Positions 1-64,000 of a stretch of 64,000 bases of DNA are shown here, piece by piece. A model generated the notes under the pieces. The model was not told the origin of the DNA. It saw only the letters and a program-made list of their open reading frames with translations, and searched no databases. Source of the DNA: a virus. The DNA is taken from IMG/VR virus record IMGVR_UViG_3300042894_005670. The stretch is one strand, 5' to 3'. The position numbers and the translations under genes were made by a program. Within the stretch, counting starts at the first letter, position 1. Each line of letters opens with the position of its first letter.

Positions 1-35
1 ATGCCATGTGGTTTGCCTTGAGGTGGAGTTCATGA
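1..35 (+). CDS. 3' end of an LRW-array ORF (...AMWFALRWSS*), truncated by window edge
   Basis: gcc atg tgg ttt gcc ttg agg tgg agt tca tga (3-35); 1-24 is identical to 2435-2458. Confidence 0.8.
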   Translation, partial: AMWFALRWSS

Positions 36-457
36 TAAAATGGTTAAAACAACAGTATAAAGCGTGGAAAGATCGACGTTTCCTAAAACGTCACGGTTGT
101 AGAGATTGGGAAGAATACCACTATTGTTACGATCCAGACCGAAACATTCGTTGTACTAGGGTAAAAGACTACTATCATGGTTATCCTTATTGGCATGTGT
201 TTGAAAGATCTAATCACTATTGTTATAAGTTACTCTATGATTACGGTCCGGGCGGACATCGTTGCGGCTATCACGATATAATCGATTGGTGCGAGGAAAA
301 TGCCAAAGGTAAACACAGAACAGATTTCTTGCGTGTGATAAAATATCCTAGCACAGGTAACGAATGGGAAATAAACGAATTTGTCGGAGGTGATCATATC
401 TTTGTGGCGTTCAAAGAAGAACGAGATTATTTAATGTTTGTGTTGAGGTGGTCATGA
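32..457 (+). CDS. LRW-array protein
   Basis: ATG overlapping the upstream TGA; IDWCEE motif; ends FKEERDYLMFVLRWS. Confidence 0.85.
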   Translation: MIKWLKQQYKAWKDRRFLKRHGCRDWEEYHYCYDPDRNIRCTRVKDYYHGYPYWHVFERSNHYCYKLLYDYGPGGHRCGYHDIIDWCEENAKGKHRTDFLRVIKYPSTGNEWEINEFVGGDHIFVAFKEERDYLMFVLRWS

Positions 458-711
458 CATATGATCTTGTGATCAGTCAAGAAGGGCCAGACGCTCATCC
501 TTTATACAGTGCCGTTAAGCACAGCATTGAATGGATAGGAAAAAAGCATCAAGTCAATAGTCCTATGGATTTGAAATATTTGACTGAAGAAGAATTTGAT
601 ATTAGAATTGAAGCAGTGGGATATCTAACTAATACATCAGGTAATTATAGATATAGGGTAAGTTTCCGTGATGAACGACATTATACTTGGTTTATATTGA
701 GGTGGTCATGA
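454..711 (+). CDS. LRW-array protein
   Basis: ATGA-coupled start; ends FRDERHYTWFILRWS. Confidence 0.85.
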   Translation: MTYDLVISQEGPDAHPLYSAVKHSIEWIGKKHQVNSPMDLKYLTEEEFDIRIEAVGYLTNTSGNYRYRVSFRDERHYTWFILRWS

Positions 712-935
712 TTGGTTTTTATTTAGAAAATTTTCTAATAAATTGTCCCATATATTGGCAAAACTTTGTAAAGGCCAATCAGGATAATCCTGATCATGAT
801 ACAGCATTAAGAATACTTAATAGAAAACTTAAGCCTTTTAAAGCAAGATATGTTCCCGCAAACTTTTGTGACCCCGATAAAGTTGTATTTGAAGATGAGC
901 ATAGCTTAAATTGGTTTATATTGAGGTGGTCATAA
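708..935 (+). CDS. LRW-array protein
   Basis: ATGA-coupled start; ends FEDEHSLNWFILRWS. Confidence 0.85.
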   Translation: MIGFYLENFLINCPIYWQNFVKANQDNPDHDTALRILNRKLKPFKARYVPANFCDPDKVVFEDEHSLNWFILRWS

Positions 936-1126
936 TGGGGATGGGGTATCCTGTAACTGTTGCATGTAGTAATATCATGGAAGTATCTGAACGACTAGAA
1001 TGGGCAGAAAAACATGGTATAAAACTACTGAATCGCACTTGGGTAGTTATCAATGAACGACAACATGTATCATTCTTTTTTGAAAAAGAAAAGGATGCTA
1101 CAATTTTTGCACTGAGGTGGTCATGA
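935..1126 (+). CDS. LRW-array protein
   Basis: TAATG-coupled start; ends FEKEKDATIFALRWS. Confidence 0.85.
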   Translation: MGMGYPVTVACSNIMEVSERLEWAEKHGIKLLNRTWVVINERQHVSFFFEKEKDATIFALRWS

Positions 1127-1335
1127 CCAAATTGCCCGACTACCCTTATCTTCAAAATATCGTATCTTATTATCGTAAGATGACCGATAACTCGAATGGA
1201 CCTTTATATCATGATGATTACATTACCTATCTAAAATCATTTGGATTTCGAGTTCCAATAGAATTTGGTACTCTTGAATTTCCTGATGATTTTTCAGAAA
1301 AGGATTTAATGATGTTCATATTGAGGTGGTCATGA
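1123..1335 (+). CDS. LRW-array protein
   Basis: ATGA-coupled; ends SEKDLMMFILRWS. Confidence 0.85.
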   Translation: MTKLPDYPYLQNIVSYYRKMTDNSNGPLYHDDYITYLKSFGFRVPIEFGTLEFPDDFSEKDLMMFILRWS

Positions 1336-1348
1336 GCAAAGTGTTTGC

Positions 1349-1558
1349 ATGATGAGACCACAAGATTTTGAACATCGTATAGAAATTGAACCTATATTGA
1401 CTAAAAGTCATGAAGATGCTATACATGAATGGTGTAGGCGACATTTAGGTAGATACGGTGAAACTTGGTATACCTATTACAGCCAACAAAGTCATAAAAT
1501 CATAGTATGTTTTCAGCATAGCCAAGATGCTGTTTGGTTTACTTTGAGATGGGCATAA
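1349..1558 (+). CDS. LRW-array protein
   Basis: HEWCRR motif; ends FQHSQDAVWFTLRWA. Confidence 0.85.
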   Translation: MMRPQDFEHRIEIEPILTKSHEDAIHEWCRRHLGRYGETWYTYYSQQSHKIIVCFQHSQDAVWFTLRWA

Positions 1559-1755
1559 TGTATACTCTTAACTTAGCTGAATTACCCGCTACCAAGTCTG
1601 TAGAATTTTTAGTATGGGTTTTTACTAATCAAATTGGAAATTATATGTCTCTGCTAGAATTAATAACCAAAGACATTAATTGGCATTATAAAACAAGTAT
1701 TCCTTTTGAATGCTCTGAACAAGAAGCAATATTGGTAATTTTGAGGTGGGCATGA
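1558..1755 (+). CDS. LRW-array protein
   Basis: TAATG-coupled; ends SEQEAILVILRWA. Confidence 0.8.
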   Translation: MYTLNLAELPATKSVEFLVWVFTNQIGNYMSLLELITKDINWHYKTSIPFECSEQEAILVILRWA

Positions 1756-2003
1756 AGCCAAGTGAATTACTGACCATAGCAGAAAAATATTGGCTTACAG
1801 ACTATGATCATAAAAAGCCTCTATCACCAAATACTCCCTTTGTCACCGGTGTGGCCCGTACTGATGCTATATTACATGACATGCTGATTAAACATGGTGT
1901 AGAACTGATATTGAAACAGAGTGGACATAGAAATTGGCAATTGGCTGATTACCGTGTAGTTGATGACAAAAAGTTTATGTGGTTCCTAATGAGGTGGTCA
2001 TAA
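1752..2003 (+). CDS. LRW-array protein
   Basis: ATGA-coupled; ends DDKKFMWFLMRWS. Confidence 0.85.
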   Translation: MKPSELLTIAEKYWLTDYDHKKPLSPNTPFVTGVARTDAILHDMLIKHGVELILKQSGHRNWQLADYRVVDDKKFMWFLMRWS

Positions 2004-2260
2004 TGACATATATAGATAATCCTAACATTTGGTATAATCTACAAATACATTTTAAAAATAATATCATGCCCGTCTTGGAGAATGATGATCAAGTTTGGGC
2101 GACAGCATTTAGGCGTTGGCTAAAAGAACAAGGTGCTGACATTGCGCAAGCACAGAACATACGCTACTTGCGTAATAGTTTACAAATAGCACCTCAATTT
2201 GATCAATTGGTATTTGAAAATGATAGAGATGCTACGATGTTTTTATTGAGGTGGTCGTGA
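2003..2260 (+). CDS. LRW-array protein (paralogue of 4626-4883)
   Basis: TAATG-coupled; FKNNIMP..WLKEQGA; ends FENDRDATMFLLRWS. Confidence 0.85.
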   Translation: MTYIDNPNIWYNLQIHFKNNIMPVLENDDQVWATAFRRWLKEQGADIAQAQNIRYLRNSLQIAPQFDQLVFENDRDATMFLLRWS

Positions 2261-2469
2261 TGGCTCTACATACAGTTGTTTATCATAGACTTGAACCTGG
2301 TATGTTGGCAGGACATATTCGCAGTCTATTAGACTATAATGTAGATCGTTGGTTGGAAGAAAATTGTCAGGGACGCTATTATCACAATCCTGGTTGGACA
2401 GATACAAAGTATATTCAATTCGAAGATAGCAGAGATGCCATGTGGTTTGCCTTGAGGTATGGACGATGA
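2260..2469 (+). CDS. LRW-array protein
   Basis: TGATG-coupled; ends FEDSRDAMWFALRYGR. Confidence 0.85.
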   Translation: MALHTVVYHRLEPGMLAGHIRSLLDYNVDRWLEENCQGRYYHNPGWTDTKYIQFEDSRDAMWFALRYGR

Positions 2470-2696
2470 ATAGATTGGTTTGTTTACCTGCTGATTGGGG
2501 GCCTGTGCAAAAAGCTGCTGTTTGGTTAAGGGAACATTTGGACATACCTGATTATGAAACAATAGAAAGTCAATTTGAAGAATATTTTAATTGTAAGGTT
2601 ATAAGGGATCCACCACATGATGTAGTCTATGGTAAAATATATGCTGTATTTGAGTGTGAGCAAGATGCTAATTGGTTTATATTGAGGTGGTCATGA
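2466..2696 (+). CDS. LRW-array protein
   Basis: ATGA-coupled; ends FECEQDANWFILRWS. Confidence 0.85.
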   Translation: MNRLVCLPADWGPVQKAAVWLREHLDIPDYETIESQFEEYFNCKVIRDPPHDVVYGKIYAVFECEQDANWFILRWS

Positions 2697-3037
2697 AAAT
2701 ACAGCGAATACAGAAATTTGAAGATGGTCAAAAGATATATGTGTTAGGCTCGGTTACTACACTTTCATTTCGTCAATATATGGATCAATACTCAGATTCA
2801 ACTGTATGGAGTAGAGAACATCAGGCACATCATGCTATTAAACGACTCATAAAACTAGAATACAGTGAATTATATCAATGGTTATGCAGTCAAGATTGTC
2901 AAACAACCAATTGGATTGATGATAGAATATTTTCACTACCATATCAATTCAGTGCTCAAATCAATTTATTTGATTGGGGTATAGGGTTCAGGTCAAATGA
3001 TCCCAAAGAAACTTTGTTTATATTGAAGTGGCAATGA
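2693..3037 (+). CDS. LRW-array protein
   Basis: ATGA-coupled; ends KETLFILKWQ. Confidence 0.8.
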   Translation: MKIQRIQKFEDGQKIYVLGSVTTLSFRQYMDQYSDSTVWSREHQAHHAIKRLIKLEYSELYQWLCSQDCQTTNWIDDRIFSLPYQFSAQINLFDWGIGFRSNDPKETLFILKWQ

Positions 3038-3273
3038 ATTATAATAGTAAATTTGATCAATATCATATGAAAATTACTGATAATTATATTACGGTAAATC
3101 GTAATAAACTCGATATTGTTGAAGCTATAAAGTGGGTTAAAAAGAATTGCCCACACTATATAACAAATCAATATCACGGTAATTATCATGGCAATGATCT
3201 TATTGATTTCTTTTTTTTAGACAAGCCAAAAGCTAAAGAAGAGATGACAATGTTTATTTTAAAATGGGCATAA
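3034..3273 (+). CDS. LRW-array protein
   Basis: ATGA-coupled; ends EEMTMFILKWA. Confidence 0.8.
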   Translation: MNYNSKFDQYHMKITDNYITVNRNKLDIVEAIKWVKKNCPHYITNQYHGNYHGNDLIDFFFLDKPKAKEEMTMFILKWA

Positions 3274-3521
3274 TGATTAATTTTGATAGTCCATTTAAAA
3301 AAGAATGGGAAGAACAATTAAAATGGTTGGATGAAACTATACAAAGAAATTATACCAATGATGGTAGACCATTCAATAAAAGTACAGTGGCTCAATTTTT
3401 AGAATGGCGCAGTATGGATAAAGAAACATGGAAGTTTAGAATACAAGGATTGCCTCCTACACTTATAGTTACTTTTAAAGACCCTGAACATGAATTCTTA
3501 TATAATTTAAGATGGAGATAA
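3273..3521 (+). CDS. LRW-array protein
   Basis: TAATG-coupled; ends FKDPEHEFLYNLRWR. Confidence 0.8.
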   Translation: MINFDSPFKKEWEEQLKWLDETIQRNYTNDGRPFNKSTVAQFLEWRSMDKETWKFRIQGLPPTLIVTFKDPEHEFLYNLRWR

Positions 3522-3522
3522 A

Positions 3523-3744
3523 TTGGCTATTGATGTAATCATTGAAGGAAAAGAGTTATCACAATATATTGACATTGTGCGTGAACTACGTGCCTCAGGA
3601 TTAAATCAAGGAGAACATTTTGATTTTAAATACATTCCATCAGTATATGATTACGAAAAATATAGAATTACTCCAAAAAAAGTTATCTTTACATTTTATG
3701 ATGAACAATACTCTACATTATTTCGTTTAAAATATGAATCCTAA
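3523..3744 (+). CDS. LRW-array protein (divergent)
   Basis: TTG start after GGAG; ends FYDEQYSTLFRLKYES. Confidence 0.75.
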   Translation: MAIDVIIEGKELSQYIDIVRELRASGLNQGEHFDFKYIPSVYDYEKYRITPKKVIFTFYDEQYSTLFRLKYES

Positions 3745-3919
3745 ATATCCGTATATTGCATCTATTTGTCCTCCTGATGGTGGTAAACGTGGTTGGTATG
3801 ATGTAATATCGTGGTGCCATGAAAAGATAGGTGCCACACATTCTCAATATGTAGGTGAAGGTGTTTTTGCATTTGAAAATGAAAGTGATTATATGATGTT
3901 TATATTGAGGTGGACATAG
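3734..3919 (+). CDS. LRW-array protein
   Basis: ISWCHE motif; ends FENESDYMMFILRWT. Confidence 0.85.
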   Translation: MNPKYPYIASICPPDGGKRGWYDVISWCHEKIGATHSQYVGEGVFAFENESDYMMFILRWT

Positions 3920-3920
3920 A

Positions 3921-4160
3921 TTGAATACTAAGGAATGTCAATGTTTTGAATGTCTCAAACCAAATTTTACCAAGTTTGTCAGCACCTTTATCGTATGTGA
4001 CACCTGTGGTAACAAACGTTGCCCACACGCTACTGATCATAGATTAGGATGCACCAACAGCAATGACCCAGGACAACTTGGCAGCAGATACGGTGTCTAC
4101 CCACACCCATCTATAGAGTTATTAGATTTTTTGGATGCTGCCAATGAAGATAAAGAATAA
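3921..4160 (+). CDS. Cys/His-rich small protein (putative Zn-binding) inserted in the array
   Basis: CQCFEC...CDTCGNKRCPHATDHRLGC; TTG start after the junction RBS. Confidence 0.75.
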   Translation: MNTKECQCFECLKPNFTKFVSTFIVCDTCGNKRCPHATDHRLGCTNSNDPGQLGSRYGVYPHPSIELLDFLDAANEDKE

Positions 4161-4377
4161 TCATTTACCACGTAATGGAGAATATGAAATATTTACTACC
4201 CAAGGACGCACTTATTGTTTTGATGATCCATCGTTAGAAGTCATGCAAGCACCTAATGAAATGTTTGAATGGTTAAGAAATATGCCAAGAGAACTATGTA
4301 GACCACTAGATCATACTAATGTTGCATTTTATCTAACTCCTGAAATGTATACCTTGTGGAAAATTACTTGGTTATGA
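4144..4377 (+). CDS. Array protein, divergent C-terminus
   Basis: ends FYLTPEMYTLWKITWL. Confidence 0.7.
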   Translation: MKIKNNHLPRNGEYEIFTTQGRTYCFDDPSLEVMQAPNEMFEWLRNMPRELCRPLDHTNVAFYLTPEMYTLWKITWL

Positions 4378-4381
4378 TATA

Positions 4382-4591
4382 ATGATGAGAAGACTTAAAA
4401 AAGAAATTTGGCCTTATAAAATTACAGTGAATTATCCTGCTGATTCTCAAATTATTGATATTGAATTATGGTTAATTGAAAAGTTTGGTGAAAGAAGAAA
4501 TAAGTGGAATGTAGTTTATGGTTTTTATAAGTCTGATTTTTACTTTAAAGAAGAATCTATGCTAACATTTTTTGCAATGCGATGGAACTAA
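4382..4591 (+). CDS. LRW-array protein
   Basis: ends FKEESMLTFFAMRWN. Confidence 0.8.
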   Translation: MMRRLKKEIWPYKITVNYPADSQIIDIELWLIEKFGERRNKWNVVYGFYKSDFYFKEESMLTFFAMRWN

Positions 4592-4625
4592 CATATAGTC
4601 AAATAGTATCTTATTTGAGGTGGTC

Positions 4626-4883
4626 ATGAAATATATACAGGATTCTGACCTGTGGTATACACTACAGGTATATTTTAAAAATAATATCATGCCCAACTTG
4701 GTGAATGATGATAAAGTTTGGGCACATGAATTTAGACGATGGCTTAAAGAACAAGGTGCTGAAATTGAGCATTTAATGAACCAACGATTAGTGCGTAATA
4801 GTTTAGGTATAGCACCCCACTATGATAAATTGGTCTTTGAGGATGAACAAAGGTTAGCTTGGTTTGTGTTGAGGTGGTCATAA
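4626..4883 (+). CDS. LRW-array protein (paralogue of 2003-2260)
   Basis: ends FEDEQRLAWFVLRWS. Confidence 0.85.
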   Translation: MKYIQDSDLWYTLQVYFKNNIMPNLVNDDKVWAHEFRRWLKEQGAEIEHLMNQRLVRNSLGIAPHYDKLVFEDEQRLAWFVLRWS

Positions 4884-4929
4884 AATTAAAAAATTAATTA
4901 AAATTAACGGTAAACACTATAATGACTAC

Positions 4930-5256
4930 ATGCCATGTGGCTTAAACATTATAGAAAAACTTTGGTGGTGGTTGGTTCCAGGTGTTCTTGTCAAAGTAAA
5001 ATGGCCCAAGGGTATGATCACAGTAGATCATAATGACCCACGTTGGTTTGATTGTGGTGGTGCAGTATGGGTAACCTACGAAAGCACTGATCCTAATGAT
5101 CATTATCGCCCATGGATGGAAGCAAATATTGGTAAACAAAAGTGGGATTGGGATTGGGGATTTGTAGGCAATGATGTTTCAGATAACTGTTTAACCATTA
5201 AAGTTAGACAAAATAAGGCAGAGTATGCTACAATGATGATTATGATGTGGGGATAG
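4930..5256 (+). CDS. Array protein, Trp-rich
   Basis: ends YATMMIMMWG. Confidence 0.7.
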   Translation: MPCGLNIIEKLWWWLVPGVLVKVKWPKGMITVDHNDPRWFDCGGAVWVTYESTDPNDHYRPWMEANIGKQKWDWDWGFVGNDVSDNCLTIKVRQNKAEYATMMIMMWG

Positions 5257-5257
5257 T

Positions 5258-5632
5258 ATGCGAATAAAACCTTTTCAATCACGATATGCAGTAACTTGGG
5301 ATGAATATCCTACAGGTATTTCCAACCCTAATGGTAAAGTGAAGATGGTAAATTGGTGTATCAAAAACTTAAAATTAGATTATATTACTTTGGGGTTTTA
5401 CGCATATGACCCAAATGGGTTTTACGAACATAATCCACCAAATGCTGTAAATTCTTGGATGTTAATTAATTTATCAAATGATATTTTGATAACAACAGAA
5501 GACGATGTTCATTTAAAATTATTAGACCATGGATCACTAAAAGCAATCATACTTGATGATTACAGCAAAGCATGCGAATTAGCAGATTATGTTGATCAAA
5601 TTCATACATTTAATATAATTAAAAGATACTGA
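5258..5632 (+). CDS. Hypothetical protein
   Basis: 124-aa ORF abutting its neighbours. Confidence 0.7.
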   Translation: MRIKPFQSRYAVTWDEYPTGISNPNGKVKMVNWCIKNLKLDYITLGFYAYDPNGFYEHNPPNAVNSWMLINLSNDILITTEDDVHLKLLDHGSLKAIILDDYSKACELADYVDQIHTFNIIKRY

Positions 5633-5633
5633 C

Positions 5634-5825
5634 ATGAGAACCGCACTTTTTCAGCGTGAATTCACCGTAAAGGAGGTAGGTCCTATTAGTGATTTTTTAA
5701 AACAATGTAGGAAAATGATGGGACAACCTTCACCTCAAACATGGGTGTTTCATGGAAATTATCATAAAATTGTTTTATATATTTATGACGATAAGTATGC
5801 CACATGGTTTAGTTTAAGGTATTGA
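5634..5825 (+). CDS. LRW-array protein
   Basis: ends IYDDKYATWFSLRY. Confidence 0.75.
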   Translation: MRTALFQREFTVKEVGPISDFLKQCRKMMGQPSPQTWVFHGNYHKIVLYIYDDKYATWFSLRY

Positions 5826-5826
5826 T

Positions 5827-6105
5827 ATGGAAACTATAATTTTTAAGCGTGAAAGTGATAAGTTTGATGATATTATTAAAGATACTAATATCAAACCATT
5901 TTTGCTTACTGTCTTAACATGGAAAGAACATTGTTTTATTCAACTTAAACCTTTAAAAGGCGTTGAAAAAATTATTAGTTATATTGGTTTAAAGTATGGT
6001 GATAGTGTATTAAAGCAACCATTGACTAAGGATTACACACCGATAGATGGAGTGGATTACCGTTCGGGGGTTCCTGAACATCTAAAAGGCCAACGGCGAA
6101 GGTAG
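5827..6105 (+). CDS. Hypothetical protein
   Basis: 92-aa ORF after AAGG. Confidence 0.65.
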   Translation: METIIFKRESDKFDDIIKDTNIKPFLLTVLTWKEHCFIQLKPLKGVEKIISYIGLKYGDSVLKQPLTKDYTPIDGVDYRSGVPEHLKGQRRR

Positions 6106-6206
6106 GACCGTACCAAGCCATTAAAAGACAAAATATAGAATAGTCAATATAAAAATTGGCAACGGAATCAAATATTTTGTTCATTGTTTATTTATGTAAA
6201 TATTAT

Positions 6207-6752
6207 ATGAAACACTTATATGTATATATTAAAGATTTTTTAACGATAAATCAATGTCAAGATATTATTGAAACTTATCATAAAAATGACAAGAATTTAT
6301 TTTTAGATTCTCCTACTTTTTGGAAACATTGTTCAACTAAGATATTATCACCACAGCATTTAGGCAGTTATGCTAGTATGATTGAAGATAAGGTTGCTTG
6401 TGTTAATCAAGATGTTTTTGGTTTTGATTTGTTTGCTAAACAGTATAACTTATTTCATTTAAACACGTATGAGGGTAAAGATAACCATAACTATGACTTG
6501 CATATAGATGCGGTAACAGGATCACCAAAAGATATGAAGTTAACAGTTATAATTAACTTAACTCAAGGCGATTATACAGGTGGAGAATTTACATTTCCTC
6601 CATTAGGTTATGAAGGTAGTATACAAGAATTTGATAGAAGTACAGGATGTATGTTAGTATTTCCATCTTTTATCGCACATAAAGTAAATAGTGTGACAAG
6701 CGGTAAAAGAACTACGCTTGTTACATGGTTTGAAGGACCAAATTGGAAATAA
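6207..6752 (+). CDS. 2OG-Fe(II) oxygenase (PKHD/prolyl-hydroxylase-like)
   Basis: LHID, YTGGEF, VFPSFIAHKV..VTSGKR.TLVTW motifs. Confidence 0.85.
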   Translation: MKHLYVYIKDFLTINQCQDIIETYHKNDKNLFLDSPTFWKHCSTKILSPQHLGSYASMIEDKVACVNQDVFGFDLFAKQYNLFHLNTYEGKDNHNYDLHIDAVTGSPKDMKLTVIINLTQGDYTGGEFTFPPLGYEGSIQEFDRSTGCMLVFPSFIAHKVNSVTSGKRTTLVTWFEGPNWK

Positions 6753-6770
6753 TTTTTAAAAGGAGAAAAT

Positions 6771-7457
6771 ATGTTTTCACAATCAATTACATACCCAACA
6801 GCTAGTGAAATTAATTCAGCAATGGCAGGTGTGTATAAAAATATGTCACTTGCTGTATTAGTTAGTATGCTTGTTTCATATTATGTAGGTACTACCCCTG
6901 CATTGCTTCAGTTCTTTTTTACAGGTTTTGTCAAGTGGATTGTTATTTTTGCACCATTAGTTGCAGTGTTTGCTGTGACCTATGGATTATCACAAGTACA
7001 ATCTAAAGAAGTTGCATTATTGATGCTATTAGGTTTTGCTGCACTAATGGGTTTAAGTTTTGCTACAATCTTTGCAGTATACCAAATGGGTAGTATCTTT
7101 ACTGCATTTATGGGTGCAGCAGTTTTATTTGGAACGATGAGTTTTTATGGTTACTTTACTAAAAAGAATCTTGATAGTATTGGTAAGTTTCTGTTTGTTG
7201 GGCTTATTGCTATTGTTATCGCCTCTATTATTAATATCTTTATTGGTAGCAGTGTTGCTGCTATGGTTATTAGTGCACTTGCTATTATTATTTTTCTTGG
7301 TTTAACTGCGTATGACACACAGAAAATTCGTGAAATGATTATGGAAGAAGGTGCAACTGCTAGAGTAGAATCATTAGGTGCGTTAACACTTTACCTTGAT
7401 TTTATCAATATTTTCTTGAACTTATTACAGTTGTTTGGTTTGAAGAAAGACGATTAA
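6771..7457 (+). CDS. Bax inhibitor-1/YccA family membrane protein
   Basis: 7 TM segments; TAYDTQKI and ALTLYLDFINIF motifs; AGGAG RBS. Confidence 0.92.
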   Translation: MFSQSITYPTASEINSAMAGVYKNMSLAVLVSMLVSYYVGTTPALLQFFFTGFVKWIVIFAPLVAVFAVTYGLSQVQSKEVALLMLLGFAALMGLSFATIFAVYQMGSIFTAFMGAAVLFGTMSFYGYFTKKNLDSIGKFLFVGLIAIVIASIINIFIGSSVAAMVISALAIIIFLGLTAYDTQKIREMIMEEGATARVESLGALTLYLDFINIFLNLLQLFGLKKDD

Positions 7458-8082
7458 CAAAGTCTAATAGCAGCATATGGTGCCTACCATGGTGCCAATG
7501 CTGCTTTATATATTTGTACTTATTGTACCAAAACTTCTCACTTTCAGGGTGGCATCCAATAATACCTATGTTGTTTTGTATAATTGCCATAGGATCATTA
7601 TTAGAATATCGTGCGATTACTTTAAACTTACGTTCATTACCAATCAATGAACACCCATCATAAAAAAACATTTCTTCTTCATCATGCAACCATTGCACAT
7701 TAGCAACTGTAGCATATGATCGTTTAATATCAGTGTCAGGTCGCTTAATATATTGCACAGCCTCTACACTTTTAAGTATGTTAAAGTAATAATGTGATGC
7801 CCAATATGCACCCATACAAATACCCAAGTAGTAACCACCATTGGTTACAAAGTTTTGTATGGATTGTATAGTTTCTTGTGAGAAGAATTTGTAGAATTTG
7901 TCACTGCTACCAATGCCACCTGGGAAAGCTAGGATATCAGCTTTAGATAATACTTTGTTTATATTGTCTTGTTCAGACCAAATAGTTATTTTGTAGGATT
8001 GCTGCAAGGCATTGATCATACCATTGCAGCACCATATTGAGCATTCAGGATCGTGTTGAAATAATGCTATACTTTTTTTCAC
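7405..8082 (-). CDS. Class I glutamine amidotransferase-like (BPL_N-type) protein
   Basis: FPGG, GGYYLGICMGAY, HPE motifs. Confidence 0.8.
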   Translation of the reverse strand: MKKSIALFQHDPECSIWCCNGMINALQQSYKITIWSEQDNINKVLSKADILAFPGGIGSSDKFYKFFSQETIQSIQNFVTNGGYYLGICMGAYWASHYYFNILKSVEAVQYIKRPDTDIKRSYATVANVQWLHDEEEMFFYDGCSLIGNERKFKVIARYSNNDPMAIIQNNIGIIGCHPESEKFWYNKYKYIKQHWHHGRHHMLLLDFVNRLSSNQTTVISSRKY

Positions 8083-8267
8083 ATTGGGTCAGCATCAGGA
8101 AAGTCATGACTTGAACCTGCTGATTGAACGTGCATATCAACAAAATCGTATTGTGAAAGTGTATAAATTAGGCTTTTAACAGTTTCAAGTGTTTCAAGTT
8201 GGTCTATTGATTCACTGTTTAATTCAACCTTAATGTCTAAACCATTGATTGTCATTTCTAATTTCAT
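8079..8267 (-). CDS. Hypothetical protein
   Basis: 62-aa ORF with AGGA RBS. Confidence 0.6.
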   Translation of the reverse strand: MKLEMTINGLDIKVELNSESIDQLETLETVKSLIYTLSQYDFVDMHVQSAGSSHDFPDADPM

Positions 8268-8294
8268 GGTAAAATCCTTATAATATTCTAATAT

Positions 8295-8510
8295 TTATTC
8301 TAATTTACCACCACAGTGTGGGCATTTTTTAGTGTCATTAATATGTTCTTGTAAAACTTTTTCCCATTCTTTTATTTCACGTATAATACCTTTTAATGTT
8401 CTACGACAACGTATAGGTTTATCTTTTTCTAATTCACCCTTTAAACGTTTACGCAACATGTGAACTCGCTGTTCAAAAACCCCTAAAAATCCACCTGTTG
8501 AATCGCCCAT
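8295..8510 (-). CDS. Hypothetical protein (C-terminal CPHC)
   Basis: ORF coupled to the glycosyltransferase. Confidence 0.6.
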   Translation of the reverse strand: MGDSTGGFLGVFEQRVHMLRKRLKGELEKDKPIRCRRTLKGIIREIKEWEKVLQEHINDTKKCPHCGGKLE

Positions 8511-9506
8511 TTATACCTCAGTTAAGTTATTTTTAAATATATTCCAAGCTTCTTCCCAACTATAACTTAGGCTTTCAAGCTCTACATTTTGTCTATTTAA
8601 TGTTAAACATTCTGTTATAGATAATTTTAAATTTTCTCGTAAGTATCCTGTAACACCATGTTTTACAACGTCTAGTGGTCCTTGACATGGATATGCTGCG
8701 ACAGGTGTACCACATGCCATGGCTTCAATCATTACAATACCAAATGTTTCCCAACGACTAGGAAATACAAATACATCAGCATTAGCGTAATATGTTGCTA
8801 AATCTGCCCCTGTTTTGAAACCTACAAATTCTACATCGGGATATTTTTGTTCTAATTCTGCACGATAGGGTCCATCTCCGACTAGTATTTTTTTTGCATG
8901 GAAATAGTTTAATGAACAAAAATCATCTAAATTTTTTTCTTTACTTATTCTACTTACACACAATAAATTAAGTTGATCATTTGTTTTTGTTCTTAAAGTT
9001 GATTTAAATATGGATCTATCAACTCCTCTAGTCCATGGTATAATATCACTTTTTAGACCTTTTTCTTTAAGTTGTTTTACCATAGACTCTGTAGTAGTTA
9101 AAACTTTTCCTGTATGTTTATGAAACCATTTTATGTATTTCCAAGTAATTGATTCGGGTAGTCCTAAAAGAGTTTTAAGTCCTTCAGGAAATTTAGTATG
9201 ATAAGCAGTATTGTACCTAAAATCATGTTTTGTAAGATATGCTCTAGCCCACAGACCCACAGGACCCTCTGTTGCGATATGGATATGATTCGGATTGATC
9301 TCCTCAATCTTCTCGCCCATCTGCCTTGGTAAGGCAATCTTGACTTCGTTATATAGAGGGCAATCAATGTAGCTGAACTCATCGGGAGTAATATAAACAA
9401 AATGATAACCATCCCGAATCGCATACGTTTCAATATTTTTGTAAGTGGTAACAACCCCATTAATTTGATCATGTAAATTATCTGTTACTATTAGTATTTT
9501 TTTCAC
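8511..9506 (-). CDS. GT4 glycosyltransferase (Agt-like glycolipid synthase candidate)
   Basis: NGVVTT, HIATEGPVG, YHTKFPE, DVFVFPSRWETFGIVMIEAMACGTPV. Confidence 0.9.
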   Translation of the reverse strand: MKKILIVTDNLHDQINGVVTTYKNIETYAIRDGYHFVYITPDEFSYIDCPLYNEVKIALPRQMGEKIEEINPNHIHIATEGPVGLWARAYLTKHDFRYNTAYHTKFPEGLKTLLGLPESITWKYIKWFHKHTGKVLTTTESMVKQLKEKGLKSDIIPWTRGVDRSIFKSTLRTKTNDQLNLLCVSRISKEKNLDDFCSLNYFHAKKILVGDGPYRAELEQKYPDVEFVGFKTGADLATYYANADVFVFPSRWETFGIVMIEAMACGTPVAAYPCQGPLDVVKHGVTGYLRENLKLSITECLTLNRQNVELESLSYSWEEAWNIFKNNLTEV

Positions 9507-9663
9507 ATTTTCCCTCTACTTTAAACCACGGAAATTTAACCCAATGTGCCATTGTTTGTAATGCGTGTTCACAACTAGCTTGATCTTTAAATTGAAGCTG
9601 TATGCGGCCTGGGATATCGGTTGGATCATACGTATTAACTACTATCAGAAATAACATCCACAT
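9478..9663 (-). CDS. Small hypothetical protein
   Basis: MWMLFLIVV start after AGGA; two Cys. Confidence 0.55.
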   Translation of the reverse strand: MWMLFLIVVNTYDPTDIPGRIQLQFKDQASCEHALQTMAHWVKFPWFKVEGKCEKNTNSNR

Positions 9664-10411
9664 AATCGTCCTTTGTATAGGGCCAATAAACAATTTCCCA
9701 TTTTCCATCATCGTGTTCGACTAACGCAGTGCAACTTTCTACCCAATCACCATCGTTCATATATATTATTCCGTTAATGTCTTTGATTTCTGCGTGATGG
9801 ATATGACCACAAATAACTCCATGATACCCACGCTTAGAACAATAAATAGCCAAATTATTCTCAAATCTAAAGATAAAATCCACTGCTCGTTTGACTCTGC
9901 GTTTAAGATATTGACTAAGACTCCAATAACCGAACCCAAAACGGTGCCTAATACGATTAAATGTGGTATTAAGAGATAAAACAATGTCATAAGCTTTGTC
10001 ACCTAAAAAACTTATCCATGGTGCTAATCTTGTTATGCCATCAAATAAATCACCATGTATAACCAAGTATTTTTTACCATCAATACCAATATGTTCAATT
10101 TGATTACATATTTTTATTCTCCCAAAATTTAAACCATATGGAATTAGTGGTCGTAAAAATTCATCATGATTACCTGATATGTAATATACTTGTGAACCAC
10201 GCTTAGCATGGCCTAAAATTCTTCGAATGACATTAGTATGTGATTGTTTCCAAAACCATTTATTTTGCTGTATTTTCCATCCATCTATAATGTCACCAAT
10301 AAGATAGATATATTCAGCAGAATTATTTTTTAAAAAACTAGATAAATTGTCTGCTTTACAACCTTTGCTTCCTAAATGAGTATCACTAATAAATATAGAT
10401 CTATATTTCAT
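9635..10411 (-). CDS. LpxH-like metallophosphoesterase (PlcP-type phospholipase C candidate)
   Basis: ISDTHLG, GDIIDGW, GNHDE, HGD, CGHIH, NDGDWVES motifs; adjacent to GT4. Confidence 0.88.
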   Translation of the reverse strand: MKYRSIFISDTHLGSKGCKADNLSSFLKNNSAEYIYLIGDIIDGWKIQQNKWFWKQSHTNVIRRILGHAKRGSQVYYISGNHDEFLRPLIPYGLNFGRIKICNQIEHIGIDGKKYLVIHGDLFDGITRLAPWISFLGDKAYDIVLSLNTTFNRIRHRFGFGYWSLSQYLKRRVKRAVDFIFRFENNLAIYCSKRGYHGVICGHIHHAEIKDINGIIYMNDGDWVESCTALVEHDDGKWEIVYWPYTKDDYVDVISDSS

Positions 10412-10475
10412 AAAAAAATAACTATAGAAAGTTTCGGCTCCCTATAGTTATTTACAAATTTAAACTGATTTATAT

Positions 10476-10493
10476 ATTACAGTTGTATTACTT
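10476..10493 (-). promoter_or_regulatory. Putative Pho box upstream of the PlcP-like gene
   Basis: minus strand AAGTAAT-ACAA-CTGTAAT, an 11-bp-periodic direct repeat like the PhoB consensus. Confidence 0.5.
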
Positions 10494-11495
10494 AATTTGA
10501 CTCCATACTTTTGTACGTATGTCGTTTTGTAGTTTATCAGGTAAGTGTACATAGTCAAGTTCTTCACTTAATTTCTTACCATTTTTAAATGCCCAATCAA
10601 AAAACTTTAATACGTCTTGACTTGCTTTTTTGTCTGCAGGATCTTTATACATAATAATAAAGCTTGCTGTTGTGACAGGCCAAGTATCCTTGCCACCCTG
10701 ATTTACAATACTCAGGCCCATTCCTGGAACTGAGAACCAATCTGCCCCCGCTGCGGCTGCTGCGAAAGTTGTATCATCAGGGTCAACAAAGTTACCTGCC
10801 TTGTTTTGTAGTTTCATATAATTCATGTTATTTTTCTTAACATAAGCATATTCAACATATCCGATTGCACCTTTTACTCTATTTACATTGGCAGCAACAC
10901 CCTCATTACCTTTTCCACCAACTGAAGAATTTGCTGGCCACTTAACGGCTGAACCTTTGCCTACTTTTTCTTTCCATGCAGGACTTACTTCAGTAAGATA
11001 ATCTGTCCAATTAAAGGTGGTACCACTACCATCAGCACGATGTACTACGGTAATATTTAAATCAGGTAATTTTTTACCTTGATTTAATGCACTGATTTTT
11101 GGATCGTTCCATTTCGTGATATCCCCCATAAAAATTTCTGCAAGGATAGGTCCTGTGATGCGAAGTTCACCTGCTTTAAACCCTTCAAGATTGATAACAG
11201 GTACTGTACCACCAATGATAACAGGGAATTGAATTTGTCCATTTTTATCTAAATCCTCACCTTTAACGGGTGCATCTGTTGCACCAAATGTAACAGTTTT
11301 TGAATTAATTTGGCGAATACCACCTGAACTACCTATACTTTGATAGTTTAGTTGTATACCACTTACTTTGTTATAGGCTTCTGCCCATTTTGCATAGATA
11401 GGATAAGGGAATGTTGCCCCTGCTCCTGTGATAGTTTGTGCATTGACGCTCAAACTAATTGTTACTGCTGCTATAAAACTTAAAATTTTCTTCAT
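10488..11495 (-). CDS. pstS: Phosphate ABC transporter substrate-binding protein PstS
   Basis: signal peptide; GAGATFPYP, YQSIGSSGG, HRADGSGTT, GAIGYVE. Confidence 0.96.
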   Translation of the reverse strand: MKKILSFIAAVTISLSVNAQTITGAGATFPYPIYAKWAEAYNKVSGIQLNYQSIGSSGGIRQINSKTVTFGATDAPVKGEDLDKNGQIQFPVIIGGTVPVINLEGFKAGELRITGPILAEIFMGDITKWNDPKISALNQGKKLPDLNITVVHRADGSGTTFNWTDYLTEVSPAWKEKVGKGSAVKWPANSSVGGKGNEGVAANVNRVKGAIGYVEYAYVKKNNMNYMKLQNKAGNFVDPDDTTFAAAAAGADWFSVPGMGLSIVNQGGKDTWPVTTASFIIMYKDPADKKASQDVLKFFDWAFKNGKKLSEELDYVHLPDKLQNDIRTKVWSQIK

Positions 11496-11512
11496 TTATA
11501 TTCCTTTTAAAA

Positions 11513-13717
11513 TTAATAACCAATAATTCCACCATCTTTTCTTGTAATAACAAGAGTTGCGCTACGTGGGCGACCTGTTACTCCATACCCTGCATTTCCA
11601 GGCCACTGACTTTGTGGAGCTGATCCTGTCCAAAATGACGCAGTAGTGTCCTCGCCAGGATGTTGAACGTTAACAAAAATTGTACGACCATCAGCAGACT
11701 CAGCGATTCCTGTTATCTCACAACCTGCAGGACCTGTCAAGAATCTACGCAATTTAGTTTCACCTAATTCTGCACCTACAAAGGTGTTTTGATCTTTTGT
11801 TGCCCCACTTAATGTATTAGTAATTGTTACAGATTTACCATCACCGACTTGGCCTGGGATGGCGACAAGCAGTTGATTATGTACTTCATCTGTGTAGGCA
11901 CCATCATCCGTTTGAATCCAACAAAGTCCTGTAGCTTTACTGAACCATAAACCATCAGGGCTACTGAATGAATTTTTAGCTGTTAATTTACTAACATTAC
12001 TTGCAGTATTATCTTCTTCTGATCCAAACAAGAAAATATCCCATACAAAACGTGAAGTTTCTTCACGAAAACGAATTATATGTCCATTAGGATTACCTGA
12101 GCCTTTTTTACCATCGGGATCAGCATATGAACGAGGATTTGCAGCATCTGTAGTGTTTGGCGTGCGATTTGAAGAGTTATTATTTGTTAGAGCAAAATAA
12201 ATCTCACCATTAGATGGATTTACTGCACCCCATTCAGGACGATCCATTTTTGTTGCACCAACTGCATCTGCTGCAATTCTTGTAAAGACATAAATTTCAG
12301 CTTGATTATTAAATTTAAATGTTGAGTAATTTGCAATGGCAGGATTAGAAATACTTAATTCCAACCAAACACCTGTCCCATCTGAATTAAATTTGGCAAC
12401 AAATAATTTTCCATCATTCATATATTTGTCACCTGCAGCAATTCCACCACCAAAATCAGCAGGATCCCAAGTTTTTGTACTAACCCATTTGTAAATATAT
12501 TCATTACGACTATCGCAACCCATATAAAAAGTTACAGGCTTTCCTGCTTCTAATTTACCATAGACACAAGCTTCATGTGCAGTACGCCCTAAAGCGATTC
12601 TTTTTACAGGTTGACTATTAGGTTGGGTAGGGTCAATTTCAATAATATACCCAAATGTATGTGGTTCATTACGAAAATCATCTTTGCCTGTAACACCTTT
12701 TACACTAACATCCCAACGACTAAATCTAAATTCAGTATCAGGCATATCTGTTACAGTATGCCAACCTTGTGTATTAGCTGAAGTTGCTGTTGCAGAAAGA
12801 GCAGCGTTACGAACTCCATAACGAGCACGAGTTTGTACTATACGTGCATCAGGAGCTACACTACCCTTTGGCATTGAAAAATATGTTGCCCAATTTTCTT
12901 CACAAGTTAAAAATGTTCCCCATGGTGTATAACCTGTACCACAATTGTTTAATGTACCACGACTTGTAGCACCTGTAGGATCATATTTGGTCTGTAACAA
13001 TGTTCTGATATTTGCTAATTCATTTGCAGGACCACTAATTTTCATTACAGTTTGTGGTGTAATTCTTCGATTATAATTACTATCAAGTTTATATGTCCAC
13101 CCGCTTGAGCCTTTATTAATTTCTACAATACTTACACCATGGTGGTTAATTTCTTTTAATGATTCTAAACCAAGACGAGAACCCAAGTCCCATTCACCAA
13201 ATTGGTCATATTTTTTACCACTTACCCCATTACTTGTTTGTCCATTTGGGTGAAAAAAGTGTGCATCTGATGAACTTTCATGATTCATACAAAGAAGTGC
13301 ACGATCAGTATAATTTTTTGTATATTTACCATTACTATCTAAGTGAAATAATTCTACTCCATCGTGATGATCACCTACACGTTTAGACCAATCATCTGTC
13401 TCCAATCCTTTATTGCTATAAGCTGCAATAGAACTACTCATACGGTCACCCGTAGCATGCAATATTGAATATTGATAGCCTTCGGGTAACGTAACTTTAT
13501 CTAAAATATTTTTCGGTACTGCATCAAACGACAATGACGTTGGTAAGTTAATACCATCATCTGTTGATGCACATGATGCCAAAGATGCACCTACCGCAGT
13601 TGTAAAAAACGCAGACCCTGTTTTAATGAATGATCTACGTGATTGATTTCCTAAAGATTCCTTAATAATATCATCTAAATGTTTGTTACTAGATGGGTTT
13701 TCATTTTCTATAAACAT
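11513..13717 (-). CDS. phoX: PhoX family alkaline phosphatase (Tat-exported)
   Basis: Tat motif SRRSFIK; NNCGTGYTPWGTFLTCEEN, GRTAHE, MDRPEW, SPDGL, CEITG, VQHPGE. Confidence 0.94.
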   Translation of the reverse strand: MFIENENPSSNKHLDDIIKESLGNQSRRSFIKTGSAFFTTAVGASLASCASTDDGINLPTSLSFDAVPKNILDKVTLPEGYQYSILHATGDRMSSSIAAYSNKGLETDDWSKRVGDHHDGVELFHLDSNGKYTKNYTDRALLCMNHESSSDAHFFHPNGQTSNGVSGKKYDQFGEWDLGSRLGLESLKEINHHGVSIVEINKGSSGWTYKLDSNYNRRITPQTVMKISGPANELANIRTLLQTKYDPTGATSRGTLNNCGTGYTPWGTFLTCEENWATYFSMPKGSVAPDARIVQTRARYGVRNAALSATATSANTQGWHTVTDMPDTEFRFSRWDVSVKGVTGKDDFRNEPHTFGYIIEIDPTQPNSQPVKRIALGRTAHEACVYGKLEAGKPVTFYMGCDSRNEYIYKWVSTKTWDPADFGGGIAAGDKYMNDGKLFVAKFNSDGTGVWLELSISNPAIANYSTFKFNNQAEIYVFTRIAADAVGATKMDRPEWGAVNPSNGEIYFALTNNNSSNRTPNTTDAANPRSYADPDGKKGSGNPNGHIIRFREETSRFVWDIFLFGSEEDNTASNVSKLTAKNSFSSPDGLWFSKATGLCWIQTDDGAYTDEVHNQLLVAIPGQVGDGKSVTITNTLSGATKDQNTFVGAELGETKLRRFLTGPAGCEITGIAESADGRTIFVNVQHPGEDTTASFWTGSAPQSQWPGNAGYGVTGRPRSATLVITRKDGGIIGY

Positions 13718-13768
13718 GTAATTTGGCTCCTTAATAAAACATATTTACAAAAATAGTAGCATATAATT

Positions 13769-13786
13769 ATTACAGAATTATTACAA
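13769..13786 (-). promoter_or_regulatory. Putative Pho box upstream of phoX-pstS
   Basis: minus strand TTGTAAT-AATT-CTGTAAT, ~50 bp upstream of the phoX ATG. Confidence 0.65.
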
Positions 13787-13997
13787 TTTTAAAATTAGGA
13801 TAGGTATAAATATTATTATAATTAAAGAATTATAATATGGCTAGTCCACCACCACATTATAGAGAGATCGTATTAATTGGTATATAGGTTAGTCAGGATC
13901 CATTTTGGGATATCTACACGCTTAGGCTAGCCTCACCTGAGGGATCGCACGAAGAGATTAAGAAGGCCAAAAATAATTGCTGTTAGGATCCTTAAAC

Positions 13998-15479
13998 CTA
14001 TTTTACATTGCACATTAAATTAATATAATCTTTATGATCAAGAACCATTAAATATTGTAATTGCATAGCAGCATTAGCACGATCTGCAACAACTTTGTTA
14101 TAATTCTCTCTATTTTTTTCAAATAAATTTTCTAAACTTTGTAAATTAATTAGGTTTAAACCTAGATAAATTTGGTAAAAATTAACAGCATAAAACATTA
14201 GATAACGGTTAGGAAAATATGACCAATGAAAATGCCCCTGCTGAAATTGGCTAATCGTAGCTTGATTAAAAGGTGTTAATTCAAATGGTCTATCTTTCCA
14301 AAATTCTGTATCATCTCGATTAACAAAATAATGAGCTTGTATATAACTTATAATATTGTCAAACGATTCAGAAAAAGTAGCGTTATACAAATTTTCAACA
14401 ATTTGATTATTAACTAACCATCCTTCTAGCATATCACTTAAGCCGTTTGCTTGTAATATAGTAAAACCAATACTTTGCGCTTCTAAAGGTTCTGCAAAAC
14501 TACCTGCTAAACCAATACTTATACAGTTTTTAGACCAAAATTTTTCTAACCTTCCCGCTGTGAATGGAATATCCTTGCCAACTTTTTCTACTTTTTTCTT
14601 TAATGACTTAGATAATTCGTTTAACGCTTCGTCAGCAGTAATATAGTTAGTATTAAAAACGTAACCATTTCCATAACGTTCTTGTGTGGGTATTTTCCAT
14701 GCCCATCCTGCACTTAATGCGGTGGCGGTGGTATATGGCTCGTAATTTTGATTTTTCTTAAACTCCGTAGGAAAAGCAATAGCTCGATTCATAGGCAAAT
14801 ATCGCTCATAACTTATCCATTTATTGTCTAATTCTTTACTGATTATACGATTCATACCGCTACAATCAACGAAAAAATCTCCACTTAATGTACTTTTATC
14901 TTCAAATTTTAGTGAACTAACATTGCCAAAATGATCTAAATCAACACTTTCTACATCATTTTCTAAAAAGGTAATTTGTCTTTCCATACATTTTTTAGTT
15001 AAAAACTCATTTAACGCAAACGTATCAAAATGGTACTGATTACCTACTAACAAGTTATTGTGTACAATTACCTTATGTTCACGGAAAATGTGAAATCCTG
15101 GCGAGACAGGAAACGGTGAATCCCTGTTGTTTAATGCTAAAAAGTTGTAGATATCCATACGGTTAAGACCTGAAAATTCCGCACCTCCGCCTACATTGTG
15201 ACAATATTCGTGACCTTTTCTTAACCAATCTTTAAATAAAATACCAATTTTTACGGTAGCTTTGGTTTCTTTTATCAGTTCATTTACGCTGATATTCACC
15301 AAATTCATAAAACCATTCCAATGTTCAGTACTACCCTCCCCTACACCGATAATACCAATTTTTGATGATTTCACAATTGTAATATTAATATGAGCAAATT
15401 TTTCACGCATAATTAGTGCAGTTACCAAACCTGCTGTACCTGCACCAACTATAACCATCTTGTTGATGTTAGCGATCAT
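13998..15479 (-). CDS. Tryptophan-halogenase-family flavin-dependent enzyme
   Basis: IVGAGTAG, IGVGEG, WAWKIP, FAEPLE. Confidence 0.9.
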   Translation of the reverse strand: MIANINKMVIVGAGTAGLVTALIMREKFAHINITIVKSSKIGIIGVGEGSTEHWNGFMNLVNISVNELIKETKATVKIGILFKDWLRKGHEYCHNVGGGAEFSGLNRMDIYNFLALNNRDSPFPVSPGFHIFREHKVIVHNNLLVGNQYHFDTFALNEFLTKKCMERQITFLENDVESVDLDHFGNVSSLKFEDKSTLSGDFFVDCSGMNRIISKELDNKWISYERYLPMNRAIAFPTEFKKNQNYEPYTTATALSAGWAWKIPTQERYGNGYVFNTNYITADEALNELSKSLKKKVEKVGKDIPFTAGRLEKFWSKNCISIGLAGSFAEPLEAQSIGFTILQANGLSDMLEGWLVNNQIVENLYNATFSESFDNIISYIQAHYFVNRDDTEFWKDRPFELTPFNQATISQFQQGHFHWSYFPNRYLMFYAVNFYQIYLGLNLINLQSLENLFEKNRENYNKVVADRANAAMQLQYLMVLDHKDYINLMCNVK

Positions 15480-16156
15480 AGATCAACCTTCTTAACCCGT
15501 TCAATAGGACTAGCACTATTAGTTTCAAACTTTTTAACAAAAAATACTTGTGTCAATCTTGGATCACCGCTTGTATACAAACTTTGTGCTGCATGATAAC
15601 TCTCACCATCAATTAATATTAACCTATTGTATACATTGTGAACACGTGTTACTTCAGTAAACATACCATTAGACTTTTCAAAAATAGTGTCATAATTTTT
15701 GTCTTTGCCATTTTTATATAAATTTTCTTTTGCTTTTCTACCTGTTTTAAAGATATAGTCTTGATTAAAGTTTTTATTAGTATGATAAACACTAGTACCT
15801 GTGTTTAACTCATTATCAGGGTTGAGGTAGATAATACCTGCGTAAATCATATCATCTTTATGAATCCAACCCTTGTTTTTATTTGAATTAGGATCATCAG
15901 AGTAAGGTTCAATCTTTTGAAAGTAACTTAATACATCTAGTGATACAGTATGAAAGTTAGTATCATAAAAAATGTTTATAAGTTTAAGACAGAATTTCTG
16001 AAAAAATTCACCATCAAGTTCGTTTAGTAAGGCACTCCGTACCCCAGGCCACTCTCCCCTATCATTTGGTCCGTACTCACAAGCTAATGCCATTTCACGA
16101 ACTTTATCGGGATTGTTGTAAAAATTGTCCATGACTAATGTTGGAAAATATACCAT
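15476..16156 (-). CDS. 2OG-Fe(II) oxygenase-like (DUF6445-type) protein
   Basis: DNFYNNPD.VR, WPG.R, WIHKD, GIIYLNP, YNRL...YH. Confidence 0.75.
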   Translation of the reverse strand: MVYFPTLVMDNFYNNPDKVREMALACEYGPNDRGEWPGVRSALLNELDGEFFQKFCLKLINIFYDTNFHTVSLDVLSYFQKIEPYSDDPNSNKNKGWIHKDDMIYAGIIYLNPDNELNTGTSVYHTNKNFNQDYIFKTGRKAKENLYKNGKDKNYDTIFEKSNGMFTEVTRVHNVYNRLILIDGESYHAAQSLYTSGDPRLTQVFFVKKFETNSASPIERVKKVDL

Positions 16157-16252
16157 AATTATCCTTTTCGTATCAAAATAATATACTAATTTATACCCAT
16201 TTGTGACGGACAATATATTTTTTCAACTGATAAATACCTTAAAGGATCACTT

Positions 16253-16747
16253 ATGGCTGCAATCTATGTTCCTGTTAAAGGGTTAACAGGATTGATTAAT
16301 ATTCTTACGCTAGATACGTCAAATACGATTGCACAATGCTATACAGCAGCATCTACCGCTGAAGGTTTAACAGCATCATACTATCAACTTTTGGCACTTG
16401 AACGTGATCCTGACTACAACTCAGTTGATACACCTACTACAACTATTGGGCAACTTAACTTTGTTGGTGCTACAGGAAATAATCCTTTTACTAATATCAC
16501 GCCAAATACTGATATGTTTTACTTTAAACCGTTACAGGAAAACCAAACTAGACAGTATTTACAAGTTCAAAGATTAGATATTGCTGAGCTAAAACGTAAA
16601 GGTGGTCCAAGTGGCAATACAACTATTCCTGCCTATAGAGCCAATAACACCTATGATATTTTATTATTACCTACACAATATGTGGGAAATACGGTAGTTA
16701 ATAATCCACATCCTAGTGGTTTAATAGAAGGTAGACCATGGACGTAA
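16253..16747 (+). CDS. Putative virion structural protein
   Basis: late TAAATA upstream; ends GLIEGRPWT; precedes the fibre gene. Confidence 0.65.
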   Translation: MAAIYVPVKGLTGLINILTLDTSNTIAQCYTAASTAEGLTASYYQLLALERDPDYNSVDTPTTTIGQLNFVGATGNNPFTNITPNTDMFYFKPLQENQTRQYLQVQRLDIAELKRKGGPSGNTTIPAYRANNTYDILLLPTQYVGNTVVNNPHPSGLIEGRPWT

Positions 16748-16815
16748 CTTTTTAGTACGTCTATGGATACTTTCTAAATTTACATAAATAAAATATAAAG
16801 GGAAGAACTTAAATC

Positions 16816-19800
16816 ATGGCAATTGTACCTTCTGCAAGAACGATTATTAGTCCATTATCTGATCCTGCGCTTATGCGTAATGAAGTCATAGTATCAAGCG
16901 CAAACGGTCAGATTGCTATATTTCAAACGACAAAAGATATTTACGTTACATCTTATACTCAAGAGTATAATAATCAAAACATTATTAACCAAAACATAAC
17001 GTATGATATTGTAAATCAGCCTGGGAATACTACGTACGGGGTACAATATAATAACGGTGGATCGTTTGCGTCAGAAAGTGGATTTACCTTCAACCCAAAT
17101 ACTTTTACACTGAATGTACCTAATGTTGCTGTAACAGGTAATACAAACTTAGGTGATGTACTTAATATTACAATTTCAGGTGGTTCAGCTAATCAAGTTC
17201 TTACAACAGATGGTACAGGCAACGTTTATTGGCAAAGCCCAATCATCTATGGTAATGCTGAAGTAGCAAACTACTTACCAACCTATACAGGCAACTTAAA
17301 AGGTGGTAACGCAAATATTAGCGGTGAAATATTAGCCAATGCGTTAAATGTATCTTTTAATGTCAATGCATACACTGTTTCAGCTAATTTCATAGCGGGT
17401 GATGGTTCTAACTTAAGTAACTTACCATTGGTAAATAATGCTGCCAATGCTAATTATTCAAGTTATGCAAACGTAGCAAATACAGCAGGTACTGTAACAA
17501 CCAATGCTCAACCTAATATAACAAGTGTTGGTACATTAACAAGTTTAAGCGTAACAGGAAATATAACAGGTGGCAATGCAAACTTAGGTAATGCAATTAA
17601 TGCAAACTATTTTATTGGTGCAGGAAATAATTTATCTAATATTCAAGGTCCTAATGTAGCAGGGACTGTTGGTAATGCAAACTTATCTCAATACCTCAAT
17701 GTAAGTGATGTAAGTAATAATTACAGTTATCACGTGGTATTGAGTGCAGGATCAGGTGATAAAAGTCTGCACATTGATGCAGATGATAACCTACAATATA
17801 ACCCAAATAGTGGTTTACTAACTGCCGTTAGAATGGATGCTAGCATTTTTGTTGGTAATCTATACTACTCAAACGGTTATCCTGTTGCTAATGTTGTAGG
17901 TATTGGAAACATTGCAACAATTAATTTGGATGGTAATTCAAGCAATGTATTACTTGGTAATGGTACATTTGGCGATGTGCCAGGTATCAAGGCAGTTATA
18001 GCAAACGGTGATTCAAACGTAAAAATAGCAACAGCCAATGGCAATGTTACAGTTAGTGTAGCAGGTAGTCCAAATGTTGGTGTATTTGGAACAGATTCTT
18101 TAACTATATCTTCTAATATTTTTGCAGGTAATACAGTAAACGCAGCAAATATTGTAGGAAATGTTGGTAACTTTGCCAATGCTTTTGTACAAAGCACATT
18201 AACTGCAGTAAACATTACAGCAAATACAGGCATATTTACAGGTAATGGTGGTGGTTTAAGCAATCTTGCAGGTGCGAATGTTACCGGCACTGTAGCAAAT
18301 GCTAATTACGCAGTGTATGCAAATCATGCTGCTTACGCTAATGTGGCTAATAGTGCGTTAAGTGTTAATGTAGCAAACGTTGCAAACATTGGTAATGTAG
18401 CAACGCTAAATTTAAATGGTAATGGCTCAACATTTTTGGGTGGTAATGGCTCATGGTTAGTACCAATGGGATTGGTACAGTCAACCAATGTAGTTACAAC
18501 GTCTAACGTATCTAATGGATATGGTTCTGCTTATTATAATATTTCATTTAATAACAATACGAGTGCAGTATTAAATGTAGAATTTCAGCTACCATTAAAT
18601 TTTGATAGTAGCAACAGCAATGTATTATATGGTAATGGAGCGTTTGCTCCAAGTTACGGTAATAGTAACGTTTCAACATATTTAAATAGTTTAGGTAGTA
18701 ATAATATTACTACCTCAGGCAATGTCACTGCAACAAATCTCACAGCAACTACTCAAGTTAAAACCCCATTAATTATATCAGGTAATAATGGCACTGACGG
18801 TAACAGTTTAACCATTGAAGCAAGTGATGCGGCAGCACCAAGTGGTAATGGTGGTAATTTAATTTTACGAGCAGGCACAGCAGGCTTTAGCGGTGTAGGT
18901 GGAGCTGTGTTTGTTGGACCAACAAATACTAGCGCAGTGTACCTTGGGGGTGGGCCTGGGTATGGGACAGCAGTGCCTGTGACGATACCTGGGAATTTGA
19001 CGGTAAATGGTAATATAGGTACAACTAATCTCAACGTAAACGGCGTTAACGCAACTACATTAACAGGTACATTAACAACTAATGCTCAACCTAATATTAC
19101 TTCAGTTGGAAACTTAACATCACTTATTGTAACAGGTAATACTACGGTTGGTAATTTAATTGGTCCTGTAGCCAATGGTAATACTAATTTAAATATTCCT
19201 GCTGCAGGTGGTAACCTAAACATTAGCGCAGAAGGTAATGCTAATATATTAGTCGTAACAGGCACAGGTGTAAATGTAGCAGGTACTTTAAATGCAACAG
19301 GTAACGCAAACGTAGGCAACTTAGGTACAGGTGGGTTAATTACTGCTACAGGTAATATAACAGGTGGTAATTTAATTACTGCGGGTACTATAAATGCATC
19401 AGGAGGTAACTTAGCTTCTAACTCATCAGTACAAACATATTATGATGGCGGCGCAGAAAATGGTGTTATAAGTTTTAATAAAGGTGGTTTTATTACAACA
19501 ACCACTTATGGTCTTACATTAAACACAGGTGGTACAAATCAAAATATTGTTCTTAGCCCAAGTGGTTATGTAAACATTTTATCAAATGTGTTAGCAGGTA
19601 ATATTCAGTCGAATGGGCAAATTGTAGCTAATAGTAACATTTCAGGTTTAAATTTATCCACAGCAGGTAATGTCAATGCAAATGGAAATATCAGCGCAGC
19701 TAATATTTCAGCTTCAGGAGCATTAAGTGTAACAGGTAATGCTGTAATTAGTGGTAACTTAACAGTCAATGGTAATATTACTTACATTAACGTTACAGAA

Positions 19801-22800
19801 TTTTCAGTAAACGATCCTATTATTCAATTACAAACAGGAGCAAATGGTGCACCTCCAACATCTAATAGTGGTAAAGATGTTGGCGTAGCTATGAATTATT
19901 ATGATACATCAGCAAAAATTGCTTGGATGGGATGGGATACACACAATGCTGAAATATCATTTGCTTCTACCGCTACGATAGCAAATGATATTGTTACTTT
20001 AACAAGTCTTGCTAATCTTCGTGGTGGCAATGCCATTTTTGGTAATAATGTATCTGCAAACTATTTTACAGGTACACTAACAACAGCTTCACAACCTAAT
20101 ATAACAACGCTTGGTACGTTATCATCTTTAGCAGTATCAGGTAACATTACAGGTGGCAATGTTTATGCAAATAGTGGCACAATTGGCGCATCATTATTAA
20201 CAGGTACCTTAACCACTAACGCCCAACCTAACATTACAAGTGTTGGTACATTAACATCTTTAGCAGTATCAGGTAATCTAAGCGCAGGGAATGTTAATGC
20301 AGGAAACTTACTAAATGCTAATTTTGTAACAGGAACATTAACAACTGCTGCACAACCTAACATAACAAGTGTTGGTACATTATCTTCATTGGCAGTGTCA
20401 GCTAATGTTACAGCAGGTAATGTATATGCTAATAGTGGAATAATTGGTGCATCTTTACTTACAGGTACTTTAACAACAGGTGCACAACCTAATATTACTT
20501 CAGTTGGAACATTGTCATCTTTAGCTGTCACAGCAAATATATCATCAGGTAACGTTTATGCTAATAGTGGCACTATTGGTGCATCATTATTAACAGGTAC
20601 GTTAACTACCAATGCACAACCTAATGTAACTAGTGTTGGTACACTAACATCATTAAATGTAAGTGGCAACGCAAACGTTGGAAATCTTGGTACAGCAGGT
20701 TTGATTGTAGCTACAGGTAATGTAACAGGTGGTAACTTAGTGACAGGTGGTGTGCTAAGTGTAACGGGCAATGCCAACGTAGGTAATCTTGGCGCAGCAA
20801 ACGGTGTATTCACTACTAATGTTTCTATTGGTAGTTATATTATAACACCTGGCGGGGTTGACTTGATGATGTTACCTGCAACTCAGGTAACACGAAACTA
20901 TGGTAACTTAGACCCATATACAGGTGGTTATTATCTTGGTGGTGGTACAAGATGGACAGGAATCAGAGCAAATAGTGCAGATTTTGCAACCACATTAAAC
21001 GTAACAGGTAACGCCAATGTAGGCAATCTTGGTACAGGTGGATTAATTACTGCTACAGGTAATATAACGGGTGGTAACTTAGTAACAGGTGGTGCATTAA
21101 GTGTAACAGGTAATGCGAATGTAGGTAATCTTGGTACTAATACAGCAATAATTACTACAGGTAATATTACCACAATCAATAGTGGTTTATTACAAAATGG
21201 TAATAGTAACCATACCATAGCAGCGAACGGTAACCATACATTTTTTGTGTCAGGTAATGCAACATCTCAGTTGACATTAACATCTACAGGAGCAAATATA
21301 AGTGGCACAGCTAATGTCACAGGTAATGCAAACGTAGGTAATCTTGGTACTACTACAGCAATTATAACAACAGGTAATATTACAACAATCAATAGTGGTT
21401 TGTTACAAAATGGTACAACTAACCTAGCTATACCAACAAGCAGTGGAAACTTAAACGTTAGCGTAGCAGGTACAGCTAATGTACTAGTCGTAACAGCATC
21501 AGGTATAAACACATCAGGCACAATTAATTCAGTTGGTAACGCTAATGTAGGTAATCTTGGTACAGCAGGTTTGATTGTAGCTACAGGTAATGTGACAGGT
21601 GGTAACTTAACTACAGGTGGTGCATTATACGTCACAGGTAACGCAAACACAGGTAACATTGGCACCAATACAGCTATTATTACAACAGGCAATATTACCA
21701 CAATTAATAGCGGATTGTTACAAAATGGCAATAGTAACCATACCATCGCAGCCAATGGAAATCACACATTCTTTGTTACAGGCAATGCAACATCACAGCT
21801 TACTTTAAGTTCTACAGGGGCAAACATTGCGGGTACTGCCAATGTATTAGGTAATGCTAATGTAGGAAACCTAGGTACAGCAGGATTAATTGTAGCTACA
21901 GGTAATATAACAGGTGGTAATTTAGTAACAGGTGGTGCACTAAGTGTTACAGGTAATGCTAATACAGGTAATCTTGGTACTAATACAGCAATAATTACTA
22001 CAGGTAATATTACCACAATCAATAGTGGTTTACTACAAAATGGTACAAGTAATCACACGATTGCAAGTGGTGGCAATCATACATTCTTTGTAGCAGCTAA
22101 TGCAAACTCACAATTGACTATTACATCTACGGGTGTCAATGTGGCAGGTACTGCTAATATTGTTGGTAATGCAAACGTAGGCAACTTAGGCACTGCAGGG
22201 TTAATTGTAGCAACAGGTAATATAACAGGTGGTAATTTAGTCACAGGTGGTGCATTATCAGTAACAGGCAATGCCAACACAGGTAATCTTGGTACTAATA
22301 CAGCAATAATTACTACAGGTAATATTACAACAATCAATAGTGGTTTAATACAAAATGGTACAAGTAATCATACCATTGCAAGTGGTGGTAATCATACATT
22401 CTTTGTAGCAGCTAACGCAAATTCACAATTAACTATAACATCATCAGGTGTTAATGTGGCAGGTACTGCTAATATTGTGGGTAACGCAAACATTGGTAAC
22501 ATTGGTACGACTACAGCTATTATAACAACAGGTAATATTACCACAATCAATAGTGGTTTATTACAAAATGGTAATAGTAACATCGCAATTACTAATAATG
22601 GCAATGTAACAATTAATGCAGTTGGCGGACAGAGATTAGTATTGACATCAACAGGTGCAAACATTGCAGGTACTGCTAATGTCACAGGTAATGCGAATGT
22701 GGGTAATCTTGGAACAAGTGGTGTAGTACTAGCAGGTACGAGTATTACAACACCACAATTTATTTCTAATGTTGCCAATGGTACATCACCTATTGTTGTA

Positions 22801-25800
22801 ACAAGTGTCACCAAAGTAAGTAATTTAAACGTTGATTTTGTTGACAATTATACAACATCAATTACACCTGATACTAGCGCATATGCTAACGGTGTCGCAA
22901 CTAAAGAAACCATTGTTGTACGTGATAGTAATGGTAACATTAATGGTAACAATGTAAGTGGTACAATTCGTCCAACGGGTGGTAGCGGTTCATCATCAGG
23001 AATTATATTCCCGCCTGACCCTGGCGGGGGTGGGGGTGACTTAGCCTCAATTAAGTACTATGCAAACGTAGGTGAGTCTACTATATTAGAACTTAATGTA
23101 GTAAATGATGCAGATGATATTATCTTACTCAATGCTTCAGGTGGTACTAGAATAACCAATGATGTTACTATTACAGGAAGTATTGCCAACGTTGTTAATA
23201 TTACAGCAACGGGTTATTTTAACTTAACGGGTAATCTCTCAGCAAACAATGTCACAGGTACATTACGTCCAACAGCAGGTAGTGGCAATGCGGGTATTAT
23301 TTTCCCTGATAACCCTGTAGGTAATACAGGTGATGGAGCATCAATTAAGTACTATGGCACAGGATCAGGCGATGATACTGTTCTAGAAATTACGGTAACT
23401 GATAACCCAACTGATACAATTCGCTTAAATGCATCAGGCAGTACTAATGTTACAAGTAATTTAAATGTTGCAGGTATTACCAACTTAGGTAATATTAGTA
23501 ATGTTAAAATACTTGGTGGCACAAATGGTCAGTATGCACAAACTGATGGTACAGGTAATTTAGTTTGGGCACAAGGTACTGCTATATTAACAGGTAATGG
23601 TACATCAAACGGTGCCAATACACAAATACAGATTGGTGATGGTACAGGAAACTTTGTTGGAGCAGCAGGATTTACTTTTGACAAAGCTTCTAATTTGTTT
23701 ACCACACCTGCTAATGCTAATGTAGTTGGTAACTTAAATGCTAACAATAACATTGTTGCAAATGGATATCTTGTATCTAAATCATATAGTGGATCTACTG
23801 AAGGTGGTCAATTAGTACTAGCTTGGAAAAATACAACTAATGTTGTAAATCAAACTAATTCTACATGGAACTTAGATAGTGATAGTAGTAATGCATTTAG
23901 AATATTCTATCAAGATGCAGGTGGTAGCACAGGAGTAGTATTCACTGCTAATAGTAGCACAGGAAATCTTACAGTAGGAAATGTATCAGGAACAATCTTT
24001 AATGTATCTTCAAGTATTACTACACCACAATTTATATCAAATGTTGGCACAGGTGTTGCACCATTAGTAGTATCAAGTACAACCAAAGTAACTAACTTAA
24101 ATGCAGATTACTTAGATGGTTATGACACAGCAACAGCAGCCACCGCAAGCACTGTAGTAGTACGTGATAGTAACGGTAATGTTAATGCTAATGTATTCAG
24201 TGGTAATAATGTCACTGTAACAAGCCAACTTACTTCAACAGTTGCTACAGGAACTGCACCATTAGTAGTGTCAAGTACAACTAAAGTAGCTAACCTTAAT
24301 GCAGAATTATTAGATGGATATGACACAGCAACTGCTGCAACGGCGAGTACAGTTGTTGTACGTGATAGTAACGGTAACATTACAGGAAATAATATATCAG
24401 GTAGTGGAACAATTAGTGCATCCTTACTAACGGGCACGTTAACAACTGCAAGTCAACCAAACATTACTACAGTTGGTTCATTGACTAACCTAAACGTAAG
24501 TGGAAATGCGGTAATTGGTGGTAATTTAACTGTTGAAGGTAATATTGTTTACGTTAATGTTACTGATTTATCGGTAGAAGACCCAATTATTCAGTTACAA
24601 AAAGGTCCAAATGGTGCTGCACCTTCGTCTAATAGTGGTAAGGATGTTGGTACTGCATTAAATTATTATGACACATCAGCTAAAGTAGCATGGATGGGTT
24701 GGGATGTAAGCAATACTGAAATATCATTTGGTTCAAATGTAACTATAGCAAGTGAAGTAGTAACCATTAATACACTTGCTAATATTCGTTCAGGTAATGC
24801 ACAACTTGGTAATTTAGCTGTTGCAAATTTTGTAACAGGAACATTGACAACTAATGCACAACCTAATATTACATCGGTTGGTACGTTAACATCACTTTCA
24901 GTAACAGGAAACGTTAGCGCAGGTAATGTAAGTGGCACATTATTAACAGGTACGTTGACAACTAATGCACAACCTAATATTACATCGGTTGGTACGTTAA
25001 CATCACTTTCAGTGACAGGTAATGTCAGTGCAGGTAATGTTAGTGGAACTTTACTTACAGGTACTTTAGCCACAGCAGCACAACCAAATGTTACATCGGT
25101 AGGTACATTAACTTTATTAAGTGTAACAGGTAATGTCAGTGCAGGTAATGTTAGTGGAACTTTACTTACAGGTACTTTAGCCACAGCAGCACAACCAAAT
25201 GTTACATCGGTTGGTACATTAACTTCATTAAGTGTAACAGGTAATGGAACATTTGGAAATGTTTACGCAAATAGTGGAACAATAGGTGCGTCATTATTAA
25301 CAGGCACATTAACAACAAATGCTCAACCAAATATAACTAGTGTTGGTACGTTAACTTCATTAAGTGTAACAGGTAATGGAACATTTGGAAATGTTTACGC
25401 TAATAGTGGAACGATTGGCGCATCATTAGTTGCGGGTACGTTAACCACAGCAGCACAACCTAACATTACAAGTGTTGGCACATTAACATCCTTAACAGTT
25501 ACAGGTAATATCAGTGCAGGTAATATTAATTCTAACGTAAATGGTTTTGCAATTGGTTATCGTGATGTGCCACAAGTTGCAGCAAGTAATGTAACCATAG
25601 CAGCAAGTGATGCAGGTAAGCACTACTATTCAACTACTGCAGGAAACTTAACATTAACTATTCCAAATAATGCAACAACATCATTTGCTACGGGTACTGC
25701 AATTAGTATTGTTGTACAAGCAGCAGGAAATGTATTAGTTAATGCAGCAAGTGGTGTAACGCTATATATGGCAGGAAATAGCACTGCAGCTAATCGTGTA

Positions 25801-25878
25801 GTAGGTACATACGGAATGGCGACATTGTTAAAAGTAGCTAGTGATACATGGTTTATTAATGGTACAGGGGTAAGTTAA
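16816..25878 (+). CDS. Giant tail-fibre-like protein (3020 aa)
   Basis: G/N/T-rich; many TT(N/A)AQPNITSVGTL repeats; ~105-aa tandem repeats; late TAAATA upstream. Confidence 0.85.
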   Translation: MAIVPSARTIISPLSDPALMRNEVIVSSANGQIAIFQTTKDIYVTSYTQEYNNQNIINQNITYDIVNQPGNTTYGVQYNNGGSFASESGFTFNPNTFTLNVPNVAVTGNTNLGDVLNITISGGSANQVLTTDGTGNVYWQSPIIYGNAEVANYLPTYTGNLKGGNANISGEILANALNVSFNVNAYTVSANFIAGDGSNLSNLPLVNNAANANYSSYANVANTAGTVTTNAQPNITSVGTLTSLSVTGNITGGNANLGNAINANYFIGAGNNLSNIQGPNVAGTVGNANLSQYLNVSDVSNNYSYHVVLSAGSGDKSLHIDADDNLQYNPNSGLLTAVRMDASIFVGNLYYSNGYPVANVVGIGNIATINLDGNSSNVLLGNGTFGDVPGIKAVIANGDSNVKIATANGNVTVSVAGSPNVGVFGTDSLTISSNIFAGNTVNAANIVGNVGNFANAFVQSTLTAVNITANTGIFTGNGGGLSNLAGANVTGTVANANYAVYANHAAYANVANSALSVNVANVANIGNVATLNLNGNGSTFLGGNGSWLVPMGLVQSTNVVTTSNVSNGYGSAYYNISFNNNTSAVLNVEFQLPLNFDSSNSNVLYGNGAFAPSYGNSNVSTYLNSLGSNNITTSGNVTATNLTATTQVKTPLIISGNNGTDGNSLTIEASDAAAPSGNGGNLILRAGTAGFSGVGGAVFVGPTNTSAVYLGGGPGYGTAVPVTIPGNLTVNGNIGTTNLNVNGVNATTLTGTLTTNAQPNITSVGNLTSLIVTGNTTVGNLIGPVANGNTNLNIPAAGGNLNISAEGNANILVVTGTGVNVAGTLNATGNANVGNLGTGGLITATGNITGGNLITAGTINASGGNLASNSSVQTYYDGGAENGVISFNKGGFITTTTYGLTLNTGGTNQNIVLSPSGYVNILSNVLAGNIQSNGQIVANSNISGLNLSTAGNVNANGNISAANISASGALSVTGNAVISGNLTVNGNITYINVTEFSVNDPIIQLQTGANGAPPTSNSGKDVGVAMNYYDTSAKIAWMGWDTHNAEISFASTATIANDIVTLTSLANLRGGNAIFGNNVSANYFTGTLTTASQPNITTLGTLSSLAVSGNITGGNVYANSGTIGASLLTGTLTTNAQPNITSVGTLTSLAVSGNLSAGNVNAGNLLNANFVTGTLTTAAQPNITSVGTLSSLAVSANVTAGNVYANSGIIGASLLTGTLTTGAQPNITSVGTLSSLAVTANISSGNVYANSGTIGASLLTGTLTTNAQPNVTSVGTLTSLNVSGNANVGNLGTAGLIVATGNVTGGNLVTGGVLSVTGNANVGNLGAANGVFTTNVSIGSYIITPGGVDLMMLPATQVTRNYGNLDPYTGGYYLGGGTRWTGIRANSADFATTLNVTGNANVGNLGTGGLITATGNITGGNLVTGGALSVTGNANVGNLGTNTAIITTGNITTINSGLLQNGNSNHTIAANGNHTFFVSGNATSQLTLTSTGANISGTANVTGNANVGNLGTTTAIITTGNITTINSGLLQNGTTNLAIPTSSGNLNVSVAGTANVLVVTASGINTSGTINSVGNANVGNLGTAGLIVATGNVTGGNLTTGGALYVTGNANTGNIGTNTAIITTGNITTINSGLLQNGNSNHTIAANGNHTFFVTGNATSQLTLSSTGANIAGTANVLGNANVGNLGTAGLIVATGNITGGNLVTGGALSVTGNANTGNLGTNTAIITTGNITTINSGLLQNGTSNHTIASGGNHTFFVAANANSQLTITSTGVNVAGTANIVGNANVGNLGTAGLIVATGNITGGNLVTGGALSVTGNANTGNLGTNTAIITTGNITTINSGLIQNGTSNHTIASGGNHTFFVAANANSQLTITSSGVNVAGTANIVGNANIGNIGTTTAIITTGNITTINSGLLQNGNSNIAITNNGNVTINAVGGQRLVLTSTGANIAGTANVTGNANVGNLGTSGVVLAGTSITTPQFISNVANGTSPIVVTSVTKVSNLNVDFVDNYTTSITPDTSAYANGVATKETIVVRDSNGNINGNNVSGTIRPTGGSGSSSGIIFPPDPGGGGGDLASIKYYANVGESTILELNVVNDADDIILLNASGGTRITNDVTITGSIANVVNITATGYFNLTGNLSANNVTGTLRPTAGSGNAGIIFPDNPVGNTGDGASIKYYGTGSGDDTVLEITVTDNPTDTIRLNASGSTNVTSNLNVAGITNLGNISNVKILGGTNGQYAQTDGTGNLVWAQGTAILTGNGTSNGANTQIQIGDGTGNFVGAAGFTFDKASNLFTTPANANVVGNLNANNNIVANGYLVSKSYSGSTEGGQLVLAWKNTTNVVNQTNSTWNLDSDSSNAFRIFYQDAGGSTGVVFTANSSTGNLTVGNVSGTIFNVSSSITTPQFISNVGTGVAPLVVSSTTKVTNLNADYLDGYDTATAATASTVVVRDSNGNVNANVFSGNNVTVTSQLTSTVATGTAPLVVSSTTKVANLNAELLDGYDTATAATASTVVVRDSNGNITGNNISGSGTISASLLTGTLTTASQPNITTVGSLTNLNVSGNAVIGGNLTVEGNIVYVNVTDLSVEDPIIQLQKGPNGAAPSSNSGKDVGTALNYYDTSAKVAWMGWDVSNTEISFGSNVTIASEVVTINTLANIRSGNAQLGNLAVANFVTGTLTTNAQPNITSVGTLTSLSVTGNVSAGNVSGTLLTGTLTTNAQPNITSVGTLTSLSVTGNVSAGNVSGTLLTGTLATAAQPNVTSVGTLTLLSVTGNVSAGNVSGTLLTGTLATAAQPNVTSVGTLTSLSVTGNGTFGNVYANSGTIGASLLTGTLTTNAQPNITSVGTLTSLSVTGNGTFGNVYANSGTIGASLVAGTLTTAAQPNITSVGTLTSLTVTGNISAGNINSNVNGFAIGYRDVPQVAASNVTIAASDAGKHYYSTTAGNLTLTIPNNATTSFATGTAISIVVQAAGNVLVNAASGVTLYMAGNSTAANRVVGTYGMATLLKVASDTWFINGTGVS

Positions 25879-26627
25879 TGACGGGCACAATGATGCTAGT
25901 TATCAACAATGTAAAGCAATCTGTTGTCCCTAGTGGTATAGTAACATCAAATTTATTCATGAATTTGGATGCAAGTAATCCAAGTAGTTACCCTAAGACG
26001 GGGACTACTTGGTTTGACCTGCAAGGCACTAATAATGCAACAATAAACGGCGCAACATATAGTGCAACAGATGGCGGTATTTTTACCTTTAATGGATCAA
26101 GTAATACAGTCAGTATACCAAATAATGCCTCGTTATCCCTTAGTACTACTGAGCAAAGGACAATACAAGTATGGGTAAAGTTTAATAGCTTAGCAGGAGC
26201 AGGATCACAAGTGCCTGTATTTGGCAAGTTATCAAATAGTTTTAGTTTTGATGGTTATTGGGGTGGGTTATACAGCAATGCAGGTGTAATAAGATGTACC
26301 ACTAATGGAGCTTCGGTACAAAAAATTTCAGATTCTACACTAACTGTTACAACAAATACATGGTACTTATTTACTTTTATTTCCCAAATTACATCCACTG
26401 CGAATACAACAAAATTTTATGTCAATACAACTGAATACATTAGCACAGCACACGGAAGTGACACTTATACTGAAAGTAATCCGTTATATCTAGGTTATAT
26501 TGGAGCAGGTGTAGGTTCATTGTACTTAAATGGACAAATAGGAGCATGTTTCTTTTATACTTCAGGTTTATCACCTGCAAATATTTTACAAAATTATAAC
26601 GCTACTAAAACTAGATTTGGATTATAA
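25878..26627 (+). CDS. LamG/concanavalin-A-like domain virion protein
   Basis: LDASNPSSY..TGTTW.DL; NTWY; LSPANILQNYNATKTRFGL. Confidence 0.8.
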   Translation: MTGTMMLVINNVKQSVVPSGIVTSNLFMNLDASNPSSYPKTGTTWFDLQGTNNATINGATYSATDGGIFTFNGSSNTVSIPNNASLSLSTTEQRTIQVWVKFNSLAGAGSQVPVFGKLSNSFSFDGYWGGLYSNAGVIRCTTNGASVQKISDSTLTVTTNTWYLFTFISQITSTANTTKFYVNTTEYISTAHGSDTYTESNPLYLGYIGAGVGSLYLNGQIGACFFYTSGLSPANILQNYNATKTRFGL

Positions 26628-26628
26628 A

Positions 26629-27351
26629 ATGACAGGTATAGTAAACTTAATGATAAACAATGTTAAACCTGTAACATCTCAAAACATTGTAACTACTAAT
26701 CTTTCACTATACTTAAATGCACAAAATTATTCAGGTAGCGGAACGTCATGGACTGCTTCTAACGGGTCTAACGCTACACTATTTAATACGCCAACTTATA
26801 CGTCAGCCTCTCCTACTTATTTTTCATTTGACCCCACTGCATTTGAGTATGCAACAGTTCCAAACATAGGGAGTTTAACTAATTGGACAGTGGAATCGTG
26901 GACAATGGTTACGTCGAATTTGACTTCTCCAACAAAAATCACTTCGATCATTTGTAATCAATTTAATGGTGTTAGTAATTTAAATTATAGCTTAGGCACG
27001 AATAATGCACCAACTAACTATAATTTAACTGTAGGTTTTTACGATGGTGCATGGCGAAATGTAAGTGGGTTTACACCTACACTAAATGTATGGTATCATT
27101 TAGTAGGTACCTATGATGGTGCTACAATAAAGTTATATGTTAATAATAGTTTAAATTCTCAAACTACTTACTCAGGTACTCCTCAATCAGGTGGTGAAGT
27201 AAGAATTGCACGTCGATGGGATAGTAGTGATGTTGATAATATTAACTTTTTCCCAGGCAGAGTTGCTGTCGCAAGAATATATTCTACAGCATTGAATGCA
27301 TCACAAGTTACACAAAATTGGAATGCAGAGAGAAGTAGATTTGGATATTAA
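26629..27351 (+). CDS. LamG/concanavalin-A-like domain virion protein
   Basis: WYHLVGTYDG, RIYSTALN...QNWNAERSRFGY; paralogue of the previous ORF. Confidence 0.82.
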   Translation: MTGIVNLMINNVKPVTSQNIVTTNLSLYLNAQNYSGSGTSWTASNGSNATLFNTPTYTSASPTYFSFDPTAFEYATVPNIGSLTNWTVESWTMVTSNLTSPTKITSIICNQFNGVSNLNYSLGTNNAPTNYNLTVGFYDGAWRNVSGFTPTLNVWYHLVGTYDGATIKLYVNNSLNSQTTYSGTPQSGGEVRIARRWDSSDVDNINFFPGRVAVARIYSTALNASQVTQNWNAERSRFGY

Positions 27352-27373
27352 AAAGCCCCACTTAAGGGGCTTT
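27351..27373. terminator. Bidirectional intrinsic terminator
   Basis: AAAGCCCC-acttaa-GGGGCTTT between convergent genes. Confidence 0.8.
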
Positions 27374-27376
27374 AAA

Positions 27377-27910
27377 TTATAAAATTAAAAACGGTATCCA
27401 CATCCAAATAGCTTGACTTACAAATAAGCTACCGAATACACCAACCACTAAACTAATCCAAAACATAGGCATACTAACTGCTAGTATACTTGCTGTTAAT
27501 AAAACAATGGCGATTTGCAACGTGCTACCACCCCATGTAAACCATGGAGATTTTTGTTTAGCAGCATCACGTTCTGCTTCAAGTGCCTTAGCTTTTTCTT
27601 GAATTTCTTTTTTATCGTCGCTCATGCGTTTAGCTTCAGCTAAAAACTTTTCTTTATTTTCAGGCTTTGAAGCTTCAGCAGCACTGATTTCATAAAGTAC
27701 ACCACGAACATTTTTTGCTTGATACCATGCCCACATGTTGTTGGCTTGTATCGTATTATTTTGTATTTTACTACTATTACTTCCACCTAGCATCGTGTTA
27801 ATTGCTAAAATAGCTGCAAGAAATACAATTACAAATCCTGCTTTGTCTTTGATTTTAGCTTCTTTTTCGCTACGTGAAAGAGGTTTAACTTCTTGTTTTT
27901 GTTCACTCAT
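27377..27910 (-). CDS. DUF4337-like membrane protein
   Basis: TM-WAWYQAK-coiled coil-two TM. Confidence 0.7.
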   Translation of the reverse strand: MSEQKQEVKPLSRSEKEAKIKDKAGFVIVFLAAILAINTMLGGSNSSKIQNNTIQANNMWAWYQAKNVRGVLYEISAAEASKPENKEKFLAEAKRMSDDKKEIQEKAKALEAERDAAKQKSPWFTWGGSTLQIAIVLLTASILAVSMPMFWISLVVGVFGSLFVSQAIWMWIPFLIL

Positions 27911-28031
27911 TGGTCTTTCCTTTGTTTATAAAACCTGTAATTCTATCTTGAATCATTTTTGCCCAAAATGGTTGTGGAAAATTCCATCCAACAAATGCAC
28001 CAATTGCTAGCCATAAAAGAATTTCAAGCAT
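27903..28031 (-). CDS. Small membrane protein (42 aa, not in ORF track)
   Basis: MLEILLWLAIGAFVGWNFPQPFWAK..., GGAGG RBS. Confidence 0.55.
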   Translation of the reverse strand: MLEILLWLAIGAFVGWNFPQPFWAKMIQDRITGFINKGKTNE

Positions 28032-28118
28032 TTTTTTGCCCTCCTATGTATTAACTACCACTAGTATTTAGTACATATTCAGCCCTAAATACATATGACC
28101 GTTTCAAAGGAACTGAGA

Positions 28119-29372
28119 ATGAAAAAAATAATAACAATCCTTTGGTCAGCTTTATTAATGTCTACTGTATTTGCACAAACAAATACTAGCACTCAAAGCA
28201 CTACCAATGGCACTACAACAAGTAATACCAATTTAATCAACAATGGAACATATGATGGTGGTAGGAGTTTAGTTGATACTAATTCCACGAGTAATAGTAC
28301 AAGCACAGTAACCACTAACAATGTTAGCACTAGCACATCAAATGCTATATCCACTAGTACTGTTAATAGCAATTCTGTTAATACAAACAACAATAACAAT
28401 AATAGCCAAAGCACTACAGTGAACACTAACATACAAAGTGGTACTGCAACAAACATCAATGATAATCGTATGTCAGGATCCGTGACTTACAACAACAATA
28501 ATAATATGAGTGGGTCTGTAACTTATGTTAATGATAATCGTATGTCAGGATCAGTAACATACAATAATAATAACAACACTACTAGTACTAATGTTAACAA
28601 AAATGAAAATACAGGTACAATGACTTATAATAATAACAATGTGAATAGTGGAACGATGACTTACAATAACAACAATGTTACTACAGCCACAAATAAAAAT
28701 GAAAACATAAACAGTGGAACGATGACCTATAACAACAATAATTTAAGCACAAGCACTAATGTAAACAAAAATGAAAACACAGGCACAATGACTTACAATA
28801 ACAACAATGTAACAACGAGTAATGCTACAAGTAATATCAATAATGTACAAACAGGAGACATGACTAATAGGAACATTAACACTACAACATCTAACGCAAC
28901 AAATATCAATCAAAACAATAATAACAGTACGAGTGTTAATACAAATATTCAACAAGGTGATATGACTAATCGTAATATTAACGATACTAATATTACGCAA
29001 AAAGTAATACAACCTCCTCCAACAGCTATAGCACCTGCAATGATGAGTGGTGGTGGACAAGATTTGTGTACTACAGGACAGAGTGGTGCATTGCAAACAC
29101 AATTGTTTGGTGCAGCTTTTGGTGGCACATCACGTGATTTAAATTGTGAACGTTTGAAGTTAAGTAAAACTTTGTATGATATGGGTATGAAAGTAGCAGC
29201 AGTAGCAACCATGTGTCAAGATCGACGTGTATGGGAAGCTATGATGGCAGCGGGTACACCATGTCCATATGAAGGTCAAATTGGTGAAAAAGCTAAGGCA
29301 TTATGGGAAGCAAATCCTAATAAAATTCCAAAGTATGATTATAAAACGGTAGCTGAGGTTAATAACCAATGA
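28119..29372 (+). CDS. Secreted Asn/Thr-rich repeat protein with Cys-containing C-terminal domain
   Basis: signal peptide; GTMTYNNNN repeats; NCERLKLSK..GMKVAAVA.MCQD..AGTPCP. Confidence 0.75.
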   Translation: MKKIITILWSALLMSTVFAQTNTSTQSTTNGTTTSNTNLINNGTYDGGRSLVDTNSTSNSTSTVTTNNVSTSTSNAISTSTVNSNSVNTNNNNNNSQSTTVNTNIQSGTATNINDNRMSGSVTYNNNNNMSGSVTYVNDNRMSGSVTYNNNNNTTSTNVNKNENTGTMTYNNNNVNSGTMTYNNNNVTTATNKNENINSGTMTYNNNNLSTSTNVNKNENTGTMTYNNNNVTTSNATSNINNVQTGDMTNRNINTTTSNATNINQNNNNSTSVNTNIQQGDMTNRNINDTNITQKVIQPPPTAIAPAMMSGGGQDLCTTGQSGALQTQLFGAAFGGTSRDLNCERLKLSKTLYDMGMKVAAVATMCQDRRVWEAMMAAGTPCPYEGQIGEKAKALWEANPNKIPKYDYKTVAEVNNQ

Positions 29373-31150
29373 TCAACAAATTAAAGCTTGTTGTTTGTAT
29401 GTTGACGTACACTTTCGTAACATCATTGCATGCTCAAGTACCTGAAAGTGTAACAAGTAGTTTGGTCAACAATACTGCCTCAGCTACAGCAGTAACATCA
29501 ACATGGCAAAATGTTGGCACAATCAATCAACCTATTACTTGTTGGGCACCAAGCGACCCAGGCTACTGTGGTCCTCTACCCTATGCGAATGGTTTTGGTC
29601 CTAATGGGCTAAATTTTAGTTTTGGTATTGCTGATGCATTTCAAAATGTAAATGTTGCAAAAGCTTTACCTAATTCAGGAACAGGTTTAATTACGACAGG
29701 TTTTAAATTTAGTTGGATGAGTAAAAATGGTAATGGATGGGATGATGGGCGATTAGATCAACTATCAGCTTATGTTAATTTATATGATAAAAGTAATTCT
29801 AAAGTACTTGAAAATTTTTATTGGAACTTAAATTATATTCATAATTGGACAACTTTTAGTTATGAAAAAAATTGGTCAAAAGAATATAGACCTAATGATG
29901 TTGGTAATGTACGATTTGGTTTTGTGGGTGGGGATAATAATTTTTGGGCAGGACCGTACGGACCTGAAATCACCAACATTAACTTTCAATTAAAATATAA
30001 ACCTGATCCTTGTATAAAAAATCCATTGTACAGTCCTGAGTGTCCAAATTTTATGAAAGAATTAGAAAAAAATTCTTCAACTACTACAACATCAACTACT
30101 TCATCACCAAGTACATCATCAAATGATTTACCACCGCCTGAAAATGACCAAAACAAAAATAATCCACCTAAAGATGAAAAGTTTGATTTAGCACAAAAAG
30201 AAGAGGGTGTAAATGAAAACGTACATCATGAAGAACCAATTAATAATTCAATGGACAAATTAGTAGATACATTAATCAAAATACAAGATAATCAAGCTAA
30301 AGAAGAAAAGCTTACTATGGATGCTTCAAAAAATGCTATCAATGAAAATGACAATGTTACTAAACAAACAGTTAAAAATGCAGAACAAGTTGCTAGCAGA
30401 GCAGTTCGTTTAAGTCAAGAAAGTTCCACGCAACAACATCAAGTTAGTATGGACGTAGCGACCAAAGATAATAAGGGTCAGCAATCTTTATCATTATTTG
30501 TAACTCCTACCGCTACAACATTAAATGCCTTTCAATTACCTAATGCTACACAACAATTTAATATTATACAAAACCCAATGCAAAATAATCAAGCTACAGC
30601 GCAATTATTGACAACTGAACAACCAACTATCAAAACTCAATCAAGTAATTTGAGTATGACAAATAATTTAGTCCAAACTGAAACTACTGTATCAGTATTT
30701 GCACCATTACAAACTATGACACAACAAAATTTACAAAGTACAAGCGTTAATACAGCAAGTATTAATCAAAATACTTTAATTAATCCTTTGGCAAATCAGG
30801 TAACAGAAACACCAACATTGTCAACAAGTTTTCTCACTAATAAGGCTGATCCAATTAATTCTATTATTGAAACAAAAAATACGGTTGAAGATAAGAAAGA
30901 AGAAGTTAATACAGCAGCAGTAAAGCCAAGTGTGCAAGATAATGATGCTGCGGGTGGTGTATCTATTAATTCAATTGCTGTAACACCTGTTGGTTTTAAT
31001 GCTTATAATGTTGCATTAAGAGATGTTGCATTTTATGCACCAAAGGAGATTTATCGTAATCAACGTACAGTTGATAATGTACGAGCATTGCGACAATTGG
31101 CTAGTGATCGATTACATCAGGAAATGGTCGATCAACAATATAGGAGATAA
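29369..31150 (+). CDS. Secreted hypothetical protein
   Basis: signal peptide; DPCIKNPLYSPECP; low-complexity C-terminal half. Confidence 0.75.
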   Translation: MINKLKLVVCMLTYTFVTSLHAQVPESVTSSLVNNTASATAVTSTWQNVGTINQPITCWAPSDPGYCGPLPYANGFGPNGLNFSFGIADAFQNVNVAKALPNSGTGLITTGFKFSWMSKNGNGWDDGRLDQLSAYVNLYDKSNSKVLENFYWNLNYIHNWTTFSYEKNWSKEYRPNDVGNVRFGFVGGDNNFWAGPYGPEITNINFQLKYKPDPCIKNPLYSPECPNFMKELEKNSSTTTTSTTSSPSTSSNDLPPPENDQNKNNPPKDEKFDLAQKEEGVNENVHHEEPINNSMDKLVDTLIKIQDNQAKEEKLTMDASKNAINENDNVTKQTVKNAEQVASRAVRLSQESSTQQHQVSMDVATKDNKGQQSLSLFVTPTATTLNAFQLPNATQQFNIIQNPMQNNQATAQLLTTEQPTIKTQSSNLSMTNNLVQTETTVSVFAPLQTMTQQNLQSTSVNTASINQNTLINPLANQVTETPTLSTSFLTNKADPINSIIETKNTVEDKKEEVNTAAVKPSVQDNDAAGGVSINSIAVTPVGFNAYNVALRDVAFYAPKEIYRNQRTVDNVRALRQLASDRLHQEMVDQQYRR

Positions 31151-31152
31151 AA

Positions 31153-31806
31153 ATGACTGAAGAAATTAAAGATGTAAACAAAAAAATTGATGAGGCACAA
31201 GCAGCAGTAAAAAAGTATGCTAGTGCAGATACTGTAATTAGTATAGGTGGGTATGAATTTACACCTGCTAAGCTTATGGTAGCCTTTACTTTGGTATCAT
31301 CCATATTAGGTGGACTATATGGAACCTTCGAAGTATATAAAGATTACATGGGTATGAAGAAAAAGATTGCTGAATATGTTGCACCTGATTTGACTGAATT
31401 TGACAAACGTTTAGCATTGATTGAAGAAAATGCTAATAAGACACAGAAAGCTGTACAAGATGGTAGTGATAAAACAGCAGAATATACACGTGATATTAAA
31501 AATGATTTAAAGAACGACATTCGTCGATTAGAAAAAACTGTTGAAGATGTAGAACGAAGAAATAAAGATCAACAACGTGAGCTTGATAAAACAGTAGCTG
31601 AAGTAAAGACTGATGTACGTAACATACAAAAAGCTTCTGATGCGGCGTTAAATGGTGCTACTAAAGAGATTAATCGTATGGCTGCAGAAAACACTAAAGC
31701 AATAACTGCAAATAATAAAGAAGTAGATGCTAAGTTAAAAGCGTTAGATAAAAAGATTAATGAGGATCTTAAAAAAGCACTTGATAATCCACTAGCTAAT
31801 AGATAA
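31153..31806 (+). CDS. Membrane-anchored coiled-coil protein
   Basis: single TM then long heptad region; AGGAG RBS. Confidence 0.75.
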   Translation: MTEEIKDVNKKIDEAQAAVKKYASADTVISIGGYEFTPAKLMVAFTLVSSILGGLYGTFEVYKDYMGMKKKIAEYVAPDLTEFDKRLALIEENANKTQKAVQDGSDKTAEYTRDIKNDLKNDIRRLEKTVEDVERRNKDQQRELDKTVAEVKTDVRNIQKASDAALNGATKEINRMAAENTKAITANNKEVDAKLKALDKKINEDLKKALDNPLANR

Positions 31807-32235
31807 TTATTGCCCTTCTTCTTTAGTCCATTTATATTCAATTAAACATTGTCTTGGTACTAGTTTTTTATCAATAGTAATAATAACTATGTATTCGCAT
31901 ATTCTTTTCATTACGTCTGTATGAGCTTGAAGTCTTTTTTCTAGTAGTTTAATGTTGTTTTCTAAAACTGTATTTTGGGTTTCGAGTTTTTGTATTAAAA
32001 GATTTTGTTTTTCAATTTGCGACTCTATTGAGCTTAACGGGTTTACAGTCACTACTTGTTGTTGTGGTTCTAAAACAGGTTCTTTTGGAGGTGATTTGGT
32101 AGACAAATTTAATATTAATATTAACGATATTAAAGATAGTATGATAATAAAAGTATAAAGAGGTTTGCTTTTTATCCATAGTAAGATTTGTTGATACCTA
32201 GATAGTTCGACTCGCTGTTGTATTTTTCGTGGCAT
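31807..32235 (-). CDS. TM plus coiled-coil hypothetical protein
   Basis: MPRKIQQ start after AGGA; the ORF-track extension overlaps a + strand gene. Confidence 0.6.
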   Translation of the reverse strand: MPRKIQQRVELSRYQQILLWIKSKPLYTFIIILSLISLILILNLSTKSPPKEPVLEPQQQVVTVNPLSSIESQIEKQNLLIQKLETQNTVLENNIKLLEKRLQAHTDVMKRICEYIVIITIDKKLVPRQCLIEYKWTKEEGQ

Positions 32236-32275
32236 AATTATTCCTAATTTTAATAAATATTTATAAAAGAACAAC

Positions 32276-32650
32276 ATGATTGATTGGTCAGACATTAATA
32301 AAGTACAACTAGGATTGAATGGCATACTAGTTTTAGTTGTAGTTTTTCTTGTTTTTATTCTATATGTTTGGCATAGAGATAGTAAAAGTAACATTGACCT
32401 AAAAGATCTTATTTGCGTAGATAACAAAATAGATGAGAAAAAGTTTGTAAGGTTTGGTGCATGGATTGTGTCAACATGGGGATTTGTATATCTGATTGTA
32501 GAAGAACGATTTAGTGAATGGTATTTTGCAGGATATATGGCAGCATGGGTTGGTAACGCATTAATTGACAAATACATTACTAATAAAAAAATATATGAAG
32601 AACCTATTGAAGAAAAAACTAAAAATTTAAAGTGGAAAAAATATGATTAA
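32276..32650 (+). CDS. Membrane protein (3 TM, holin-like candidate)
   Basis: hydrophobic segments, basic C-tail, late TAAATA upstream. Confidence 0.6.
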   Translation: MIDWSDINKVQLGLNGILVLVVVFLVFILYVWHRDSKSNIDLKDLICVDNKIDEKKFVRFGAWIVSTWGFVYLIVEERFSEWYFAGYMAAWVGNALIDKYITNKKIYEEPIEEKTKNLKWKKYD

Positions 32651-32828
32651 AACAATAATAATATTATTATTTTCATTGGTTATAGTTGGGTGTGAAGCAA
32701 GATATCGTTATCCTTGCCAAGATCCTTCTAATTGGGGCACTGAGCGTTGTATTAAACCTGTTTGTGAAGTCAACCATGATTGCCCTGAACAAGTTTTTAA
32801 CAAAAAAGTTGTGGAGTGTAAAAAATGA
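32643..32828 (+). CDS. Small lipoprotein
   Basis: lipobox-like LVIVG-C; Cys-rich. Confidence 0.65.
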   Translation: MIKTIIILLFSLVIVGCEARYRYPCQDPSNWGTERCIKPVCEVNHDCPEQVFNKKVVECKK

Positions 32829-33193
32829 ACGATATGGACGCACAAAAAGTAAGTAAAAACGGTGAACGTTATACAGAAACAGAATTAATGGTACGTTTGA
32901 AAGTATTCATTGGTAGCTGTTTAGCACTTACCTTAATTGGTATTGTGTTTACTGTATTATATAGTATAATGTTTGTTACTCAACCATTAGATGCTATTAG
33001 CCCGATTGATAGTAAATTCTTTGAATTAATCATTCCTGTGGCAACATTCTTGTGTGGTACATTGTCAGGTATCATGTTGGCAGGTACAGGACGTGAAGCA
33101 GCGTTGGCAGGTGCACAACAAGCTAATGCTACTAATGCGGCACAAAAAGAAAAGGATGCTCAAAAAGAGAAAGAAGGTAAATCCGAAAAATAG
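32825..33193 (+). CDS. Two-TM membrane protein
   Basis: two hydrophobic helices. Confidence 0.65.
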   Translation: MNDMDAQKVSKNGERYTETELMVRLKVFIGSCLALTLIGIVFTVLYSIMFVTQPLDAISPIDSKFFELIIPVATFLCGTLSGIMLAGTGREAALAGAQQANATNAAQKEKDAQKEKEGKSEK

Positions 33194-33225
33194 GATAAAT
33201 ATTTTATATTACCAAGGGGTTTACC

Positions 33226-33669
33226 ATGAAAATTTGGGACATTGCAGTAGATGATGATATCCGTGAGGGTGACGAATTTGACCTAGAATTAGGTGATATT
33301 TTAGTTGAAACTACTGTATCTGAAGTTGTTGAAGATGGTATTGTCATACACGCTGATGCTGTAACATTGCGTCATATTATGGAATTTGTAAAATTACCTT
33401 TACACGAATCCGAAGATATGGAAGAAGCTAAGTACCAAGGTCGTGAAGTTAGTTTAGGAAAACCATTTTTAACTCCTGATGGTCCTAAAAAAAGATCAGT
33501 TTATGTCAAAAATCCTAAAGGAAATGTTGTCAAAGTAAACTTTGGCGACAAAAAAATGAAAATAAAAAAATCAAACCCAAATAGAAGAAAATCTTTTAGA
33601 GCTAGACATAACTGTTCCACTGCAAAAGATAGAACAAGTGCAAGATATTGGAGTTGTAAATTTTGGTGA
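33226..33669 (+). CDS. Phage protein with acidic N-terminal half and basic C-terminal domain (putative head-internal)
   Basis: PKKRSVYVKN...RRKSFRARHNC...ARYWSCKFW. Confidence 0.7.
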   Translation: MKIWDIAVDDDIREGDEFDLELGDILVETTVSEVVEDGIVIHADAVTLRHIMEFVKLPLHESEDMEEAKYQGREVSLGKPFLTPDGPKKRSVYVKNPKGNVVKVNFGDKKMKIKKSNPNRRKSFRARHNCSTAKDRTSARYWSCKFW

Positions 33670-33677
33670 AAAATAAT

Positions 33678-34313
33678 ATGTTTATTGTTTATAAATTTAC
33701 TAATCTTATATCTAATAAGTCTTACATTGGTTATACAAAATTTTCCCTTGAAAAAAGGTGGGATCAACATTGTAAATTAAGTAATAAAAATTTAGATAAT
33801 AGAAAATTTTATAACGCAATTAGAAAATATGGTACTGATTGTTGGAATAAAGAAATTCTTTTTGAAGTTGAAGAACATGGGTGTGCACAAAAAAAAGAAA
33901 TAGAGTTTATTGAAAAATTTGATACATTTAATAATGGATATAATTTAACACTTGGTGGTGATGGCAATAATGGAATTGTAATGTCAGAAGCATCGAACCT
34001 TAAAAGAAGTATAGCTTTGAAAGGTAAACCAAAAAGTAAAGAAACTATTGCTAAGTTTAAATCACGAACTCAAACTTCTGAAACTATAGACAAAATTTCA
34101 ATGTCCCACAAAGGCAAGAAAAAACCTTGGGTAAAGTGGAATTCTGATCAAATTACTAAAAGAGCTTTAACAAGAAGATCATTAAGTAAAGATCAATATG
34201 ATACTATAATTATGATGAAAAAGCAAAACAAGAGCTTAAAAAATATAAGCATTTTGTTAAACATTAATTATGATGTCGTTAAAAAATGGCACAATAAAAG
34301 TTGGGATTTATAA
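33678..34313 (+). CDS. GIY-YIG homing endonuclease with NUMOD3-like repeats
   Basis: IVYKFTNLISNKSYIGYT..RW..H; NGYNLT.GG; SETIDKISMSHKGK. Confidence 0.88.
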   Translation: MFIVYKFTNLISNKSYIGYTKFSLEKRWDQHCKLSNKNLDNRKFYNAIRKYGTDCWNKEILFEVEEHGCAQKKEIEFIEKFDTFNNGYNLTLGGDGNNGIVMSEASNLKRSIALKGKPKSKETIAKFKSRTQTSETIDKISMSHKGKKKPWVKWNSDQITKRALTRRSLSKDQYDTIIMMKKQNKSLKNISILLNINYDVVKKWHNKSWDL

Positions 34314-34316
34314 ATC

Positions 34317-34616
34317 ATGGATATCCTAGAAATCTTGAAAACAATTCAAGAAGATTGGATGCTGCTGCTTTTCTTTTTTACTTTGGGTGGTGCATGGATT
34401 CAAGGTAAGATGTGGTTTGAGCGTGTTAATACTAATATTAAAAAAGCTAACGATCAACACACCGAACAAAATAGGATACTTTCAGGTGTAAAAACTGACC
34501 TAGACCACTTGAAAAATAAAGTTTCTGATATAGAATATACCGTAAAGAGTATACATGAAGAAGTTCATGATCAAGAAATTAAATTGGCAGTTTTAGAAAG
34601 TAAAAAAAATCGCTGA
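34317..34616 (+). CDS. TM plus coiled-coil protein
   Basis: N-terminal hydrophobic helix, heptads. Confidence 0.6.
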   Translation: MDILEILKTIQEDWMLLLFFFTLGGAWIQGKMWFERVNTNIKKANDQHTEQNRILSGVKTDLDHLKNKVSDIEYTVKSIHEEVHDQEIKLAVLESKKNR

Positions 34617-34641
34617 TTATATTGTCCTATAAGTAGGGTAT

Positions 34642-34818
34642 ATGTCAAAAAATAAATCTGAACCACGCTTTGAAGTAATTACTCATGAAGATGAAAATGG
34701 GGATTTATTTATGCCCATACCACCTGAATTATTAAACCGTCTAGGTTGGAAAGAAGGTGACACTATTGATTTTAATTTGGATGATAAAGGTAGATGGATA
34801 CTGAAAAAAATACAGTAA
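34642..34818 (+). CDS. AbrB/MazE/SpoVT-like DNA-binding protein (58 aa, not in ORF track)
   Basis: translation ...DENGDLFMPIPPELLNRLGWKEGDTIDF... matches the swapped-hairpin pattern. Confidence 0.75.
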   Translation: MSKNKSEPRFEVITHEDENGDLFMPIPPELLNRLGWKEGDTIDFNLDDKGRWILKKIQ

Positions 34819-35396
34819 CAAATGATGATATAAAAGAACTTATTGATAATTTAGATAAAATATCAATTACTGAAACTTATGAAGATACAATTAGTGTATC
34901 AGCTAATTCTTGGGCTGATTTGTATCCTTGGCTTAATACAGCAAACAGTATAGGATCGTTATCCACTATAACATCTTTAAGTCCATTATCTACATCACAG
35001 TTAAGTTCAATTTTACCTTATCAAAATAGTACTACTACATCACAGACCACTACTTATAATCTTCCTGTCAACGGCGGTGGTGGTTCTAGCGGTGCAGGTT
35101 TACTTGGAAATGCACTTACGGGAGCTATTTTAACAAGTGGCAGTGGTGGTAATTTGTCTTGGAATTCACCTAGCCTTGAGGTTAAAGGTGATGCTAATTT
35201 CGACGGTGATATTAATATAAAAGGTAAAAGTTTAAATAAAACTTTAGAAAGTATTGAAAAGCGTTTGGGTATACTACATGTAAATCCTGATTTGGAAAAA
35301 CGGTGGGAAAAACTCAAACAATTAAGTGAAGAATATCATGCTCTTGAACAAGAACTATTATCAACTGAAGAAATGTTTAAAACATTAAAAAACTAA
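34794..35396 (+). CDS. Hypothetical protein (S/T-rich, C-terminal coiled coil)
   Basis: 200-aa ORF. Confidence 0.65.
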
Positions 35397-35611
35397 TGGC
35401 AAAAGAAGAAACCATACCCTTACAGGGATCTGTAGTAGAAGTATTACCTAACGCTATGTTTAGGATTAAATTAGAAAGCGGACAAGTTGTAATAGGTTAT
35501 ATAAGTGGTAAAATGCGTAAAAACGAAATTAAAATTTTACTTGGTGATGCCGTTACACTAGAATTTAGTCCCTATGATTTTACTAAAGGTAGAATAACAA
35601 GGCGACACTAA
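35396..35611 (+). CDS. infA: Translation initiation factor IF-1
   Basis: MAKEE...[11 protein letters not shown]....ISGKMRK..I.IL.GD.V..E.SPYD..KGRI. Confidence 0.95.
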
Positions 35612-35633
35612 ACCCCTCAGGCTAAATAATTAG

Positions 35634-36188
35634 ATGAGGGATTTAATTACATTACTTGAAGCAAAAGCTAAAATCGAACAAATTGAAATTGTTCCGTTAG
35701 CTTTTAAAAATACTCAATTTGCGCCTGTATTATCATCAGACGCAATGAACTTGCATCTAAAACTAGCACATGGTTATACAGAACGCTATAATAAAGATGA
35801 AGGTGATCCTGAATTTAATTATGCAGGTTACTTTTTACATAATACGCTATTTGCACAATATCGTGAACCACGTACCAATAATGTAGCTAATGGACCGATT
35901 GGCGGATTTATTAAAACTAAGTTTAAAAGTTATGAAAACTTTGTAGAACAAATTGCAATAGAAGCAATGAAGCTACAAGGTAGTAATTGGATTTACTTAG
36001 CACGTGATGGTAGCATTAAATCTATCCATAACCATGAAGTACGTGATGATATTTTATTGCTTATTGACATGTGGGAACATGCTTTTATATTAGATTATGG
36101 CACTGATAAGAAAAAATATTTAGAAAATATATTTCGCCTAATCAATTGGAACGTAATCAATGCACGTTGGGGTGAGGCATACAGATGA
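35634..36188 (+). CDS. Fe/Mn superoxide dismutase
   Basis: LH..., LHN.LF, GSNWIYL, DMWEHAF.LDY metal-ligand motifs. Confidence 0.88.
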   Translation: MRDLITLLEAKAKIEQIEIVPLAFKNTQFAPVLSSDAMNLHLKLAHGYTERYNKDEGDPEFNYAGYFLHNTLFAQYREPRTNNVANGPIGGFIKTKFKSYENFVEQIAIEAMKLQGSNWIYLARDGSIKSIHNHEVRDDILLLIDMWEHAFILDYGTDKKKYLENIFRLINWNVINARWGEAYR

Positions 36189-36430
36189 GAGCTAAAGAAT
36201 TTATAACAGAAAAATGGAGCACAAAATATAAACGCTCTATTAATTGTAATAACCCAAAAGGGTTTAGTCAACGTGCTCATTGCCAAGGAAGAAAAAAGAA
36301 TGAAGATGTACAGGTTGATGAGCGTAAGAAAAAACGTAAAAAAGTGAATCGAGCATATGGATATTTTGGTTATCCTTTAGCTATAACTGATATTGGTGGT
36401 GACGGTGGTGGAGATGGTGGGGGCGAATGA
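36185..36430 (+). CDS. Small basic putative internal head protein
   Basis: MRAKEFITE N-terminus; KYKRSINCNNPKGFSQRAHC. Confidence 0.7.
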   Translation: MRAKEFITEKWSTKYKRSINCNNPKGFSQRAHCQGRKKNEDVQVDERKKKRKKVNRAYGYFGYPLAITDIGGDGGGDGGGE

Positions 36431-37245
36431 GAGCAGTTGAATTTATACTTGAAAATAAACATGTCGATGAAGGTTGGCGTGAGGTTGTTGCTGCTGCCAT
36501 ACCTATTGCAGGGCTAGGATTTCATGGTGCTAATTTATATAAAGGTGACAAAACTCCTCCTCAACCTGCAGCACAAGTTATTCAAGTTCAACCTAAACAA
36601 CAAGTAAAAACGTTTCAACCATCAGAACCAATTCGTCAGGTTGCTCCACAGCCAAAAGAAGCACCACAAGTTAAACAAAAACAAGTAAAAAAAGAATATA
36701 AACCACTTACACCAAATGAACATGCGTTGTACACAATAGCAGTTAATTCAGGATTACATGGTATTGAATTGGCTCAATTTTTAGCACAAATGCAGCATGA
36801 AAGTTGGGATTTTAAAAAGTTACGTGAAGTACCACAGGGTAAAGATTATTTTAAAAAATATGATCCAAAACATGCTCCAAAAACAGCAAAAATTTTAGGC
36901 AACAAAGCCCCAGGCGATGGCGAAAAATACAAAGGACGTGGGTTTATACAACTTACAGGACGTGATAATTACAAAGCTGCGGGTGATGCTTTAGGTATCA
37001 TGTTTGTTAACCCTAACCCAAAAGATAAAAAAGCTGAAAAATTAGCAGCACTTAATCGTAAAAAATTAGAAACAGATATGGTGCTATCCGCAAAAGTTGC
37101 CTTGTGGTATTGGTCAACACGTGTAAAACCTTATGTAAAAAATTTCTCTGATACTGCTGCAGTGACTAAATTTATTAATCCTGCTCTATATGGATTAAAA
37201 GATAGACATGAAAACTTTATGGATTACTTACAAAAAATAAAATGA
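36427..37245 (+). CDS. Glycoside hydrolase family 19 (chitinase-like muramidase)
   Basis: FLAQMQHES, GDGEKYKGRGFIQLTGRDNY, VTKFIN. Confidence 0.9.
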   Translation: MRAVEFILENKHVDEGWREVVAAAIPIAGLGFHGANLYKGDKTPPQPAAQVIQVQPKQQVKTFQPSEPIRQVAPQPKEAPQVKQKQVKKEYKPLTPNEHALYTIAVNSGLHGIELAQFLAQMQHESWDFKKLREVPQGKDYFKKYDPKHAPKTAKILGNKAPGDGEKYKGRGFIQLTGRDNYKAAGDALGIMFVNPNPKDKKAEKLAALNRKKLETDMVLSAKVALWYWSTRVKPYVKNFSDTAAVTKFINPALYGLKDRHENFMDYLQKIK

Positions 37246-37568
37246 TTACACTAACAGAATCTGCTATAAAAAAAGTAAAAGAAATATTATCTGAAGAACC
37301 TAAACCAATGAAACTTAGAACTTACGTACAAGGTGGTGGTTGCAGTGGATTTTCATATGGATTTTCACTAGAAGATGACCCTACGCAAGAAGATGATTTT
37401 AGTTTACATTTTGATGGTATTGAAGTTGTGGTTGATGCCATGTCTGCTCAATACTTAGAAGGTGCGGAAATAGATTATCGAAGTAATTTAGAAGGTAGTC
37501 AATTTATTATCAAAAATCCTAATGCTCAAACAACTTGTGGATGTGGGAGTAGTTTCAGTCCATTCTAA
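37242..37568 (+). CDS. A-type Fe-S cluster carrier (ErpA/IscA/HesB family)
   Basis: GGGCSGF.Y and NPNAQTTCGCGSSF. Confidence 0.93.
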   Translation: MITLTESAIKKVKEILSEEPKPMKLRTYVQGGGCSGFSYGFSLEDDPTQEDDFSLHFDGIEVVVDAMSAQYLEGAEIDYRSNLEGSQFIIKNPNAQTTCGCGSSFSPF

Positions 37569-37608
37569 TCTAATATTGGGATAAATACCTGATATAGGAT
37601 AAAGAATA

Positions 37609-40600
37609 ATGGCAACTTCATCAAATATCACACTATCTAACATTAATGTAGGGCAACCTAATCAAATTGCCAACAGTGATAGTTTGTGGTTAGCATTTAA
37701 TAAAGCACAGAATAACTTCTCTGCGATTTCAAACCAAGCAAGTCAATGGAAAACAATCGACGGAGGTAACGGGGTAAGTGTTACAGCAGTTAGTAACTCA
37801 TCACTTGTCATTGAAAACACAGGGGTAAGGCAGATAATACCTGGGGACAATATATCGGTAAGCAATTTAGGTCTTGGTATTGTACAAATTACCGCTGTAG
37901 GGGGCGGAAACGGTAATGGTGGTAGTTCATTATCAGGTGTAAGTATTACAGCAGCCACAGGAGTCAATGTTAGCCCAAATGTTACACTACAAACAGCAGG
38001 TAATGCAAACTTTATTATTGGTTTAGCTAACAGTGGTGTTACAGCAGGTACCTATCGTTTTCCAAATATAACTATTGACCAATATGGACGTGTCACTAAT
38101 GTAGCCAATGGTAACGCAGGTACAGTAACGAATATTGGGTTTGTCAATGGTAATGGTATTAGCGTAACAGGTGGTCCAATCACCACATCGGGTAATGTTA
38201 CGATAACAAATACAGGAGTCACACGTTTAACCGTGGGTGCAGGTTTAGCAATCGGTAATAGTACTACAGGTATTGGTATTGCTAATACGCTAACAGGTGA
38301 AGTTATATTAACCTTAACAGGTGGCGGTGGTGGTGGAGGTGGTACGGTAACATTAGTAGAAACCATGAGTAATGGTGATATTTTAATGTCAACGACAAAT
38401 CCTGTGCCAAACGGAGCTACTAGCGCACAAATTACAAGTGCAGGTACCATTTATTTTAGATTGGCAAATAATTTACCAAATATTACAGGTGTTGGAACAT
38501 TATCTAATTTAAGTGTTGCGGGTAATGCAGTAATTGGTGGCAACTTAACCGTAATGGGTAACATGAATTATATAAACAGTAATGTTTATTATATTCAAGA
38601 TCCTACGATTGAATTAGGTGGTGGAGCAAACGGTGCACCATTGACAACTAATGATGGCAAAGATCGTGGACTAATCTTACATTATTATAATGGTATACCT
38701 ATCGACGCATTTATGGGTTGGGATACAGGTAACTCTGAGTTTGCTTTGGGTAGTAATGTATCTGAAACTTCAGCTAATAGTGGTGTATACCTGTTTAATA
38801 GTTACGGCAACTTACGTGCTTTAAATTACTTGGGTACAGGTATTGCAGTCAGTGCAAATGTTGTAGCAGGAAACCTTATTGCAAACTCTAACGCAAACAT
38901 CACAGGTATTGCTAACATAGCTAATATGGTTGTGTCAGGTAACGCTAACGTCAATCAACTTAATGCTACTAACGCAAATATCAGTTCAAACTTAACAGTA
39001 TCAGGTAACTTAAGTGGTGGTAATATTACCACGACAGGTGTTGTATTTGCAACAGGAAATATTACAGGTGGCAATTTACAAACTACAGCATCAGTAGTTG
39101 CAGGTAATGTTTTTGCAAATGCCAATGTATGGGCAAATACAGGCACTGTGGGTGGTTCATTACTGCGTGGAGCATTTGATACTAATAGTAGTAGTCAACC
39201 TAACATTACCACACTTGGTAACTCAATTGCTATAGGAAATATTTCATCGGTCAATAATGTAAACGTTAATGTACTTCTTACAACAAGTAACCTAACAATT
39301 ACCGCAACTACGATTGCCAATGGTGTAATACAAGCTAACGCAAACATTGTAAGTAATGCTAACATTTATGCAAACAGTGGTACCATTGGTGCTTCATTAT
39401 TAACAGGAACGTTGACAACAGCAGCACAACCTAACGTAACTAGTGTAGGTAATCTTTCATCATTAACTGTTGTGGGCAATGCTAGCGCAGGTAATTTATC
39501 TACCTCAGGATTCTTGACAGTTACCTCTAATGCAAATATTGGCAATCTGCAAGTCAGTGGTGCAGGTAACATTGTTGGTAATGCTAATGTTGGTAATTTA
39601 GGCACATCAGGATTAATTATAGCCACAGGAAATATTACAGGTGGCAATTTAACTACAGGTGGTGTAGTAGGTGCAACAGGCAATGTAACAGGTGGCAATC
39701 TTACTTCTAACGCAAATATTACTGCAGTAAGTTTTGTCATTGCAAATAACTTCACTGCTAATTCAAATATTGGTGCATCACAAACTATTACAGGTGGTGT
39801 CGTTAACTCAAATAGTTCGATGAGTGCTATAACAACGATAACAGGTGGTAATCTAATTTCCAATGGTTTTGCAAATATAAGTGGTAATTTAATTGCTGCA
39901 AATATTACATCAAACAATGTCATTTTAGCAACAAGCACCATTACAGGTGGCAATATTATATCCAATGGTTTTGCTAATGTAGGTGGTAATCTTATTGCTG
40001 CAAATATTACATCAAATGGTATAGCAAATATTGTTGGTAATGCTAACGTAGGTAACTTAATTTCCGCAGGTATTATTTCAGCAGTTGGTAATGCTAACGT
40101 AGGAAATATTGGTGCTACTACGGGCGTATTTACCGTGGTAACAGGATCATTAACTACTAACGCTCAGCCAAATATTACAAGTGTTGGTACACTATCAAGT
40201 TTAGTTGTTACAGCAAATGCCAATGTAGGTAACCTAATTACAGGTGGGTTTATCACAGCCAATGGCAACATTACAGGTGGCAATGTAAGTAGCTTAGGTA
40301 TATTGTCAGTAACGGGTAATGCAAACGTTGGTAATTTAGGATCTAATATTGCTGTTGTATCTACAGGTAATATTAACATTGTTAATGCTAATTCTATTGT
40401 TGTATCAACATTAGCTAATGTGGTTGCAACAACACCTGCAACAAGTACAACAAGTGGTGCCCTACAGGTTAATGGCGGTATTAGCACTCAGGGCAATATC
40501 TATGCAGGTGGTAATATTGTTGGATCTTTAAACGCTTCATTAACAGGTAATGTATCAGGGCAATATGTAACAGGTAATATTGTTACTGTGAGCGCAACTC

Positions 40601-40710
40601 CTGCTAGCACTGACCCAGGCATCCCAGGGCAAATCGTCTTTGATTCAGGCAATATTTACGTATGTATTGCTAACGGTGCATGGAAACGAGCTGCTCTAAG
40701 CACGTATTAA
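37609..40710 (+). CDS. Tail-fibre-like protein (1033 aa)
   Basis: shares AQPNITSVG repeats and the DP.I.L..GANGAP...DGKD domain with the 3020-aa protein; C-terminal IYVCIANGAWKR. Confidence 0.82.
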   Translation: MATSSNITLSNINVGQPNQIANSDSLWLAFNKAQNNFSAISNQASQWKTIDGGNGVSVTAVSNSSLVIENTGVRQIIPGDNISVSNLGLGIVQITAVGGGNGNGGSSLSGVSITAATGVNVSPNVTLQTAGNANFIIGLANSGVTAGTYRFPNITIDQYGRVTNVANGNAGTVTNIGFVNGNGISVTGGPITTSGNVTITNTGVTRLTVGAGLAIGNSTTGIGIANTLTGEVILTLTGGGGGGGGTVTLVETMSNGDILMSTTNPVPNGATSAQITSAGTIYFRLANNLPNITGVGTLSNLSVAGNAVIGGNLTVMGNMNYINSNVYYIQDPTIELGGGANGAPLTTNDGKDRGLILHYYNGIPIDAFMGWDTGNSEFALGSNVSETSANSGVYLFNSYGNLRALNYLGTGIAVSANVVAGNLIANSNANITGIANIANMVVSGNANVNQLNATNANISSNLTVSGNLSGGNITTTGVVFATGNITGGNLQTTASVVAGNVFANANVWANTGTVGGSLLRGAFDTNSSSQPNITTLGNSIAIGNISSVNNVNVNVLLTTSNLTITATTIANGVIQANANIVSNANIYANSGTIGASLLTGTLTTAAQPNVTSVGNLSSLTVVGNASAGNLSTSGFLTVTSNANIGNLQVSGAGNIVGNANVGNLGTSGLIIATGNITGGNLTTGGVVGATGNVTGGNLTSNANITAVSFVIANNFTANSNIGASQTITGGVVNSNSSMSAITTITGGNLISNGFANISGNLIAANITSNNVILATSTITGGNIISNGFANVGGNLIAANITSNGIANIVGNANVGNLISAGIISAVGNANVGNIGATTGVFTVVTGSLTTNAQPNITSVGTLSSLVVTANANVGNLITGGFITANGNITGGNVSSLGILSVTGNANVGNLGSNIAVVSTGNINIVNANSIVVSTLANVVATTPATSTTSGALQVNGGISTQGNIYAGGNIVGSLNASLTGNVSGQYVTGNIVTVSATPASTDPGIPGQIVFDSGNIYVCIANGAWKRAALSTY

Positions 40711-40715
40711 AAATA

Positions 40716-40740
40716 AAAAAGCCACCATAAGGTGGCTTAT
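40716..40740. terminator. Bidirectional intrinsic terminator
   Basis: AAGCCACC-ataa-GGTGGCTT between convergent blocks. Confidence 0.8.
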
Positions 40741-40741
40741 A

Positions 40742-40960
40742 TTATTGTGTGTTAGCTAAAAAATGTCGTGTAATTCGATCATCAATCATTCTTGGTATAT
40801 CACTCCAAGGCCATTCATTTTCAAATGGGCACACGGTTTTCCATTTTGAATGTTTTTTAAAATAAATTACTTCTTCAATATGTTTACTATTAGATGGATC
40901 AAACTTTTGACGCTCACGTACTTGTGAACGTGTTTTACTATTGCTATCCCATGTTGACAT
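40742..40960 (-). CDS. Hypothetical protein
   Basis: ORF; start at MSTW. Confidence 0.6.
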   Translation of the reverse strand: MSTWDSNSKTRSQVRERQKFDPSNSKHIEEVIYFKKHSKWKTVCPFENEWPWSDIPRMIDDRITRHFLANTQ

Positions 40961-41384
40961 GAACTTGATCCTCAATATCAGTAGTTACAGGTTTAAGCAT
41001 ATTAAGAAGTTCTTCGGGAGTCATTTTAATTCTAGGTTTACGATGAGCTTCACGATGTAAACGAGTTTCGATGCTTTCAATCTTTTCTTCAAAAGCAGTA
41101 ACCCATTGCAAATTACTAATAAAATTAGAACGTGGATCATAAGCAGCAAATTTAAATGCTTCAATTTTTGTCATTGGTTGAGGCAACTCTTGCCACTCTG
41201 AAGTAAGTTCTTTTACACTTTTACCCTTACGTAATACATAACCATTTTGTCTTGAGGATTTTATACGTTTAACTATATCTTCACCTACCCTAACACATTC
41301 GTATCGTTCACCACTTTCTTCATCCAAGTGTACAGTGATGCCTACAACTTTTTTCAATCGTTCGCTACGCTTGTCTTTCATCAT
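40944..41384 (-). CDS. Hypothetical protein
   Basis: 146-aa ORF with AGGA RBS. Confidence 0.65.
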   Translation of the reverse strand: MMKDKRSERLKKVVGITVHLDEESGERYECVRVGEDIVKRIKSSRQNGYVLRKGKSVKELTSEWQELPQPMTKIEAFKFAAYDPRSNFISNLQWVTAFEEKIESIETRLHREAHRKPRIKMTPEELLNMLKPVTTDIEDQVHVNMG

Positions 41385-41390
41385 ATATCC

Positions 41391-41657
41391 TTAATCTTGA
41401 TTATTTGTTTTTACTTGCTTACCAAAAATTTTACTTAACGCAATACTTGCATCATTCACATGATTTACATTGTCTAATATATTAAATTCAGCTAAACTTA
41501 ATCCATTTTCAATGTTAACCAACAACTCATGATATTTTTCAAGTTGTTCTTGAGTAATATCATTAGGATTACAACTTGTCAACTCATTTTGTAAGTTATT
41601 GAGGAAAACACGTAACTCAATAAATTCTTCTGCTGTTTTTGGAAAGTATTCATCCAT
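41391..41657 (-). CDS. Hypothetical protein
   Basis: start MDEYF downstream of TTGACA-17-TAATAT. Confidence 0.6.
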   Translation of the reverse strand: MDEYFPKTAEEFIELRVFLNNLQNELTSCNPNDITQEQLEKYHELLVNIENGLSLAEFNILDNVNHVNDASIALSKIFGKQVKTNNQD

Positions 41658-41695
41658 ATTTAAAACCTTTGTAGTAAAGTTAGTGTATAGTAATA

Positions 41696-42136
41696 TTACC
41701 ACATGGTTAAGGCTTTGTCAAGAATTTTTTTCAGTATGGTAGATAAACGACATTGTACGTCTACTTCCCAAGGCAGTTTACTATATTGTTCATAAGGTAA
41801 GCTTTCAGGATCAGCTTTTAAATAAAAGTTTTTTTGCCATATGTGCCACCCATCTTTGGTTATTTCTAATACCCCTGTATATCGTTGATTAATGTGTATT
41901 AACTCATGTGTAAGTATTAATGGTATTTGTTTAACAGGTAAATCATAATTCAATACTAAACGGTTAATTTTTTTACGATCAATACCACCATAGGTTGACT
42001 TTGCAAGCTTGTACAAACATATATCAATGGTATTAGGTAGTTCTAAAATATCTGTTGCATGAGTACAGATATTTTTTATTATGATTTCGCTTTGAGGTAA
42101 TGAATTTAAATTTTTATAAAAAAAATTTACTTGCAT
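41696..42136 (-). CDS. Zinc metallopeptidase-like protein
   Basis: LTHELIH (HExxH) and PWE. Confidence 0.75.
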   Translation of the reverse strand: MQVNFFYKNLNSLPQSEIIIKNICTHATDILELPNTIDICLYKLAKSTYGGIDRKKINRLVLNYDLPVKQIPLILTHELIHINQRYTGVLEITKDGWHIWQKNFYLKADPESLPYEQYSKLPWEVDVQCRLSTILKKILDKALTMW

Positions 42137-42420
42137 TAATGAACTGTGTCGTTATAGTTCATATCATAATATTGATCAGTTAGTTCTCTTAACTCCTCAA
42201 TACTATAACCTATTTCTTTCATTTTACCTATTAAACGAGTGAATAATACAAAAGTGGCGCACCCTGCTATATATTCTTCATCATCACCTTCTGATTCAAA
42301 ATCATCAAGTTGCGGTATTAATTCTTCGACAACAAACTCATAAGCTACTTCGGTGGAAATGTCAATCAACTTTTGAGATACTTCAATTAATTCTTCTTTG
42401 TCTACTTTTTCCATGACCAT
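42136..42420 (-). CDS. Acidic hypothetical protein
   Basis: AGGAG RBS. Confidence 0.6.
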   Translation of the reverse strand: MVMEKVDKEELIEVSQKLIDISTEVAYEFVVEELIPQLDDFESEGDDEEYIAGCATFVLFTRLIGKMKEIGYSIEELRELTDQYYDMNYNDTVH

Positions 42421-42470
42421 CTCCTTCTTAATTATTTATTCTAGGATAGGAAGCCATCTCTAGCAATTTA

Positions 42471-42905
42471 TTAAGTAGTATATTCGTAATTAATAGTATC
42501 AGTATTTTCACGCAAAACAATAGCTCCATTTTTTAAATGAAACTTACGAGCCATTTCAGTCTTAGGGCTTAAGGTAACAAAACGATTGACTGAGGGAAAA
42601 TTTTCTTTAATTTGTGGTACAGCTTTACGCAATAAGTTTGCTCCACTACCTGCTTTATAACTCCATATTGTGTAAAACACAGCAGTAGTAGGTTGTGAAC
42701 TAGTGATATCTAAATCTTTTACTTCAGCAGGTACAAAATCATGAAACGATATACAAACAATTGCTGAAGGTTGTTCATCATCAATTGTAGCGGCAATTAT
42801 TCTATTTGGTGCTACACGATAAGCAATAGGTATCTCAGGACGAACAGGATCATCCTTTATAAAGCTTAATAAACTATCAGTCATGTCTGTTATAAAACGC
42901 ATCAT
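42471..42905 (-). CDS. GNAT-fold protein (malonyl-CoA-decarboxylase C-terminal-like motifs)
   Basis: AVFYTIWSY..GSG..LL, FVTLSP. Confidence 0.6.
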   Translation of the reverse strand: MMRFITDMTDSLLSFIKDDPVRPEIPIAYRVAPNRIIAATIDDEQPSAIVCISFHDFVPAEVKDLDITSSQPTTAVFYTIWSYKAGSGANLLRKAVPQIKENFPSVNRFVTLSPKTEMARKFHLKNGAIVLRENTDTINYEYTT

Positions 42906-42949
42906 AATATCCGTATTTATTAAATAATTTTAAAAGTATACTTTAATAC

Positions 42950-42984
42950 AAAAAAAAATGCAAGTACTATTGCTAGTACTTGCA
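42950..42984 (-). terminator. Intrinsic terminator after the DUF2828 gene
   Basis: TGCAAGTACTA-ttgc-TAGTACTTGCA followed by a U-run on the minus strand. Confidence 0.75.
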
Positions 42985-43008
42985 ACATCTCTAAATCAAC
43001 TTTTTTAT

Positions 43009-44391
43009 TTACAATATGTTGTATCGCTCAACGTTCACAGTGTCAAGCATAATACTTAACGGTGTGAAATCTCTTGCTCCTAAGATAGACTTCATGATAG
43101 ATGGTGAAAAACCACTTACCAATGCTGTACCTTGTGTATTAAACTTTACAGGAACATTGTCATGTGAGTTTAAATTCCAAAATACAATCTTAGGCACATC
43201 ATAACCTGCATCAGCATACTTCTTACCAATTGCTTTATATGCGGTATCATCAGCACGTACTGCTTGATTAAACTGCATATCAGAAAGAATCAATAAAAAC
43301 TTAGGCATATCTGCTTCAGGTACTTTATTGATAAGTGCTACAATTAGAATAGCATCAAATGCTGCCATGAGATTAGTTGACATTGACCAATCAGCACGAT
43401 TCATTTGATTCATTTTATCAACAATATTACCTTTTAATATTTCAATCTTGGTGTTTGTAGAAAATGTTAAAAACATATCCTTAAACGCACCACGATTTTT
43501 GTCAGCACAATATAATCCTAAAGCCACTGCAACATTTAAGCAAGTTAAGTTTTTAGCTCCACCTACAGAGCAACCCATTGACCCACTTACATCAACCATA
43601 GGCAACACATTAGCATCACTCATATAGTTAGGTAGTGCATCCCACTGTGCAATGCTCACATCAATAATACCACTTGATAAAGACTTAATTATGTCATGTG
43701 GGTATATGGCTGAAGCATTAATTTTAGTGGTTCCGCTAACTAACCCATCACGATACTCTTTGTAGCGATCATGGTCATTACGATCAAATGCTTTTTTGTA
43801 AATAGATGCAGCAATTGATGGTACATGTGAGTAATTTATTTTATCCCATTCTTTAGCGCACATATTAGTTTCAACAACTTTAGTTGCATTAACTAATAGC
43901 TTACGATATGTTTTAGGTGACAACCCCATAAAATTACGCAACTCTGCGGCAATTTGCCCTTTACGTGGCATCCACTTTGCACATAGTCCATCATTGTTTA
44001 ATAACGCTTCACGAATTGATGTATAAGCAAAGTTTCTCATGGTGCGTGTTGAAAAAATTAACATATCGTCCCAACGCCCAAAAGTAGGGATATGTGGGAT
44101 TACACGTACTAACATACTAGGATGGTTTATTTCCATGTATAAAAGTAAGTCACGTACTAATTGACGTTCACCTGCTCCACCACGCACATCACGTGCCCAT
44201 AGCAAAATTTTTGTAGCAATTTCAGGAGATTCTTGAAACGCTTTTTCAAATAGTGCGCTTATATCTTTACCACGTGATGCTCCAATTTTAAAGAATAAGT
44301 CTACAAGAGCATCACCTGTTCCATTAAACGCAGCCATACCATTTGTCGTAGTAGTATCAACTTCAGTTTCTACTGCTGTTTTAAATTCCAT
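43009..44391 (-). CDS. DUF2828 family protein (TROVE/Ro60-like helical domain plus vWA)
   Basis: T.NG, RDVRGGAGER, GRWDD, AKWMPR, INYSHVPS, DVSGSM (MIDAS), LSDMQF, VFWNL, SGFSP. Confidence 0.88.
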   Translation of the reverse strand: MEFKTAVETEVDTTTTNGMAAFNGTGDALVDLFFKIGASRGKDISALFEKAFQESPEIATKILLWARDVRGGAGERQLVRDLLLYMEINHPSMLVRVIPHIPTFGRWDDMLIFSTRTMRNFAYTSIREALLNNDGLCAKWMPRKGQIAAELRNFMGLSPKTYRKLLVNATKVVETNMCAKEWDKINYSHVPSIAASIYKKAFDRNDHDRYKEYRDGLVSGTTKINASAIYPHDIIKSLSSGIIDVSIAQWDALPNYMSDANVLPMVDVSGSMGCSVGGAKNLTCLNVAVALGLYCADKNRGAFKDMFLTFSTNTKIEILKGNIVDKMNQMNRADWSMSTNLMAAFDAILIVALINKVPEADMPKFLLILSDMQFNQAVRADDTAYKAIGKKYADAGYDVPKIVFWNLNSHDNVPVKFNTQGTALVSGFSPSIMKSILGARDFTPLSIMLDTVNVERYNIL

Positions 44392-44405
44392 TTTAATTTT
44401 CCTTT

Positions 44406-44462
44406 ACAGAATGCATTTATTTCAATTTTCAAGTTTGATTTTTTTAGTTGCTGTTAGCATTC
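44406..44462 (-). ncRNA. Candidate short Y-like RNA (ACAGCAA family), copy 1
   Basis: GAATGC-TAACAGCAA...GCATTC-TGT terminal stem. Confidence 0.6.
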
Positions 44463-44470
44463 AAAAACTA

Positions 44471-44635
44471 ACAGGATGGTCGATACGGTAATTTATTTTC
44501 TGCTTGCCCACTACCACAAGGGACTTTGTATCACAAGCCTATCATAGATCTCGCCTATGCCCAAAGTTGGCTTACCCCAACAGGCTGACTGATTACTCAA
44601 TCTTTAGTCATGTAAAAAAGTTGCTGTATCCATCC
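44471..44635 (-). ncRNA. Candidate Y-like RNA (ACAGCAA family), copy 2, multi-hairpin
   Basis: GGATGG-ATACAGCAA...CCATCC-TGT; internal hairpins TGACT/AGTCA, GTTGG/CCAAC, CATAG/CTATG. Confidence 0.65.
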
Positions 44636-44646
44636 TTAATGTGTGT

Positions 44647-44675
44647 ATAGTATATAAAAACTTATTTACTGTCAA
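44647..44675 (-). promoter_or_regulatory. sigma70-type promoter for the RNAs plus DUF2828 gene
   Basis: TTGACA-17-TACTAT. Confidence 0.75.
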
Positions 44676-44850
44676 CACGTTTTTTATCTAAATTTGTTAC
44701 GTTCATCCATACTTTTCTTCCGTTTTCAGGTTTATACACTTCAACAAACATCGTACCATCAATATTTTTTTGATTGGTAAAATCTTCACAAAGCCATTCT
44801 TCCTTAGTTCTGCGATTGATAAGTTTTAATGATTTAGATTTTTTGCTCAT
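44662..44850 (-). CDS. Hypothetical protein
   Basis: GGAGAGG RBS before MSKK. Confidence 0.6.
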   Translation of the reverse strand: MSKKSKSLKLINRRTKEEWLCEDFTNQKNIDGTMFVEVYKPENGRKVWMNVTNLDKKRVDSK

Positions 44851-44882
44851 GATCCTCTCCAAAAAGGAGAGGATAACCTCTC

Positions 44883-45365
44883 CTATGCTACTTTACGATG
44901 ACCTACAATTTCCTTGTAACGGTCAGCCGCAGTTGATGCTGCAAAAGCATGTGGTTTTACCATAGGTATAACATTACATGTACCACGAATATAACCTACT
45001 GCTTCTTGTATTGCAATACTGCTGTTATGTTTTTCATCAGGATTAATATCCAAATGTACCTCAATATCAAATTCAACATAAGGTGCAAGTTTTAGATATA
45101 AATCCGCAACCTTGTATGCTTCATTAACTAAACGCATACGTGGCTTATTTGCTTTTTGGTCGAAGTCACGTTCACGTTGTACTGCGCCAAAAATTTTACA
45201 TCCATGTTTACCATCAATATGTACTACTACTGCTAAAATATAGTCAGCGTACCAAACATTATCTATCCTCATACGCTCACTATCGCAACCGATGTATAGT
45301 TTAGTGTTAGGGCCACATTTCTGAAGGAATTCTAGTACTTCTAAAACATCGATTTCTTTTTTCAT
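44883..45365 (-). CDS. RNase H-like YkuK/DUF458 family protein
   Basis: YIGCDS, VHLDIN, AFAASTAAD. Confidence 0.8.
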   Translation of the reverse strand: MKKEIDVLEVLEFLQKCGPNTKLYIGCDSERMRIDNVWYADYILAVVVHIDGKHGCKIFGAVQRERDFDQKANKPRMRLVNEAYKVADLYLKLAPYVEFDIEVHLDINPDEKHNSSIAIQEAVGYIRGTCNVIPMVKPHAFAASTAADRYKEIVGHRKVA

Positions 45366-45368
45366 GTT

Positions 45369-45641
45369 TCACCTCAATTTATGTTTTTTTACTCTAGATT
45401 TAATTTTCATAAGGTATTTTTTATCAATAATACCTTCTTCAATTTCACGTAATGCTTGAGATGTTTTTGTCTCATTTTTACGACTAAAAACAGCACGATT
45501 TAATCGTACTGATTCACGTGCTGAAATTTCATCTGCTGCTTTGCGCTCTGCACTTAATTCACGTACACGTTGGGCAGCAATTAACGTAGCCTCAAACAAA
45601 TTACCTGTTTTACTATATATTTTTTGTATATCTGTGTTCAT
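45369..45641 (-). CDS. rpoZ: RNA polymerase omega subunit homologue
   Basis: GNLFEATLIAAQRVREL ... ALREIEEG. Confidence 0.75.
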   Translation of the reverse strand: MNTDIQKIYSKTGNLFEATLIAAQRVRELSAERKAADEISARESVRLNRAVFSRKNETKTSQALREIEEGIIDKKYLMKIKSRVKKHKLR

Positions 45642-45660
45642 ATTACCTTTTCTTATAGTT

Positions 45661-45736
45661 TGGAGCGGATGGTGGGAGTCGAACCCATCTATTGAGGTTT
45701 GGAAGACCGCCGTGTAACCACAAACACTTCACCCGC
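45661..45736 (-). tRNA. tRNA-Gly(TCC)
   Basis: cloverleaf, loop CTTCCAA, GTTCGA, CCA. Confidence 0.9.
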
Positions 45737-45741
45737 ATATT

Positions 45742-45816
45742 TGGTAGCGGGAGATGGAATTGCACCACCGATCTTCAGCTTATGAGACTGACGAGTTTCT
45801 ACTTCTCTATCCCGCA
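45742..45816 (-). tRNA. tRNA-Met(CAT), initiator-like
   Basis: TGCGGG..CCCGCTACCA with unpaired 1:72; loop CTCATAA; atypical T-loop. Confidence 0.8.
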
Positions 45817-45834
45817 ATTGTACTTTTATTTAGT

Positions 45835-45924
45835 TGGTGCGAATGGTCGGAGTCGAACCGACATGCCCCTTTCGGAAGCGAGGGATTTTAAGTCCCTTGT
45901 GTCTACCTATTTCACCACACTCGC
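45835..45924 (-). tRNA. tRNA-Leu(TAA)
   Basis: long variable arm; loop CTTAAAA; CCA. Confidence 0.92.
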
Positions 45925-45950
45925 ATTACTTTACTACTTATAATTTAATT

Positions 45951-46340
45951 TTAACCTACTTCAATTTCTGTGTTTACCATAGCATTTTTAGCTTGTCTAA
46001 GAACACCAATTAAAGTTTCTACATCACCATCAATAAATGCAATATCTGCATCTTCAGTCAATAATTTAACAGCTACATATTGATTGGTGCAGTAATTTTG
46101 TAAGACAAAAATCGCACGTTTAATATCTTTTTGTGCATCAAACATATCATCAGGATCATTTCCAACCATGTGCATCACGTTAACAATCATACTTCTTGCA
46201 ATTTGCTCAGGGTTACACCCTTCATAAATCATTGAAGTTTCAATTGCGTCACATAATGCTTTAATAGTCATTCCATAGGTTTTAATCTCAGCTTTTTCCG
46301 TAACAGTTAAAGTTGTATACATTTCAGAAGTTGGCTTCAT
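45951..46340 (-). CDS. Hypothetical early protein
   Basis: AGGAG RBS and TTGACA-17-TATGAT (46368-46396). Confidence 0.7.
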   Translation of the reverse strand: MKPTSEMYTTLTVTEKAEIKTYGMTIKALCDAIETSMIYEGCNPEQIARSMIVNVMHMVGNDPDDMFDAQKDIKRAIFVLQNYCTNQYVAVKLLTEDADIAFIDGDVETLIGVLRQAKNAMVNTEIEVG

Positions 46341-46413
46341 TAATTTCTCCTTTTTGACAATAAAGTAATCATAACAAAAACTTAATATCTTGTCAAACAT
46401 TGTTGTCTCACTT

Positions 46414-46860
46414 TTACAAAATTTCTTTCTTTAACGTATTCCACTCAGTAAATTGTAAGTATTCATTCTGCAAGTTTTCAATTTGTTTAAGAATTTGTTT
46501 ACCTTTAAATTCTCTCCATTCAGATACTATAGTTTGAGTCTTTTCAGTGTTACTTACATCAGCTACAAAGCCATCTATGCTTTCATACTTTACTGCCTTT
46601 TTAATCCATGCATAATCAACTACCATGCTTTTTGAGTAATCAAAGCCCCAATGATCACTATCTACTTCAATACGAGCGTTAATTTCATCCTTGCGGGTAA
46701 AACTGTCAAAACCACCTAAACAACTCAATACCGTGTACTTGTCATTATTGATATCAACAATAATAAAGTACGGACTAAACAGTTCGTGCCAATAATCCCC
46801 TATTCGGGGATTGGCAAATGCTTTTTGATTTGCTTCTAAATATCTATCTACAATTTTCAT
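46414..46860 (-). CDS. Hypothetical protein
   Basis: 148-aa ORF. Confidence 0.7.
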   Translation of the reverse strand: MKIVDRYLEANQKAFANPRIGDYWHELFSPYFIIVDINNDKYTVLSCLGGFDSFTRKDEINARIEVDSDHWGFDYSKSMVVDYAWIKKAVKYESIDGFVADVSNTEKTQTIVSEWREFKGKQILKQIENLQNEYLQFTEWNTLKKEIL

Positions 46861-46863
46861 TAA

Positions 46864-47241
46864 TTAGTACTCACTTGGAACCATAATAACATAACGATTG
46901 CGACCTTGAACTTCAGTTAATACTGCATACAGTTTGCAAGTATCGTAGGGGAAATCTGTGTACTCAATACGCTTGGTAAAGCTTAGGTCATTACCATCAC
47001 TAAAAGTAATCGTAGCACTACCTGTACGTGTTTTCTTTAAGGTAACGACAACAAACGTGCTGAAGTTAATTTTTTTAGCATTACGTGCATTGCGTAGCGC
47101 AAAAGTAATTTCATCCATCAACCAAAATGCACCGCAATTTTCTGCAACGTGCATAGCACCGTCAGTGAGCAAATCACCAAGAAACAATTTGTGATAGGAA
47201 GTGGTTCCGATGAATTCGCTAGTATCAAGAGCAGTAGTCAT
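46864..47241 (-). CDS. Hypothetical early protein (DUF6876-like)
   Basis: LTDG...VAE..GAFWLMD...DGND...IEYTDFP...M.PSEY. Confidence 0.7.
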   Translation of the reverse strand: MTTALDTSEFIGTTSYHKLFLGDLLTDGAMHVAENCGAFWLMDEITFALRNARNAKKINFSTFVVVTLKKTRTGSATITFSDGNDLSFTKRIEYTDFPYDTCKLYAVLTEVQGRNRYVIMVPSEY

Positions 47242-47271
47242 TTCAGTTCCTTATTAATCAGTACAGAAACA

Positions 47272-47300
47272 ATTATATATAAATTAGGATAGCTTGTCAA
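47272..47300 (-). promoter_or_regulatory. sigma70 early promoter
   Basis: perfect TTGACA-17-TATAAT. Confidence 0.88.
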
Positions 47301-47304
47301 TAGG

Positions 47305-47499
47305 TTATTGAAACTCTAGCATATTTGCAACATCGTCACCGTAAAGGTAACTTAAAGTTTTCCAAACTGAATCCGTTACTGAGTTATACTCACGATAATT
47401 AACGTAGAAGTTTTTGAAAAAATTATCATCACCACGAGCTTCAGCATATCGCTCTGCTCGCTGTAAAAAATCAAAGGCTGATACTGAGCGTGAGTCCAT
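47305..47499 (-). CDS. Hypothetical protein
   Basis: AGGAG RBS. Confidence 0.65.
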   Translation of the reverse strand: MDSRSVSAFDFLQRAERYAEARGDDNFFKNFYVNYREYNSVTDSVWKTLSYLYGDDVANMLEFQ

Positions 47500-47508
47500 C
47501 TTATACTC

Positions 47509-47676
47509 CTAGTATGGCTTAACATTGCACAAATGCAACGGATCTTTGTTAGGTTCATTTACCCATATCGCACACTCAAAACCAAGTGCTTTCGCTTGGG
47601 CAATTGCTTCATCAGCAGTAGGAAACGTACCCTTGTTGATACCGAAATTAATCATGTGAACAGTATAGGTTGTCAT
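47509..47676 (-). CDS. Small early protein (55 aa, not in ORF track)
   Basis: MTTYTVHMINFG...; AAGGAG RBS and own promoter. Confidence 0.65.
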   Translation of the reverse strand: MTTYTVHMINFGINKGTFPTADEAIAQAKALGFECAIWVNEPNKDPLHLCNVKPY

Positions 47677-47707
47677 TTCTGCACTCCTTATTAACTCAAC
47701 AGAATCT

Positions 47708-47736
47708 ATTGTAAATCAATTAGGATAAATTGTCAA
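47708..47736 (-). promoter_or_regulatory. sigma70 early promoter
   Basis: TTGACA-17-TACAAT. Confidence 0.85.
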
Positions 47737-47741
47737 CTACT

Positions 47742-47942
47742 TTATTCAAACCTACAATCAGCTTGTCTTTCATTTATAAACTTCCAATATTTTTTAAGTT
47801 CTTTTTTAGCTTTAGCTACTGTTTTTGCTTTTGTAAGAACTTCAATATAATCTTCCTCACTATAGGTTTCAACTACCCAATGACCACCTGCTTCGTAATG
47901 ATCTAGCGCAAACTGCTCAAGTTCTTTAATCTGTTCTTCCAT
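47742..47942 (-). CDS. Hypothetical protein
   Basis: start MEEQIK after GAGG. Confidence 0.65.
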   Translation of the reverse strand: MEEQIKELEQFALDHYEAGGHWVVETYSEEDYIEVLTKAKTVAKAKKELKKYWKFINERQADCRFE

Positions 47943-47953
47943 GTCAACCTCGC

Positions 47954-48130
47954 TTAAATCGTAAAAGTAACTTTGCGGCGTGATGCAATATAAACATTGC
48001 AAGCTACCACCACTTGATTAGAATACAGTGTATGACCGTGTTTTTGTATATCATCAATAACGTCTAGCATACCTTTACCTAAAAAGTCACATTCTTTATG
48101 TAGGATTTTAATTGCAGTAGAGATTTCCAT
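47954..48130 (-). CDS. Small hypothetical protein (58 aa, not in ORF track)
   Basis: MEISTAIKILHKEC...; GGAG RBS. Confidence 0.55.
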   Translation of the reverse strand: MEISTAIKILHKECDFLGKGMLDVIDDIQKHGHTLYSNQVVVACNVYIASRRKVTFTI

Positions 48131-48143
48131 CTGTTACTCCGTA

Positions 48144-48341
48144 TTAAACAAAGTAAAAGGTAAAACCGTAAGAACCGTCTTTTCCAAGCTTAGCTTTTAG
48201 ATTTAATTCAGTGGTCAACTTCTTAAAAATTTTTTTGGCTTGATATGGAGTACAAATTACAGACAAAACTCCACTTGAGTAAAAAAAGCAATCATCCGTT
48301 ATTTCAGAAACCTTTTTTAACACGGTTTTTTCAAAGTCCAT
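48144..48341 (-). CDS. Hypothetical early protein
   Basis: AAGGAG RBS. Confidence 0.65.
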   Translation of the reverse strand: MDFEKTVLKKVSEITDDCFFYSSGVLSVICTPYQAKKIFKKLTTELNLKAKLGKDGSYGFTFYFV

Positions 48342-48371
48342 TTAAAACTCCTTGTTGTTTACTATAGAAGA

Positions 48372-48400
48372 ATTATATATCTAAATAAATTTCTTGTCAA
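48372..48400 (-). promoter_or_regulatory. sigma70 early promoter
   Basis: TTGACA-17-TATAAT. Confidence 0.88.
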
Positions 48401-48646
48401 TTAGGCAGGAACACAAAACCAACCTTCACGCTCGATCTTGCGTTTAGCATTAATCATAGTTTGACGAAGTTTCGTAACTTCTTTAGTATGTGGAGCACTG
48501 ATACCACCCAATGCTTTTAGTTTAAGCAGAGCAGCATCACGCTTTTTATAAGTTGGCACAGCATCAATTGGAACAAGAAAATTTCTGTTAAACATTGGGC
48601 TAGTGTAAAGAACTTTTTCCATCATTTGCTCCGTTTTGTTTACCAT
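48401..48646 (-). CDS. Hypothetical early protein
   Basis: ORF under the promoter at 48653-48681. Confidence 0.65.
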   Translation of the reverse strand: MVNKTEQMMEKVLYTSPMFNRNFLVPIDAVPTYKKRDAALLKLKALGGISAPHTKEVTKLRQTMINAKRKIEREGWFCVPA

Positions 48647-48652
48647 TTAAGT

Positions 48653-48681
48653 ATTGTATATCTAAATTAATTTCTTGTCAA
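48653..48681 (-). promoter_or_regulatory. sigma70 early promoter
   Basis: TTGACA-17-TACAAT. Confidence 0.85.
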
Positions 48682-49064
48682 GCAATATTTACTGCTTCAT
48701 CAATCCAATGTAGGCGTTTTTGAATTTCTTCTTGTTGTTTAAAATCATCAGAATTAGTCTCATCAAGACTATCGTACATTTCCATAAGAACCATACGCTC
48801 TTCCATCATGTTACCAACATCAGCACCAACGTATGGATTTGTTGTTTTTTTGACAAAAGTGGTTGGTTCTTTCCAAGAAATTTTGTTGAAGAACCAATCG
48901 GGCACAGTGACTTTTACAGCGTAGTCAGGTCCGATAAACTTGACTGAAGCAATAGAAGTAGGAATCCATGCTTCCTTGTTGGTACGGGTATCAAGGAATA
49001 AGATTGCTTTGGCAGTCTTGGCTTTTGAGGTACCAACTAGTGAGTAGAGAGCTACGGTTTTCAT
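48678..49064 (-). CDS. Hypothetical early protein
   Basis: TAKAIL...WIP.S motif; AAGGA RBS. Confidence 0.7.
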   Translation of the reverse strand: MKTVALYSLVGTSKAKTAKAILFLDTRTNKEAWIPTSIASVKFIGPDYAVKVTVPDWFFNKISWKEPTTFVKKTTNPYVGADVGNMMEERMVLMEMYDSLDETNSDDFKQQEEIQKRLHWIDEAVNIA

Positions 49065-49094
49065 GATTAGTTCCTTATTAACTCAACAGAATCA

Positions 49095-49123
49095 ATTGTA
49101 TATTAATTAGGATATGTTGTCAA
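49095..49123 (-). promoter_or_regulatory. sigma70 early promoter
   Basis: TTGACA-17-TACAAT. Confidence 0.85.
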
Positions 49124-49124
49124 G

Positions 49125-49328
49125 CTATTCTTCAGAAAACAATTCACTTAATTCTGCAGGTGTTGCACCTGTCAACAAAAACTCACGCTCATCAGCACTG
49201 AGGTTAGGGAAAGCGTGTTGTATTAATGCGTCACTATTCACCCAATCAGTAATCATAGCTTCAGTAATAGGCAGGTCCATAGTATTAACACACCCTGTAA
49301 TCAAACTAGTCCGAGAAATCAACGTCAT
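49125..49328 (-). CDS. Conserved small phage protein
   Basis: LIQHAFPNLSADEREFLLTG; AGGAG RBS. Confidence 0.7.
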   Translation of the reverse strand: MTLISRTSLITGCVNTMDLPITEAMITDWVNSDALIQHAFPNLSADEREFLLTGATPAELSELFSEE

Positions 49329-49360
49329 ATCAAATCTCCTAAATCAATTACCACCATCCA

Positions 49361-49389
49361 ATTATAAGACAGTCATACATTCATGTCAA
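49361..49389 (-). promoter_or_regulatory. sigma70 early promoter
   Basis: TTGACA-17-TATAAT. Confidence 0.85.
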
Positions 49390-49428
49390 GTGCGTTGTCA
49401 TGATGACAATGTAGGTTGGCAACAACCC

Positions 49429-50010
49429 CTACATAATAGGGGCGTTGCCATTGCGAAAACCAACCGTACCCCCTTCATTGTTGATGCGTTTAATCACATC
49501 CTCAAATAAGATAGGGGCAAAGTCAGTTTGTTCTACGCAAACACAATGATATCTAACATCTACGATAGGTGAAGAACTTGCATGTTTGGTAATCATAACA
49601 CGGTTCGCATGCGTATGACCGTGTATGTTGGTACCAAAACGTGCAATACTATCTTCATGAATAGGAACGTGACTTAGAATCATGCCATTCATAACATGGT
49701 ATCCACGAATATCTCTAAAATGCTCTAAGTAATCTTGTAATTTAAAAATATCATGGTTACCACGTATAAGCACCTTATCGCCATTTAGTCTGCGTAGGAT
49801 ATTTAAGGCTTTTCTTTTGATTGCAACATCGCCCAAGTGATATATTTTATCTTTAGGTCTAACACGTTCATTCCATGCTTTGACCATAAACTCATCCATT
49901 TCTTCAGCACTGCTAAACGGTCTAAGTGGTGACCCATCTTCACGTTTAAAAACAGTGCAAGTTTTTTCGTGACCGAAATGTGTGTCACTTACTAGCCAAA
50001 CTGCAGGCAT
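49429..50010 (-). CDS. Calcineurin-like metallophosphoesterase
   Basis: SDTHFGH, HLGD, GNHD, SHVP, HGHTH. Confidence 0.9.
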   Translation of the reverse strand: MPAVWLVSDTHFGHEKTCTVFKREDGSPLRPFSSAEEMDEFMVKAWNERVRPKDKIYHLGDVAIKRKALNILRRLNGDKVLIRGNHDIFKLQDYLEHFRDIRGYHVMNGMILSHVPIHEDSIARFGTNIHGHTHANRVMITKHASSSPIVDVRYHCVCVEQTDFAPILFEDVIKRINNEGGTVGFRNGNAPIM

Positions 50011-50028
50011 TTTTTACTCCTTATGATT

Positions 50029-50102
50029 TGGTACCTCCGACAAGAATTGAACTTGTAATGGTCGATTATCAATCGACTGTTATACCATTTAACTACAGAG
50101 GT
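50029..50102 (-). tRNA. tRNA-Ile(GAT)
   Basis: GTCGA-TTGATAA-TCGAC anticodon arm; CCA. Confidence 0.88.
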
Positions 50103-50166
50103 TTTAAATATATTCACCATTTAATTGTTCATGAGAGATTTGAACTCACGACCTACACTTTAAATT

Positions 50167-50242
50167 TGGTGCTTGGGGACAGACTCGAACTGTCATCGTC
50201 CTCCGTGTAAAGGAGACGTATTACCTCTCTACGCACCCAAGC
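50167..50242 (-). tRNA. tRNA-Val(TAC)
   Basis: loop TTTACAC; GTTCGA; CCA. Confidence 0.88.
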
Positions 50243-50314
50243 CTTTATAGTCTCTCAAATCTAACCACCCTATAAACATTATATATCAACAATTGTATTA
50301 CACTAAATATTTTA

Positions 50315-50932
50315 ATGAATCCTTATGAAATACTTGGTGTGGAAACAACTGCAACAACTGAAGATATTAAAGCAAAATATAAACAACTTGCAAACATACA
50401 TCACCCTGATAAAGGTGGTGATGAAGAAACATTTAAAACTATAAATTTAGCTTATACAATATTGTCTGATCCTATTAAACGTCAAAATTTTGACAATCAA
50501 GGTATATTTTTTACTGATCTTTCTATGTACAGTGAAGCAAAAGATGTAATTCTAAAACTTTTCAATGAAAAAATTCATTCTCATGATCCTGACCATCAAG
50601 ACTTAATAATGTTAATGAGAGTAGAACTTGTTAATAAAAAACGAACTTTAGAAAATCAGCTAGAGCAATGTAACAATATAATTAAAAAAATGAATAAGGT
50701 TAAGAATAAGTTAAGACTAAAGAAAAAGACTGAAAATATAATTGAAGATTTTGTTGATAGTGGTTTAAAAAACTGTAAACACGATTTAATCGTATTTGCT
50801 CGTGGTATACAAATTTATGACTATGTATTAGTCATACTTGACAACTATCATTACAGTGACTTTGATTGGGCAGAAATGCTTAGCGATCAACATGATATGG
50901 TAGGGGCAGAGGGGTTCGAACCCACGACCTAA
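50315..50932 (+). CDS. DnaJ (J-domain) protein
   Basis: NPYEILGV...HHPDKGG...AYTILSDP. Confidence 0.88.
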   Translation: MNPYEILGVETTATTEDIKAKYKQLANIHHPDKGGDEETFKTINLAYTILSDPIKRQNFDNQGIFFTDLSMYSEAKDVILKLFNEKIHSHDPDHQDLIMLMRVELVNKKRTLENQLEQCNNIIKKMNKVKNKLRLKKKTENIIEDFVDSGLKNCKHDLIVFARGIQIYDYVLVILDNYHYSDFDWAEMLSDQHDMVGAEGFEPTT

Positions 50933-50973
50933 TGGTTAAAAGCCATTTGCTCTACCTACTGAGCTATACCCCC
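50898..50973 (-). tRNA. tRNA-Lys(TTT)
   Basis: loop CTTTTAA; CCA. Confidence 0.92.
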
Positions 50974-50991
50974 ATTATCTTTCGCACCTTG

Positions 50992-51414
50992 TCACTGTCC
51001 ATGAGGACTCTCCTTTAAAAAACTTGTGTCAAATGTATCAGGGTCATCAACAAGTTGATTAGCATCAACTTCAACCCACTTACCATCAATTTTTACTTCT
51101 ATCTTTACTTTCTTTAACTCACGCTCTAAAGCACGTTCAGCTTCAATATATTCACCTGTACGTTTCATATACTCTAAATGAACCCACTTTTTAAACTTAT
51201 CAGTATTTGCCATTTTTTCAAAAGCAGTTTTACGATTATCTAACTGACTGCGACTTGACTCACTATAACCATGTGCACCACTTGGTCGATGAGTACAATG
51301 TACTGCTGAACTAGTTTTATTACGTTTTTGTCCACCTGCTCCTGTACCTTTGGTATACGACCAATCACAATCTTTGGCGGTAATACTAAAAAACGGATCT
51401 TTTGTTTGTTTCAT
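50992..51414 (-). CDS. Peptide chain release factor-like protein (GGQ domain only; ArfB/PrfH-like)
   Basis: GTGAGGQKRNKTSSAV...H.PSG...SRSQLDNR; true start MKQTK (the upstream extension is tRNA sequence). Confidence 0.88.
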   Translation of the reverse strand: MKQTKDPFFSITAKDCDWSYTKGTGAGGQKRNKTSSAVHCTHRPSGAHGYSESSRSQLDNRKTAFEKMANTDKFKKWVHLEYMKRTGEYIEAERALERELKKVKIEVKIDGKWVEVDANQLVDDPDTFDTSFLKESPHGQ

Positions 51415-51431
51415 ACTTTGTCCTATATTGT

Positions 51432-51506
51432 TGGCGGTCCCAATGGGAATTGAACCCATCTCTGAGCAGTGACAGTGCTCTATCCTAACCAATAGACGAT
51501 GGAACC
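51432..51506 (-). tRNA. tRNA-Asp(GTC)
   Basis: loop CTGTCAC; GCCA end. Confidence 0.9.
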
Positions 51507-51512
51507 AAAATT

Positions 51513-51588
51513 TGGGGTGACTGATGAGAGTCGAACTCACACTGTACAGAATCACAATCTGCGGCACTACCATTATGCTACAGTCACC
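51513..51588 (-). tRNA. tRNA-His(GTG)
   Basis: loop TTGTGAT; G-1:C73. Confidence 0.9.
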
Positions 51589-51590
51589 AT

Positions 51591-51665
51591 TGGTGGTAAT
51601 GATAGGAGTCGAACCTATACAACGCAGCGTATGAAGCTGTTGCACTACCATTATGCTACATTACC
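51591..51665 (-). tRNA. tRNA-Met(CAT), elongator-like
   Basis: loop TTCATAC; CCA. Confidence 0.82.
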
Positions 51666-51692
51666 TAAATATATTTGTAAAGGAATAACATT

Positions 51693-52157
51693 ATGCAATT
51701 ATCTAAAAACTTTTCCTTGACTGAATTATACAAAAGTACAACTGCTATTAGAAATAATATCAATAATGAACCTACATCTGACATTATAGCAAATCTTGAG
51801 CTATTATGTGTCAACGTTTTACAACCAATTAGAGATTTTTTTAAATATCCTGTAAAAATCAACAGCGGATATCGCTGCGTAAAATTAAATCAACTAGTTG
51901 GTGGTAAGCCTAATAGTGAACATAGTTTAGGAATGGCAGCAGATATTGAGATTAACGGTGTATCAAATTATGATTTAGCATTGTATATTAAAGATAACTT
52001 ACAATATACACAGTTAATACTAGAATTTTATACAATGGGCGATCCAAATAGTGGATGGGTTCATGTAAGTTATAATGTAAATGATTTAAAAAAAGAAAAT
52101 TATACTGCAGTAAACTCAAGTGGTAAGGTTTATTACTTACGTGGCTTAAACCCTTAG
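51693..52157 (+). CDS. Peptidase M15A family (endolysin-type)
   Basis: INSGYRC..LN..VGG...SEH..G.AADI, WVHVS. Confidence 0.9.
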   Translation: MQLSKNFSLTELYKSTTAIRNNINNEPTSDIIANLELLCVNVLQPIRDFFKYPVKINSGYRCVKLNQLVGGKPNSEHSLGMAADIEINGVSNYDLALYIKDNLQYTQLILEFYTMGDPNSGWVHVSYNVNDLKKENYTAVNSSGKVYYLRGLNP

Positions 52158-52750
52158 ACAGTCAAACTAACATTAAAAGTAAAACTATTACGTTTGCCTT
52201 TAAAGTAAGGCACTCTATGTGGTAAAGCTGATGAGAATATTACAAGTCTGCCACCTTGTTTTTCAAAATTATAATTTGCGTTTTGTGTTAATAAGGGACT
52301 TGAAGTACTACCGTAAAATGGACTTAATTGAATAACACTACCGTCTTTTTCATTATAATTCCCATCATAATAATACACACCTGACAACACATTTTTTCCA
52401 ACTCCGTTATGACTTGATGTATGAATATGCCAATCTTGCATACCACCTTTAACAAAACTATTAAACCAAGATTCTGAAACATATACAGGATTTTGAAAGT
52501 TTAAATAATTTAAAAAAGAACTAATATGCTCAGTTAAAAAATTCTGCAAATGTTGTAAATTTAATTCAAGTGCAATGTTTCTGCATTGTACAAAAGTTGT
52601 AGTAACTAAATCTCCCCATGTGTGCGTATTACTTAGTTTTTTTATAATTTTTTGATGATTTTGGATTTCTGATTTTATAGTATTAAAAGTATTCTCATCA
52701 GCATCATGAATATAAACAGGTATTGGTAGAATATGTTCTATAGAAGCCAT
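52154..52750 (-). CDS. Putative 2OG-Fe(II) oxygenase
   Basis: ESWFN, WHIH, LSGVYY, LVIFSSALPHRV. Confidence 0.8.
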   Translation of the reverse strand: MASIEHILPIPVYIHDADENTFNTIKSEIQNHQKIIKKLSNTHTWGDLVTTTFVQCRNIALELNLQHLQNFLTEHISSFLNYLNFQNPVYVSESWFNSFVKGGMQDWHIHTSSHNGVGKNVLSGVYYYDGNYNEKDGSVIQLSPFYGSTSSPLLTQNANYNFEKQGGRLVIFSSALPHRVPYFKGKRNSFTFNVSLTV

Positions 52751-52762
52751 AATTATTTGATA

Positions 52763-52836
52763 TGGAGCGGGTAGCGAGAATCGAACTCGCAAATTTTCCT
52801 TGGCAAGGAAACAGGTTACCTTTACATCATACCCGC
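52763..52836 (-). tRNA. tRNA-Gly(GCC)
   Basis: loop TTGCCAA; CCA. Confidence 0.9.
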
Positions 52837-52895
52837 ATTGTCAACTTATTTATAAACCGTATTCAGTTAATTAATAAATCTTGTTACAATTTGAT

Positions 52896-53276
52896 TTATT
52901 GCTCTCCATGCGGTTTACGCTTCCTATAATGGTCTTCTAAAATTTCAATGGTGGATCTATTCATGTAACGCACACGATCCATTCTATTTTCACTTGGTGT
53001 ACCCCAATATAAATGTTTTGGATTACTACATTTACCATTGTTACATGCATGACATACTAATATCATATGACCATTTGGTATAGTAGTTTCTAGTAAATGA
53101 GCTAATAACCCTTTACAGTAGGTGCTTCCGCCTCCACGTTCAAGACAATAATCATCTAAATCAAGATGTTCTTGGCGTATTTTTTTGGGTAACTTTATAT
53201 AATCATATATATTTTTCACTATAATATTTATAGTGGCGATTTGGATAAATAAAATTATGAAATACAATGAAATCAT
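52896..53276 (-). CDS. HNH/His-Me finger endonuclease-like protein (start uncertain)
   Basis: VCHACNNGKCSNPKHLYWGTPSEN. Confidence 0.75.
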   Translation of the reverse strand: MISLYFIILFIQIATINIIVKNIYDYIKLPKKIRQEHLDLDDYCLERGGGSTYCKGLLAHLLETTIPNGHMILVCHACNNGKCSNPKHLYWGTPSENRMDRVRYMNRSTIEILEDHYRKRKPHGEQ

Positions 53277-53817
53277 CCAAGAAGCACGTTTATCAGACTT
53301 TCCTTATACAGATGAACCTGATAAAACTACCGTTCAATTACGTAGTCATCAAAGCCAAATTTACACTAATTTAGCTAAGAAGGTTAAACGTATTAATGAG
53401 CTTAAAGTTGAATTAAAAGAACTTGAGGATGAGGTTAAAAAATCTACACGTGAGAATGTTGCCGATCTTTTTGCTGTTGAAGATGCGGTAAAAACTCGTG
53501 TTATTGATACTATATCATTTATAGTAACATTATCAAAAGATCCTAAAGTGACAGTTGCGCCAAAATATAAGGATATTTTAGAAGTATTGGAAAAACAACT
53601 AACTCCTGAACTAATTTCTGTATTAGAGGGTTTAAAGAAGACTATGGTAACTGTAACACAAAAAGCACCCTCACTGAAAATTGAACCGAAAGACAAGTCA
53701 CAACTTAGTGAGGGTAAAATATCCAACTACATTGATAAACTAAAAAGTTGGGTTAGCAGTTGGGGCGCAAAATACGATGCTAAACTTGATCAATTAAAAA
53801 GTATGGCAGGTATGTAA
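53257..53817 (+). CDS. Hypothetical late protein (putative head-internal)
   Basis: TAAATA upstream; MKYNEIIQEA N-terminus. Confidence 0.7.
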   Translation: MKYNEIIQEARLSDFPYTDEPDKTTVQLRSHQSQIYTNLAKKVKRINELKVELKELEDEVKKSTRENVADLFAVEDAVKTRVIDTISFIVTLSKDPKVTVAPKYKDILEVLEKQLTPELISVLEGLKKTMVTVTQKAPSLKIEPKDKSQLSEGKISNYIDKLKSWVSSWGAKYDAKLDQLKSMAGM

Positions 53818-53848
53818 TGCCCACTGCATATTACTGAGGGTTTACTAC

Positions 53849-54028
53849 TTAAAATTTTTCTATGGGACACTTTTTGGTAAGGTCTTCATAGACAGATTTA
53901 GCATAATTCATTGGGCTTAGTTGCTTACAAAAAGTAGCACTATAGTGTTCACATTGCTTACAAACATTCCAACGTTCTTGTACCTCTTTTGACATTATAA
54001 AATCTAAAGCTTGATTATGAGTTGACAT
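53849..54028 (-). CDS. Small Cys-containing protein (59 aa, not in ORF track)
   Basis: RWNVCKQCEH...C...KCPIEKF; AGGAG RBS. Confidence 0.6.
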   Translation of the reverse strand: MSTHNQALDFIMSKEVQERWNVCKQCEHYSATFCKQLSPMNYAKSVYEDLTKKCPIEKF

Positions 54029-54074
54029 AAAAATCTCCTAACTAAAAAAAATATTTATATCATATTTATCAAAA

Positions 54075-54156
54075 TGGTGCCCATGGAGGGATTCGAACCC
54101 CCACGCTAGGCACTTGCTCCTAAGGCAAGCGTGTCTACCAATTTCACCACATGGGC
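54075..54156 (-). tRNA. tRNA-Leu(TAG)
   Basis: loop CTTAGGA; variable arm; CCA. Confidence 0.9.
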
Positions 54157-54170
54157 TTTAACTTTTTTGT

Positions 54171-54818
54171 TTAAATTTTCCTACCTCTGTTCCAACCTTT
54201 AGGAATAGATTCATTTTTACATATCTTTTTGTTAACTTCGCCATTTGTAATCCACATTGTATTGTACTGAGAATTTTTTTCTCCTATCTGATTAATTGAA
54301 TTTTTTTCACCGATTATTTTTTTAGTTTGTTCAGAATGTTTTTTACCATAAAATGTACCTAGAGGATTTTTTTCATGCGATATTTTACTAGCATTTAGTG
54401 CATTATTTTTTATTTTCTGAGCAAAATTACTATCAGTATGTAATTTTTCAATATATCTTTTTAAAGTTGTTTCTATTGGCATCAATGAATTTAATCGTTT
54501 TTCTGTAAGAAAGATATTAGGATTTTCATTAATATAATCAAAACCACCATAACCACCTTTTCTTAAATTATAGGTATTTTCATTAATTAAAAAATCTTCA
54601 TTTACAATTTCTGATTCTTTTTTATACATAAGTTCAGGTGTATCAAAAATATGCAAAATTTCTTTTTCAAAATTTTCTAAGCCATACTTTACAATAGCAT
54701 ATTTTAGATACTTACCTGATCCCATATAACCGTCATTAAGATTTTTGGTTTTATGTGAACCAATATAAATTTTACCATTCATCTTATTTGTTATCTTGTA
54801 TATAATATAATAAGTCAT
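54171..54818 (-). CDS. Seg-like GIY-YIG homing endonuclease
   Basis: IYKITNKMNGKIYIGSH....DGYMGSG; YNL..GG.GG; GKKHSEQTK; WITNG. Confidence 0.9.
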   Translation of the reverse strand: MTYYIIYKITNKMNGKIYIGSHKTKNLNDGYMGSGKYLKYAIVKYGLENFEKEILHIFDTPELMYKKESEIVNEDFLINENTYNLRKGGYGGFDYINENPNIFLTEKRLNSLMPIETTLKRYIEKLHTDSNFAQKIKNNALNASKISHEKNPLGTFYGKKHSEQTKKIIGEKNSINQIGEKNSQYNTMWITNGEVNKKICKNESIPKGWNRGRKI

Positions 54819-54860
54819 ACATATATTTATACAAGTTCAAGCCCTGACACTGCTTTTGTG

Positions 54861-55132
54861 CTCCAATGCGTGGGATCGAACCACGGACCAATTGATTACA
54901 AGTTTGTGTAACTTTCGTTACTCCTTGGACTATACCATAACCTTAGTATTACAACGTTAGGTTCTCACCGTCTAGTCTCTACACCTTCAAGAATATCTCT
55001 ATTCAAGCTTGGCTCGGTATTGCCTTATGCAATGCACTTAGGTTTCACCGAATTTGATGAGTTTTTCAATTAATGTTTCCACTAAAAGCTGCCTTTTGAC
55101 AGTCAACTGCTCTACCTCTGAGCTACATTGGA
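54861..55132 (-). tRNA. tRNA-Asn(GTT) interrupted by a group I intron
   Basis: exons 55132-55099 and 54898-54861 rejoin to GTTGA-CTGTTAA-TCAAT; acceptor TCCAATG/CATTGGA, G73. Confidence 0.9.
54899..55098 (-). mobile_element. Group I self-splicing intron (200 nt, no ORF)
   Basis: P1 CTGT|C pairs GGCAG with a U.G wobble; P AAATTCGGTGAAA, Q AATACCGAGCC, R GTAGAGACTAGA, S GGTATAGTCC; terminal G. Confidence 0.9.
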
Positions 55133-55173
55133 ATATAATTATTTATAAACTATTCAGATTGTAAAAATAATTA

Positions 55174-55266
55174 TGGTGGAGAGTGTGGGATTCGAACCCA
55201 CGAAGCAGCTTTTGACCACTTGCCTTCTTAGCAGGAAGGTACCTTCAGCCTCTCGGTCAACTCTCC
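55174..55266 (-). tRNA. tRNA-Ser(GCT)
   Basis: loop CTGCTAA; long variable arm. Confidence 0.9.
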
Positions 55267-55279
55267 ATAATTTTTTAAT

Positions 55280-55356
55280 TGGCCTGACCGAGAGGATTTG
55301 AACCTCCGACCCACAGCTTAGAAGGCTGTTGTTCTATCCAACTGAACTACGGTCAG
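55280..55356 (-). tRNA. tRNA-Arg(TCT)
   Basis: loop CTTCTAA; CCA. Confidence 0.9.
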
Positions 55357-55362
55357 CTTTAT

Positions 55363-55497
55363 TTAAGCAAAAACAAAGGCATAAACAAATATTGCTAGGA
55401 ATATTAATAATGATACCCACCAATATGTTAACGCACCTACTGCTATAAGTAATGCTAACCAACCACCATGATATAAATGTAATTGCCACATTGTCAT
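55363..55497 (-). CDS. Small hydrophobic protein (44 aa, not in ORF track)
   Basis: GGWLALLIAVGALTYWWVSLLIFLAIF; TATAAATA just upstream. Confidence 0.5.
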   Translation of the reverse strand: MTMWQLHLYHGGWLALLIAVGALTYWWVSLLIFLAIFVYAFVFA

Positions 55498-55510
55498 AAC
55501 AGTATTTATA

Positions 55511-55600
55511 TGGTGGAAGCGGTGAGATTCGAACTCACGGACCCATTGCTGAATCGCTAGTTTTCAAGACTAGATCCTTAAACCACTCGGACACACTTCC
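55511..55600 (-). tRNA. tRNA-Ser(TGA)
   Basis: loop CTTGAAA; long variable arm. Confidence 0.92.
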
Positions 55601-55601
55601 G

Positions 55602-56096
55602 TTATTTTATTTTTGGAACGATTTCACGATCCCAATAGCTTTTCTTGCCTATTCTAGAAGAAACAGCTTTGTCTACACCGACTATTGATTTCCATTTTTC
55701 GGATCGTGCTTTACTTTGTTCAACATCAAACCCACTATAGTCATCCCCGACCCATTCCCACTTATGATGCCATATCCAAGGGTCAGCTAATGGTTTAGTA
55801 ATTTTTACATTACCATCTCTAGTAACTTTAATAGATGTACCTACTGTAGGTTCATCTGCTGTATCAAAGTCAGGTGATGAAATAAATGCGATTGAACCAT
55901 CTTTTAAATCATAACGTACTACTGTATAATCAAAATCAGGTGGTAATTTAGAAACAGCTAACTTATACCATGACAACGGTATTTCACGTTTGAGTAATGG
56001 TGAATCAACATAGTCTTTGTGAACATAGATTTGTCCACCAATAACTTTACCAATTTTACGATTGGTTGATTCTGTTAATAATTCTTTAATTAGCAT
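55602..56096 (-). CDS. Putative head-internal protein resembling the repeat domain of phosphorothioation-associated methyltransferases
   Basis: MLIKELLTES start after TAAATA; IYVH, SPDFD..EP, PWI.HHKWEWV. Confidence 0.6.
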   Translation of the reverse strand: MLIKELLTESTNRKIGKVIGGQIYVHKDYVDSPLLKREIPLSWYKLAVSKLPPDFDYTVVRYDLKDGSIAFISSPDFDTADEPTVGTSIKVTRDGNVKITKPLADPWIWHHKWEWVGDDYSGFDVEQSKARSEKWKSIVGVDKAVSSRIGKKSYWDREIVPKIK

Positions 56097-56118
56097 GTTG
56101 TATTTATTCAAACAAAAA

Positions 56119-56192
56119 TGGCACCGACAGAGGGATTCGAACCCCCACAAACAGTTTTGGAGACTGCTATGCTGCCATTACACCATGTCGGC
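56119..56192 (-). tRNA. tRNA-Trp(CCA)
   Basis: loop CTCCAAA; GCCA. Confidence 0.9.
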
Positions 56193-56199
56193 ATATATT

Positions 56200-56275
56200 T
56201 GGAGTAAGCGACAGGAGTTGAACCTGCATAAAACGGGGTTGCAATCCGTTCCCTAGCCATTCGGGTCACGCTTAC
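56200..56275 (-). tRNA. tRNA-Cys(GCA)
   Basis: loop TTGCAAC; U73. Confidence 0.88.
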
Positions 56276-56282
56276 ATATAAA

Positions 56283-56396
56283 ACAGGATGCATTATCGTT
56301 GCTCTACCATTAAGCTACATATCTTTTACAAGACATGGTAGGATTCGAACCTACAACAGACGGCTCCCGAAGCATCATAACTTGCTGTTAGCATCC
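56283..56396 (-). ncRNA. Permuted tRNA-mimic RNA (YrlA-like architecture), ACAGCAA family copy 3
   Basis: GGATGC-TAACAGCAA...T-arm GTAGG-TTCGAAT-CCTAC, closed acceptor CATGTC/GATATG, D-arm TAGCTTAATGGTAGAGC...GCATCC-TGT. Confidence 0.8.
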
Positions 56397-56402
56397 TAAA
56401 CT

Positions 56403-56480
56403 TGGCACCCCCTGTAGGATTCAAACCCACGACCTTACCGTTCGTAGCGGTACGCTCTAAGTTCACTGAGCTAAGGGGAT
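56403..56480 (-). tRNA. tRNA-Arg(ACG)
   Basis: loop CTACGAA; GCCA. Confidence 0.88.
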
Positions 56481-56650
56481 ATATTTTTACATTCTTAAAA
56501 CAACTGTATCCAATTATCTTAAGAATGTAGTGGGGCCATCCCCCACTTGCTCATCTTACTCCTGTGTTATCGCCACAGTTTCATACCGAGACTCCGACCG
56601 TTCGTGGCATGTTTATCGTGCACCACTGAGACCTCGTTTCTCACACACGT

Positions 56651-56685
56651 AAAACAAAAAACCCTAGGGGTTTATTCCTAGGGTT
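56651..56685 (-). terminator. Intrinsic terminator (attenuator) upstream of the tRNA cluster
   Basis: AACCCTAGG-8nt-CCTAGGGTT-TTTTGTTTT. Confidence 0.8.
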
Positions 56686-56712
56686 CAGTGTAATCTTATG
56701 TACTATCTATGA

Positions 56713-56829
56713 TTAGCCTGAACCCCTGCCCCCAATATCCTCAAAATTATATGAGCGAGCATGGGGGATTGCACACCAACTTGGTTGTGTACCCTTTGCT
56801 AAACTCATCGTGTTTCTGAGACTTTTCAT
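56713..56829 (-). CDS. Putative attenuator leader peptide (38 aa)
   Basis: MKSLRNTMSLAKGTQPSWCAIPHARSYNFEDIGGRGSG*; last codons overlap the antiterminator arm. Confidence 0.65.
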   Translation of the reverse strand: MKSLRNTMSLAKGTQPSWCAIPHARSYNFEDIGGRGSG

Positions 56830-56944
56830 GTTTGTAACTTTACCTTATAAAATTTACTTTGTCAACTACTTTTGTATCTTAATGTAAGGTTATTTATACA
56901 TTGTTGTAAAAACCATACAAAAAAGCCATATTTTTTGCATATTT

Positions 56945-57023
<79 letters not shown>

Positions 57024-57064
57024 ATCATGTTTCGTACGATAGCAGACAATTATTTAGCTGTCAA

Positions 57065-57919
57065 CTACTTTAAACCCATTTCTTTCCTAATTTGTGTTGC
57101 ACTTATACTTGTAATACTTTCGTCGAATGTTTCTTCACCACTTGTATATCCTACACCACGACCCCAACCAATATGTACGATGTTTGGTACTAACATAATT
57201 TCATATTGCCCTTGGTACAATGGGTCTAAATCACGTTTAATATAGCCCTTTACTTGTTCTACGTTAAAGGGGTTACTACCTTGCCATCCTTGAACATCAC
57301 GTATTTGTATAATAACTTGTCCTGTGCGTTCAAGTAATCGTTCAAATAGGGCACGATGACCTGCATGCCAAGGTTGCCAACGTCCTAGCATCTGCACCGT
57401 TTCTTTACGCCAATCAAAAGTTGGTCTACGTTTTTCAGCCATAATATGTTTACCAATAAACTGCACCCAAAAATCAGCATTTTTTTCAGTAATACGGAAA
57501 TCATATATTTCAGGTGGTATGAATGCTTTGTTAGTATCTTCATATCTACCTGCATCAATTGTGTCCATCCATATCGTCCAATCTGCTTTAAAATTGTTAC
57601 GCATTTCAACTAATGGTGCTACAAAATCACAAATAACATAGTCACTACCACTGTTTATTGCAAAATCTGCCATACGTATTGATTGACGTATACGTCCTTC
57701 AGTGCTGAAATCCCAATCATTATACCGTTTACGAACATCATCAGCGTTAAACCATTTTACTGTAGGTTTCCATTGGAGAGGAACTATCTCGTACTCAGCT
57801 AATTTAGACATAGGTATTTCTGTAACACTTCTTGGTTGTTCTAGATAAGCTTTTAGCCGTTCAGCTAGGTATGTCTTGCCCGCCCCAGGCAGTCCCATGA
57901 TAAGAATTTTAGTAGTCAT
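57065..57919 (-). CDS. APS-kinase-like P-loop domain fused to a nucleotidyltransferase domain
   Basis: GLPGAGKT, ADDVR..DWDFS.EGR.RQ; GRWQPWHAGH. Confidence 0.82.
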   Translation of the reverse strand: MTTKILIMGLPGAGKTYLAERLKAYLEQPRSVTEIPMSKLAEYEIVPLQWKPTVKWFNADDVRKRYNDWDFSTEGRIRQSIRMADFAINSGSDYVICDFVAPLVEMRNNFKADWTIWMDTIDAGRYEDTNKAFIPPEIYDFRITEKNADFWVQFIGKHIMAEKRRPTFDWRKETVQMLGRWQPWHAGHRALFERLLERTGQVIIQIRDVQGWQGSNPFNVEQVKGYIKRDLDPLYQGQYEIMLVPNIVHIGWGRGVGYTSGEETFDESITSISATQIRKEMGLK

Positions 57920-57959
57920 AATTTTATTTAATGTCATTATTAGTATGTAAATAATTTGT

Positions 57960-58523
57960 ATGAACTATGATGCTTTTAGCCACGGACAAATTGAGAGTAA
58001 AATTTGGTTGTGTGAAGAATTAGAACCATTTTTAAAACACAATTCAGTTATTTGGGTGTTAGGAAGTTGGTATAACACTACTGCTCTATTATTACATACA
58101 CGTAAACCATACTTTTACAAAATGATTGTAGGATATGATAATAATCCATTATGCAAGGATATTGCGGATAAAGTATGTGCAGCATGGACAATACATGCTC
58201 CGATACGTGTTAGTAATTTTACAGCAGATGTAAATGAATTAGATTGGTCTAATCCACCTGATTGTGTTATAAACTGTAGTGCAGAACACTTTGACAGTCA
58301 ACAATGGTACAAAGATGTACCCAATGATGTTTTATTGTGTATACAAAGCACCAATATTGATGATCCTGACTTACCATGGTTAATTAAGAACCCTAGCACA
58401 TCATACGTTCATTTTGAGTACAATTATCCTATGCAAGACAAATTATTTCATGGCATACATAGAGTTAAGATGAGAAGTGATTCTAGTGGCTATGATAGAT
58501 TTATGATGATTGGTTATAAGTAA
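57960..58523 (+). CDS. SAM-dependent methyltransferase-like protein
   Basis: SKIWL, VLGSWY, INCSAEH, RFMMIG. Confidence 0.7.
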   Translation: MNYDAFSHGQIESKIWLCEELEPFLKHNSVIWVLGSWYNTTALLLHTRKPYFYKMIVGYDNNPLCKDIADKVCAAWTIHAPIRVSNFTADVNELDWSNPPDCVINCSAEHFDSQQWYKDVPNDVLLCIQSTNIDDPDLPWLIKNPSTSYVHFEYNYPMQDKLFHGIHRVKMRSDSSGYDRFMMIGYK

Positions 58524-58955
58524 CTCACAATAAGCATTAGCGTCACTTGTTTCACTTTTTTCCCAAGTTGATGTTATTGTAAACCCTGCTGCTTCATAAG
58601 TTTTTTGGCTTGTTTGTCTTGGATAACTCCATATTAGCGTAGCATGTTCATTAATACCTTGTTGAATCGTATACAACAATAGTAATGTTCCTATGCCTTG
58701 TTTTCTATAACGATCATCCACCCATAGCCCACGTGAACGATAATGATTATCATTACATAAATGTCCGCTATTGACTGCTATAATTTGTTTATTACAACTA
58801 AATCCAAAAAAAGTGGGTATTGTAGTTTTATTATAATCATTGTATCCGCCTTTATAACACATTGCGCTGTGTGATTCAATAGGTGAATCACGATGAGTCC
58901 ACAATTTAGTAGACCATATATTAAAAATTTCATCAAAAGTGAGTTGAATAATCAT
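58443..58955 (-). CDS. GNAT acetyltransferase
   Basis: RGLWVDDRYRKQGIG..LL; YEAAGF. Confidence 0.85.
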   Translation of the reverse strand: MIIQLTFDEIFNIWSTKLWTHRDSPIESHSAMCYKGGYNDYNKTTIPTFFGFSCNKQIIAVNSGHLCNDNHYRSRGLWVDDRYRKQGIGTLLLLYTIQQGINEHATLIWSYPRQTSQKTYEAAGFTITSTWEKSETSDANAYCELLITNHHKSIIATRITSHLNSMYAMK

Positions 58956-59008
58956 ACTGATTTATTTACATCATGAAGTTAGAATAAATATAATATAAGG
59001 ATAATCAT

Positions 59009-60268
59009 ATGTACACGCATAGTTTTAATCATGACATAGATCAATATTTTGCAAAGAAAGGTGTAAAAGTTGTTTATAACACCTTAATGGCAGATGAATA
59101 TTTAATGAGGTCATTTGTTAAAGACTATCAACATATTGTAGATCGTATGCCTGATAAAAAATCAAGAACAGCAAAAACTGATATTTACCAAACCATGTAT
59201 CCTATAGAATCAAGAAAAAAACTTACAGGGTTTGAAAATATCCGTAAGCTTGATATGAAAAAACGTTTACAACTTAATAATATTGTACCAAAACCAAATC
59301 GTATGTTACCACTTTTTACTTTAGGTAAAGTACAGAGCAAACAAGATAACCATGAAGTAAAATCTTTAAAATACAAAGAAGCATTAAAGAATAAGTTACA
59401 AACTTATGAAAATCCTATATTATATTTAAGTGGTGGAGCGGATAGTGAATTAGTAGCTTATGCTTTACTTGATAGTGGTATAAAATTTAAAGTAGTAATT
59501 TGTCAATGGATGTTAGAAGATGGTACATGTGCCAATCATGATGACATTAAGTATGCTTTAAACTTTTGCGGTAACCAAAAAATTGTACCCATTATTAAAA
59601 AAATAAACATTGTTGATGTATGGAATTCAAAATTATTTGATCAGATAGCAATTAATACGTACCAACGTAGCCCACAAATGGCATTACATGCTTATATTAT
59701 AGAAATGATGGATGATGAGTTACCAAATCATACGCACTTGATGGGTGGTGAAATTAATTTTGTATCTGACCATGTATATGAAGGTGATGATTTAGAGCGT
59801 AACATTATTTGGTATGATAAAGCTAGCTTCATGGTACCTGCAGGACAAGCATGGGGTGTTGCACAATCTGTCATTTATTCTCCCTTACCATCAGGTGATT
59901 ATAATTTTAGTATTTTTCAAATGGGTTCAACTCAAATTGTTTGGAGTTCACGTGAATTTGGGTCTAATTATCAGACATTTACATGGCTTGAAACTCCCTA
60001 TAATAGTACGCAATGGTATAAAAGAGTAAGTAATTCATTTAATGTATCATCAAACAATCCTACTGCAATACCTGATTGGTATCCTGGAAGTTCATCAACG
60101 TCATATTCAACAGGTAGTTTATCATGTTTAGTACAATTACGTAATGCTACAGCCTCAGGTGCGAATGGTTACTTGGAAAGACAATTTTCTATAGAGGTTT
60201 ACGGCGACCTTAGCCCAGGCGTCATCGGTGGTGGTTTTTTTGTTCAATATGTGTGGAACAACTTCTAG
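59009..60268 (+). CDS. PP-loop (asparagine-synthase-like adenine nucleotide alpha hydrolase) protein with beta-rich C-terminal domain, copy A
   Basis: LYLSGGADSE, SPQ, MGGE; RKKLTGFE near the N-terminus. Confidence 0.75.
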   Translation: MYTHSFNHDIDQYFAKKGVKVVYNTLMADEYLMRSFVKDYQHIVDRMPDKKSRTAKTDIYQTMYPIESRKKLTGFENIRKLDMKKRLQLNNIVPKPNRMLPLFTLGKVQSKQDNHEVKSLKYKEALKNKLQTYENPILYLSGGADSELVAYALLDSGIKFKVVICQWMLEDGTCANHDDIKYALNFCGNQKIVPIIKKINIVDVWNSKLFDQIAINTYQRSPQMALHAYIIEMMDDELPNHTHLMGGEINFVSDHVYEGDDLERNIIWYDKASFMVPAGQAWGVAQSVIYSPLPSGDYNFSIFQMGSTQIVWSSREFGSNYQTFTWLETPYNSTQWYKRVSNSFNVSSNNPTAIPDWYPGSSSTSYSTGSLSCLVQLRNATASGANGYLERQFSIEVYGDLSPGVIGGGFFVQYVWNNF

Positions 60269-60276
60269 GATAAATT

Positions 60277-60726
60277 ATGAAAGAATACTTAATAACAACT
60301 TGCAGAGAACATGAAAACATGGCTTTTATGCATGTTCCACATTTGTTTAATGACATTGTTGCAAGACGTTTGGCACGTATAAAACAGGCATACTCAACTT
60401 ATACAAATGGTGAATACATAATTGAACCATTACCTACTTTAGAATCGTTACAAGCTATGGTAAATAGTGTTACTGATAATAGTAAAGTAGGAGTATTAGG
60501 ATTAACAAATATAAAAACTCAACAGCAATCAAAGGCTGCACAAGATATAGCAAATGGAAATTATGCTGCTGAGGGAAATGAAGCATGGAATTACCGTCAA
60601 AATTACTTACAAAAGCATGAAGAGTTTGCGAATATATTTCCAAATAGTTTAGAAAATACGATAAGAGAACAAGAACGCTTGGAAATATATACTGAATTAC
60701 ATAAATTAGGTTATGCCTTGTATTAA
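60277..60726 (+). CDS. Hypothetical partner protein, copy A
   Basis: DIANGNYAAEGNEAWNY shared with 62019-62456. Confidence 0.75.
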   Translation: MKEYLITTCREHENMAFMHVPHLFNDIVARRLARIKQAYSTYTNGEYIIEPLPTLESLQAMVNSVTDNSKVGVLGLTNIKTQQQSKAAQDIANGNYAAEGNEAWNYRQNYLQKHEEFANIFPNSLENTIREQERLEIYTELHKLGYALY

Positions 60727-60743
60727 AAATTAGGAAAATTAGG

Positions 60744-62009
60744 ATGCAAACTGACAAAAAGATTATCACTTTAACTGAACAACATGTTAAAGATTTTAAA
60801 AATTATAAACATTCTTACGTAGATGATATTGACACATACTTCGCTAAAAAAGGTATAAGGGTTGTTTATAATACGTTAATGGGAAGTGAAATTTTAGCTC
60901 GGTCATTTGTTAAAGATTATCAACATATGGTAGATCGTGCTTATAGTAGACATTTTAAGTTTATCAAAAATGATGTTTACCAAACAATGTATCCTATCGT
61001 ATCAAGAAAAAAATTAACAGGCTTTGAGGGTATTAAAAAGTGGGATCTTAAAAAACGTGCTTATCTAAATGAAATTGTACCTATACGTAATAGAATGTTT
61101 CCTTTATCATCACTTGGCGTAACGCAAACTATTTCTGAAAATAAATGGGTACAAAAGGCAAGTTTTAAAGAGCAATTAAAGTTAAGTGTTCGTGGATATG
61201 AAAATCCATTATTGTATTTAAGTGGTGGTGGCGATAGTGAATTAGTTGCATATTCATTATTAGATGCGGGTGTAAAATTTAAAGTAGTAATATGCAAATT
61301 TATTTTAGATGATGGTTCATGCGCTAACTATGATGACATAAAGTATGCTTTTGCTTTTTGTAAAAAAGAAAATATTATTCCTATCGTAAAAGAAATTAAA
61401 ATTAGTGAAGCATGGAATGATTCATTATTTGATGAAATTGCCTGTGGTACTTATTCACGTAGCCCACAAATAGCAACACATGCATATATGGTTGAAATGT
61501 TAAATGCAGAATATCCTAACCATACTCATTTATTTGGTGGAGAAATTAGGTTTCATTCATGCTCAAAATTTGATTGGGAAAAAGGTGCACCATGGCATAA
61601 TACAATTTATTTTGCAAAGATACCTGGGGTGTTAGGGCATTATACAGCAACAAGAACTTCATCAGGTGGCGGAACTACTTTCGCAATAGTATCATTTGCT
61701 TTTTCAGGTCACTTTGGTGTAAACCGAGTCCCAGGTGGTTCACAGTTTATAATGTACGATGCTGCACCCGCAGGGTCAATACAAGGTCAAACTAACGGAA
61801 ATTACACAATCAATGATTCAGGAACAGGTAATTCTCAAGCGTTTCCTGATTCTCCATTTACTCCATCATGGTCATCTTCTGATGCAAGTGTATTAGCAAG
61901 TGTAAGCGGAGCAACTATATCAAGATATTGGGGATTAGAAATATATTACAGTAGTCCAAGTGTCACAGCCGCAGAGGGACATAGCCTAGAAGTAGTTAAC
62001 GCATTTTAA
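60744..62009 (+). CDS. PP-loop protein with beta-rich C-terminal domain, copy B
   Basis: LYLSGGGDSE; paralogue of 59009-60268. Confidence 0.75.
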   Translation: MQTDKKIITLTEQHVKDFKNYKHSYVDDIDTYFAKKGIRVVYNTLMGSEILARSFVKDYQHMVDRAYSRHFKFIKNDVYQTMYPIVSRKKLTGFEGIKKWDLKKRAYLNEIVPIRNRMFPLSSLGVTQTISENKWVQKASFKEQLKLSVRGYENPLLYLSGGGDSELVAYSLLDAGVKFKVVICKFILDDGSCANYDDIKYAFAFCKKENIIPIVKEIKISEAWNDSLFDEIACGTYSRSPQIATHAYMVEMLNAEYPNHTHLFGGEIRFHSCSKFDWEKGAPWHNTIYFAKIPGVLGHYTATRTSSGGGTTFAIVSFAFSGHFGVNRVPGGSQFIMYDAAPAGSIQGQTNGNYTINDSGTGNSQAFPDSPFTPSWSSSDASVLASVSGATISRYWGLEIYYSSPSVTAAEGHSLEVVNAF

Positions 62010-62018
62010 AGGATTAGT

Positions 62019-62456
62019 ATGGAATCTAATAATTATATAACTGATGATTTTGAAAATGATAGATTATTAAGAATTAATTTTGGAAAAGAATATTCAACAA
62101 CATTAATGGATAGAGCTAATAGAGAAAAAGAAGCATTTGCCAAATTTTCTAATAATATGTTTCCTCATCAACCCTTAGTAACTTTAGAATGGCTACAAAA
62201 AAGAGCTAAAACTCCTTGGCAAGCTGAATGGCATTATAAACAAAATCAAGATATTGGTGAGATTCGTCAAAAAGCTGAAGAAGATATAGCTAATGGCAAT
62301 TATGCGGCAGAAGGAAATGAACATTGGGAATATAAAAAGAATTATGAAGCAGCCGTTGATCAGTTTAATAACAATTGGCCTGATTTAGTCGAATACAATA
62401 TTCGTAAACAAGAAAAAGATTCACTACTAAAATTACTTAGCCAATTGCAAACATGA
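62019..62456 (+). CDS. Hypothetical partner protein, copy B
   Basis: DIANGNYAAEGNEHWEY. Confidence 0.75.
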   Translation: MESNNYITDDFENDRLLRINFGKEYSTTLMDRANREKEAFAKFSNNMFPHQPLVTLEWLQKRAKTPWQAEWHYKQNQDIGEIRQKAEEDIANGNYAAEGNEHWEYKKNYEAAVDQFNNNWPDLVEYNIRKQEKDSLLKLLSQLQT

Positions 62457-63034
62457 TTTATGTACTTGATAGTTTTGTTGCTACTAATTCTCATAGCCAA
62501 ATACTTTCAAAAATCATTAGAGATCATACAAGTGAAATTATAGAACTTGTTGAATTACCATCATTAACTTCGTCAGTACAATTATCTAAAGTAATATCAA
62601 ATTTAATTCATAAAATCAAACCAAATGATGTTGTATTAGCAGCATGGGGTGTACGTGGTGACCATCATATTGACGAACTATTTTCTGCACTTGCACAAAA
62701 TTGTTTTGTTATTGTTGCAGCGGGAAATAGTAACGAACCTATTGAAAATTATTCGCCCACTAGAGCAGATAATGTTTTTTGTATTGGTGCACTTAATAAA
62801 AATGGTGTAAAAGCTTCACATAGTAATTATAGTGAATTTAAGGATCTTACTTGGATATGTGGAACTAATTATTATGTTGATGGTGTGCCACATAGTGGTA
62901 CAAGTATTAGCGCAGCAATTTATGCAGGTATGCTAGCTGAATCTATAAGAATCAACAATACTGATTACTTATTTACATTGATTGATAATTATCATAAACG
63001 AGTATATGCAGAAGTTAATCATAAGATTTTATAA
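62453..63034 (+). CDS. Compact subtilisin-like (S8) peptidase
   Basis: VLDS, SH, VAAGN, SGTSISAA. Confidence 0.75.
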   Translation: MIYVLDSFVATNSHSQILSKIIRDHTSEIIELVELPSLTSSVQLSKVISNLIHKIKPNDVVLAAWGVRGDHHIDELFSALAQNCFVIVAAGNSNEPIENYSPTRADNVFCIGALNKNGVKASHSNYSEFKDLTWICGTNYYVDGVPHSGTSISAAIYAGMLAESIRINNTDYLFTLIDNYHKRVYAEVNHKIL

Positions 63035-63389
63035 TCCATCCTAGTTTAAGTATATCCTCACGTACTTCGTCTGTAACAAAACTTTCTTCAACGTATCGTT
63101 CTTTTAGTAAATCGTTTGTTATGTCAAAGTTTATACCGCTACAATAATAATCTAGGTAATCTTCATTGCGATTACGTAATTTAGCAACAATTTGTCCTGC
63201 TGTTCGCCAAGAAGCAGTCCACGGATCATCGGTTAAAATAGCTAATGAATCGCTTGTTTTATAAAACTTATTGTTGCATATTGCAGCGTATATATTTTGT
63301 GCATAGTATTGGTCAGACAATTTTTCCAAGAACCAAGATGCAGACTGCATATCTTGTTCTAAATTATAATTGGCTGCATCGTATTTCAT
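63015..63389 (-). CDS. Conserved hypothetical phage protein
   Basis: YAQNIYAAICNN, SWRTAG, DYLDYYCSG. Confidence 0.7.
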   Translation of the reverse strand: MKYDAANYNLEQDMQSASWFLEKLSDQYYAQNIYAAICNNKFYKTSDSLAILTDDPWTASWRTAGQIVAKLRNRNEDYLDYYCSGINFDITNDLLKERYVEESFVTDEVREDILKLGWIIKSYD

Positions 63390-63390
63390 A

Positions 63391-63618
63391 TTAGTATTTA
63401 CTGTCTTTTGTCTTGGTAAAATCTAACTTTAATAATCCAAATGCCCACATGAAAATGGAAACTGCAACCCAATTTTCAAAAGAATATTCAAGAAAATGAA
63501 ATTTTGAAAATAAAGTATTCCATGCCCATACTAAAGCAAAAGGAGAAAAGATTACTACAAAAGCAATAAGCAAAAGCCCAACAATACCAATAATAACATT
63601 TGCATTAAATTTTTGCAT
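63391..63618 (-). CDS. Small membrane protein
   Basis: two hydrophobic segments; AAGGAG RBS. Confidence 0.6.
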   Translation of the reverse strand: MQKFNANVIIGIVGLLLIAFVVIFSPFALVWAWNTLFSKFHFLEYSFENWVAVSIFMWAFGLLKLDFTKTKDSKY

Positions 63619-64000
63619 GGTTTGTCTCCTTAATATGGCTATTCTCAATTTCTTTCTCCTTTCCTTTCATATAAAAAATATGATTACCAATACGTTTTAA
63701 TTTCTTATATGTCCATTGTGGATTGACATATGTTGCATGAAAATACAAAACATTGTTTGGTATAATATCGTGTCCATAGTTTTCCAACAATACTTTACGA
63801 GCAATTTCTTCTGCTTTTTGATATTGAGAACTATTTACGTTAGGCGTAGTTTTACCCTCACAAACCCAACTAAATTGGCATAGCCTTTTTAATAGTTCAG
63901 GTTCTTTAGGGTCAGGTACATTATGTTGTGCATAAACAACTTTACATGGTGTACTACCAAAACCATGTAACATGCGGTTTACAACAACACGAGCAACGGC
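63605..64000 (-). CDS. SleB-like cell wall hydrolase (Hydrolase_2), 5' truncated by window
   Basis: AVARVVVNR, CQFSW, LYFHATYVNPQW, IGNHIFY. Confidence 0.88.
   Translation of the reverse strand, partial: AVARVVVNRMLHGFGSTPCKVVYAQHNVPDPKEPELLKRLCQFSWVCEGKTTPNVNSSQYQKAEEIARKVLLENYGHDIIPNNVLYFHATYVNPQWTYKKLKRIGNHIFYMKGKEKEIENSHIKETNHAKI

Follow-up and report, generated by a model that had tools for sequence, protein, structure and literature searches.

The first 5825 nt of the stretch of DNA analysed here (64,000 nt from a record of an uncultured virus, called the window below) are filled by small genes that lie back to back and end in nearly the same amino acids. This raises the question of whether the repeated boundary is kept for the protein, for the expression of the next gene, or as a place at which whole genes are exchanged. 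The likely answer is that all three apply – that the locus is a hyperplastic, translationally coupled array of paralogues, whose units are exchanged at a coding "linker" through ordinary homologous recombination. The element that carries it is probably an uncultured aquatic jumbo phage of about 350 kb. Its replication genes are nearest to those of the jumbo phages PA5oct and Atu_ph07, and nucleotide-metabolism genes are found upstream of the array.

A tandem array of small paralogous genes

ORF calls place 23 small genes, encoding 61–141 aa, on the + strand within 32–5825 (Table 1), and the run of about 20 consecutive ORFs with a shared C-terminal motif that had been predicted is real. About 20 units have an F-x-L-R-W-type C-terminus followed by one residue; the pattern [LMI]-[RKT]-W plus one residue fits 17, and LRY, LKY and MMW are found as other endings. 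More than 20 tandem paralogues follow one another in a single direction, with a typical protein of about 60–85 aa. Two or three genes are not members of the family: 3921–4160, probably 4135–4377, and the right neighbour of the array, 5827–6105. The expected continuation to the left also holds, though the window itself contains just a partial unit (1–38) before the first complete gene at 32; a close relative carries about 10 additional units to the left of the region that matches the window edge. The paralogues are diverged, mostly 20–30% identical, with similarity retained at the junction only. Judging from pooled pN/pS values of 0.34 and 0.21, the units are under purifying selection.

A profile of the family matched 1510 clusters at 50% identity (E ≤ 0.001), nearly all of them 56–150 aa long and carrying the domain C-terminally. 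About half of the window units are matched by an independent family profile along the entire domain, and two share a predicted core fold, which corrects the picture of mostly dissimilar N-termini given in the original prediction. Two long proteins among the top profile hits were discarded: the helicase P0008 and the ankyrin-repeat protein P0084 match over a short helical stretch only. Searches of Pfam, PHROGs and NCBIfam with the window units and 25 database members gave nothing usable; the single hit to a named family, Gp23, stems from the N-terminal piece of one member and was rejected.

AlphaFold2 models of 3523–3741 (pLDDT 94.6) and 3734–3916 (pLDDT 85) have the same beta-alpha-beta...alpha core. 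The predicted fold looks like a generic ferredoxin-like one, a class that includes ACT and RRM-like domains. VIA-align matched generic ferredoxin-like structures only; the best Z scores were 6.2 and 6.9, which are within the tool's stated background, and the ACT domain 5v0s_B was among the matches of both models. Foldseek against the PDB gave zero matches at E ≤ 0.001 for both models, a profile search of PDB sequences gave chance-level rows only, and the matches in BFVD and the ESM Atlas were, respectively, uncharacterised proteins of uncultured phages and viral hypothetical clusters only. A Trp of helix 1, the aromatics of the strands and the F-x-L-R-W of the last helix would form a conserved hydrophobic core, while the surfaces and insertions vary. 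The motif is conserved at the protein level as F-x-L-[RK]-W, and its changes are conservative (Arg/Lys and Trp/Tyr). The units are whole-domain paralogues of one large unnamed family. The proposal of a docking helix joined to a variable specificity domain is not supported, since the conserved C-terminal helix is part of one small domain shared from end to end.

Phage PA5oct has three distant homologues of the family, which are dispersed single genes without the array junction and are not mentioned in the PA5oct omics paper. Among isolate phages, neither megablast with the array nor tblastn with three members matched any of 50,697 phage records.

Table 1. Features of the array in the window. 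L001, L005, L006 and L010 are related loci; P0054 is a database member.
Feature	Position	Strand	Profile E	Remarks
Tail of family unit cut by window edge	1–38	+		stop overlaps ATG at 32; bases 1–24 = 2435–2458
Unit, 141 aa, Cys/His-rich N-terminal extension + family domain, canonical junction	32–457	+	9.9e-12	orthologues: P0054 and one unit in L010
Unit, 85 aa, canonical junction	454–711	+	5.8e-8	76% identity to L001 10001–10258; missing in L006
Unit, 75 aa, TAATG-type junction	708–935	+	3.8e-7	found in L005 and L006
Two units: 935–1126 (63 aa), 1123–1335 (70 aa)	935–1335	+	1.1e-13, 2.5e-5	window only; absent from L005/L006, breakpoints = flanking junctions
Six-codon mini-ORF between two units	1332–1352	+		start and stop each overlap a neighbour; not in L005/L006; probably the scar of a deleted unit
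Two units: 1349–1558 (69 aa), 1558–1755 (65 aa)	1349–1755	+	1.8e-17, 0.007	1558–1755 missing in L006
Four units: 1752–2003, 2003–2260, 2260–2469, 2466–2696	1752–2696	+	0.0098, 1.5e-9, 1.2e-7, 5.9e-8	two different units in their place in L005
Two units, motif Arg -> Lys: 2693–3037 (114 aa), 3034–3273 (79 aa)	2693–3273	+	0.008, 1.9e-8	Shine-Dalgarno sequence weakened at both junctions
Three units: 3273–3521, 3523–3744, 3734–3919	3273–3919	+	2.5e-6, 1.7e-4, 7.5e-14	
Cys-rich small gene inside array, non-member	3921–4160	+		no match to family profile or Pfam; absent from L006 with the following unit
Unit-like gene, 80 aa, ends I-T-W-L, marginal member	4135–4377	+	0.13	reciprocal best hit of L001 8392–8649
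Unit, 69 aa, top profile match of array	4382–4591	+	7.4e-19	
Orphan 15-nt junction copy in 34-nt spacer	4612–4626	+		source of Shine-Dalgarno sequence and ATG for following gene; no intact upstream unit encodes it
Unit, 85 aa	4626–4883	+	9.2e-7	recent paralogue of 2003–2260 (78% nt identity)
Trp-rich unit, 108 aa, most widely conserved	4930–5256	+	2.1e-4	49 related loci in IMG/VR; orthologues end in canonical motif
Final two array genes: 5258–5632 (weak member), 5634–5825 (ends LRY)	5258–5825	+	0.0072, 7.6e-6	
27-nt direct-repeat family, 13 copies, 74–100% identity	431–4883	+		each copy ends on unit stop codon; contains C-terminal codons, GAGGTG and overlapping start

The junction sequence

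The identical stretches noted in the original prediction are exact at the positions given for them, with repeats of 23–25 nt at 687, 911 and 2672 and of 24 nt at 1 and 2435. The 9-mer TTGAGGTGG is found at 11 places on the + strand of the first 6 kb and not at all on either strand of the other 58 kb. At the junction, Leu-Arg-Trp-Ser-stop is written TTG AGG TGG TCA TGA; within it GAGGTGG sits 5 nt before an ATG, and that ATG overlaps the upstream stop. Each unit thus supplies the ribosome-binding site and the start of the next. The three roles that had been claimed for the junction – C-terminal codons, Shine-Dalgarno-like GAGGTG and overlapping start – can all be read in the sequence.

Codon usage points to the DNA as well as the protein. 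The Arg codon of the motif is AGG in 13 of 16 units, against background shares of AGG among Arg codons of 7.6% (21 large genes) and 10.7% (array gene bodies), in agreement with the suggestion that the usual AGG reflects a constraint on DNA or RNA. The junction Leu is TTG, and the final sense codon ends in A. Among 177 non-redundant units from all loci, AGG was used for 107 of 144 Arg (background 9%) and TTG for 104 of 167 Leu (background 23%). In a tally of 162 units, AGG was used for 79 of the 103 Arg with an ATG 2 or 5 nt past the Trp codon, and for 8 of the 20 without a near ATG (Fisher p 0.002). Because this extreme bias is tied to the overlapping start, the junction is constrained at the nucleotide level.

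Overlap of stop and start as ATGA or TAATG, with a Shine-Dalgarno sequence inside the upstream gene, is an established arrangement for translational coupling in bacterial and phage operons. At the sequence level the same geometry is present here: ATGA or TAATG overlaps at most boundaries, and a GAGG core inside the preceding gene about 5 nt before the stop-overlapping ATG, within the 5–9 nt expected of a Shine-Dalgarno-like sequence. What sets the array apart from other coupled operons is that its Shine-Dalgarno sequence coincides with a conserved protein motif, found again at each boundary between the paralogues, so that the same bases serve both roles. The GAGGTG very probably binds the ribosome, and neighbouring units would be translationally coupled; the window's other genes are served by AAGGAG-type sites. 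The signal is not universal: the motif Arg is replaced by Lys or Thr in several units, which lack a good Shine-Dalgarno sequence there. With genes overlapping by 1–4 nt there is no spacer for promoters or terminators. Promoter-like sites numbered 46 (38.1 +/- 6.2 in shuffles) and terminator-like sites 5 (2.4 +/- 1.6 in shuffles), none of the latter at junctions.

The codon preceding the junction Leu has a purine as its third base far above expectation. This excess is not obviously covered by the Shine-Dalgarno explanation.

Unit turnover among relatives

Relatives in IMG/VR differ from the window by whole units, which are inserted, deleted, replaced and reordered with breakpoints at junctions, as had been predicted; comparison of order and content gave the opposite of fixed synteny with breakpoints elsewhere. 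The close relatives L005 and L006 (88–98% nucleotide identity) are collinear with the window apart from whole-unit indels or replacements at junctions. L006 lacks seven units, with the crossover within 12 nt of identity (window 1547–1558 and 3262–3273). Identity of the window to L005 is a mosaic, from 92 to 100% per unit. The more distant L001 has eight reciprocal-best orthologues in a different order. As in other tandem multigene families, adjacent homologous units vary in number and order between relatives.

In total, 21 events were found across four independent lineages, and 77 of 84 indel boundaries lie within 25 nt of a stop codon (about 22% expected by chance). The indels often lie between direct repeats of the junction, their alignments overlap by 18–52 nt in the shorter allele, and one identical 21-mer was counted at 16 junctions in 11 loci. 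The orphan junction at 4612–4626, the mini-ORF at 1332–1352 and an 11-nt duplication in L006 look like footprints of recombination. Fused or partly duplicated units occur among the database members (P0134, P0015). Non-family genes are inserted exactly at junctions as well (window 3921–4160 and L005 8726–8995), and in the same regions the ends of some indels of such genes coincide exactly with stop-start overlaps.

Tyrosine and serine recombinases (integrases or resolvases) were found neither in a complete 352-kb relative nor in any of four partial ones. PF00589, which was matched in 14 of 14 control genomes, had zero matches in the 352-kb relative, the 93-kb contig of a near-identical relative and three others; the window's 64 kb was partly scanned with Pfam. 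A RecA-like gene is present in three of the five relative records, including the complete one. No attC-like local inverted repeats or hairpins were found at the junctions, and the nine inverted pairs detected are all at least 554 nt apart. Dedicated cassette machinery, the other part of the original proposal, is thus not borne out, and general homologous recombination between the repeats is enough to explain the shuffling.

In the preferred explanation, the last codons of a unit would carry the Shine-Dalgarno sequence and the start of the next, giving coupled translation; as the same 15–27 nt are repeated at every boundary, the junction would double as a short homology patch. Unequal or inter-genome recombination between patches could then remove, add, replace or reorder whole units, each of which would remain expressed after the exchange. 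The phage's own RecA/UvsX-type machinery would perform this, with no need for a site-specific recombinase. The proteins would most likely be a diversifying set of binding proteins, co-produced with the upstream nucleotide-metabolism genes.

Some of these data would also follow from plain tandem expansion of paralogues, in which the C-terminus is kept for the protein alone, the junction has no part in recombination, and illegitimate indels arise anywhere while selection spares intact genes. The genes abut, so selection alone would retain only indels that end at gene boundaries, and any exact deletion of a unit must look repeat-flanked; the breakpoint pattern is therefore no proof that the repeat is a substrate for recombination. 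The conservative changes in F-x-L-[RK]-W, the purifying selection, the boundary-exact indels of nearby non-family genes and the dispersed, junctionless single genes in PA5oct all agree with such an expansion. However, it does not account for the extreme codon bias tied to the overlapping start, nor for the recurrence of the identical 21-mer across lineages that are otherwise 75–80% identical or less. Many of the indels are also exact: the long allele has 18–52 nt of the repeat on either side and the short one a single hybrid copy, as expected of recombination between repeats, while illegitimate events should scar more often. We consider plain expansion unlikely.

An unrecognised phage recombinase or nuclease might instead excise circles at the junction and insert them elsewhere, also between co-infecting phages, in the manner of an integron. 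Small promoterless genes that share one orientation and a recurring boundary sequence resemble such a system, nucleotide conservation reaches past the Shine-Dalgarno sequence (the upstream purine preference and the common 21-mer), non-family genes are placed exactly at junctions, and HNH endonuclease genes lie near the L001 array. Against it are the lack of tyrosine and serine recombinases in the complete and four partial relatives, junctions without inverted repeats or hairpins, and a crossover position that varies within the repeat, with overlaps of 12 to 52 nt, like that of homologous exchange; T4-type phages provide a precedent that works without a special enzyme (PMC2839356). Such a dedicated system is very improbable. 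It is also improbable that the junction is more than passive homology and acts as the site at which a phage function recognises and mobilises units one by one, through circles or copy-and-paste, within or between co-infecting jumbo phages – which would make it a recombinase-independent or novel-enzyme "translational integron" whose C-terminal motif is shaped by the needs of the DNA element.

Comparison with known systems

Integrons share with the array co-oriented small promoterless genes, a repeated boundary element and content that varies between relatives, but searches for an IntI-type integrase in the array relatives and for attC-like imperfect inverted repeats at the junctions found neither, and the array boundary is a 15–27 nt direct repeat within coding sequence. 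In large viruses, tandem multigene families grow and shrink through unequal crossing-over ("genomic accordions"). The array resembles them in having tandem paralogues in different numbers in close relatives, but its units are diverged and not recent identical copies.

A close likeness is to the PeSL (promoter-early stem-loop) cassettes in the hyperplastic regions of T4-type phages (Arbiol et al. 2010, PMC2839356; Comeau et al. 2014, PMC4122927), whose exchange is proposed to use the phage's own homologous recombination, with less than 50 bp needed and no dedicated recombinase (PMC2839356; PMC4122927). Both involve small non-essential genes of a large virulent phage with a short conserved boundary sequence, and in both the whole-gene insertions, deletions and replacements among close relatives end in the repeated element. 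PeSLs are an intergenic promoter and terminator, giving each ORFan its own transcript, whereas the array has no sigma-70-like promoter/stem-loop spacers; with no intergenic space, and a repeat made of coding sequence, Shine-Dalgarno sequence and overlapping start, its unit of autonomy is translational. Moreover, the array genes are one paralogue family and PeSL genes are unrelated ORFans, and mini-circles have been shown for PeSLs. The array works like PeSL cassettes but is outside that kind. Short conserved flanks that position each exchangeable module for expression are also a feature of the Botstein-Campbell "linkers" in modular phage evolution and of the T-even internal-protein loci (both via PMC2839356), but the linker of the array is inside the reading frame and common to over 20 modules in a row.

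Cyanophage S-PM2 has an "ORFanage" of 33 small co-oriented genes in 9.5 kb that are dispensable in culture and whose synteny is poorly conserved in metagenomes (Puxty et al. 2015, PMC4503421). Many of its boundaries have a common short stop-start overlap sequence, though one unlike the junction of the array. Membership in the same family was rejected, as zero S-PM2 ORFs match the family profile.

With one stretch serving as protein part, expression signal of the next gene and homology patch, any recombinant would stay expressed, which offers a concrete sequence-level route by which very large phages could maintain a fast-turnover arsenal of small proteins. It would broaden the PeSL and "linker" idea of modular phage evolution to take in translational as well as transcriptional units, and uncultured jumbo phages as well as T4-type coliphages. 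The comparison also delineates a very large unnamed protein family (about 1500 clusters at 50% identity), and its distant members in PA5oct, a cultivable phage, provide a route to functional testing.

Differences between relatives fall at unit junctions

In the window, 23 genes of 61–141 aa (units) fill the + strand from 1 to 5825, and the last 12 codons of one further unit are found at the left edge. The C-terminus is [LMI]-[RKT]-W plus one residue in seventeen units, and LRY, LKY or MMW in others. Most boundaries between units are stop-start overlaps of 4 nt (ATGA) or 1 nt (TAATG, TGATG), set in a short repeat (the junction) that also holds an SD-like GAGGTG. The exact repeats described in the original prediction, of 23–25 nt at 687, 911 and 2672 and of 24 nt at 1 and 2435, were both found again. 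A repeat search of the array identified a 27-nt repeat family whose 13 copies all end on a stop codon; inverted repeats were not present near the junctions. The 9-mer TTGAGGTGG has 11 copies in the first 6 kb and none elsewhere in the window on either strand.

Two close relatives from IMG/VR, L005 (92–98% nucleotide identity to the window) and L006 (88–97%), share the backbone of the array with the window and differ from it by whole units. The units at 935–1335 are missing in both. In L005, two other units stand in place of the four at 1752–2696, and an additional non-family gene directly follows the junction at 3919. L006 lacks 1558–3273 (seven units) and 3921–4377. The breakpoints inspected fall in the junction – the seven-unit difference in L006 is a crossover inside 12 nt of identity.

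The same comparison was repeated on three further sets of close relatives. Across all four lineages there were 21 events with 84 boundaries; 77 of the 84 were no more than 25 nt from a stop codon, against about 22% expected if boundaries were spread uniformly. In at least eight events the alignments overlap by 18–52 nt in the short allele, meaning that the long allele has the junction as a direct repeat flanking the insert on both sides. Between two other related loci, L023 and L031, a perfect 21-mer flanks both ends of 691 nt; this 21-mer has 16 copies across 11 loci. In the more distant relative L001, eight reciprocal best hits, all full-length, are in the order 4,5,3,7,2,1,8,6 relative to the window. 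Fixed synteny would speak against the predicted cassette behavior; what the relatives have is whole units gained, lost, replaced and reordered, with breakpoints at junctions.

Footprints of imprecise events were also found: an orphan junction (4612–4626), a six-codon ORF (1332–1352) and, among database proteins, units that are fused or duplicated in part. A junction in L006 (8560–8590), where two window units are absent, contains an 11-nt tandem duplication that looks like a recombination scar. Compared unit by unit, the window and L005 switch between 92% and 100% identity, a pattern that block exchange among variants would produce.

The dedicated cassette machinery that had been proposed was not borne out: the complete relative and four partial ones gave no tyrosine or serine recombinase, and the junctions have no attC-like structure. 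The records of three of these five relatives, including the complete one, contain a RecA-like gene. The crossover point differs in position within the repeat, which favors homologous recombination or replication slippage, and either process, in its ordinary form, could act between the short junction repeats. The same recombination was proposed by Arbiol et al. for the promoter-early stem-loop (PeSL) cassettes of T4-type phages, in which patches shorter than 50 bp are enough (PMC2839356). With abutting genes and a repeat at every boundary, selection for intact genes alone would also enrich indels that are exact to the boundary. The breakpoint pattern is thus strong support for repeat-mediated exchange, short of proof.

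The array works in the same way as PeSL cassettes but lacks their defining feature, an intergenic promoter plus terminator. It also works like Botstein's linkers, and by its sequence it is a tandem multigene family with copy-number turnover; neither defining feature of an integron is present. The ORFanage, a small-gene region of Synechococcus phage S-PM2, has a similar architecture but a different family and a different recurrent overlap sequence (PMC4503421). The array is a plasticity mechanism of a known kind, tied to a large unnamed protein family; it is a genuine, statistically well-supported feature with a wide distribution among uncultured large aquatic phages.

Many boundaries in the S-PM2 ORFanage (5786–15739 in its record) share an overlap sequence of their own, in which the upstream gene ends Asn-Asp-stop and the next begins Met-Thr in the same 8–9 bases. 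The small genes there form an unrelated set with an analogous coding junction.

A single family of small proteins

The units were originally described as having variable N-termini. This holds in the sense of diverged versions of one small domain, not of unrelated domains, given the alignment and the same fold order in two dissimilar units. Beyond the tail, aligned units share a helix bearing a conserved Trp, often W-C/L-x-E-N-x-G, and a Trp past the next loop; an aromatic strand (F-x-F) comes next, followed by D/E-A-x-x-F-x-L-R-W. Some units have insertions or an N-terminal extension (unit 32–457). The predicted common fold was recovered as a core in both units modeled with AlphaFold2 (mean pLDDT 85 and 94.6), which are 16% identical and have the same element order, beta-alpha-beta...beta-alpha, with an extra hairpin in the 94.6 model. 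The C-terminal helix is predicted to be buried.

Of the 24 window genes compared with a family profile made from database proteins only, 18 matched at E < 0.001 and a further four at E < 0.01, with whole-domain alignment in about half of the genes. The Cys-rich gene at 3921–4160 and the right neighbor at 5827–6105 had no match to the profile. A profile search found the family widely – 1,510 proteins at E ≤ 0.001 in an exhaustive search of 1.84 billion cluster representatives, nearly all of 56–150 aa with the match extending to the C-terminus. There was no match to the family in Pfam, PHROGs, NCBIfam or PDB sequences. Structure searches gave only uncharacterized uncultured-phage proteins or generic folds (ferredoxin-like, ACT or RRM-type), the latter with a Z of up to 6.9, within the stated background of the tool. 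The proteins are mostly mildly acidic (median pI 6.3) and under purifying selection, with a pooled pN/pS of 0.34 against L005 and 0.21 against L006.

In the database protein P0024 and in an ESM Atlas cluster, an N-terminal piece matching part of the T4 Gp23 major capsid protein profile is fused to the family domain, probably as a recombination chimera.

Nucleotide-level constraint at the junction

The Arg codon of the motif is AGG in 13 of 16 window units (background 7.6–10.7%), the Leu codon is mostly TTG (background 13–20%), and the final base of the last sense codon is the A of the next ATG. When the units of all loci are pooled (177 non-redundant units), 107 of 144 Arg codons are AGG (background 9%) and 104 of 167 Leu codons are TTG (background 23%). 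An earlier count, on 162 units, gave AGG at 79 of 103 Arg where an ATG lies 2 or 5 nt past the Trp codon and at 8 of 20 where no ATG is near (Fisher p 0.002). The suspected constraint at the DNA level is therefore supported by a bias that is both strong and tied to a nearby ATG. The simplest reading is that GAGGTGG would serve as the SD of the following gene, and the array has the sequence features of putative translational coupling. AAGGAG-type sites upstream of the other genes in the window indicate that a standard SD is recognized by the host ribosome. Some units have Lys or Thr in place of the Arg, or Tyr in place of the Trp; the protein thus accepts substitutions that disrupt the SD, which argues for selection at both the protein and DNA levels.

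Where the codon before the motif Leu encodes Ile, Ala or Val, its third base is a purine in 82 of 93 cases (Ile: ATA 36, ATT 5; Ala: GCA/GCG 29, GCT/GCC 5), for example at 694–696, 918–920 and 2679–2681 in the window. The SD and the start overlap give no reason for this.

Host genome and neighboring genes

L005 is a near-identical contig of 93 kb, rated 26% complete, in which an array of about 30 units directly follows a dCMP deaminase gene. The complete genome of a more distant relative (352 kb) has 14 of its 15 family matches within one 4.3-kb array. A related contig encodes a DnaB helicase with 53% identity to its counterpart in the Pseudomonas jumbo phage PA5oct and 51% identity to the one in Agrobacterium phage Atu_ph07. 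PA5oct, a cultivable jumbo phage, has three dispersed distant family members that end L-x-F or L-x-H and have no junction. Two of these are near its dCMP deaminase, a neighbor in common with the L005 array.

Locations of PA5oct family members and of genes near the array
Feature	Record and position	Strand	Remarks
gp237	PA5oct (L057) 1882–2097		
gp210	PA5oct (L058) 1049–1306		
gp209	PA5oct (L058) 1467–1688		
2OG-Fe(II) oxygenase	window 6156–6752		missing in L006
GT4 glycosyltransferase, metallophosphoesterase	window 8511–10411	-	absent in L005 as a 1,980-nt indel
PstS-like phosphate-binding protein, PhoX, tryptophan halogenase, DUF6445	window 10488–15479	-	auxiliary metabolic block
3,020-aa ORF	window 16816–25878	+	no PHROG match; followed by a virion-structural-like protein and a lectin-fold (Laminin_G_3) protein
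DUF2828/DUF7788 protein	window 43009–44391	-	PHROG 850 'RNA-binding protein'; beside the tRNA region
18 tRNA genes	window 45661–57023	-	several clusters with small ORFs between

The auxiliary genes beside the array also turn over. The PhoX alkaline phosphatase shares 43% identity with one from an Acinetobacter phage record. A Bax1-I-family membrane protein and an endolysin are also encoded in the window.

Follow-up and report, generated by a model that had tools for sequence, protein, structure and literature searches.

A likely ribosome-mediated transcription attenuator, with a leader peptide that may act as an amino-acid checklist, heads the tRNA arrays of a family of jumbo phages

The purpose of the large tRNA arrays carried by phages has for decades been a matter of debate, with codon supplementation, substitution for host tRNA that decays, and evasion of anticodon nucleases (PrrC, PARIS and Schlafen-type) all under consideration (PMC10264068, PMC11464382). 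In a 64,000-nucleotide stretch of viral DNA (IMG/VR record IMGVR_UViG_3300042894_005670; this whole stretch is referred to as the window), a short open reading frame (ORF) followed by an intrinsic terminator precedes most of the tRNA genes. A first-pass annotation of the window had proposed that the ORF encodes a leader peptide of nearly all amino acids and that the unit is an attenuator gating the tRNA cluster. Our analyses indicate that the unit is likely a ribosome-mediated transcription attenuator heading the phage tRNA array, with the leader peptide serving as an amino-acid checklist, a reading inferred from sequence alone.

The arrangement of the unit was evident in the window itself (Table 1). 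The RNA from 56832 to 56645 was found to fold far more stably than shuffled versions (z = -3.5), with two hairpins within the ORF, a third hairpin at its end and the terminator. The TAA stop codon provides the first three bases of the 5' strand of the hairpin 3 inner stem, and the 5' arm of this hairpin lies 3-11 nt before the stop. It had been claimed that 56725-56718 is complementary to 56688-56681 and that the latter overlaps the terminator; this held, and the pairing proved to be longer, with an outer and an inner helix. Hairpin 3 and the terminator 5' arm share seven nucleotides (56686-56680) and the two helices are thus mutually exclusive, as had been anticipated. Folding of the naked window RNA favored hairpin 3 (-24.9 kcal/mol, vs. 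-20.2 kcal/mol with the terminator forced). When pairing was forbidden within a ribosome-sized footprint at the stop codon, the predicted fold became the full terminator.

An anti-antiterminator (1:2) helix was not visible in the window, and neither upstream hairpin reaches into the antiterminator arm. Based on this absence, untranslated RNA is predicted to read through, making the default state ON, and termination would therefore require a ribosome on almost every transcript. The trp/his-type geometry originally attributed to the unit was consequently only partly upheld: a ribosome at the stop would mask the arm as proposed, but there are three elements rather than the four segments of the trp type. 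Of the hairpins within the ORF, hairpin 2 may possibly act as an RNA polymerase pause hairpin. The stems of the unit were retained in a diverged relative of the window (L003/L088), where, as read by eye, hairpin 2 shows U-A in place of C-G at one pair and G-U at two others. The main family described below has a different conserved hairpin at this site.

Table 1. Coordinates of the features of the leader unit and of the RNA genes next to it in the window
Feature	Position	Strand	Details
tRNA-Met, upstream of leader unit	57023-56945	minus	own promoter 57064-57036
P2, sigma-70-type promoter	56837..56865	minus	TTGACA 56865-56860, 17-nt spacer, TAAAGT 56842-56837
Leader ORF	56713..56829	minus	38 codons + TAA stop (56715-56713); 19 of 20 amino acids, all >=13 nt upstream of antiterminator arm
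Hairpin 1, within ORF	56771..56792	minus	MFE fold; support from close relatives only
Hairpin 2, within ORF	56729..56767	minus	CCCCCA/UGGGGG plus inner stem; from fold
Hairpin 3, antiterminator	56680..56726	minus	5' arm 56726-56718 (last four sense codons), 3' arm 56688-56680; 9-bp outer helix (56726-56718 with 56688-56680) + 5-bp inner helix (56715-56711 with 56695-56691); 14 bp, -19.0 kcal/mol
Intrinsic terminator	56651..56686	minus	10-bp stem (56686-56677 with 56668-56659), 8-nt loop, U6GU4 tract to 56651; -15.8 kcal/mol
Conserved structured RNA	56487..56650	minus	first product past terminator; motif GAAACGAGGTC at 56640-56630
tRNA-Arg(ACG)	56480-56403	minus	putatively regulated first block (56119..56480)
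Y-RNA-like RNA	56362-56296	minus	putatively regulated first block
tRNA-Cys	56275-56200	minus	putatively regulated first block
tRNA-Trp	56192-56119	minus	putatively regulated first block

The 38-codon ORF was confirmed, as was the claim that a 24-residue segment holds 19 different amino acids; this segment starts at Met8, and the entire 38-residue peptide lacks only Val. The leader was the sole one among 289 window ORFs of 30-60 residues with 19 kinds in a 24-mer (the runner-up had 17), and 19 was reached nowhere in the 43 large ORFs. In composition-matched shuffles that were kept open, the probability of at least 19 kinds in a 24-mer was 0.0017 and that of at least 19 in 38 residues was 0.07. 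As the 24-residue segment was picked post hoc, which weakens the smaller value, the diversity seen in the window alone is suggestive and not decisive. In addition, the leader lacks Val although the phage encodes a tRNA-Val, a point against the checklist reading.

The codons of the leader were likewise as described, with G/C-ending codons that are uncommon elsewhere (RSCU of CTC 0.09, CCC 0.22, CGC 0.26, GGG 0.29 and GAG 0.33) and a CAI of 0.50, which is under that of all 43 large ORFs and at the 60th percentile of spurious small ORFs. However, most of these rare codons fall in G+C-rich stems, to which they are mostly owed. The codon usage of the window leader is non-coding-like and there is no Shine-Dalgarno (SD) sequence; translation of this leader rests on comparative inference alone, there being no ribosome-profiling data. 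The diverged relative L003/L088 differs at 25 of 117 ORF positions, split 8/10/7 over the codon positions, and the amino-acid identity between the two leaders is that expected from random substitution. Its frame is nevertheless intact (P = 0.12) and contains all 20 amino acids (P = 0.014 given the intact frame); the sister leader of L088/L082 holds 20 amino acids vs. 19 in the window copy.

Relatives of the window unit were few when sought by similarity. Only five other contigs had a recognizably similar copy; L003/L088 was the only diverged one among them, and one close relative (L112) came from a metagenome scan. The same four viral contigs were recovered whether the exact pattern was taken from hairpin 1 or from the downstream RNA. 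The neighboring kinase-like gene, used as an anchor, gave 80 loci, of which only three had the element by BLAST and nhmmer and the others had no nearby tRNAs; a 182-residue ORF used in the same way revealed no new diverged copy. When five large related contigs were queried with the module, BLAST returned no hits. Yet a terminator scan, and that alone, revealed a diverged homologue in one of the five, the complete 383-kb phage contig G002; BLAST negatives at such divergence are therefore meaningless. In G002 a near-identical terminator lies upstream of a tRNA array, and the 48-codon ORF ahead of this terminator encodes all 20 amino acids.

A family search pattern was built from the terminators of the window and G002 and was the sole search key. 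It matched at least 119 viral (jumbo-phage) contigs, and the window sequence itself matches it. The matches gave 106 distinct variants, six of which were excluded, three as unrelated chance matches and three as truncated copies, and the 100 family members that were kept have 96 distinct leader peptides. Chance matches to the pattern lacked all of the family features. As the terminator was the only search key, the ORF, its amino-acid set, the antiterminator and the tRNA linkage are independent observations. The consensus order in the family is a promoter, a nearly invariant ATG, an ORF of mostly 42-50 codons, a TAA in the hairpin 3 inner stem, and the terminator. The window clade, with its 38 codons, is a short outlier with internal hairpins unlike those of the main family. 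No homologue was found by blastn or tblastn in 50,697 GenBank phage records. A scan of genome contigs returned four chance matches and a single family member; the contig of the latter had been binned with a Polynucleobacter MAG, which we consider too weak for naming a host.

Analyses of the 96 distinct leaders showed that the reading frame is retained throughout the family. A frame of 38-67 codons was open in 96/96, while the other two frames of the same stretches had 267 and 441 stops and were open in 10/96 and 0/96, respectively. All 20 amino acids were present in 77 of the 96 leaders, 19 in a further 17 and 18 in the remaining two. An iid null based on the family's own, already flattened, composition reached 20 kinds in 4.4% of cases, with a maximum of 11.5% over 500 simulations. 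Column shuffling of 32 representatives with less than 55% identity reduced the complete fraction from 66% to 14% (maximum 34% in 2000 shuffles), and for all 96 leaders the corresponding values were 80% and 17.5%. The scarcer residues were not fixed in place: Cys, at a mean of 1.0 copy, was present in 28/32 representatives but spread over 20 alignment columns, His was present in 31/32 (22 columns) and Tyr in 32/32 (23 columns). As an internal control we used a small gene located just past the terminator in 65 of these loci; at 45-58 residues it exceeds most leaders in length, yet its product has 13-19 kinds of amino acid (median 17) and was complete in 0/58. Together, these data show, on comparative evidence only, that selection keeps the amino-acid set of the leader complete while the positions of Cys, His and Tyr shift between lineages. 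The forecast that leaders in related phages would vary in sequence and keep both their diversity and, through compensatory changes, their stems was thus borne out.

Several features of the set bear on how it would be read. The entire set of 20 lies upstream of the antiterminator arm in 72/96 leaders. The codon that usually completes it is a Glu codon only about 9 nt before the arm, and it is possible that a ribosome stalled there would itself mask the arm. For Ser, Arg and Leu, each of the two codon boxes is found in 83-100% of leaders. The residues that do recur are a Trp, Asp-Arg and Thr-Pro-Glu, and they fall in the arms of a conserved RNA hairpin.

Conservation of the two exclusive helices was equally clear. 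In folds of the transcript truncated before the terminator 3' arm, the ACCCU of the terminator 5' arm paired 10-33 nt upstream of the stop codon in 96/96 leaders, the commonest distance being 21 nt; the search pattern had not included the antiterminator 5' arm. In a MAFFT alignment the outer and middle helices were paired in 90.8% of cells, compared to no more than 61.6% when the partner was slid. Five antiterminator pairs had compensatory changes on both sides, and none of 500 shuffles reached the covariation score. The antiterminator had a median of -23.4 kcal/mol vs. -14.7 kcal/mol for the terminator and won the full-length fold in 81/96, and the stop codon was 23-36 nt ahead of the terminator arm across the family. 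Covariation of the terminator could not be assessed because its motif was the search key, and RNAalifold gave no usable consensus with either four near-identical sequences or a gappy alignment of 48 sequences. Homologous regions without the ORF or the antiterminator pairing would have spoken against an attenuator, and none were observed, both being present in 96/96.

The promoter assigned to the unit, P2, is kept in five close relatives of the window and resembles the family promoter consensus, TTGACA-17-TATAAT, which is about 99% conserved. Of the two promoter elements that had been suggested, the TTGACA held, but TATAAATA (56898-56891) is not credible as the -10 box of the leader unit and sits within a conserved inverted repeat (56901-56882). 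The leader ATG starts seven bases past the P2 -10 box, and the predicted transcript start (56831-56829) is the AUG itself or 1-2 nt earlier; the window mRNA is therefore predicted to be leaderless and to have no SD. Promoters of the same type elsewhere in the window (e.g., at 49123, 48681, 48400 and 47736) serve genes with leaders of 20-30 nt and AAGGAG-like sites. Across the family, the -10 box ends 6-10 nt ahead of the ATG in 22 of the 84 leaders with a recognizable promoter, the window's included (7 nt), and a leaderless 5'-AUG is therefore a recurrent design. These short-spaced leaders often begin with a tandem ATGATG, and the remaining leaders with a recognizable promoter have an A-rich 5' leader of about 45-60 nt. 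Given this recurrent design we infer, again from sequence alone, that the absence of an SD is no argument against translation of the leader. A leaderless start would also allow a ribosome to load as soon as the 5' end emerged, favoring tight coupling to RNA polymerase.

ARAGORN identified 18 tRNAs in the window and a 19th carries a group I intron. Downstream of the element are seventeen of the former and the intron-bearing tRNA, in agreement with the 18 of 19 counted previously. The first product past the terminator is the conserved structured RNA, which is near-identical in six close relatives (1-2 differing positions, and five in L088) and is kept even where the adjacent tRNA-Met has diverged (L112). 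It has covarying stems in 43 distinct family members and, by its exact motif, occurs in about half of the family. Measured from the start of the terminator motif, GAAACGAGGTC lies at 44 nt in the window, L226, L196 and L241 and at 45 nt in L168; the first window tRNA begins at +205. Rfam had no family for either the leader or this conserved RNA. In many members the first tRNA is separated from the terminator by a small gene of unknown family.

Linkage to tRNA genes was invariant. A same-strand tRNA array was present within 0.2-1.2 kb after the switch in 58/58 loci with at least 2.5 kb of downstream DNA, with up to 35 tRNAs in the next 8 kb and an opposite-strand tRNA in none of the 58. Within 8 kb, 14-20 amino acids are covered by the arrays of members that do not belong to the window clade, and eight by that of the close relative L082. 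No promoter was detected in the window between the terminator and tRNA-Arg, the Y-RNA-like RNA, tRNA-Cys and tRNA-Trp. Farther downstream, the array is broken by opposite-strand genes and further promoters, and only the first block is therefore plausibly gated in the window. Control is accordingly credible, as an inference, for the conserved RNA, tRNA-Arg, the Y-RNA-like RNA, tRNA-Cys and tRNA-Trp alone. The proposal that the phage tRNAs and possibly a GGQ rescue factor are gated is thus not credible in the window for all 18 tRNAs or for the RF-1-domain gene 5 kb away, which lie beyond opposite-strand genes and other promoters.

No second leader was found in the window. A terminator-like site at 51878-51862 was considered as a second attenuator and rejected, as it lies inside a 154-residue plus-strand ORF (51693-52157), which we take to be coding sequence.

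The mechanism that we propose for the switch is as follows. Transcription would start from P2 and a ribosome would load on the 5'-terminal AUG. A ribosome that reads all 38 codons to the stop would cover the 5' arm of hairpin 3, leaving its 3' arm free to form the terminator, and transcription would end at 56651. If the ribosome stalled at any earlier codon for want of an aminoacyl-tRNA, or if there were no ribosome, hairpin 3 would form first, the terminator 5' arm would be sequestered, and RNA polymerase would continue into the conserved RNA and the tRNA genes. The shortage could be caused by starvation, by decay of host tRNA during infection, or by tRNA-cleaving defence nucleases. Completeness of the amino-acid set is explained only if every codon kind must be read, and what is sensed would therefore be a shortage of any aminoacyl-tRNA. 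The earlier reading of the unit as a general sensor of the tRNA pool is in this sense supported, by comparative evidence and nothing experimental. Translation of the leader, the coupling of transcription and translation, the trigger signal, the dynamic range and the benefit to the phage are all inferred, there being no expression or termination data.

Other explanations of the locus were weighed against the attenuator. It is conceivable, but we think unlikely, that the switch is real and is run by a trans-acting factor (a phage or host RNA-binding protein, or a tRNA binding hairpin 2 or 3), with the ORF of secondary importance. Such a factor would fit with the predicted read-through of untranslated RNA, which means that termination needs some promoting factor, with the conserved hairpins inside the ORF, which could be binding sites, and with a leader that lacks an SD. 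However, it leaves unexplained the open frame in 96/96, a set of 20 amino acids whose members shift position, and the fixed place of the stop codon inside hairpin 3, and no match to a T-box or other riboswitch was found. We also doubt that the ORF encodes a functional small protein, with the hairpin and terminator merely ending its unit and the array expressed by leak-through or from other promoters. In support of a protein are the conserved ATG and frame, the recurring Trp and Asp-Arg-Thr-Pro-Glu residues, and the synonymous CGC/CGT and CCA/CCG variants that are present among the leaders. Against it, the recurring residues coincide with conserved RNA hairpin arms, and the even spread of substitutions relative to L088 (8/10/7), with identity at the random level, gives no sign of purifying selection. 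Folding of a protein gives no need for each amino acid once, the genuine small protein encoded next to the leader makes do with 13-19 kinds, and the leader had no homologue in PHROG, Pfam or phage databases.

Least likely of all, and in our opinion very improbable, is that the unit is a non-coding sRNA or processing leader with its own promoter and terminator, similar to the stable RNAs of the T4 tRNA region, in which the ORF is incidental. The strong structure of the RNA, the presence of its own promoter and terminator, an A-rich 5' region, the lack of an SD and a codon usage like that of spurious ORFs are all consistent with this. Retention of the ORF and the completeness of its amino acids would nonetheless be unexplained, and a terminator that is pre-empted by an upstream hairpin would be a poor design for a dedicated sRNA gene.

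Returning to the attenuator, a bolder reading can be made of its role, and we lean towards it by a small margin only. In this reading, jumbo phages test the whole aminoacyl-tRNA pool of the host: selection keeps one codon per amino acid in the leader, and incomplete translation of the leader opens the tRNA array and the conserved RNA. The array would then be an inducible counter-measure to tRNA-cleaving defences or to host tRNA decay and not a constitutive codon supplement. If this is true, phage tRNAs are an inducible response to translational distress, and the phage probably makes its own tRNAs whenever host ribosomes falter. The switch would also offer a simple, portable reporter for which insults trigger the tRNA response. 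In the leaders, selection works on whether the amino-acid set of a peptide is complete and not on its sequence, which is an unusual constraint, and leader-peptide attenuation would be extended from biosynthetic operons to viral RNA genes.

The phage switch has the features of the attenuator class, i.e., an upstream ORF on the same strand, an intervening terminator, an exclusive antiterminator within the ribosome footprint, and codons that match the inferred signal, here in the unusual form of a full amino-acid set. The enterobacterial leader-peptide attenuators are trpL, hisL, leuL and pheL, together with the multivalent thrL and ilvL. Attenuators of the trpL type and the phage switch share the order of promoter, short ORF, overlapping antiterminator and terminator, and regulated genes, as well as the masking of an arm by a ribosome at the end of the ORF and a stop codon placed about 60 nt ahead of where the terminator ends. 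The trpL-type leaders have runs of one to three regulatory amino acids, whereas the phage leader has each about once, and they control biosynthetic enzymes and not tRNAs. They also have a 1:2 anti-antiterminator, so that untranslated RNA terminates, while in the phage switch none was seen and read-through is predicted; this helix defines the trp type and not the class of ribosome-mediated attenuators as a whole. The only leader family listed by Rfam was His_leader (RF00514), at 16.9 bits vs. a cut-off of 49 (E = 3.6), which we regard as noise.

Two further systems resemble the phage switch in part. T-box riboswitches bind one specific uncharged tRNA directly, without translation, and control synthetase and amino-acid genes. 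Similar to what is proposed for the phage switch, they sense tRNA charging through the choice between terminator and antiterminator; no T-box covariance-model hit was obtained at E <=10 on 56280-56950 or on the G002 homologue. Mycobacterial leaderless short ORFs encoding poly-Cys are Cys-responsive attenuators. They likewise use a leaderless short ORF as the sensor but differ in responding to a single amino acid, in belonging to a cellular operon and in their read-out.

The first-pass annotation knew of no description of this arrangement in phages, and our searches of the full-text literature turned up no paper in which phage tRNA genes are controlled by a leader peptide. A cellular precedent of broad composition does exist. 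The closest known system is the whiB7/wblC uORF attenuator of Actinobacteria, which also has a uORF of a few dozen codons and broad composition. In that system, as proposed here, efficient translation leads to a rho-independent terminator and stalling to an antiterminator and read-through, such that general translation stress is sensed. Which starvations induce read-through at whiB7 is set by the amino acids encoded in its uORF; in M. smegmatis the uORF contains every amino acid but Cys, and removing its Trp or His codons abolishes the matching response (PMC10274678). No sequence relationship between whiB7 and the phage leaders is to be expected. The whiB7 attenuator is cellular and controls a transcription factor rather than tRNA genes, and its uORF is enriched in Ala and often without several amino acids, whereas in the phage leaders completeness is apparently selected (80% with all 20). 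The leaderless variant of the phage switch is a further difference.

A conserved structured RNA lies downstream of the attenuator's terminator and ahead of the tRNA genes. The interval running from this terminator to the first tRNA is almost identical among relatives, which elsewhere are 7-16% diverged. The same RNA was found at about 480-640 (minus strand) of L124, the stretch of the related complete phage contig G002 that carries a diverged leader, and in 43 distinct members of the family of jumbo-phage contigs sharing the attenuator module. Its features included a loop, AAACGAGGU, closed by a stem, a hairpin with a covarying stem and the conserved loop GCACUnnAAACAU, and the motif AAACGGGCGG together with additional covarying stems. 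Further along, the window copy also contained a short, 11-codon frame preceded by a Shine-Dalgarno sequence, as well as an 18-bp hairpin. Searches of Rfam returned no matches for this RNA.

Features in and around the tRNA region (window coordinates unless L124 is named)
Feature	Coordinates	Strand	Remarks
Conserved structured RNA	56487-56650	minus	between attenuator terminator and first tRNA
Inverted repeat ATGTA-N10-TACAT	56882-56901	minus	immediately upstream of the -35 box; kept in close relatives
Three tandem near-consensus promoters (TTGACA-17-TAcAAT/TATAAT)	L124 1047-1261	minus	before the G002 leader
tRNA gene split by group I intron (~200 nt)	54860-55132	minus	called as a tRNA by ARAGORN when introns are allowed
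GIY-YIG homing-endonuclease-like ORF	54171-54818	minus	within the window's tRNA array
RF-1-domain (GGQ) protein gene	50992-51651	minus	embedded within the tRNA region
Y-RNA-like (YrlA) tRNA-mimic	56296-56362	minus	36.5 bits, under the cut-off of 69
460-aa DUF2828/DUF7788 protein (phrog_850, 'RNA-binding protein')	ORF 43009-44391	minus	same phage

Upstream of the leader, the inverted repeat may represent an operator or a hairpin ending the upstream transcript. A similar repeat (GTTGTA...TACAAC) precedes the promoter of the leader in G002, where the three tandem promoters are spaced ~90-100 nt apart. The 48-codon leader of another family member, L247, contains all 20 amino acids; it is located on a 6.2-kb contig (JBBAKF010000113.1) in a Polynucleobacter MAG bin, a placement that could be a weak hint of the host or could be a binning error.

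The intron-bearing tRNA is the window's 19th, and an Rfam Intron_gpI match (55115-54906, 69.4 bits) lies inside its gene. Positions 54899-55095 are absent from the relative L083, which thus has an intron-less allele of this tRNA. The RF-1-domain ORF, as listed, overlaps tRNA-Asp, tRNA-His and tRNA-Met, and the true start of this gene must therefore be downstream of 51432. The tRNA region was observed to be mosaic across the window and its relatives. At the related locus L001/L087, an insert of about 850 nt separates tRNA-Met from the leader promoter, and L088, from a diverged close relative, lacks both tRNA-Arg(ACG) and the Y-RNA-like RNA. In the window, the YrlA-like RNA and the DUF2828/DUF7788 protein may constitute a phage pair of the Ro/Y-RNA type within the tRNA region.
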